Source: Catajapyx aquilonaris
Taxonomy: Eukaryota
NCBI GenBank assembly: GCA_000934665.2
Contig: JYFJ02003903.1
Location: 1 to 36,518 of the forward strand
Direction of reading: 5' to 3'
Length of the DNA: 36,518 nt
The notes below the pieces were generated by a model. That model was not told the DNA's origin. It saw only the letters and a list, made by a program, of their open reading frames with translations, and did no database searches. The position numbers were made by a program, and so were the translations under genes. This document shows positions 1 to 36,518 of the stretch, piece after piece; positions within the stretch are counted from its first letter, which is position 1; each line of letters opens with the position of its first letter.

Positions 1-355
1 TATTATGCTATTTGCAACTCAGTAGAAGCTAATGCGATTCCGATATGACGGTATTCAACTATGTTGGTCGTGATGTTGGTACACTACAGCCTGCTCTCTG
101 CTACCTCTGCTACATTTAGTCTCTCCCATTCTCACTTTTTTTCAATATTTTCAGTGCTCGAATATAGCAGAATATCTATAGCTGCTGCTGAGTTGCAATT
201 ATTTTCAGTTACTGTTATTTAAATAACAGTTATTGCAAAGTAGCTGTTATTTCTACTACGACGAGGGGAGCGGATCAGCGATGATAGGGGCCCATCTCTG
301 ATTGGCCGGATAGCTTCCAAGATCCTCTCAACCATGGCCTTAGAATACGAAGGTC

Positions 356-450
356 TGGTCCAGCCTCTGGACACTTCCCCTACAATCTATCTTATCGCCT
401 GCCGGGGCGTTTTGCATGAGGTGCTCACCTGAGAGCGCCATGAGACCTTT
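356..450 (+). mobile_element. Partial copy (left end + one arm) of an unclassified fold-back repeat family
   Basis: ggacac...tcttatcgcctgccggggcgttttgca..aggtgctcacctgagagcgccatgagac matches ~820-900 and 32263-32311. Confidence 0.7.
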
Positions 451-809
451 TCCTGCACTTCATTAATGATCAAAATTAAACTTGGTGGTCATATTGAAAG
501 ATGGCCACCCATTATATACGGTAACCTACAGATACGTTACAGATCATAATAATCGCCTGGAAATGTCATACAAAATAAAATTGAAAATCTGTTATTTATT
601 CTGATAATTATTTTACAATATACAGGGTGTTTCCTGTAACTCTGTAAAGACTTGCAGGGGTAATAGAGGGGACCCAGACAAGTATTTTTGACATAGGAAC
701 CTGTGTCCGGAAATGCCATCTAGAAGGGGTTCATAGACAAGGAACGGGTGCGCTCAGACGCTTCACGCGGGAGGCTCTAGGCGAGAGGACTGTTTTGTTG
801 ATAGATGGC

Positions 810-1155
810 ACCAGCCCCCGGACACTTATACTACATTCTGATCTTATCGCCTGCCGGGGCGTTTTGCAAAAGGTGCTCACTTGAGAGCGCCATGAGACAT
901 TTCACTCCCCAGGTATGTGGCGACCCTACCGGACTACGCTGAAATTTATAGGTACAAAAGGGAAGCGCTACATGCGGGCCCAAAATGGCCACCGGCGACC
1001 ATGTTGGGTCCCCCAATGTAGCGCTTCCCTTTTGTACCTATAAAGTTCAGCGTAGTCCGGTAGCCACATACCTGAGGAGTGAAATGTATCATGGTGCTCT
1101 CAAGTGAGCACCTTATGCAAAACGCCCTGGCAGGGGGTAGGTGGGGTGTCCAGAC
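810..1155 (+). mobile_element. Fold-back (palindromic) non-autonomous element, unclassified
   Basis: Imperfect inverted arms from cctgccggggcgttttgca (~850) to tgcaaaacgccctggcagg (~1133) around a short loop near 975-1015; distinct left and right terminal sequences; related copies elsewhere in the window. Confidence 0.75.
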
Positions 1156-1246
1156 CTGAGTATTCTATGACCATGGATGGCACGCAGTTGTTGCCGGTTA
1201 GTGATCATTTCTGACGTATTCTAAACAGATTTCATTTGTCCTGCAG

Positions 1247-1646
1247 ATCTGCAGCTGCCAGTTTAGTCTCACTTGCCACCAACTGCCGCAAGCCCCACGT
1301 GTTTGTACCAACTCTGCTCAGCTCAATTCTGGATATATTGGTACCTGTACAGGACACTGACACCAACACCATCTTGGGGGGTCTTGTTTGCCTCAGGCAA
1401 CTCGCCCCCCATCTGGCAATCCTGCCTGCTGACATTGACCGGCTCCTCCAAATGTTTGAGATCTGCATTCATTTCTTGGGACACTCAGACCACAATGTGG
1501 CATCTGCCTCACTGGAAACTCTGCAGCAGGTTTTGAGAACACCACCTGTCATTTTGGTGCAAGCCCTTATGGAACCGGGGAGGATATCAAGGTCAAGGAT
1601 TCATGCCAGTGGTGAAACAAAGCTGGAGTCTCGAAGTTTGAGTCAG
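1247..1646 (+). CDS. HTT: Huntingtin-like internal exon (N-terminal HEAT region)
   Basis: Acceptor tttgtcctgcag|A (phase 2) and donor CAG|gtacat (phase 0). Translation SAAASLVSLATNCRKP...ILVPV...ILGGLVCLRQL...HSDHNVASASLETLQQVLRTPP resembles recalled huntingtin TAAGSAVSIC...LLVPV...ILGVLLTLRYL...[22 protein letters not shown]. Confidence 0.82.
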
Positions 1647-1662
1647 GTACATTGTACTATGT

Positions 1663-2604
1663 AAATGTATGGCATGATTTGAATCACGTGATACAGTGTT
1701 TCTGTTTGCCCATGCGTAGGATATGGGCATAATTATGCTGGATCAGGGTAGGTGTGCCATTTGCAAAAATAGCATCTGGGTCAGCAGACCACCGTGCATT
1801 CGTTGTGGAGATTTATTTTTAAAATAATGAGTTCCTCATAGATGTACAAAGGATTTTTCGTCGCCATTTTAGGCTGGGACGTCAGGTCAAAGTCCCTGGC
1901 CACTGGACAATCCTAAGGTGGGTGAAGGAGTTCTGGGACACAGCATCATATCTGGACCAGAAAATCCCTGGACGTCCAAGGCCACAGTGGACGATTCAAG
2001 GGGTAAGAAATGCTCTAATCCGAAGTCCTTGGAGATCGGCCTTTCCAAGCACCCAAGAAAGGTCTTCGCCTCTTCGGAATACTTTGTCATATAGTGTACG
2101 TTCAGTTGTTGCATGACCTGCATGTATAAGGATAAAAGTGTAGGTCATCATAGCTGCTGTGACACAGGGAGCGAGCTGACATTGCTAGTGCCAAGGCGAG
2201 CATAAGGGACGATTGTCGTGGACTTAGAAGTAGCACATTGCGTACCATACTCCTTGAGGGGGTCTGCTGTGCCCTTGGATGTCCAGTGATTTTCTGGTCC
2301 AGAAATGATCCTGAGGCCCAGAACTCCTTCACCCACCTTAGGATTGTCCAGTGGCCAGGGACTTTGACCTGATGTCCCAGCCTAAAATGGTGACGGAAAA
2401 TCCTTTGTACAGCTATGGGGGACTCATTATTTTTAAAATAAATCTCCACAACGAATGCACGGTGGTCTGCTGAACCTGATGCTATTTTTGAAAATGGGAC
2501 ACCTTCCCCGATATAGTATATGCGCATATCCAGCTCATGGGCAAAGAGCACCACCGTACTACCGTACGTGATTCAAATCATGCCACACATTTTTCCCAAC
2601 CCTG
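1663..2604. mobile_element. Tc1/mariner-superfamily fold-back derivative made of two inverted 5' halves (DUF4817-type HTH N-terminus)
   Basis: 1663-~2050 and ~2200-2604 are diverged inverted copies; both encode SADHRAFVVEIYFKNNE...VQRIFR.HF...TILRWVKEF; right terminus ...aaccctg|TA (CAGGGT TIR), left TIR clipped; lies in the huntingtin-like intron. Confidence 0.75.
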
Positions 2605-2693
2605 TATATGATGCAAAACTAATTTTCTGACAAAAATCTTGTATAATATCACTGGGTCTTTGAGTGTACATACCTGCAACAACTTTCTTGTAG

Positions 2694-2922
2694 GTGAGTG
2701 TGGCACAGAGCAGTGTAGCAGTGGAGGATGACAGTGCATTGTTGGATGGGGATGCAGATGGCATGTTAGAGGGGATGGTGGATGCAGGAAGGAGGACACC
2801 AGCAGAAATGGTGGAAATGACTGACATAGTTACAGGCAGCTTAGAGGGAGAAGTGGATGATGATGATGAGGAGGAGGAAGTTGGAGCAGATGGAAAGTTG
2901 GCCAGAGGAACAAGGCTTGAGG
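2694..2922 (+). CDS. HTT: Probable next huntingtin-like exon (acidic low-complexity linker)
   Basis: Acceptor ctttcttgtag|GTG is phase 0, matching the upstream donor; donor G|gtaaat (phase 1); open and D/E-rich (EDDSALL...DDDDEEEE), as expected for the disordered acidic region after the first HEAT block. Confidence 0.6.
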
Positions 2923-3450
2923 GTAAATGTTCTGAGATTTCTCATTAGTGTAGATCAGGGTTTCTAAACTGGTGTTCCGTGAGAAATAGTGATGAATAGG
3001 CTACTCTAATCATGTGTAAATGTATATGATACCGTTTTCATGGTTTGCTTTTTGCTGCAGTCGCCATGGAAAAATCAAACATGCTGGACAAACAAACAAA
3101 CTTCGCCTTTCATATACGGATAGCAAAGGTACCCGTTCTTCGCACGGAAAATGATAAAGTTAGTGAGTAAATGAAAGAAGTTCATAAAATATGCATATTC
3201 ACTGAGTTAAGTCAGACATAATTATGTCAATGCTGCAGGTTCACAGGAGAGATGGCTTTGAACATGTCACATGAGAATGGCATCTGGTGGCCTAAAATCC
3301 AAATACGGGTATTGTGGGTTTGTACTCTATACACCAAATTTTACTGCCCGTCTTGTGGCGCCGCAGGCCAACGAACGGTATTGTGGCTTTGCCAACCTCC
3401 AATCGCATGCAAGCATCACCCGTCTAAGCACCGCTGATAGCTTGCTTGTT

Positions 3451-3646
3451 GGGGAGGTGTGGTGGCCGAGATGGTAACGTCTCGGCTTGCTGAGTGAAAG
3501 TTCCCAGGTTCGATCCCCTCCTGATAGTTCTCTTTGACCTGCGTCAGAAGGGTCTCAACCTGCATCTTGGAGGTGTCTGGCAACCTAACCTTCTCGGGAA
3601 CAGCACATGAGGCATGACCCGTTTAACGACATAGCACTTGCATCTA
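3451..3646 (+). mobile_element. tRNA-derived SINE, 3' part cut off by a MITE insertion
   Basis: A box TGGCCGAGATGG, B box GGTTCGATCCC; body matches the copies at 10359 and 22259(-). Confidence 0.8.
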
Positions 3647-3648
3647 TA

Positions 3649-4365
3649 CAGGGTGTCCCTTACTAGTCGCCTTTCCGTCCGGCAATGCACTCATTGGCCC
3701 CAAACAAGTCGTAAATGTAGGGAGGAGGAATGTCAAGGGAGTAACCGGTAAAGAGATAAACGATGATCAAGATGAGGTCGCCCCTAAGACAATCTCGGCC
3801 ACCCACCCACCGGCTTTTGTGCGGGAGGAGTGGCAATCTGTTCGACTCCCTCACGTGTAGGGGTTGTCTAGGGGGCAGGATATGAACCCGACATTGCTCC
3901 CTGAGCGCGAGACGACCTTGCTAAAACCATTGCCGCTCCTCCCGCACAAAAGCCGTTGGGTGGGTTGCAGCGATTGTAGGGGCGACCTGAGGGGTGTGGT
4001 GGAAAAACATGATAACTGACAAAGGTGTAATTTTTCAGGAGAGAGATTTGAAGTTTGCATTTTCTTAACAAATCATATAGAATTCAGGTTTTGATCTAGT
4101 CCGTGTGGCCGGCTCGTGCATGATACGTGAACTTGGAGTATACCAAACTGTTTGTCATGTCTTATACATTGTTGCTAGGTGTTTAGGTGAAAAATGACAA
4201 AATTGTCAGTTATCATGTTTTTCCACCACACCCCTCACCTCTTCTTGATCATCGTTTATCTCGTTACCGGTTACTGCCTCGACATTTCTCCTCCCTACAT
4301 TTACGACTTGTTTTGGGTCAATGAGTGCTGCACTGCCGGACGGAAGGGCGACTAGTAAGGGACAC
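3649..4365. mobile_element. TA-target MITE with long TIRs (CAGGGTGTCCCTTACTAGTCGCC...)
   Basis: TA|cagggtgtcccttactagtcgcc at left; ggcgactagtaagggacac at right with the last 4 nt missing at the LTR junction; ~125-bp imperfect inverted arms. Confidence 0.8.
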
Positions 4366-4529
4366 TGTTGCGTCTGGGTGTAGGATACTGGGGCGAGCAA
4401 TAATCACAACTCCACAGCTCTACACTCCATGTATTACGCTGTTCTAGTCTACTACAAAAAGCTTCCGCTTCAACAGGTGGCGGAGCCACTATCGCACTAG
4501 TTGCCAGGTGCATGTGTTGATACGTAACA
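4366..4529 (-). mobile_element. 3' LTR (164 bp) of a Gypsy retrotransposon
   Basis: TGTT...AACA inverted termini; on the - strand it directly follows a polypurine tract (GGGnG-run-AAGA, ~4531-4547) downstream of the integrase. Confidence 0.75.
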
Positions 4530-4547
4530 ATCTTCCCCCCCCNCCCC

Positions 4548-6448
4548 AAGTTCAAAATCCCGCAAGTAGGCAGGCTGGCGGCGCTCACGGACGGAGCGGT
4601 GCAAGGGACCCTGGGGTGCAGGCATTGGACTGTCAGGGACGGCCTGTCCCGGAAGAGGTCCAGGACCCAACAGGGGGGCCGGTCTAGGCGATGTCATCAC
4701 TGCGGGCACAGGAGGCGGCGGTGTCGCAGCGACAGGAACGACAGGCTCTGCACCCACCGGCAGCGGCGGCGGCACTGCAGGCGTCCCACCAGCAGTCGGT
4801 GGCAGTGATGGTTCAGCGGGCAAAGCCCCACCTGGCGGGACAACAGCTGGTCGACATGTCGGCGAGCTTGTCGGCCGTCCTGGAACTGTATGCCGTAGGT
4901 GTACGGCCCCGTCACATCAGTTATGGTCCCAGGCAGCCTACGTGGTCCCCGCGCATAATTCCTGGCATAAATTGTGTCGTCCGCGCCGAAATGCCGGTGG
5001 CGTGAAGCCTCATCCCACGCCGCCCGGTTCTCCTTCACCCTCGTTGGTCCATAAAGATGTAAGCGGTTCAAAAGGGTGCGTATGCGGCGCTCCATCAACA
5101 ATTCGGCGGGCGTCTTCCCTGTCGTGGTGTGTGGGGTGGAACGTAGGGAAAGGAGGACCTGTGGAAGGCGGACTTTCTATTCGCCTTCCACACGGGAAAG
5201 AGCGTCCTTGGGGATCTGTACTTCCCTCTCGGCCTGGCCGTTCTGCTGCGAGAAGGAGGGGTCCGGACGTGCTGGATCCCGTGCTGGGAGAGGTAGTCAC
5301 GGAACTCGGCACTAGTGAATTGGGTGCCGTTGTCGGTGACTATCACATCTGGCAGTCCATGTAGGCCGAACAAGGCCCGTAACGACGTTATGGTGTCCGC
5401 CGCAGGGATGGAAGGCATCAGGAACGCCTCAGGCCACTTTGAATACGCGTCCACCACAATGAGGAACATCTCCCCCTGGTAAGGTCCCGCAAAATCGGCG
5501 TGAATTCTTGACCAGGCCCGGGAGGGTACTGACCAATACAACTTGGGGACGTGCTTTGGATTGTGCCGGCTCTCCTGGCACGTGGCACAAGTTGATACGG
5601 TTGTCTCAATATCGGTCCAGCCCAGGCCACCAGACGTGAAGCCGAACCACTGCCTTAGTGACTACGATACCCTGATGGCTGCGGTGTAACAAGTCCATCA
5701 CAGGCGAACGAAGGGGCGCCGGAACCACGACCCGGTGACCCCATAAGATGCAGCCATTGTATGCGGATAACTGCAATCGGTGCCGGAAGTAGGCCTGAAA
5801 GTCCGAACCTGGGCAGACCGGAGGCCAACCGTGAAGAGTGCAGCGTAGAAGCCGCGCCAGCACAGGATCCTTCGCCGTCTCCTTAGCCACGTCCCATGCC
5901 GTGAGGGGGCCCTCCGCCAGCTGTTCCACATGCATCACTTCTGCTTCATCAGGAATGGGCTGGTCCACTGGCAGCTCGACCGGCAGACGGCTCAAGGCAT
6001 CGGCTTTGCCATGGCTCTTCCCAGGACGATATTCCAGGGATTAGTCGTATGAGGCCAGCATGACGCTGCCACGCAACATACACGGCGACAATACCGACGG
6101 AGAAGGTTTCCGGGAATCCAGGAGGCCAAGGAGGGGTTTGTGGTCAGTGTATAGGAGCACATGCCGTCCATAAATATACTGGTGGAAATGTCGCACACCC
6201 GAGAAGATGGCCAACGCCTCCTTGTCCAACTGCGCCAAATTCTTCTCTGGTGCAGTGAGAGTACGTGAACGATAAGCAATGGGTTGTTCCTTCCCCGCGA
6301 TGACATGGGACAGCACATACCCCAAGCCATATGGAGAGGCATCACAGCTCAGAACCAATGGCAGGTCCCGGCTGTAATGGACCAACAACTGGTCTGACTG
6401 CTGGAGATCCTTAGCCGCCAGAAAGGCACGTGCCTGGCGGTCACCCCA
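4548..6448 (-). pseudogene. Ty3/Gypsy (Mag/K02A2.6-like) pol remnant: RT connection, RNase H, integrase; 5' half missing
   Basis: WGDRQARAF, LSCDASPYGLG, RNase H YTDHKPL, ADALSRLP, integrase zinc-finger LHRSHQGI and core RIHADFAGP...VVDAYSKWPE...VTDNGTQFTS; in-frame stop at 6041-6043 and several frameshifts. Confidence 0.92.
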
Positions 6449-6450
6449 TA

Positions 6451-7455
6451 CACTGTAATTCATGTACCGGCTCGTGTACTGGCTCGGAGCCGGTATTTCG
6501 CGATCGCAAAATACCGCCTGGGTACTGGCTGATGACCGGCAATGTCCTGGCTGATGTCCCAGCTCGCAACCGGTACAACTGGCCACCTGCGCGCCAGCTG
6601 CGTATGAAAAAAAAAANTCCCCCCATCTCCTTCCTCTCGCCGCCACCAACCCTCCCCCCTTTTTTTATTGCTGCGCCCCCCTCCAATGCATACGTCATCA
6701 ACGGTGATGACGTCAAGACACCCCGCCCCCCCCCCCCAACCCGCCAATTGAAGGGGGGGGGAATCACATAATTATAAATAATTAACATTCCACATGGAAC
6801 TTAATTGACGCATTTACACTTTATTTTATCTATAAATAAATGTACAAAATCACATGTTAAATAACAAAAATATGACGCTGATGTCATAATAATCCTTGTT
6901 CTGACTTGCGCCCAAAACCATATCGGCGTTGCACTCTTGTAGTGGTATGTAGCACTCTGGCCCTTCACAATATGCGCTGGCCACATGTCCAGCTGCAATT
7001 CTTGTGATTCCTATCAGTCACCAGCACACATACACCGCGTCCACTGTCCATTGCTGCAGACTGAGCGACACTGAGGACTGAACTATACTGGCTGTGATGC
7101 GACCCAGAGGGAGGGAGGGGGGAGAAAAAATCTTGCATCATTTTCGAAGTCTTTGCCGTTGGGAAACTGAGGTTACTCAAGCAAAAAAAAAACCGACTCG
7201 GAAATAAATGGGCGGATTTTTTTTGTCCCCCCTCCCCCTCCTAAATCCTGTCGACACGTGTTCTCAAGGTTCCTCAATATACCGGCTCGGTACCAGTTCG
7301 GTACCAGCTCGATACCATCTGGAAGTGTGGACCACCTGTGTACCGGCTACAGCTAGGACACGAGGCTCTGTACCGGTTGCGGCCTACCTATGTACTGGCT
7401 AAGGCCACATGTACTAGCTGGGAAGTAGGACATAGCTGGTACATGAATTACAGTG
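6451..7455. mobile_element. Non-autonomous CACTG-terminal (CMC/EnSpm-like) DNA element
   Basis: TA|CACTGTAATTCATGTACC ... GGTACATGAATTACAGTG|TA; many subterminal GTACYRGCT-like repeats at both ends; no recognisable ORF. Confidence 0.8.
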
Positions 7456-7675
7456 TACTAGTAAGTAGTATAGGAATGTACAGAAGTAGGCTACTGTACT
7501 TACCTAATGAGTGCTACTTTTGCGCCTGTTTTGTGTCACAATTGTTGGATTCCCCCACCCCACCCCCACCCCTTCGTGCCCTACCGGTTGAGAACTGCTG
7601 GGATAAATGTAAGCCTTTGGCACTTAAGTTACACACACCGGTTACAAGAAAATTTACATTCCTTATTTTTTGCAG

Positions 7676-8060
7676 CCTTCTATCATCTTCATTGATGAAG
7701 TGGATTCCCTACTTGCCAAGCGCAAGGAGAATGAACATGAGGCATATAGGCGCTTGAAAACAGAATTTCTAGTCCAGTTTGATGGTCTCAAAGCGCAGTC
7801 AGAGGAACGGATTCTGGTTATGGGGGCCACAAACCTGCCACAGGAACTAGATGAAGCTGCACTGCGACGCTTCACCAAGCGCATTTACATAGCATTACCT
7901 GACAATGCCACACGTGTGTCTCTACTGCGCAAGCTGCTGGCCAAACAGGGTAGCCCATTGAGTGAGACAGAGTTAAATGAGTTGGCCACCCTTACTGATG
8001 GATACTCGGGAAGTGATCTCACTGCCCTTGCAAAAGATGCAGCCTTGGGACCAATTCGAG
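7676..8060 (+). CDS. SPAST: Spastin-like AAA ATPase, penultimate exon (Walker B, pore loop 2, SRH)
   Basis: Acceptor ttttttgcag|CCT (phase 0), donor G|gtaggt; [13 protein letters not shown]...RRLKTEFL...[16 protein letters not shown]...[20 protein letters not shown] is spastin-like. Confidence 0.9.
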
Positions 8061-8139
8061 GTAGGTCTAAAGAAGTCAATGTAACTTTTAATTTATGGGA
8101 AATACTGAAATGTAATTGGACAATGATAAATCGTTTTAG

Positions 8140-8303
8140 AACTGGATCCGGAGCAAGTGAAGTTTGTGGATCCCAAAACTATGAGGAACATCAGCCTGAA
8201 GGACTTCCAGGAGTCAGTGAAAAAGATCCGCCGCAGTGTATCCCCCCAGTCGCTTGTGATCTACGATAAGTGGAGGCAGGAATATGGAGACATGAGTCTC
8301 TAA
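8140..8303 (+). CDS. SPAST: Spastin-like AAA ATPase, last exon (Vps4_C-like tail)
   Basis: Follows a 79-nt GT-AG intron in phase 1: ELDPEQVK...[40 protein letters not shown]. Confidence 0.9.
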
Positions 8304-9429
8304 AGGGAACCACCACTGGCTGAAAGTTTCACTCCAAAAAAATACGTTTTATGGCAAAAAAAAAGACAAGTGACGTGCTCACATGGTGAAGCATAGTGTG
8401 TAATGTCCCCAAAGGGGATGGTTGCTTAATTAATACTGATGGGCTTATTTATTGACACTAGGCACGTTTTCGCCCTAGTCACAAAAGGGTTTGTACACGC
8501 ATGTACCGCACAGTCACTCGGAGGGAGGGGGGAGAGGGGGTATGAATCCCAACAATGGGGGGGGATACTGTTCTGTAGTACTGGTATGGCAGAAGCCCTT
8601 GTTTTCAAAGGGCTTGTGCAAGTCCACTTACGTTTGTTTTCATGCCAGGCTTGGCTGTGGGTGTATCAAGAGTGAGTTGCAGTTGTATAGAAAGGGGCTT
8701 TTTCAGATTAAAATAATGAATTTTCTTAGAAAATGATTTTAAAGTTCTATGATGTGAAACCAGTTCAACCAGCCCTCTGGAAAAATAAAATGAGTTGTGG
8801 CAGGTTTTCCCAGTGAGTTCTAAATAACATTGTCCATCCCAGCCTATGCACATTTTGGTGTCATTACTAACGCCACCTTAACTTTGTCAAGCAGTTTTAA
8901 GCATAGAAGAGGGGCTGACCAAACCTGGTGTGCATAATTTGCCACAGTTAAATTACTTTGATCTAGTCTTTTCCAAGTTTTACCTAGTTGTTTTCACATG
9001 ATGCCTTGACTTTTCAGTTGAGCTCACTTGTCAGAGATCTTAGCTTTTTATTGTTATTAGTGTTTCTGGAGAATTTGCATTAATTGCTGTAATTTATTTA
9101 TTGGTGTTGTAAAACCTGTTTTTATTTAAGAGTCAAGATTCAGTTGAATCGAAGAAAGCATGCCCCTAGGGACCTAAGCTTAGATGGGGAAAATGGCAGA
9201 AGGGGCAGATGTTTCTTACATAGTCCTTACTGTGTGTTGAAATTACCATGAGAGTTACCTAGCACCGTTTTTGCCATGCTTAGCAAAAAAGTTGTAACTG
9301 CAATGTGCCATAAGGTCAAGGATTGCTTGTCCAGCTCAATTATACTACTACAATGATCTGCAGTAGTCTCATTGAGTCCAGATAAATGAAATTAAACCTT
9401 ACTGCAATTTGTAGTTAGGACTTATAATA

Positions 9430-9582
9430 TAGGGTGTCCCTCCAGTCTGGAACCAAAGGAGTTTCCTATTTCATTGTTGTATATGGTTGCCATATATACC
9501 GGTGAATGTAGCCATAGTAACTATCTACTACAACAATGTAATAGGAATAACTCCTATGTGTCCAGACTTGTGGGACACCCTG
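9430..9582. mobile_element. Short TA-target MITE (CAGGGTGTCCC TIR)
   Basis: ta|tagggtgtccctccagtctgga ... tccagacttgtgggacaccctg|ta. Confidence 0.65.
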
Positions 9583-10160
9583 TAGTACAGGTAATTTTCT
9601 TACAATGCAGTATTAATTCAACTTGTGCAATATAGCTCATGCCTATGCCTATTTTCCACTGGAATAATGTCCAACTCAGCGTAATTTGTAAATCCAAGCC
9701 CAACAATCCTAATGTGTGCCAAAGGAATGTGTGTGATAGTAGCTGGAAACTAATCTTTGGTATATTTTGAACCATTTCATGAAGACTGTGAAGTATTTAG
9801 TGGTGATATTGTCTTTTAAAATTTGGGGATGGTTTTGTTACATTGCAGATGTGCTCTAGCAGTGGGATGCAATTGTTTGTGGCTTCATTTGAGAGGGAAG
9901 AAGCCAAAACAATTAAGGCTGTCTGGCAATAGTAAATATGTAGACAGGTTGAAAGAGGGAGTGGGAGACAGATGCAGATGGGTTTATTGGTCTGGCTGCT
10001 TCCCCACAAAGATTGCTCCTGCTCAGGATAACCAGCCAGTAGGAGGTGCAATTGAAGAGCTCTGGAACAAAATGGTCTCTAAGAAAATATTAAGAATTTT
10101 TCTGGCTATTAGCAATGAATGAAATACAGAATTAATCATCCCCACGTGTCTTAGTGTATG

Positions 10161-10923
10161 CATGGTGCAGAAATTTAACGTACCTTCTCTTTGGGGTATG
10201 GTAGAAGGGTTCTAGTCAATAATTTTAAGTATAGCTATCATGGGTCTCCGAAGCATAGTTACCATGAAAACTAGCATTGAATAAAAAGTGCATTATACCA
10301 GTTTATATGTTCCGGATGCAGCCTATGACACTTCCATTGTCTGCTAATGAGATCACATGGGGAGGTGTGGTGGCCAAGATGGTAACGTGTCGGCTTGCTG
10401 AGTGAAACGTCCCAGGTTCAATCCTCGCCTGGGAGAGCTCCCTTTCGCCTGCGTCAGGAGGGTCTCTGACCCGCACCTTGGAGGTGTCTGGCAACCTAAC
10501 CTCATGGGGGGACTGCACATGACCTGCTTACTGACATTGCACCTGCACTCATATCCCCTCCCTAACAAACCCCATCCTTACCCAATGTCCTTTTGCCCTT
10601 GCACCGGTGCTAAAGAAAAATAAGAAATGCAATTTATGGTGGTTCACCTTCCCCCCCTAATTGAGCTCCGTTCTCTCCAATGGGGTAATTGGGGGGGGGA
10701 TCACATCTTAAATTTAAATTGCATGGTAACACCTAAAATCAAAATGAAAAAGGTAATGTCACCTGGAGGGATGCATACCTGCCAGGATATTTTATACCTT
10801 GTCTTGGACACCCATTCTCTCAGTAACTATGCTGCGGAGACCCATGATGCCTATACTTAAATTGATGGCCAGAACCTTTCTACCATCCCACAAAGTGAAA
10901 GTGCTTTAAATTTCCGCACCCTG
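10161..10923. mobile_element. Long-TIR MITE (CAGGGTGCGGAAATTT type) carrying a nested SINE
   Basis: ~100-bp imperfect inverted arms (catgggtctccgaagcatagttac / gtaactatgctgcggagacccatg); related to 21344-21791. Confidence 0.65.
10359..10621 (+). mobile_element. tRNA-derived SINE, near full length
   Basis: A and B boxes, shared body, 3' end tgcaccggtg...aagaaaa matching the copy at 21989-22259. Confidence 0.8.
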
Positions 10924-11369
10924 TAAATTCATATGTAAAAATTTCCCGGGTTAAAGGAGGGTTCATTTCTTGGAAATGAAAACATGCGAGCAAGGGTAGA
11001 AGGGCCTATGGAGGGGGGCATATTGAAGTATTTTTGCTCTTTGTGATACGTACTGTACGTATAATGTTGTAGCAGTCCAAAAATTGCGTCACAGTCTGGA
11101 TCTGAATCAATAATTGAAAAATATTCATGTTTAACATTCTCCCCCTGGAAGTTCAAATTATCTAGTATTTTAACCCCCTGAGACAAGGTGGAGGCATTGT
11201 GCCTCCACCCTCTTATGGAATGGGGGCCACTGGGCAGCACTGCAGCAACAAGTGCTTGCACGGAACTGTCATGAACAAAAGATCACAAATATTGAGAGAT
11301 TCCTGGTATCCTTGTATGCCGGGAGACATTGGTAGCAGGATGCTACTGTACAATACCCAATAGCACAAC

Positions 11370-11448
11370 TGGAGGCCTTTATGCACAAAGGAACCAGGTG
11401 TCATGTGACTCACATGACACCTGGTTCCTTTGTGCATAAAGGTCTCCA
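11370..11448. repeat. Near-perfect palindrome, 39-bp arms, 1-nt centre
   Basis: Centre 11409; one mismatch (11375/11443). Confidence 0.95.
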
Positions 11449-11659
11449 ACTGCAAACCAGTTATGCCTCATGCCCTCATGGCCCAAGTTGCATGGGCTCC
11501 TCCAATAAAATGAAACAAATTTTTCAACCAATAGTCTTTTTTTCTGCTCATGATATTATCATACATCCACATGTAATGTAAGCAGGAGGAAGTCTTCCTC
11601 ACATTGTCACAATTGACACATTCCGTTCATGGAAAGATATTAAGTGTCAATCTATTATA

Positions 11660-11854
11660 CAGGGTGTTCCACGTTTGTGGGTCAATCAGTTATCACCGAT
11701 ATCAAGGTTCCCCATCACTTCCAGGTGGTCGAATGTAGCAGTAATGTTGCTATAGAATATGGCACCTGGATCGGGTCACAACAAGCTACAAAAAAATAGC
11801 CGCTTCAAGAGAAATTTTTTATAACTAAAGTACTAATATACATGGAACATCCTG
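11660..11854. mobile_element. TA-target MITE (CAGGGTGTTCCA TIR)
   Basis: TA|cagggtgttcca ... tggaacatcctg|TA. Confidence 0.65.
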
Positions 11855-12137
11855 TATATCACTGTGAAGTCAGTGGCCTCTCATGCATGCATTTTATGTG
11901 AATTTAGGTTTGTTTAATTCCTTCACACTCCCCCCAAAAATTTTAATGCATACCACGTTCTACCCCAATGCACAATGTACTAGGATGTATGACACATACA
12001 GTATACCATGCGTGTGCAAATATCATGGTTACTTGACTCAATGTGGTATGGGATTCCACGTGTCGGGAGCAAGCCATCCTTCTCTACTCAGGATAATAAT
12101 GTCATATTCAAATACACTTCATATGGAAGTAAAAGTA

Positions 12138-12321
12138 CAGTGAAGCCTGTCTATAATGGACCCTGAGTAGAGCGGAAACTTGTCCATTGCCGAATTATTT
12201 CTGGGAATGGGCATAGGACACTGAGTGTATTTTTAAATGGAGATACTCGTAGTAGAAACTCCTGACCATTACAGAAAATTTTTAGGGTCCCATGCCACTC
12301 CGCTATTCACTGGTTTCACTG
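12138..12321. mobile_element. Tc1/pogo-type MITE (CAGTGAA TIR)
   Basis: TA|cagtgaagcc ... ggtttcactg|TA. Confidence 0.6.
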
Positions 12322-12675
12322 TATTATCACAATACATTCTTTTGGCACCATACCCATTTGGTAATACAGAATAATCAGCAATGAATTCATGTGTTTTTTC
12401 AAATTTGATTGTTAACCAGATGTCATTTATTGTGTCGTTCAGTCTCGAGAGTTTTTTGCACTACATGTGAAATGTTAATTTTAAGCTTATTTAAATCACT
12501 ACCATGGATTCTACACAGGTTAGAAGTTTTGATAACTGAAAATCTAGATGCTACTTGAATTAAGGTGTATTGAACCATTCTGTACCATAGCAATTTTGAA
12601 AATCTCCAACCTGGAATTTTCTTATCTGGCTGTTTGCCAAATCCGCTTCCTGGTTGTGATGACTGGCAGAAAATA

Positions 12676-13258
12676 CAGTAAAACTTCTATAAGTCGAATC
12701 TCCATGGGACCGGAAAAAAACTTCGAGTTATAGAAGATTCGAGTTAGAGAAGTTTGGCTTTTTTTAAGCACAGAACTCTATAAGGAAGCCTACCTTTATA
12801 TCCAGTGACGAAAGGTTTTCAAAACTTAAAAATAGCTGTCACTATCACACAATGTTTCTCGTTGTTTTGGTGTAAAAAAATACTCTGTGATGGACATTTG
12901 CCTACACTTAGATTCAAGGATTCAATTGTCACAATCGAGTCAAACACTTCTTTCGGTACGTCTTGTAGACGGAGATCAGGAAATTGAGCCTTTCTGTACA
13001 TATGTGGCCTACTCTCGACCCTTCGGCTGGGAAATGAGAAAATTTTCTGTACTCGCCAACATGAACTTCGACTTAGGTAGACTGCAAATGCATTGATATC
13101 CCATCGTAAGGCCCTGCCTGCACTTCGAGTTATGGAAAACTTAGAGTTGTAGAAATTCGAGCTAGGGGAGTTTATTTCCTATTATTTTACATTGTGACCA
13201 ACCAAGCTCATAATTTTCTTCGACTTAGAGAGAACTTCGACTTATAGAAGTTTTACTG
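12676..13258. mobile_element. Tigger/pogo-type MITE
   Basis: Perfect 23-bp TIR CAGTAAAACTTCTATAAGTCGAA with TA on both sides; internal ttcgagtta/ttcgactta repeats. Confidence 0.85.
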
Positions 13259-13313
13259 TAATTATTCACCTGCGTCAAACTGGCAAGATTGTCTCATAAA
13301 TAGCATGTGATCC

Positions 13314-13524
13314 GGGCAATTCCACGAAAGGCGGCCATATTGTCCGTACGTAACGCAGGTTTTGCAGACATGTACTAGCGTATTTTATTGTAACAATACC
13401 CACACATTACATGAAATTGATTAAGCATGCAGTGCATGCATCCTGGCATTGTTATAATAAAATACTCTTGTGCACGTAGGCAACACTTGCGTTACGTACG
13501 GACGGCTGCGCCATGGAATTGCCC
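13314..13524. mobile_element. MITE with GGGCAATTCCA TIR and 4-bp TSD (Sola2-like)
   Basis: ATCC|gggcaattcca ... tggaattgccc|ATCC; internally quasi-palindromic. Confidence 0.75.
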
Positions 13525-14840
13525 ATCCCTAAAAAATTCACATTCATTCATTACTGGTGCAAGACTTGTGTATTTATCTGGCATTGGAGCTAAGGCCTGT
13601 GAAAATTCCCATTCAGAAAACAATGTAAAGTTACCCAACCTTTAAAAAAGCAGGCAATCTTTGTGTGTTAATTGCTGATGTATTTTCAATGATATTTTGA
13701 AACTCCCAGTGGCGTCCAAATAAATGTAAATGTGATTGACACCGGTGATTGAAGAGAAGCTCAAATAAAGTATCTAGTTGTAGGCGCGTGAATCAAACTG
13801 CTGCACTTTTTGGCGTCCATTGATTGGTCAACCCCTCTCATATTGCACCTGTTGAAACTTCTTGCTTGTTCCCATTTGTTACAATGTATTTTGATACTTT
13901 TGATACATAGATGGAATGTTTTCTCTCTATTGTTATGGTTTTATGACCTAGATGTTTGTGTTTGTTGGTGCTGATATTGTTTTTGTGTTTAGTCCAAGAA
14001 TGCATTATGTTGAGCTCTAATGTGAATTTTAACTTGAAAAGCAATGTGCTTTATAATAACTTCGTGTCAGATGGCCTTGTTATGACATTTTTGAATTTTC
14101 CATTGACAACTATCACTTTTAACACTAGAAATAACGAGCGATCAACATGGATGAGAAGGCATTCCTGTCATAACATTGCCATGACAGTTTGTATGTTTTA
14201 GGTGATGAGTTTATCACCTTTTACAAAATGTAAATAAAGTTCAATGATTAGAAATATGTAGTTGCTCATTATGTACCTGTTGCTGACAACATATCCTTTT
14301 GCACAGTGCTTGTGCAGCAGTACCGAGAATACACGTCATCCGAAGCCTTGAAATGCTTTCAATTCCAGAAATTGGCCTAAGGTAGTGCGTGTAAGGAGGG
14401 TTGTTTCACTGGCCTTGATCAAGCTGTTATTAGGGACATCAAGTGGGTCAGGGATTTTGGTGCATTGGAACATTTGCATACTTGCACCAGTTTGTAATGT
14501 CATTGCGTTGACTTTTAGGATGTAATTTGTTTCAACTTGGTCCACTCAGGGTCAGTTTATGGTGGCATCAAATCAAAATTGTAGAGTGGAAGCAGAGAAA
14601 GTTATGTTTTTTTTTGTTTTTTTTTTTACCCAGAAGAATTTTGTTAGGTATGTTGATAACAGAATTAGTCATGAAATGTGTAGAATTTTATGATGATGCC
14701 ACAGCTTGTTGATGATTGCTGTCATATAGCTATATTTTAGCATAAAAAGCTTACTACATGGTTATTGTCATGACTACTAATACAACTAAATGATCTGTCA
14801 CTTTTTGTGGCATGCTGATAAATGCATAATATACATTATC

Positions 14841-14911
14841 AGCATACCATTGGTGAGCCCACCAGCACATGCATATTATGCATGTGCTGGTGGGCTCACC
14901 AATGGTATGCT
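14841..14911. repeat. Perfect palindrome, 35-bp arms, 1-nt centre
   Basis: agcataccattggtgagcccaccagcacatgcata-t-tatgcatgtgctggtgggctcaccaatggtatgct, centre 14876. Confidence 0.95.
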
Positions 14912-15813
14912 CGAGGTGTAAACCAGGAAAAGATTTTCTTAATGAGAACCTCTGCTGAGACTCAACCCTGAGTTTCTTGCATGGTCAAGGTAACTCACCT
15001 CAGCTGTCAAGCAAGTTTGGGCATCAGTTGACTGCCTTGATACATACCAGTTTCCAAAAAATACACGGCCAGTCTGTGGCATGCTGAGGTAGGCCAAGTG
15101 CAACTGTTGAGATAATTATGTGGCCACATCTGTTCGTGCTGACTAGTTCCAGTTCAGAAGTTTTTTGATTACAATTTCAGCGGTTCTAGTTTCGAGAGTG
15201 AAAATGTTCCATTGAGTAAAAAGTCACGATGCTTCAAGCGAAAGAGAAAGCAATACGTATAAGCAGTCTGGCATGGAACTGGATTGCATTTCTCTAGCTT
15301 CCCACAGAAATTGTTTATCTATACCTTGACCCCTATTAGGTAGTCCTCTGTTGGTGGCAACAACCTGGACCTTGGCTTGAGGAAGTAGTGCACGTTATTG
15401 AGGAAAAATCAGTGTGCTGTTTTCTTTCTTTGGTAACATCTCATTGTCACGGAGCTTCATGTTGGTAGTTATGTCACTCATATAATAGTGTCAGTCCTTG
15501 CTGATTCATAACAATAAAATTAGTATTCACTGTATGATCTTCAACTCTACAGTAACCACTGATATTTTCCTAATGTGTTTAGCCTGCTTCATTTAATGTT
15601 TAATCATTTACAGTTGTTCTAGGCTTAGTTTTTCAATAAGTCAAGGCAGCATGCTATGGAAACAATGACTGCACTTACAGTATAATATTATGTTAGAAGA
15701 GGAGGATAAGAAGTGTACACTTTTTACGTCACAATAATTATACACTTTTGTACCAGCTGGCTTGATTCTGTGAAACAAATGCTTATAAATATGTCTTTAA
15801 AAATATCTACGCA

Positions 15814-16151
15814 CAGTGAAGTTCTTTAATAGGACCTAGATTCAACATAAACAACCTGTCCACTGCAAAAATGTTCGGTCCAGGAGGCGTATACTCATCC
15901 AGGTCACTCGCAATCGACAAAGTCGATTGACGTCAAAATGACGTCGCCAATGATGGCGAGGAGAATTGGCGACGTCATTCTGACGTCAATCGACTTTGTC
16001 GATTGCGAGTGACCTGGATGAGTATACGCCTCCTGGCAGAGGACTGGTAATATGTTTCTATTGTACTAGTACCGTATGTAGAAAACACTTGTCCAGTTAG
16101 GAAAGTTTTGTGTGGAATGGACAAGAAATTCCGCTATAAACACTTTCACTG
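15814..16151. mobile_element. Degenerate CAGTGAA-type MITE hosting a palindromic insert
   Basis: cagtgaag...atag at left and ctata...ttcactg at right; resembles 12138-12321. Confidence 0.45.
15880..16036. repeat. Hairpin element, ~72-bp arms with 1 mismatch and a ~13-nt loop
   Basis: ccaggaggcgtatactcatcc...gacgtcgccaat / attggcgacgtc...ggatgagtatacgcctcctgg. Confidence 0.95.
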
Positions 16152-17175
16152 CAAGGTAGGTTTTAGTGGACTGTTGGATACGTGACTTTTAAAGTTAGTG
16201 TTCTCTATCTACCTAGTAATAGACAAGTTGATTTCTGACACTCAGTAATTTTTATTTGAATGCAGTACGGAAGGATTCCTTCACATACTAGGTTTAAAAT
16301 TCACTTTAATACACAATTTATACTTGACAAAGAAATCGTTTAATTCATAATCGTGGCTCGCTTTTACATTGCTCACTGTAGCAAGGTAAACCAGGAACTT
16401 CACGGAGCTGACTGACACATTAATTGCCGAGTGACGTTGGCAGTCACTGTGCACTTGAAGGTTAAACATGAAATAATGGCATCGAGTAATCCAAATGAAC
16501 TCTTCTCACGCACTATCCCCATTAATGAAATGGTTGAGTGCAACTTGCATTACCTTCACCTGTTGGGACACTTTTTGAGGTAATTGAGAATAACTTGCGT
16601 GTATCTGGGCAGTGTTTAAGGCATAATTATCAAGAATCAGCTTTTAATTATTATATTTCAATCAGGTTGATATTCTACATGTGAAATGTTTTCTTCGCCA
16701 TTTCTTCAAGATCTTGACAATACCAAAGTCCAGTTTTTTGATTGTGACATTTGCTTGTTGCGCTTTCAACATATTCAGGTGATTGAAAACGTATTTGAAA
16801 TATGGCATTGGGTTTACTGATAAGGTGTCTAAAAACGTCATAGGTATAGAGAATAATTCTCAGGTTACAACAGAAGCGCTGTGTTGTAATACATTTCAGG
16901 TAGTTTATAAAGGCTTGATTCTGAATTGGAAAGGTTCTCTTGTCCGGAATATCTCCGGTTATAGACTTAATTCAAACTTGTAGTGAAAGAACTAATAGCA
17001 GGTTACATTCATCATAAAAACAACCGCAAAAATAAGGTCCGGATATCAAGTGAGAGATCAAAATGTAAGTAGCATTACAGTGCACCAGTGCACGTTACCT
17101 TTAATATTTTACATGCAATACATGAAGTCGATGTTTATCAGCACGACAAATAAAACCTTCACAATGGTGAAACTA

Positions 17176-17186
17176 CTCACGTGACT
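17176..17186. promoter_or_regulatory. CLEAR/E-box-like motif upstream of the NPC2-like gene
   Basis: CTCACGTGAC is a 9/10 match to GTCACGTGAC, ~300 bp before the ATG; an Inr-like TCAGT follows about 12 nt later. Confidence 0.4.
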
Positions 17187-17487
17187 TTGAGAAAAAGTCA
17201 GTGTGTGTGTGTACATTCACTCTCCTTGACTCCCTATCCTAAGATGTTGAGTGATAATTATTTTCCTCTTCAGCCTATTAGAGCAAAATCTACTCCTTTC
17301 TGCAAGCCCATCATCCTTGCTGCCGGACCTTGAAAAGGGTGGTCCTGTAATCGGCATAGGATCAGACGGGACAGTCCGTGGATGGACTTGCCCTCCTTTT
17401 GCCTCCTCTGATTCAAGCCGGGAAAGTGGACGGTAGCAGACAATCACTCTGTACATCGTCTAAGGTGTTCCTTGCTGACTCCAAGTC

Positions 17488-17587
17488 ATGAAGCTGGTCG
17501 CGATCTTGTTTCTCCTAATGTGTGTTGCATTGGCTCAGAGGTCACCCAGACCCAGACAAAGGGCGCTGGAGCCACAAGATTGTGAAG
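17488..17587 (+). CDS. NPC2: NPC2/ML-domain lipid-binding protein, exon 1 (signal peptide)
   Basis: MKLVAILFLLMCVALA signal peptide, ...PQDCE; donor G|gtaaac (phase 1). Confidence 0.85.
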
Positions 17588-18920
17588 GTAAACGAATGGA
17601 GTATTCACATAGCCACTTAATTTTCCCAGGTGCTTACTGGAGGGGGGATTATTGGGTGTGTGAATGGACGTTTATGTGTTGCATAAATTGTGACTTGTTT
17701 TTATTGATTTCCGAGAGTAGAGTGCTGCAGAATTGCAAAAAGTTCGAAAACTATTTTAAGACGGAAAATATATGCTGAACGATTATAGTTATAATTAACT
17801 ATAATTTCCCAAAGCATTTATTTAGGGGGCTGTAATTTCTCCAGCAGAAAACCGACTTGACCATAAGAAAGTACGTGTCAAGAGCTGCATGACAATGCCT
17901 GACTCAATTTTGATCAAAATGGGACTCTGACTGTTCTGTATTTCAAGTCTTCATTGCAATGTAAGCAAAGAGCTTCCATATTTTGGGCATAATGGCTAAA
18001 ATATTCCGCCTGCACTGGCATTTTGCGATACGAAAAGTCCTTCCACTACGACAATGGGTTAGATGACTAGTAGTAGGCTAACTGAAAAACAAGTTGTTCG
18101 GTTCGAAATTGTTGCCGTAAATAATGCATAAGGATCAACTCGCTGTTTTTCAAATACAGTACTACAAGATTACAAAGGCTGGTGAAATTGACAAAATAAA
18201 GTAGCTAAAAGCAGCTGGGGTGACATAATCACATGATATTAGGATGTTTTTTAAAAATACACAGCAGGACGCTCTTAGGAATTTATTGGCAAAATGTGGG
18301 TGGTGTGCTAAAAGTCACTTACGCGGTTTACGCAATCGTTTCGCATTACCCAATTTCCCTAGGTTCTATAGGCGTCATGGAAGACTGGTTTAGTATTTTT
18401 TGCTCTCTAACAAACAAATAACTGGATTTACTTCAGAGAAATAGAGTCATTATGAATGTCGCTGTAACCTTGAAAGCGTTTGAAATAAATTATAGCGTTT
18501 AAAAAAAGCTGCTTACGTTTAAGTTCACTGGCTCAGTGATTTTTCACAACTGCACTGGGCGAGGGAGGGTGGGTGATTGCCCTAATAAAATTACACTACC
18601 GCATTAAAATTTTAAATAGTTTAAAATTCTCATCGTGTCTTAAACGTTACTACGCATTTTTATAGTGTCCTTGATATGTAATTGATCCACAAAAAATGAG
18701 TTCTTTCCTCAAATAGCAAGCACCTATAGAATAACAGCAAGTTATGCAACTAGGTTGAAAGGATATAACTGGGAATCGCAATTTTTTTTTGCCGAACTTG
18801 AGTCCTTCGAACAGAGGTTCGATCATTTTTGTAGACAGCACAGACCTTGAATAATTTATGTCAATTTTTTGCAGATCTTACCTGAGGGGCTACCAATGTT
18901 TTTTCCTCGCAATTTTTCAG

Positions 18921-19028
18921 AATTTAGCAATGGAATTGTGGTCAGGCTGAAGCTCACACGATGCAGGAGGTACCCTTGTGTACTCAGGAAAGGCACGAAC
19001 GTTACCTTGGAATTCGATTTTGAAATAG
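18921..19028 (+). CDS. NPC2: NPC2/ML-domain protein, exon 2
   Basis: tttttcag| ... G|gtatat, phases 1-1; CRRYPCVLRKGTNVTLEFDF is the ML-family motif. Confidence 0.9.
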
Positions 19029-19089
19029 GTATATATTGTGTGTTGACTCATCAATATATTTGGGACTGATTTTTCTATATATATTGCAG

Positions 19090-19289
19090 ATTATGAGGTG
19101 GCCAATATTACGAACTCCGTCCATGCCCTTCTGGGTAGCGTAAAGGCACCTTTCCAGGGTGTTCATGGGACACTGGCATGTCCATATCTTTTTGAGAAGG
19201 AAAGTGGAGAACTTGTGAAGGACTGCCACCTAACTCCTGGGGTTTATACCTACAAAAATAGTTTTCCTATTCGAAAGGAGTATCCAGCA
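19090..19289 (+). CDS. NPC2: NPC2/ML-domain protein, exon 3
   Basis: ttgcag| ... GCA|gtaagt; VHALLGSVKAPF...ACP...DCHLTPGVYTYKNSFPIRKEYP. Confidence 0.9.
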
Positions 19290-19589
19290 GTAAGTATGTC
19301 CAGATTCGTTATGTAAATATATTTTGTGAACTGATATGAATCACAATATATTGACAAGATGGAGAGAACAAAAATCAAGCTGACAATATTGTGGTCATAT
19401 CCTCTGTATATGGGGTTTTATAGTGGACAGGTTCTAAAGTTTATTTCCCTTCGGGAATTGATGGGATCTTTTAGTTGTTCCTAATAATATTAGATGAAAA
19501 AGTGAAATGCAGTTTTTAAATGTCTCTTTCCTGAGTGGTGAAAACATGAACTTGAAACTAGTGAATTTGCAATTATTTTTCTTTTGAAA

Positions 19590-19876
19590 TAGTCACAGAA
19601 AGTGCTAGGAACCTTACATAGTTTTGATTTTACTTTTTATTGAAATGGTAGATGATGGCTAATTTTTTGACTTGCAAATTGCCCATTTAAACTGATATTT
19701 GATTAAAATATGGCAACACCTCAATTGCAGTGGGGAATTTTGCTTACGAGCCATTTTAATTTTATTACAATAAATGTTCACGAACAATATGCAACTCAAA
19801 CATTAGCCATCATCTACCGTTGTCTATAAAAAAGAAAGTAACAATTCTGAAAAGTTCCTGGCACCTTCAGTGGCCA
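19590..19876. mobile_element. Degenerate MITE in NPC2 intron 3
   Basis: Imperfect inverted segments agtgctaggaac/gttcctggcac and ggtagatgatggctaat/attagcccatcatctacc. Confidence 0.45.
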
Positions 19877-21223
19877 CTCAAAGTGCTAATTTGCAAATTA
19901 GCGAGTTTCAAGCTCATGTTTTCGCTACTCAGAAACCAGATATGCCCTACCAGTACCTGTACCCTATTAAAAAACTGACTTTCCCTTTTTCATCTAATAA
20001 CTTATTATTAGGAACCACTACTAAAAATGGTACCTATATTCTAACCTGTAAGAGCATAATCAATCCTGACAGGGATCCTTTTCTTTCATTGGGTCTTTCA
20101 GTTGGGAAAATGCCAATTAACGAATGTGAACATTGATGTTTGGTGTACGTTATATGCGTAGTCTAACTTGATGTGAACGACCCTCATTAACAAAACAATC
20201 TGACTAATAAGGAAGATAAAAATCTCAAAGCGTTCATCCAAATGGAAAATCTAGAAGGTTGCAATGACTAAGCACCTACTTGTAAGGAGCTCAATTTTCC
20301 AGCTCAAAAATCTCCTTGTTTCGAACACGCGCCTTCCTAGCCATTATCCTACCCGATCCTATACCATAAGGAGGAGAGCTGAGATGATTGTATTCAGCCT
20401 GAGAATAAATTCGCAAGTCTTTAATCCTTAATTATAATGCATAATTATTATATTTGCGACATTCCTTGTTACTCATTGCGATACCATTGCTGTTCTAAGG
20501 CTAAATATATCACACCTAGCAACGGTTTTTTTTAAATAGTTACGATGGCCCACAAGTGGTTCTCGCAGTATTATTTGCATCAGTTCACGGAATGTTACTC
20601 CAGTGGAACAAGGGCCTAACTTCATATTCGATTGTTACACTACTTGTCTTATTGGACCGTGTATTGGACTATTCAGTTGTTTTATGGCAAGGATTATGCA
20701 AGGTTGGTTTTTACTTCAAGCCTATAGGACATATGAGGTGGGGAAGGTGGTAAATGCGCATTTTCCTTACTCCCATCTGGAAGTGTAAACTATTCATCAT
20801 GCGCAATATATTGGAAGAGAAAATATTATTTTGTTCCACCATTTGTAGGCCGATTTGTTGGAATGGTATCAGATCATGAATGGTGTCACCTTGCACTAAT
20901 TTCAATGAGATATCGGGAACCGGCATCGGATTTCTTGAAAAAAATTATGCTTGTGCTGGGGAACCATGAGAAAAGGCAAATGCCGCAAGGGGGTATAACC
21001 ACTTCGGTACTCCGGTGTACAGCTGCGAGTGTTACTCCCAGGTAATCCTTAGGTAGGCCTACCTTACTCTTTGGTACCCCTAGGTACGCCTTGAATTTGG
21101 TACCCCTTGGTACGCCTAGGTTTATAGGGTGATTTTTACCATTTTTAATTTAGTTCATATTTTGGGTTAGCTTGTGGTTCCCGTCATCGCTGACTACCCC
21201 TTTATAGGGAAATGTCGTGATGG

Positions 21224-21224
<1 letters not shown>

Positions 21225-21284
<60 letters not shown>
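21225..21284. repeat. (GTT)20 microsatellite
   Basis: Direct reading; ggtacgccttgaatttggtac occurs at ~21083 and again immediately after the tract. Confidence 0.95.
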
Positions 21285-21343
21285 GGTACGCCTTGAATTT
21301 GGTACTCCAGTGTACACTTGAGATGCCGAGTCCAAATAAGATG

Positions 21344-21791
21344 CAGGTTTCGGAAATTTAACCTACCGTCGCTTTGGAAAGTGATAGAAGGGTTCTAGGA
21401 GATCACTTTGAGTATAATTATGCAACATGGGTCTCCGACGCATAGTTACCGAGATAATGTGCTTCAAACACAAGGTAGCATATAAAATATCCTGGCACAC
21501 GTATGCGTCCCTCCACGCGACATTATTACCTTTTACATTTAAATTTAAGATGCTACCATGTTATTTAATTTTAATTTACGATCTTGTTAGGTGTAGCAGG
21601 AAATGGCGTAAGCGATGGAAGTGTCGTAAGCAGTATCCGAAACCTATACGCTGGGATAATGCACTTTTTATTTAATGCTAATTATTTCGGTAACTATGCG
21701 TCGGAGACCCATGTTGCATCTACTCAAAGTGATCGCCTAGAACCCATCTATAATTTCCCAAAGCGACGGTAGGTTACATTTTCGAACCCTG
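21344..21791. mobile_element. Long-TIR MITE (CAGGG-type termini)
   Basis: ~110-bp inverted arms (aacctaccgtcgctttgg...catgggtctccgacgcatagttaccga); same family as 10161-10923; no clear TSD. Confidence 0.75.
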
Positions 21792-21988
21792 GTACGGTAT
21801 AGATCATTCAACCCCACAACACCTCTGCGCAGCCGGCAGCCCCAAGGGCAGTCAAAGTATGGCACAATGCACAGAAGGCCGCAGAACATTTATTGTGTGT
21901 AATACCCCGTGATAGGGCCAGGGGCCCTTTCAGGCGGTGGAATACCACCATTATTTATTTATTTTTTTCAAGCGATTTTTCTGAAAGA

Positions 21989-22259
21989 TTTTCTTCGATC
22001 ACCGGTGCAGGGAAGAACGAAGAAAGGCCATGAGGTAGGGATGGGGATTTCTCGGGATGATACACGGGTGCAGGTGCAATGTCGTTATACAGGGGTCATG
22101 TGCAGTCTCCCTGGAGGTTAGGTTGCCAGACGCCTCCAAGGCGCAGGTCAGAGACCCTCCTGACGCAGGCGAGGGGGAGCTCCAGGGCGGGGATCGAACC
22201 CGGGACCTTCCGCTCCGAAGCAAGCCTAGTCGTTACCGACTCGGCTACCACGCCTCCCC
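21989..22259 (-). mobile_element. tRNA(Pro-like)-derived SINE, best-preserved copy
   Basis: Minus strand GGGGAGGCGTGGTAGCCGAGTCGGTAA...CTTGCTTCGGAGCGGAAGGTCCCGGGTTCGATCCCG; CpGs retained relative to the other two copies. Confidence 0.8.
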
Positions 22260-22595
22260 GGTCGCAGAACTTTTTTTTTCGCGACATGCTCAATACGCTC
22301 GTAGTAGCCCATAAGATGCACAGTTCGTACAGTAGCCTGTTTCCTTTGTTGTAACACCAGCATGCATGAATTATGTTCAGTCTGATGCGGTCTGATGTAC
22401 CGGTAATATTATATGGTATGGTCTGGCACTTGTAAACAAAATAGCCATTCTGGGACTTCCCTTTGGCATCATGCAGTATTAACTATTGCCGAAAATCATG
22501 TGAATATAGGTCTAGCATTTTTAAAAAAATAATATACTAATCGGTTATTTGACAAAGCCGTTATGATCATCTTATTAATAATTGATATTTTACAG

Positions 22596-22682
22596 ATCAG
22601 CGTGAAAGTCGAGTGGGCTTTGAAGGAAGAGGAGGACCTGACTACATGTTTTGTGCTGCCTGCAAGGATTGTCAACAAATGA
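22596..22682 (+). CDS. NPC2: NPC2/ML-domain protein, exon 4 (stop); spliced product 164 aa with 6 Cys in the mature part
   Basis: ttttacag|ATC (phase 0); ISVKVEWALKEEEDLTTCFVLPARIVNK*; the four exons sum to 495 nt. Confidence 0.9.
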   Translation: MSVKVEWALKEEEDLTTCFVLPARIVNK

Positions 22683-23925
22683 AAAGTCCAGCACCTACTG
22701 CCTAGGGACCATGATGCAACATTTTGACAGTGATAGTGATAGAAAAAAATAATGGTTTTAAAAATGAACTATATTCTATTTAAGACTCAAGTATGTGCAA
22801 AATTAGTGATTCATACCCGTATCGAATACTAGATGTCGTAGGTGACACTGTGCATGACCATTATGCACAGGGATGCACGATGCAGGCGGAGGTTTATCCG
22901 AAATGACTCTTAAAACACTTTCATTCGTCTCCTTTTTAAACCGAATCGTTATAAAATACGCAGAGTCTCTGGAAATCAACATGCAAATGTTTTTTTATAC
23001 AAGTTGCATTAATAATACTGTATATCAACCCACTCACTGCCAGGAGGACTTTCTCTTGCAGTGACATGCTGTGCATGACAGCTCGATGACAGTGAGAGTG
23101 CATGAAGTCGAGAACGACATCGATACGAGATTATGTTACTGTACTTTTGTTACCCAGTTGTTAAAAACCATACTATTAAAAACAATGTAGGCCCTAAACG
23201 TTACTTCTAATTTTTAATAGTGTAATGGCAAACTTGTTGTTTGCTCTATAGTCTATATCAATGAAAAACCTACCATACCTTGTTGGTACTGTAGCCATAA
23301 CTTCAACCATGTTCTGAGGTTCGATGATCTGAGTTGGAGTTGGAGACTGAACAAAATGGCAATAATTCTTTTTAGTCGTCAATATTTCAGTTGAAGGCAC
23401 CAGTGTATTTCGATGTTCATCCTATGTATTCCATGATTTTTCATTAATAATAATACTGTAGTAACAAAAACAACAGGTAGTTGTGTAATTGACAAAATAT
23501 TTGGATTCGCAGAATACTCAGCCTACCGGTTAACTCTCCCCCCCCCCCCCCCCCNCCCCGGGTTTTTGAACCGTACATTTCATAGCGTCAGTTCACATCT
23601 TTAAAATGCCCACATGCAGTTCCGGTGTGCTCGGGTGCACTATGTTTTGAAGCATAATCTTGACAACATTTGTGCAGCTTCGGCTCCGTAATTCATTAAT
23701 AACTTCCGCCTCTGTGAGTCATTATTATACAACATCCGGTCTGCTTTGTGCTTATTTTGTTTGTTGTCTTGGAGGACACTGGTCGTATTAGGCTGCAGGT
23801 ATAAGGTTTTCGTGACGACTTTTCCCTTTATTCGAATGTTGTGCATTCACCTGGCATTATTTTCCGGATTGGTCTATAACCTGGTCCAATGAGAATATGA
23901 AAAGGAATTGCGGAGCCAGCAGGTT

Positions 23926-24257
23926 CATGTCATTGAGAATGTTTGGGCCACATTGCAGTCTGAGTCAGTGTTCAAAGAACCTCGGCCAACGCACACGGGA
24001 ACAGCTCAGCTCGTGTCCGAGAAGAGTGGCTGTCCTTGAATCAATATGATAATTATTGTAAAACTCACTGCGACAGTATGTTTTGGACGCAGGCTAGATC
24101 AGTGTTTGGAAAATGGCGGGAAACATATCAAATATTGAAAGGCAATTTTGTTAGCTCTTGAATAAAAGTGGTTCTGAGGTTATATCTGGTCTCATGTCGT
24201 TTATATCACGTTTAGAATCCCAAACCAGGGGGGGTCCGAAACTTTCCGTCCACCATG
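23926..24257 (+). pseudogene. Tc1 transposase C-terminal remnant plus 3' TIR
   Basis: VIENVWATL...EEW...DSM..RRLDQCLENGGKHIKY* (frameshifted), then gggtccgaaactttccgtccaccatg|TA. Confidence 0.7.
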
Positions 24258-25159
24258 TATGGCCAACGGCCGGCAGCGTATTCCTTAATTGGCCCAAACC
24301 AAGTCGAAAATGAAGGGCGGAGAAATGTCGAGGGGCCAACCTGTAACTAAGGTAGACGACCCAAAACATTGGCCTACCCCTAGACACAGGCGGCAACACA
24401 CACGACGCGACGCCTCTTTGTGAAAGATCTCCTGGCAGATGGACCAGCGCGCCTTACAGCCTTACAGGGGTTGCCTAGGGAGCAGGAGTGACCTTTGACA
24501 TGGAAGGCAACAATAAAAACGAAATTCATCGATTGCAGCATATCATACCAATTATTTTAGTTGAAACCCAACTGCCATCATTTTACTAATGTCATTTCCA
24601 CGTTTGCCCATTACAGGGTTAACAGAGCATGGGGGGGGGGGGGTGGATAAGGAGATACGTGAAAGAGATAGAAATGCACAGAGGCCAATCCCACACGAAA
24701 ATTTGTCTGTCTAAAATCGCGTCGACGTTCTGTGCATCCCCACTCACCTGATTCTTCCTTATCCTCCGGGCCCTCCTCCCTTCATCGCTTGCAGAGTTCG
24801 GCAGTCTCTGGCTTCGTCTCGGGTGGGACTCCTTGAGACTAACCACCCGGGGGAGTTCACAAAATGGCCAAGCATTTGGAACCAAGAAAAATGACACTTG
24901 CACTTGGCACATCCCCTCCCACTCATCCCTGCCCGTTACGAGAGTTATCATAACGGTATATTCTGAAGTTGTTGTTGGTAGATGGTTGGTGAAACTGCAT
25001 GCAGTGGATCAGTACTAACATGGTACTAACTGATAATTATGATATTAAGTGGTTTGTACGTTTGTTTGTTTGTTGTAAGGGAGGATCAAGTATTCTGACA
25101 ACTATGAGGGACCTACATTGCTGAAATGACTACTACTCGACGGCCACCTCTCGAATGAT

Positions 25160-25504
25160 GGGGCCGTCCAGACGGGCCGACCTTAGCCGCGGCCGGCACC
25201 GGCACCGGCCCCGGCACCGGCTTGCGGAGCCACGGCTGGCCACGGTACCGGTTCAGACGGGCACATATTTTAATAATAAGTAATAGTGACCGGTAGTCAT
25301 GGCAGCGACGAAAAACAAGTGACGCGCAGTATATCCGTCGCCGAGGCCAAGCCGTGGCCAAGCAGCGAGCCAACTTCCAGGAAGTCGGCCAACTTGGCCG
25401 ACTTCTGAGCCGTGGCCTGGCCGTGGCCTGGCCGTGGCCGTTGCCGTGTGAACCGTCGCGGCCTCGACCGGCCGCGGCTAAGGTCGGCCCGTCTGGACGG
25501 CCCC
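25160..25504. mobile_element. PIF/Harbinger-like MITE, followed by an extra solo TIR (25508-25537)
   Basis: TIR GGGGCCGTCCAGACGGGCCGACCTTAGCCGCGGCCGG at both ends; GC-rich internal repeats. Confidence 0.75.
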
Positions 25505-26837
25505 TATGGGGCCGTCCAGACGGGCCGACCTTAGCCGATATAGATACTGTAGCGGTCAACTATAATTAATATTGTATCACGTAAATGTCAGCGGGATCTG
25601 AGTAATGCATAAGCATATAAGTCAAAACTACCCGATAACAGGGGGAAGCGATGCCTGATGGTGTTTCTCTCTTTATCCGTGTCTTTCAGCAACTTATAAT
25701 CACATGAACCCATGAAAAAATTTAATTGAGAATTTTCTCGGAAGTAGCACCTGACAAGATTTTTTAAAAATGTAATCCTTAAATATGAGAAGAATGTCAA
25801 ATACTGAGGGACTTATGTAACGCTTTGAGGTACAGTTGTAGGCCTACTGATAAAATTGTTGCACCCTTTCCCCCATCTTCATAATATTTTCCCTACATAA
25901 ATTGATATTTTATTGTTAGGAAAAGTCTGTAGGCTACTTCCTACTTTACATAATTATACTGGGCTTACAATATTATTCCATATTTGCGTATGATGAACTT
26001 TTCTCCGTTTACTAATGTAAATAAACCTGTACAATATTGTGCTCCAACTAATTTTGTTAATATTATTTCGGGGCATTTGGGGCAATCAACAATGGGCCTA
26101 CGGAAGACACCTTGACCAAATATCCCCATCACTGTGGTGCATAGTCGCTTCTGCTACTGAAAGTGAAGACAGTAATTTCTGATAGCAGTGTTCCGGTATG
26201 CGCATGTTTTTTTATTAGTGCATCTTATGATTTATAAACAGAGATTTGGGCTATTGACTGCTGGGTCTCGTTGCTGGTTGCAAAGGGAGGCAGGTCACCT
26301 TGTAGTGCAAGGACTTGTAGTTCTGTCAGTGACATGTATATAGTTTGTCCATTTGCCTGCCTCGATGCGAGTGTTTCCAGTATTGTCGCCTAATGGACAT
26401 GAGGGTTGACATCCACCTCCATAGACGATACTTCCTTGGCAGAGGGACGAACTGCCACCAACGGCCGTCGACGGGTGGAGGATAGGCCTATGGCTGGCGC
26501 TTGCTGGACATCATCATGGATCGTGTCAAGGGAGGCGGTGGAGGCTGTTCGTTTCTTTGGCTCATCTATGTCCATAGGTTCCTAATAGGAAAGGAAAGAA
26601 CCTTCGTAAGTCCAGTGTTTACATTTGATGCAACATTCCTCATACCGCACATACCGAGGGGGTAAACTCACTCGACTGTAAAGTGTACACCAGACTACCA
26701 AATTCAAGGAGTGCCAAGGAGCACCAAAGGAGCACCTGTCTAAGGACCAGCCATTAGAGTATGGTATTATCGAGATCTGTTATAGACGAGGTTGTTATAT
26801 CCAGATTCAACCGTATCATCGATGATGATGAATATAT

Positions 26838-26905
<68 letters not shown>
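26838..26905. repeat. (GAT)n microsatellite between two outward-facing MITE-like termini
   Basis: Direct reading; gttatatccagattcaac at left and gttgaatccggatataac at right. Confidence 0.95.
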
Positions 26906-27562
26906 TTAGTTGAATCCGGATATAACAGCCTCGGCTGTAACAGACTTTCGGTTATAACAGACTGGAAAGTCTGGTCCCTCCATCCTTCCATAACGCCCTG
27001 TGTATTTTACTCCCGATATAAGAGACTAATTTCACCTCATCATCTCAACGATAACAAACCATTTTTTGGCCCCTTGCCGGTGGAAAAATATGCTGTTTTT
27101 GATTATTTAACTATACCTTTTCCAAGCGAGGAAGACTTACCTCAGGTTGAGGAGAGTTGGGATCGTATGAGGCTGCCATGTATGAAGGGTATGGAGAATT
27201 TTTTGGAGTTCCGACCAGGTCTAAATACTTTGTATAAAAAATGTCGTTTTTATTGACTAATGTGTTAATGCCTGGAAACATCGTCAAGGCAGCAAGAACA
27301 GTATGCGACATGTGATCAGGGTAGTCAGGACCTTGATTGCTTATTGTTGTCGCTTTGAATTTGCCACTGACAAGGTCTGACTACCTCCGATGTAAATTTG
27401 ACTCTAGCAGAAAGAAGGCTGACCAGGGATCCACTTGTCTTCATCTTAGATCTTAGTAGACCCACATCCATAATAAATACAGTGTTAAAGCTATTCCCAC
27501 AGGATATTTTGGTGCTAATACGCTGCTCTGCACTACAGGGTCTTCATGTTCTACTCCCTCCC

Positions 27563-27945
27563 TGCCGTTGTGGAGAGACGTTTGAAGATGATGACTGGGT
27601 TAAATGTGGGTAATGTCGGGAGTGGTTACATGAGGCATGTTCTGGCTATGAGGGTTTTTGCCCTTTTATTTGTGACTGTTGGTAGGTGCGAATTCTTAGC
27701 CTATACCTCATTAGTAGACTACTCTTACCCTCCATGTCGGACAAGGGTAGGCAAGTGTCCTCAACGAGGATTTTATATTTTATCTCAGAATTCCTTTTGT
27801 TTTTTTTGCATTTTCACTTATATAATCATTTGATAATATAATATGCGGACATCATTATACCCAAAGTTTTTGCAAATTAGATGGAAAATAAAATATTTAT
27901 GAAGAAAAACAAATAAGGCGCGTACTCTTACCCTCCTTTCTCATA
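27563..27945 (+). pseudogene. PHD-finger C-terminus and 3' end of a pogo-like transposon remnant
   Basis: 27563-27685 reads CRCGETFEDDDWVKCG*CREWLHEACSG...FICDCW* (one internal stop); actcttaccctcc repeated at 27721 and 27924. Confidence 0.55.
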
Positions 27946-28269
27946 TAGGCTAGAGTAGTACTTATGTGTATAAGTGACAAAGATCGAAAGATGACTCATG
28001 ACTCATGAGTGACCACATCGGCCAACCAAATGTAGCCTACCTACTACCGGTACTGCCACCTGTCTATCCTGATAATGTTTTGTCCCGATCTGATTTAAAA
28101 CGTGCTGGCTCAACATCTCAATTGTAAAAATAATTCAAATTATAGATGGCCGTCACGTTTTCGCGAGTGTCAATTAGCCTAATACAGTCGAAATCTCTGA
28201 GATATCTTAACGATTTGAGGATGGGCAATAGATTAAACTGTGTTGATGCTAAATTATCCAAAATGTGAA

Positions 28270-28324
28270 CCACCGTTAATTTGGTCCCTTGAGATGTCAT
28301 CTCAAGGGACCAAATTAAAGGTGG
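28270..28324. repeat. Near-perfect palindrome, 27-bp arms, 1-nt centre
   Basis: Centre 28297; one mismatch. Confidence 0.95.
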
Positions 28325-28955
28325 CGCCCCGTTGCCAGATCGGAATAACTTTTTCTCCGAGATAGCTATTTAGGTTAACATTTCAGAAATATTTGAGATA
28401 TTTTAACGATATGAGAGGGAAGACCACCGATTGGCCAGTACAAGAATTTAAACGTTCTCCCTCTCAGCTCCCTCTGGGCAAAAGTCAGCCACGTGGCTCA
28501 GTATGCGCGCCATCTGTCCGTGTCCGTTAGTCGCAACGGATTACCGAGGAATGATGGCGGAGGGAGGCACGCCGGTTCAGTGATAATCGGCACGAATATC
28601 CAGAGGCATCGCCGTGTTCCTGCTGGAAATCGGCCCAAAATCACCCGGCATCATTACCGGCCGCTGCTGCTCCTGGGATGGGTACAATCATTGCGCCTGG
28701 TTCTGGGTTGGTGCCAACGCTGATGGGTGAGTGCTCAGTACGGGAATGTGCATGCACCAACAGACCCAGGAATTCTGTGTGCATGACTGTCCGATAAATG
28801 CAAACACAAATGGACGGTGCTATGCAATAATGTGTCAACGCACAAAAATGTCACAATTGAGTTAAGCCTAGGAACATATGATACCCAAGGGATCGTACTT
28901 CATTCAGTTGAAATCAAACTTCCAAAATCTGAATACTTCTGCCAAAAATGACCGA

Positions 28956-29395
28956 AAAGGACATGAATTATTTTCACAGGTGTGACATTCAAAGCCCTTT
29001 TTCTCAAAACGGTTCTCACGTGGGTTGACTCGTTATTGGATAACACCGTCCAAATATGCCTTGATAATTACCTGTGCACTATTCTCGGGCAAGGAGATGA
29101 GTTTTGCTGGAAACTTGGGTCAGTCCCTGTGTCTGACCCATATGGCTGATGGCAAGGGTATCATATAGGAACCAGAAAGGACATGAATTATTTTCACAGG
29201 TGTGACATTCAAAGCCCTTTTTCTCAAAACGGTTCTCACGTGGGTTGACTCGTTATTGGATAACACCGTCCAAATATGCCTTGATAATTACCTATGCACT
29301 ATTCTCGGGCAAGGAGATGAGTTTTGCTGGAAACTTGGGTCAGTCCCTGTGTCTGACCCATATGGCTGATGGCAAGGGTATCATATAGGAACCAG
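28956..29395. repeat. Tandem duplication, 2 x 220 bp
   Basis: 28956-29175 equals 29176-29395 except G/A at 29074/29294. Confidence 0.95.
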
Positions 29396-30467
29396 ATCTC
29401 AGCATGCCCAATAAGTTATGACCAGGGTTGAGATCAGGTTGGGGAGAGCAGGGCAGGCTTGGCTGTGGGACATGTTGCCCCAAATCTGCTGGCTAACTGG
29501 CTTAATAATAATTGATCTATCATTCCAAACATCCCTCAAACCCTAGTATACAGTATGTAGCCAGCCTGCTTTTGGGTTCCAGAAGAAGGGAAATGAAGGT
29601 AACAACTTCAGCACTCTACTGATGAAAATAATGCAGAATGATCCCAGTCACACTACTCTATATGGTCAAAAATGAGTTAGGCATTGTGAAATGCAGTCCA
29701 TAACACATATTAGCTATTGGTAAAGACATTTTTCTTATATGCCAATAATTATTATTATTACAGTCCCATATAGATAAATATTAGAAAATAAATTTTCCCA
29801 TGAGGGATAATAATGCACTCTTGAAACCTCAACCCATCACACCTGGAAGTGAATCAAATGTGTGACCCTGATCATTCTGGATTTCAGGTAAATTTTATTG
29901 TTCAAGTAACCTACCCTTTGACATGGTATGAGAATATTACCTTAGCATGAAAATTTAAATTAAACAGGAACTCTCAAGCCCAAGAAATAGAGCTAAAAGG
30001 AAGGTCAGAGAAACACAATGAGTGTGGCATGTAAAATTCTCTGCAAACCAGTTACTTAGGATAAAGCAAGCATACATTTTTGATGCTAAGTCAAATATGG
30101 CATAATAAATACTGTAACGATGTAACGATATTATAACAGTGTTTTCCAATAACAAGAAATATTTATCCATAATTGTCACTTCTTATTAACAAAACTTGCC
30201 ACCAGGGATGTTATAAAATATATTTTCAGGTTAGGGACTGGTATACGAGTGCAAAGAATTTCATGCATTACCGCCATGCAGTAGCCTACCTCCACAATAA
30301 GTAATAATTAATAGAAAGAGCTAATTAGCTCTTGGTAATAAGTAAATCAACACAATCCGACATGAAAAGGAACTTGATTAATCATGTTACACATAATTAA
30401 GTTAATATCTGATGTAATAAATATTTTGGTTTAAAATCTTTGATGAACTGAAACAAGTTATAATTCA

Positions 30468-30535
30468 GATTGATTGATTGATTGATTGATTAATGGTTTA
30501 ATGGCGCAACAGCAGCAATGGCTATACTGCGCCAA
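30468..30535 (-). mobile_element. Extreme 3' end of a LINE/SINE: stem-loop plus (CAAT)n tail
   Basis: Minus strand TGGCGCAG...TGCGCCATTAAACCATTAATCAATCAATC... Confidence 0.5.
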
Positions 30536-30886
30536 GCACCTGTGACGTTGTAGGGGAGGGCAGGCAATACCACCCCAACCCCAACGCCAACTGAACAAAA
30601 TGTGTTTTTTAATTTTTTTAATTTGTTTAAAAAAAAGAGACAATTAATTAATTAATTAATTACTTATCTCATTTAAAAAATAAATAAATAATAAATAATA
30701 ATAAAAACACACATTTTTAGCAATTGTTATCTTACAGGTGTTATAGGTATAGAAAATTAGGATGTACCCTACATGTAACTGTAGAATAATATTAAGTAAA
30801 TCCAACACATTCTGGGTTTTCTTCATTCTCTAAAGTTAGAGGTCACCTGCCAACAACTGTGGTACCATGATTGTGATACTAGAGTT

Positions 30887-30937
30887 CAGTAACCCATGAG
30901 AAATTCCATGGGCCACGGAATTTCTCATGGGTTACTG
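30887..30937. repeat. Near-perfect palindrome, 25-bp arms, 1-nt centre
   Basis: cagtaacccatgagaaattccatgg-g-ccacggaatttctcatgggttactg, one mismatch. Confidence 0.92.
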
Positions 30938-31940
30938 TATGATAATCATGGGAAGCACCAGGGATGACCCTGACAGGGGGTCAGCTCTTTCCCATCACTG
31001 GCTCACTGCCATTGTTATATGAGAATAAGCAGTCTATTAGCCCCCACCCCCACATCTACTAAGAGCACATGTATAGTAGGCAAGTTTATGATAGTAAAAT
31101 AATAAGATAGGTATTTTGTAGGACAACCATATTTCGGTGGACAGAGAGATTTTTTGTTGAAAATGTGCATAATAATGGGAATGAGAACATCTGAAGCCTT
31201 GAAAGTAGAAATGTTGTGAATTTGCAATATTTTTGACGTCAAACGGCTGCAGGAAGTGATTATGAAAAGTTCTGAAATGTATTTTTTTTTTGTCATAGAA
31301 ATGGTCAATGAGGTTTATGATCTATGTTGATGATTATTAATATCACGAACTTATGAGATTTCCCATTGTAATGTCCCATGCTACTGTCTGACGACCATAA
31401 GAGCGAGCTTTTTGGTCAATCCTTCCGCCGAATGCAGGGTTGTGATCTGCCTCGAAAGTAGTACGCATTTGTTCTCTCCGTAAGGACCAGGTAAGGACAG
31501 CCACGGGACAGCAGTCAGCTGCGAGGCAGGGTGGGAAATAAGGACAGAGGGGTAACAGCGTAGGAATTATTAAGGCAGTTAGGGTTCGCGCTAGTGATTG
31601 GAACACCATTGGAAGCTGTGTGGACGGGGAAACGACTCGGTACTCGGTAGGGGTATAGGCACGGGAGATCAGTGGATGAGGAATCACGCGGTGAGGTCCG
31701 GCAGCAGAACGAGCAGATTTTCCATGTTCCATCATGGCCGCCGGCGCCGGGAAAAAAAGGAGGAGGGAGGAACCTCGGAATGGCGCAGGTTCTCAGCGTC
31801 GTGTTGCTTTTGTTGCTAATGGTTCGGTGATGCTAAATTAACACCCTAATAACATGTATTACCACTGCAGCTTCGGTAATGAGCGAGATACGGGGGACTA
31901 ATTTTTCAGGCGTAAGGACGCCAGTGGAAAGGTGGCCAGA

Positions 31941-32832
31941 CACGGAAATTCTCCACAGCTTTTAATCCTGTTTTTGCATTCTTTTAAAATGATTATTATC
32001 AGTTTCGATAGCATGAAGTGGTAAATGGTCCGTTCAATCAGGATATTTATAATGGTTCAATTGTAGGGCTCAAAATACGTCCATACAGGCGCCAAATTCC
32101 ACCACGTAAAACACCCCGATCTGGCAACGACAGCAGGTACAGAGAAATCAAAATTTTGTACTCTACAGCGTATTTCCGAAACCGGCCTTTTCTTTTGTAC
32201 AGTTAAGGTCAACTCTTATAATCACGGTCATATAAGTAAGGTCTGGTCACTACCACCCATCCCCTGCCGGGGCGTTTTTCAGCGGGTGCTCACCTGAGAG
32301 CGCCATGAGACATTTCGGAGTCCAGGTAAGTGGCGACCCTATCGGATTAGGCAGCCGGCGGCCATGTTGTGCCAGCATGTAGCGCTTCCGAGCGCTTCAA
32401 TTTCGTACCTATAAAGTTCAGCCTAGTCCGGTAGGGGCGCCACTTACCTGGGCTCCGAAATGTCTCATGGCGCTCTCAGGTGAGCACCCGCTGAAAAACG
32501 CCCCGGCAGGGGATGGGTGGTAGTGACCAGACCTTACTTATATGACCGTGATTATAAGAGTTGACCTTAACTGTACAAAAGAAAAGGCCGGTTTCGGAAA
32601 TACGCTGTAGAGTACAAAATTTTGATTTCTCTGTACCTGCTGTCGTTGCCAGATCGGGGTGTTTTACGTGGTGGAATTTGGCGCCTGTATGGACGTATTT
32701 TGAGCCCTACAATTGAACCATTATAAATATCCTGATTGAACGGACCATTTACCACTTCATGCTATCGAAACTGATAATAATCATTTTAAAAGAATGCAAA
32801 AACAGGATTAAAAGCTGTGGAGAATTTCCGTG
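31941..32832. repeat. Large inverted duplication (380-bp identical arms) centred on a fold-back element
   Basis: 31941-32320 is the reverse complement of 32453-32832 (paired coordinates sum to 64773; mirrored identical 62-aa ORFs); core 32263-32533 belongs to the 810-1155 family. Confidence 0.95.
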
Positions 32833-32912
32833 GCGCTTTTAGGTGACACCCGATGCAAAATTCCTCAGCAGGTGATAACACCAGAATGTAGTATAAGTGT
32901 CCGGGGTCTGCT
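32833..32912 (-). mobile_element. Diverged partial copy of the 810-1155 fold-back family
   Basis: Reverse complement cagaccccggacacttatactacattctggtgttatcacctgctgaggaattttgca...gcgc matches ~812-890. Confidence 0.65.
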
Positions 32913-33104
32913 TATAGTCGTCGGAGAGTACGGTATGCCATGTACAGTACCCTGCATTAATGGCCATGCACAGACATCGCCACCTGTCCCAGAACGAGCG
33001 GAAATAGGCGTCGGTGAGGTGCGTCCAAAATACTTGGACAGCTCAAGATATAGCGGTAGATTCAAACTCTTGCTACAAAGATGGATCACAGCGGATCACA
33101 GATA

Positions 33105-34036
33105 CGAGGAGTGATCAAAAAGTAAGGTCTCCAAGGCTGTAACCTTTATTCTGTATGAACACAAATGACGAAACTTACAGGGTACATGAGGACAATGGAC
33201 ATCTACTTTTCTACATAGTTTCCACACCGAAGAACGCACTTCTCCCATCGCCAGACCAGTTTCTCAATCCCTTCCCAATAGAAAGGGGTGCCCTGTTGAC
33301 AGCACCAGTCACACGCAGCCTTCTTCACCTCATCGTCGCTTCGGAAATGTTGACCTGCCATGTCTGCTCTCAGGGCTCTGAATAAGTGATAGTCTGTGAG
33401 GGATAGGTCGGGACTATAGGGTGTGTGAGGAAGAACTTCCCAGTCGTATCCATTCAGCAAAGCCATGGTGTCCCTCGATGTGTCCGGACGGGCGTTGTCG
33501 TGGAGAAGGATGACCCCAGCAGTGAGCAATCCTGGTCGTTTCCACCTGATGGGCTTCTGCAACTTCGCCAGGGTCACTGCGCTCCGAATTGATAGTCGCA
33601 ACTTCCAGGATTGCTCACTGCTGGGGTCATCCTTCTCCACGACAACGCCTCTCCGGACACATCGAGGGACATCATGGCTTTGCTGAATGGATACGACTGG
33701 GAAGTTCTTCCTCACACACCCTATAGTCCCGACCTAGCCCTCACAGACTATCACTTATTCAGAGCCCTGATGAAAGTAGACATGGCAGGTCAGCATTTCC
33801 GAAGCGACGATGAGGTGAAGAAGGCTGCGTGACTGGTGCTGTCAACAGGGCACCCCTTTCTATTCGGAAGGGATTGAGAAACTGGTCTGGCGATGGGATA
33901 AGAGCGTTCTTCGGTGTGGAAACTATGTAGTAAAGTAGATGTCCATTGTCCTCATGTACCCTGTAAGTTTCGTCATTTCTGTTCGTAGAGAATAAAGGTT
34001 ACAGCCTTGGAGACCTTACTTTTTGATCACTCCTCG
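33105..34036. mobile_element. mariner (DD34D) fold-back derivative made of two inverted 3' halves
   Basis: TA|CGAGGAGTGATCAAAAAGTAAGG TIRs; both arms encode LLHDNA...YSPDL..TDYHLF...NYV; arms 33105-33535 and 33605-34036 around a 69-bp loop. Confidence 0.92.
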
Positions 34037-34422
34037 TATATCTGTGGGATGAATATTATAAGGCCATTGCGATTCCTATCAATGTATTGAGGTTGTGAAC
34101 CAGTTATTACACGGACCAGGACCCGTATTCTGGACCCGTATTCTGGCCAAAAGGCGCGCGCAAGAGGTTTGTCGAATGCGCGCGGTGACGTATGCCTCCG
34201 AAGGGGCTGGCCTGAGAGAGTGGCAAGGCCGCAAAGCCGCACGGCAAGCCGCGCGACGTTTGGTGGTATCGAGAGATGATATCAGTAGGTGCGGCCCTGC
34301 TTCGGGATAACGTGAGTGAGGGCCAATCAGGGATGGCGAGTTCCAGCGCCACCAGCCGACTGCCGGCGGGGCATTCAAATGTTATGACTCAAAATAGGTG
34401 GGGGGCTTTGCTGCACTTATAC

Positions 34423-34552
34423 CTTCAGGATGGCCTTTGTCACCACAGTTATTTGCCTTGCTAACCGTGGGCTGGGGAACGCCATGGCAAATATTAGCTC
34501 CGACATCATCCTGGTAGCTCCCTCCAGCATAGAACCGAAGGGCTATCAGCAC
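34423..34552 (-). pseudogene. Harbinger (HARBI1-like) transposase exon 2
   Basis: Acceptor ctctgtcacag|; VLIALRFYAGGSYQDDVGANICHGVPQPTVSKA, +1 frameshift, then ITVVTKAILK|gtataag. Confidence 0.8.
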
Positions 34553-34728
34553 CTGTGACAGAGCAGCCTCATTATTCCAATGTGGGCATTACTCAATACT
34601 GATGCAATGCCTAAAGCAAGGGACATTTCATGAACCACGAGGACTTGTTTTTGACACTGCCATGGCCATATTTCCGCTGCTTCATGTCACACCGTGCTTG
34701 CCATGAAAGATACTTTTATATAAATGTA

Positions 34729-35014
34729 AGGTAAAGTGGGGGAAGTGCACAATCGGGGGAAGTGCATCTCTGGTTGCTAGCTGGGGATGTGTGAAAGGTA
34801 TTGCTGCGCCATGTGTCGTCGTACTAGTGAATACTATGGTCTTGTAATCTGGCACAAGAGGGCAGGTTTACCTGCCCTTTTTGTCCAGTGTCTTAGTAAT
34901 GGACAGGAGTAACGGCAGGCAAAATTTCATTCAGATACAAGGAACAGGTGGGATGCGATAGATGATTTAAAGTGATCTATTACAAAACAGGGGTGCACTT
35001 CCCCCACTTTACCT
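34729..35014. mobile_element. TA-target MITE in the Harbinger transposase intron
   Basis: Perfect 22-bp TIR AGGTAAAGTGGGGGAAGTGCAC with TA on both sides. Confidence 0.85.
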
Positions 35015-35291
35015 TACACCAAATGTAAGTGTCTCAAGTATGACATTGCCAGCTCATTGGAATGCGAAATTAGGTTGAATCTAGTCACAGCAGTTTTCCA
35101 CAAAAAATGTTCCACTTCTGTTCTGTGAGTACATATTCATAGGTCACATGTGAAAGCCAATTTTGTTTGCTAAATATACTTGACCATTGCTACTAGTGAA
35201 TGCAATGGCAATAAATGTCACTTGCCAATGCCGAATGGGAAAGGTGACACCTTACAATAACTGCTACGGTTCATGTTCCATTGACACCAAC

Positions 35292-35591
35292 CTTCGTTTC
35301 TACACTGAGGGTAGTTTTCGATGGGCGCTTCGGTTCCAATTCATTCCTGACTTCGTTGCACACCCAGCGAACCAATTCTTTCGATAATCTGTAACGTCTT
35401 CTGAAGTCTTTGTCTCGGAGCACTTCAAATGCGTCTTCCCTGGAGGAAGAGGAAGATGGAGGAAGAGGCGCTTTTGCGGGGGTGCTCCTAGACGCTAGAC
35501 CCACCGTCCGACTGAGCGAGAAGCAGACGATGGCCATCGTGATATTGTCTCCGTCTTCTCGCCGCCTCTTCTGCAGCAGGTGGTGCTCCAT
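35292..35591 (-). pseudogene. Harbinger (HARBI1-like) transposase exon 1 (start uncertain)
   Basis: DAFEVLRDKDFRRRYRLSKELVRWVCNEVRNELEP...LSVETK|gttggt joins exon 2 in phase 0 to give LSVETKVLIALRFYA. Confidence 0.75.
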
Positions 35592-35841
35592 TGTTGGCTC
35601 TCAAAGCCACACGCCCTACTTGTTCATTGCAGCACAACACGCATACATTAGAATGGGCCCCGGGCTGCCCAGGGTCGCCGACGACACAAGTAGGCAGCCG
35701 CGGTCTCAGCCTCCGGCTCGCACTCGGCATGGCTTTGGTCGCCGCGCAGAATGACCGAGCAGCAGCATCGCGGCTCGCATTAGGCCGGGCGCGCGACAAA
35801 CTCAGCCAACATTGACCAGAATATGACGGGCGGATAGTATC

Positions 35842-36518
35842 GATTAGGCGGAATACGGGCACCGCGCCGATGGCGTGCAAGTGGGGTGCAGGCCCACGGG
35901 GGGGTCCGGGGGGGGGGGGCGGAGCCCCACCGTCTCGTAAAGCGAGTCTATCTAATATATATAAAGCCCCAATCCGAGGAGGAGGAGGATATAGGATGGG
36001 AAAGATTTCGCACTTCCCGGCGTCGCAGAGCCCTCGGACTTGCACCGTTGCATTTCTAGCTTCCGGTATACCGATGCCAAAAATCCTCATAATCGCAAAA
36101 TTCCCAGCCGTTTGGGATATCGCCAAATTTAATGTAGACGCAAACCCGAGATCGCGTAATTAATGTATCCGCAAACTCCCCCGCATCCCCGAGAACAAGG
36201 GACCACCCACTCCTCTCCACCCGCTTGTCACTCAATCCAGGGCCCTGCTCAAACCCACAGTTCAACCCAGTCGTTGGAATGATACGTCACAGATGGTCCC
36301 ACCTGTCGTCCCAAGCGCTGTTGTGAACGATACGTTACAGAGGTGCCCTCTGTGACGTATCGTTCACAACAGCGCTTGGGACGACAGGTTCGGGAACTCC
36401 TCATCGCTACCGGTGACGTCACTGATTTCTGTAACCGGATGGATTAGGCGGAACGCGGGCATAGCGCCGAAGGCGCGCCAATTGGGGCGCAGCCCCAAGG
36501 GGGGGTGTGGGGGGGCGG
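35842..36518 (+). mobile_element. Possible tandem Helitron-like non-autonomous element (~600-bp period)
   Basis: 35842-35922 recurs, diverged, at 36442-36518; junction GC hairpin...GCGAG|TCTATCTAATATATATAAAG at 35947 resembles a Helitron 3'|5' join. Confidence 0.4.
36301..36389. repeat. Near-perfect palindrome, 43-bp arms, 3-nt loop
   Basis: Centre 36345; one T/G mismatch. Confidence 0.95.

Follow-up and report, generated by a model that had tools for sequence, protein, structure and literature searches.

The window, which is the whole stretch of 36,518 nt that was analysed, holds near its left end parts of two unrelated genes, huntingtin and spastin, on the same strand. The coding features, with the evidence for each, are as follows; X5 is a sequencing run described further on.

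1247-1646, + strand: huntingtin exon (phmmer, tblastn, Pfam families of the homologues, PDB matches, conserved columns, and splice borders)
2694-2922, + strand: acidic low-complexity frame with AG/GT borders (weak collinear matches; phase fits the donor at 1646)
3061-3128, + strand: small frame with AG/GT borders, phase-compatible (borders and phase only)
7676-8060, + strand: next-to-last spastin exon, running from the IIFIDE (Walker B) stretch to the lid and covering the second half of the AAA domain (phase 0, with its acceptor AG at 7674-7675; protein searches and X5 contig)
8061-8139, + strand: GT..AG intron of 79 nt (missing from the X5 contig, present in DNA contigs)
8140-8303, + strand: last spastin exon, with the Vps4_C-type C-terminal helix (stop TAA at 8301-8303; tblastn, Pfam, and X5 contig)
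8304-8761, + strand: 3' untranslated region of spastin (up to the end of the X5 contig)

By its similarity to known proteins, the piece at 1247-1646 is a genuine huntingtin exon. This assignment is supported by the following data. In sequence searches the piece was equivalent to residues ~200 to 420 of huntingtins of 2,700 to 3,100 aa, comprising the end of the N-HEAT_1 region and the helices after it. A phmmer search against 1.84 billion representatives returned 144 matches at E ≤ 1e-3 (best, 2.0e-26), with a best identity to known proteins of 50%. These matches were named via the Pfam families of the long ones, four of which (P0123, P0132, P0133, and P0134) carry Htt N-HEAT_1, N-HEAT, and bridge, with C-HEAT in three of the four. 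The PDB search gave nine matches, all of them huntingtin (E = 2.9e-14, chain residues 272 to 405). Pfam found no Htt family in the frame 1215-1661 at E ≤ 0.01, and a word-index protein search with the exon was without matches; since the exon falls between the Pfam Htt models, its identification is carried by the phmmer and PDB matches, and it is recognised as huntingtin by its significant similarity in the part that lies between N-HEAT_1 and N-HEAT. The exon is bordered by AG (1245-1246) and GT (1647-1648), its first nucleotide completes a codon, and the reading frame of 133 codons from 1248 ends in phase 0. Stops, frameshifts, and splice-site losses are all absent. Among columns that are at least 80% conserved in 21 homologues, the exon retains 22 of 26, which is inside the range of the 21 true homologues themselves (18/31 up to 26/26).

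The preliminary description had counted two huntingtin-like exons. Beyond the piece at 1247-1646, only the frame at 2694-2922 gave any similarity, and this was weak and composition-driven: its matches were collinear and lay just behind the match of the first exon in 7 of 21 huntingtins, with a best E of 0.006 when composition correction was off. It is plausible that this frame is the second huntingtin exon, probably encoding a disordered acidic stretch. The frame at 3061-3128 gave no match as a huntingtin exon in the homologue comparison. The total depth at 3059 is ~2 to 5 times single copy, and 3061-3128 may be repeat DNA.

The frame of 2694-2922 continues to a stop at 2946-2948, only 26 nt beyond the candidate donor. 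Together with the good preservation of the first exon, this would suit a naturally truncated or split huntingtin, that is, a short N-terminal gene ending soon after 2922 and nested in or beside spastin. An AATAAA was not seen by eye in the ~300 nt behind 2948, however, and the short huntingtin-like proteins of 552 to 922 aa extend into the next conserved block and resemble incomplete gene models. The X5 depth is 0 in the bins 1335-2001, 2002-2668, and 2669-3335, which is uninformative on huntingtin expression. A short gene of this kind was therefore considered very unlikely.

The well-kept exon looks like part of a working huntingtin gene, for which ~2,500 further codons would be expected downstream, yet these are absent. 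When 21 huntingtin-like proteins were compared with the window by tblastn, only 1245-1649 matched at E < 0.3. Pfam searches of 179 frames (≥45 aa) on the + strand and 58 frames (≥75 aa) on the - strand revealed neither an Htt family nor a second AAA piece. When the window was scanned for motifs of the next conserved huntingtin block (RVSVK or SFLL type, taken from the short huntingtin-like proteins mentioned above), only three chance SFLL matches appeared, in frames with stops nearby. Thus, N-HEAT (PF12372), bridge (PF20925), and C-HEAT (PF20927) were found on neither strand of the window by tblastn, Pfam, or motif scan, in agreement with the earlier statement that no later huntingtin exon is recognisable in the remaining ~33 kb. 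Furthermore, a separate, expressed + strand gene with an ML domain (Pfam and X5) occupies 17488-22682, so huntingtin cannot simply run on there.

In the protein search, the two exons in 7676-8303 share as much as 80% identity with annotated spastins. In PDB, the ten best distinct sequences were all spastin (E = 4.8e-56 to 8.9e-51), and the next match was fidgetin-like 1 (1.1e-41); the closest relatives are thus spastins rather than other AAA ATPases. Pfam assigned AAA (2.1e-16, model positions 57 to 130 of 131), AAA_lid_3 (1.3e-09), and Vps4_C (1.5e-07) to these frames. The IIFIDE stretch of the 7676 exon is what we take to be Walker B. An AATAAA lies downstream of the stop at 8784-8789. A 32-mer taken at the beginning of the 7676 exon had no exact match in metagenome_contigs or genome_contigs, and no protein from the same organism was present among the protein-search matches for either huntingtin or spastin.

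That only the last two spastin exons are present, on the strand of the huntingtin exon, was borne out by tblastn of 11 spastins (as well as by Pfam), in which only the last ~185 residues matched the window and residues before about 306 to 535 gave no match at E < 0.1. The MIT domain and the microtubule-binding region are absent from the window by tblastn and by Pfam on both strands. The first half of the AAA domain, with Walker A (P-loop), is likewise absent by tblastn and Pfam, and the earlier observation that neither the MIT nor the Walker A exons lie upstream in the window therefore holds.

Evidence on the sequence upstream of the two spastin exons comes from X5, a single run from one study whose kind is recorded as '?' and which was judged to be RNA-like from its spliced contigs. 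None of the sequencing runs listed for the window is on record as RNA. The X5 contig covering the ML-domain gene shows GT..AG joints at 17585>18919 and 19026>19088 and then continues on into 22596; such spliced contigs indicate that X5 behaves as RNA. A second X5 contig (2,033 nt, depth 6.5) has both spastin exons spliced together, with letters 1021-1409 corresponding to 7670-8058 and letters 1410-2033 to 8138-8761, with 0 other letters. Letters 1-1020 were placed nowhere on the window, the huntingtin exons included, among the matches listed. The six contig letters preceding 7676 are TTGCAG (Leu-Gln), and in 97 of the 120 spastin matches listed LQ stands directly before the motif PS(I/V)..F.DE. 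Since the number of residues ahead of this motif in spastins has a median of 408 (range, 78 to 892), the 1,020 nt of upstream mRNA are of the expected size. These nucleotides are presumably spastin exons encoded outside the window, an identity that is inferred. It was concluded that an ordinary spastin gene ends in 7676-8303, which is its true 3' end, expressed and present in single copy.

These data also bear on the in-frame HEAT-AAA splice put forward in the preliminary description, by which huntingtin HEAT exons would be spliced from 1646 or 3128 to 7676 onto the spastin Walker B, lid, and C-terminal helix in an expressed chimera. The formal requirements for it exist: both sides are on the same strand with canonical splice sites, and phase 0 was confirmed for the donors 1646 and 3128 and for the acceptor 7676. 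The transcript speaks against it. In X5, exon 7676 is not joined by 1646>7676 or 3128>7676 but to at least 1,020 nt of other upstream sequence; in the sole listed contig with this exon, the exon is preceded by TTGCAG, which fits none of the huntingtin-side donor ends (AGTCAG at 1646, TTGAGG at 2922, and GCAAAG at 3128). On the spastin side, splicing is thus presumably to the gene's own exons outside the window, an outcome that the preliminary description had named as refuting its reading, and a transcript joining exons of both parents was not found in this one RNA-like run. The product would, moreover, be without the first half of the AAA domain, consistent with the Pfam match beginning only at model position 57, and according to their precomputed Pfam domains, the 120 spastin-like proteins listed are all devoid of an Htt family. 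A literature search for huntingtin, spastin, and 'chimeric gene' together found nothing. An expressed chimera was accordingly regarded as the least probable of the explanations considered, and a huntingtin-spastin fusion gene very probably does not exist here.

What separates the two gene pieces is a stretch of ~4.5 kb (3.2 to 7.5 kb) made up of repeats only, and a further repeat lies in the intron behind the huntingtin exon. The repeats are as follows.

1663-2592, unstranded: remnant of a foldback transposon lying in the intron that follows the huntingtin exon (inverted arms 1663-1987 and 2267-2592)
3450-3642, + strand: short interspersed, SINE-like repeat (other copies at 10358-10547, + strand, and 22069-22259, - strand)
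3653-4365, unstranded: foldback (MITE-like) repeat with inverted repeat arms
5098-6040, - strand: degenerate retrotransposon integrase (Pfam rve at 5098-5661 and Integrase_H2C2 at 5609-6040)
6449-7457, unstranded: 1,009-nt element with CACTG...CAGTG ends flanked by TA (terminal inverted repeats of 24 nt, 6449-6472 and 7434-7457)

A minus-strand frame in the first foldback element carries a DUF4817 helix-turn-helix (Pfam). The SINE-like repeat is of very high copy number in the DNA runs; a tRNA-derived origin for it was unsupported, ARAGORN and Rfam being without matches anywhere in the window. The CACTG element reported previously between the pieces was confirmed, and by depth it has ~8 to 10 copies. 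A TA stands on each side of it, which is what a true insertion would show, although a TA carries little information. In the X3 DNA contig containing the spastin exons, 42 letters to the left of 7456 have no place on the window among the matches listed, and X1 and X2 contigs track the window to 7428 and 7430, respectively. An empty-site allele and a different left neighbour are both conceivable for these 42 letters, from which nothing was drawn.

The depths of the X3 DNA contigs were 28.3 for 1147-1810 (huntingtin exon) and 20.8 for 7456-9547 (spastin), compared with 20 for 4535-6112 (retroelement piece) and 27.4 for 16007-19504. These are all single-copy values, and thus neither the huntingtin nor the spastin piece is a recent duplicate. 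The DNA contigs break at repeats, and none of those listed, from one sample that is probably the source of the assembly, bridges 1810-4535 or 6112-7428. The join of huntingtin to spastin rests on repeats of 8 to more than 1,000 copies.

From these observations, an assembly mis-join is the most likely cause of the adjacency, with a probability of a little under one-half. The proposed course of events would be as follows. The spastin mRNA carries at least 1,020 nt that come from outside the window and presumably represent the exons for the MIT domain, the microtubule-binding region, and Walker A. The huntingtin piece (1247-1646 and probably 2694-2922) is well preserved, belongs to the 5' part of its gene, and is not joined to spastin by splicing. 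In a draft assembly made from short reads, the sequence would have been wrongly joined, or its repeats collapsed, across the SINE-like repeat, the foldback repeat, the integrase remnant, and the element with terminal inverted repeats, so that the scaffold lost the remainder of huntingtin and the 5' portion of spastin. That the join is an artefact is inferred. The following counts against it. The only three N in the window (4543, 6617, and 23555) all lie within homopolymer runs and are not visible scaffold gaps, so the stretch may be one assembled contig, in which a mis-join is less likely than at a gap. The retroelement piece at 4535-6112 is single copy and hence is not a collapsed repeat, and the TA on both flanks of the inverted-repeat element points the same way.

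A real order is the next most likely explanation. If the assembly is correct, then the upstream spastin exons lie beyond the 5' end of the window and the huntingtin piece sits inside a spastin intron. It would be a partial, nonfunctional copy of one to three exons with their introns, inserted or duplicated on the same strand into a long (>7.7 kb), repeat-filled intron of a single expressed spastin gene, and an intact huntingtin would reside elsewhere. The transposon remnants that flank and interrupt the huntingtin piece are consistent with this, as are the lack of a visible gap and the flanking TA. The state of the exon is not: an intact frame, AG/GT borders, and so many retained conserved positions are unexpected for an old dead copy, while a young copy is excluded by the single-copy depth, and only a copy diverged by ~5 to 10% fits both facts. 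We consider this reading unlikely, although it ranks directly behind the mis-join. Should the order be real, the HEAT fragment in the last long spastin intron could also be used in some tissue, as an alternative 5' module with an in-frame splice to the Walker B exon or as a short, stand-alone huntingtin; this was considered a far-fetched proposal, which if true would represent a young exon-shuffling event between two neurodegeneration-related genes.

A real order could also mean that huntingtin and spastin are each intact and interleave on a single strand, with a huntingtin intron of >33 kb holding the spastin end and the ML-domain gene, and a spastin intron of >7.7 kb holding the huntingtin exons. 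Both pieces are single copy and functional-looking, and the window shows no feature at odds with contiguity. It is, however, very rare for two multi-exon genes on the same strand to be interleaved, and, transposon insertions aside, the introns seen in the window are short (79 nt, 61 nt, 1.3 kb, and 1,047 nt, the last including 930 nt of foldback element). The absence of any huntingtin exon from the 33 kb downstream is a further argument against interleaving, which was deemed improbable. Of the causes listed in the preliminary description (fusion or partial duplication, a nested arrangement, or a mis-join), fusion is thus not supported, and a mis-join and a partial duplication are both retained, the mis-join being preferred.

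If the join is an artefact, the result is of practical use: annotation of this scaffold would yield a huntingtin-spastin chimera that is false, with both huntingtin and spastin truncated, and the scaffold should be split somewhere between ~3.2 and 7.5 kb. A real order would be a modest example of one gene's fragment residing in the intron of another. Wider interest would attach only to an expressed in-frame product, against which X5 speaks.

Compared with spastin, a microtubule-severing AAA ATPase of the meiotic clade, the window matches the C-terminal ~185 residues with exons that are spliced and expressed in X5, but it has the last two exons only, without the Walker A half, the MIT domain, or the microtubule-binding part. 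Compared with huntingtin, a HEAT-repeat scaffold of ~2,700 to 3,100 aa, 1247-1646 aligns across many animals and with human structures, and the acidic stretch behind it is collinear with that of the homologues, whereas N-HEAT, bridge, and C-HEAT are missing from the 35 kb after the exon. For scale, a passage of PMC1636649 gives 2,946 aa for the Ciona huntingtin and infers 40 or more coding exons for the ancestral chordate gene. Pseudogenes made of gene fragments, and genes nested in introns, would be a parallel if the order is real, with a fragment in a spastin intron amid transposon remnants, but unlike a pseudogene the huntingtin fragment is without a stop, a frameshift, or loss of a splice site. 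Repeat-mediated mis-joins of short-read drafts differ in that the join here is without an N gap; in our judgement it resembles them in that two truncated, unrelated, single-copy genes meet across unbridged repeats. The adjacency looks like an oddity of assembly or rearrangement rather than a new fusion gene.

The window derives from an animal nuclear genome and contains spliced genes and numerous interspersed repeats.

Gene features (coordinates, strand, description)
1247-1646, +, huntingtin exon; AG at 1245-1246, GT at 1647-1648; 133 codons, frame from 1248
2694-2922, +, candidate second huntingtin exon; AG/GT borders, phase-compatible with 1646, acidic, low complexity
3061-3128, +, small candidate frame; phase-compatible, no match
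7676-8060 and 8140-8303, +, last spastin exons (last ~185 residues); TAA stop at 8301-8303
17488-22682, +, expressed gene encoding a small secreted protein with an ML domain (NPC2 / Der p 2-like); ATG at 17488, signal-peptide-like start

The exon at 1247-1646 gave 144 phmmer matches at E≤1e-3 among 1.84 billion representative proteins (top 2.0e-26), and these fell at residues ~200-420 in proteins of 2,685-3,113 aa. In the Pfam check, which covered four long matches, Htt_N-HEAT_1, Htt_N-HEAT and Htt_bridge were present in all four and Htt_C-HEAT in three, while all nine PDB matches were huntingtin (E 2.9e-14, chain residues 272-405). Of 26 alignment columns with ≥80% conservation across 21 homologues, the exon retained 22, compared to 18/31 up to 26/26 for the homologues themselves by leave-one-out, and on this basis it looks like a working exon rather than a decayed one. 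The preliminary description had proposed two huntingtin-like exons; the first was thus confirmed, and frame 2694-2922 is plausible as the second from weak matches that immediately follow the exon-1 match in 7 of the 21 huntingtins (top E 0.006, composition correction off). Frame 3061-3128 had no match when compared with the huntingtins and, since the total depth around 3059 was 2-5 times single copy, may be repeat DNA. The assignment of 7676-8303 to the last two spastin exons on the + strand held, with identities of up to 80% to annotated spastins. The ten best distinct PDB sequences were all spastin (4.8e-56 to 8.9e-51; fidgetin-like 1 next, 1.1e-41), and Pfam matched positions 57-130 of 131 of the AAA model, AAA_lid_3 and Vps4_C.

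With 11 spastins as queries, tblastn found no further spastin exon on either strand of the entire window, and with 21 huntingtin-like proteins it found nothing of huntingtin beyond 1245-1649 at E<0.3. Pfam showed no Htt family or further AAA piece among the frames searched on the + strand (179, minimum length 45 aa) and the − strand (58, minimum length 75 aa), and the next conserved huntingtin block known from homologues was not found in the window. The observation that the partner exons of both genes are missing from the window was therefore right in full. That huntingtin itself is split or truncated here is a long shot.

The proposal that the two sets form a chimeric locus fared differently. 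The data comprised four DNA runs from one sample, probably the assembly source, and a small run from another study, X5, whose kind is unknown on record; contigs of X1, X2 and X3 (DNA) and X5 were compared with window positions 1-20000. X5 behaves as RNA because its record 30, a contig match of depth 101.7, omits two stretches with GT..AG borders (17586-18918 and 19027-19087) and then continues from 22596 in the next exon of the ML-domain gene. The introns of this gene in the X5 contig were 17586-18918, 19027-19087 and 19290-22595, and Pfam E1_DerP2_DerF2 matched frame 19047-19313 (1e-05); it is a separate + strand gene downstream of the spastin exons. In X5 record 25 (2,033 nt, depth 6.5), letters 1021-1409 matched 7670-8058 and letters 1410-2033 matched 8138-8761 with 0 differences, so the 79-nt spastin intron, kept in the DNA contigs, is spliced out. 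Letters 1-1020 had no place among the window matches listed (1-20000). The six letters before 7676 in record 25 are TTGCAG, the same as the last six of the window intron, from which the upstream exon was deduced to end in TTGCAG (Leu-Gln); LQ directly precedes the PS(I/V)..F.DE motif in 97 of the 120 spastin matches listed. The candidate huntingtin-side donors (1646, 2922, 3128) end instead in AGTCAG, TTGAGG and GCAAAG. Since a median of 408 residues precedes the motif in spastins, an upstream mRNA stretch of 1,020 nt has the expected size, and we infer that these letters are ordinary spastin exons outside the window, to which the 7676 exon is spliced. X5 depth was zero across 1335-3335, and in bins 7338 to 8671 it equalled exactly the contribution of record 25 alone. 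The chimeric reading is therefore unsupported on the RNA side, where the end of the upstream exon fits none of the candidate huntingtin-side donors and a single RNA-like run was available; the probability that no huntingtin-spastin fusion gene exists here was put at about 0.85, and an expressed chimera is the longest shot among the readings considered.

The X3 contig depths were 28.3 at 1147-1810 (huntingtin exon), 20 at 4535-6112, 20.8 at 7456-9547 (spastin) and 27.4 at 16007-19504. All four segments are single copy, and neither gene piece is therefore a recent duplicate; the spastin copy that is expressed is the one in the window. Segments 1810-4535 and 6112-7428 were spanned by none of the DNA contigs listed, and their repeats range from ~8-10 copies (TIR element) up to >1,000. 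Because the three DNA runs share one sample, they cannot be counted as independent of the assembly. Each N in the window (three in all) is embedded in a homopolymer, and none marks a visible scaffold gap.

Repeats between the two pieces (coordinates, strand where assigned, description)
1663-2592, remnant of a foldback transposon, within the first intron
3450-3642, +, short interspersed repeat; other copies 10358-10547 (+) and 22069-22259 (−), 76-81% alike
3653-4365, foldback repeat
5098-6040, −, degenerate retrotransposon integrase
6449-7457, TIR element; 24-nt terminal inverted repeats, TA at both flanks

The short interspersed repeat, of a family unrecognised by ARAGORN and Rfam at 3450-3642, had summed word depths of 17,000-41,000 in the DNA runs (bins 3336-4002 and 10006-10672) versus ~20 for single copy. 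No repeat in the window is more abundant than that at 12674-13340, which reached 68,000-125,000 in the DNA runs and was also present in X5 contigs. A palindromic MITE-like family occurs at 846-1139 and 32259-32550 with partial copies at 360-450 (69-89% alike, depth in thousands), a 221-nt unit is tandemly duplicated at 28956-29396 (99.5% identical), and long (GTT)n and (GAT)n microsatellites lie at 21231-21285 and 26830-26905. In the X3 contig with the spastin exons, 42 letters left of 7456 were unplaced on the window, the break falling exactly at the TIR-element boundary, and may represent either an allele with an empty site or another neighbour on the left; in X1 and X2, the contigs at 7456 continue along the window into the element. 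Single-copy-depth DNA contigs from the source sample differed from the window at 6332, 6395, 6402 and 6406, within 75 nt, with the window's letters also present in one run at three of these sites, a pattern that would fit two diverged copies, or two alleles, of this retroelement remnant.

As the most likely reading, albeit a tentative one given slightly less than an even chance, a mis-join or repeat collapse in the assembly would have placed the huntingtin piece beside the spastin 3′ end. This would account at once for the functional-looking single-copy huntingtin exon, the absence of the ~2,500 following codons, the spastin 3′ end without its 5′ exons and the repeat-only join. These four facts are also compatible with a moderately diverged copy of a huntingtin fragment inside a long intron of spastin; this reading, which requires the copy to be too old for the depth test to reveal and yet undamaged, is considered possible though distinctly less likely. 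True same-strand interleaving of the two large genes conflicts with the short native introns in the window and is improbable.

Each piece is an ordinary member of its own family, and only their neighbourhood is unusual. No Htt family was among the precomputed Pfam domains of the 120 spastin-like proteins listed, and in the literature searched no paper contained huntingtin, spastin and "chimeric gene" together. In a study of chordates (PMC1636649), Ciona huntingtin has 2,946 aa and the ancestral chordate gene is inferred to have had at least 40 coding exons, a measure of how much of huntingtin is missing from the window.
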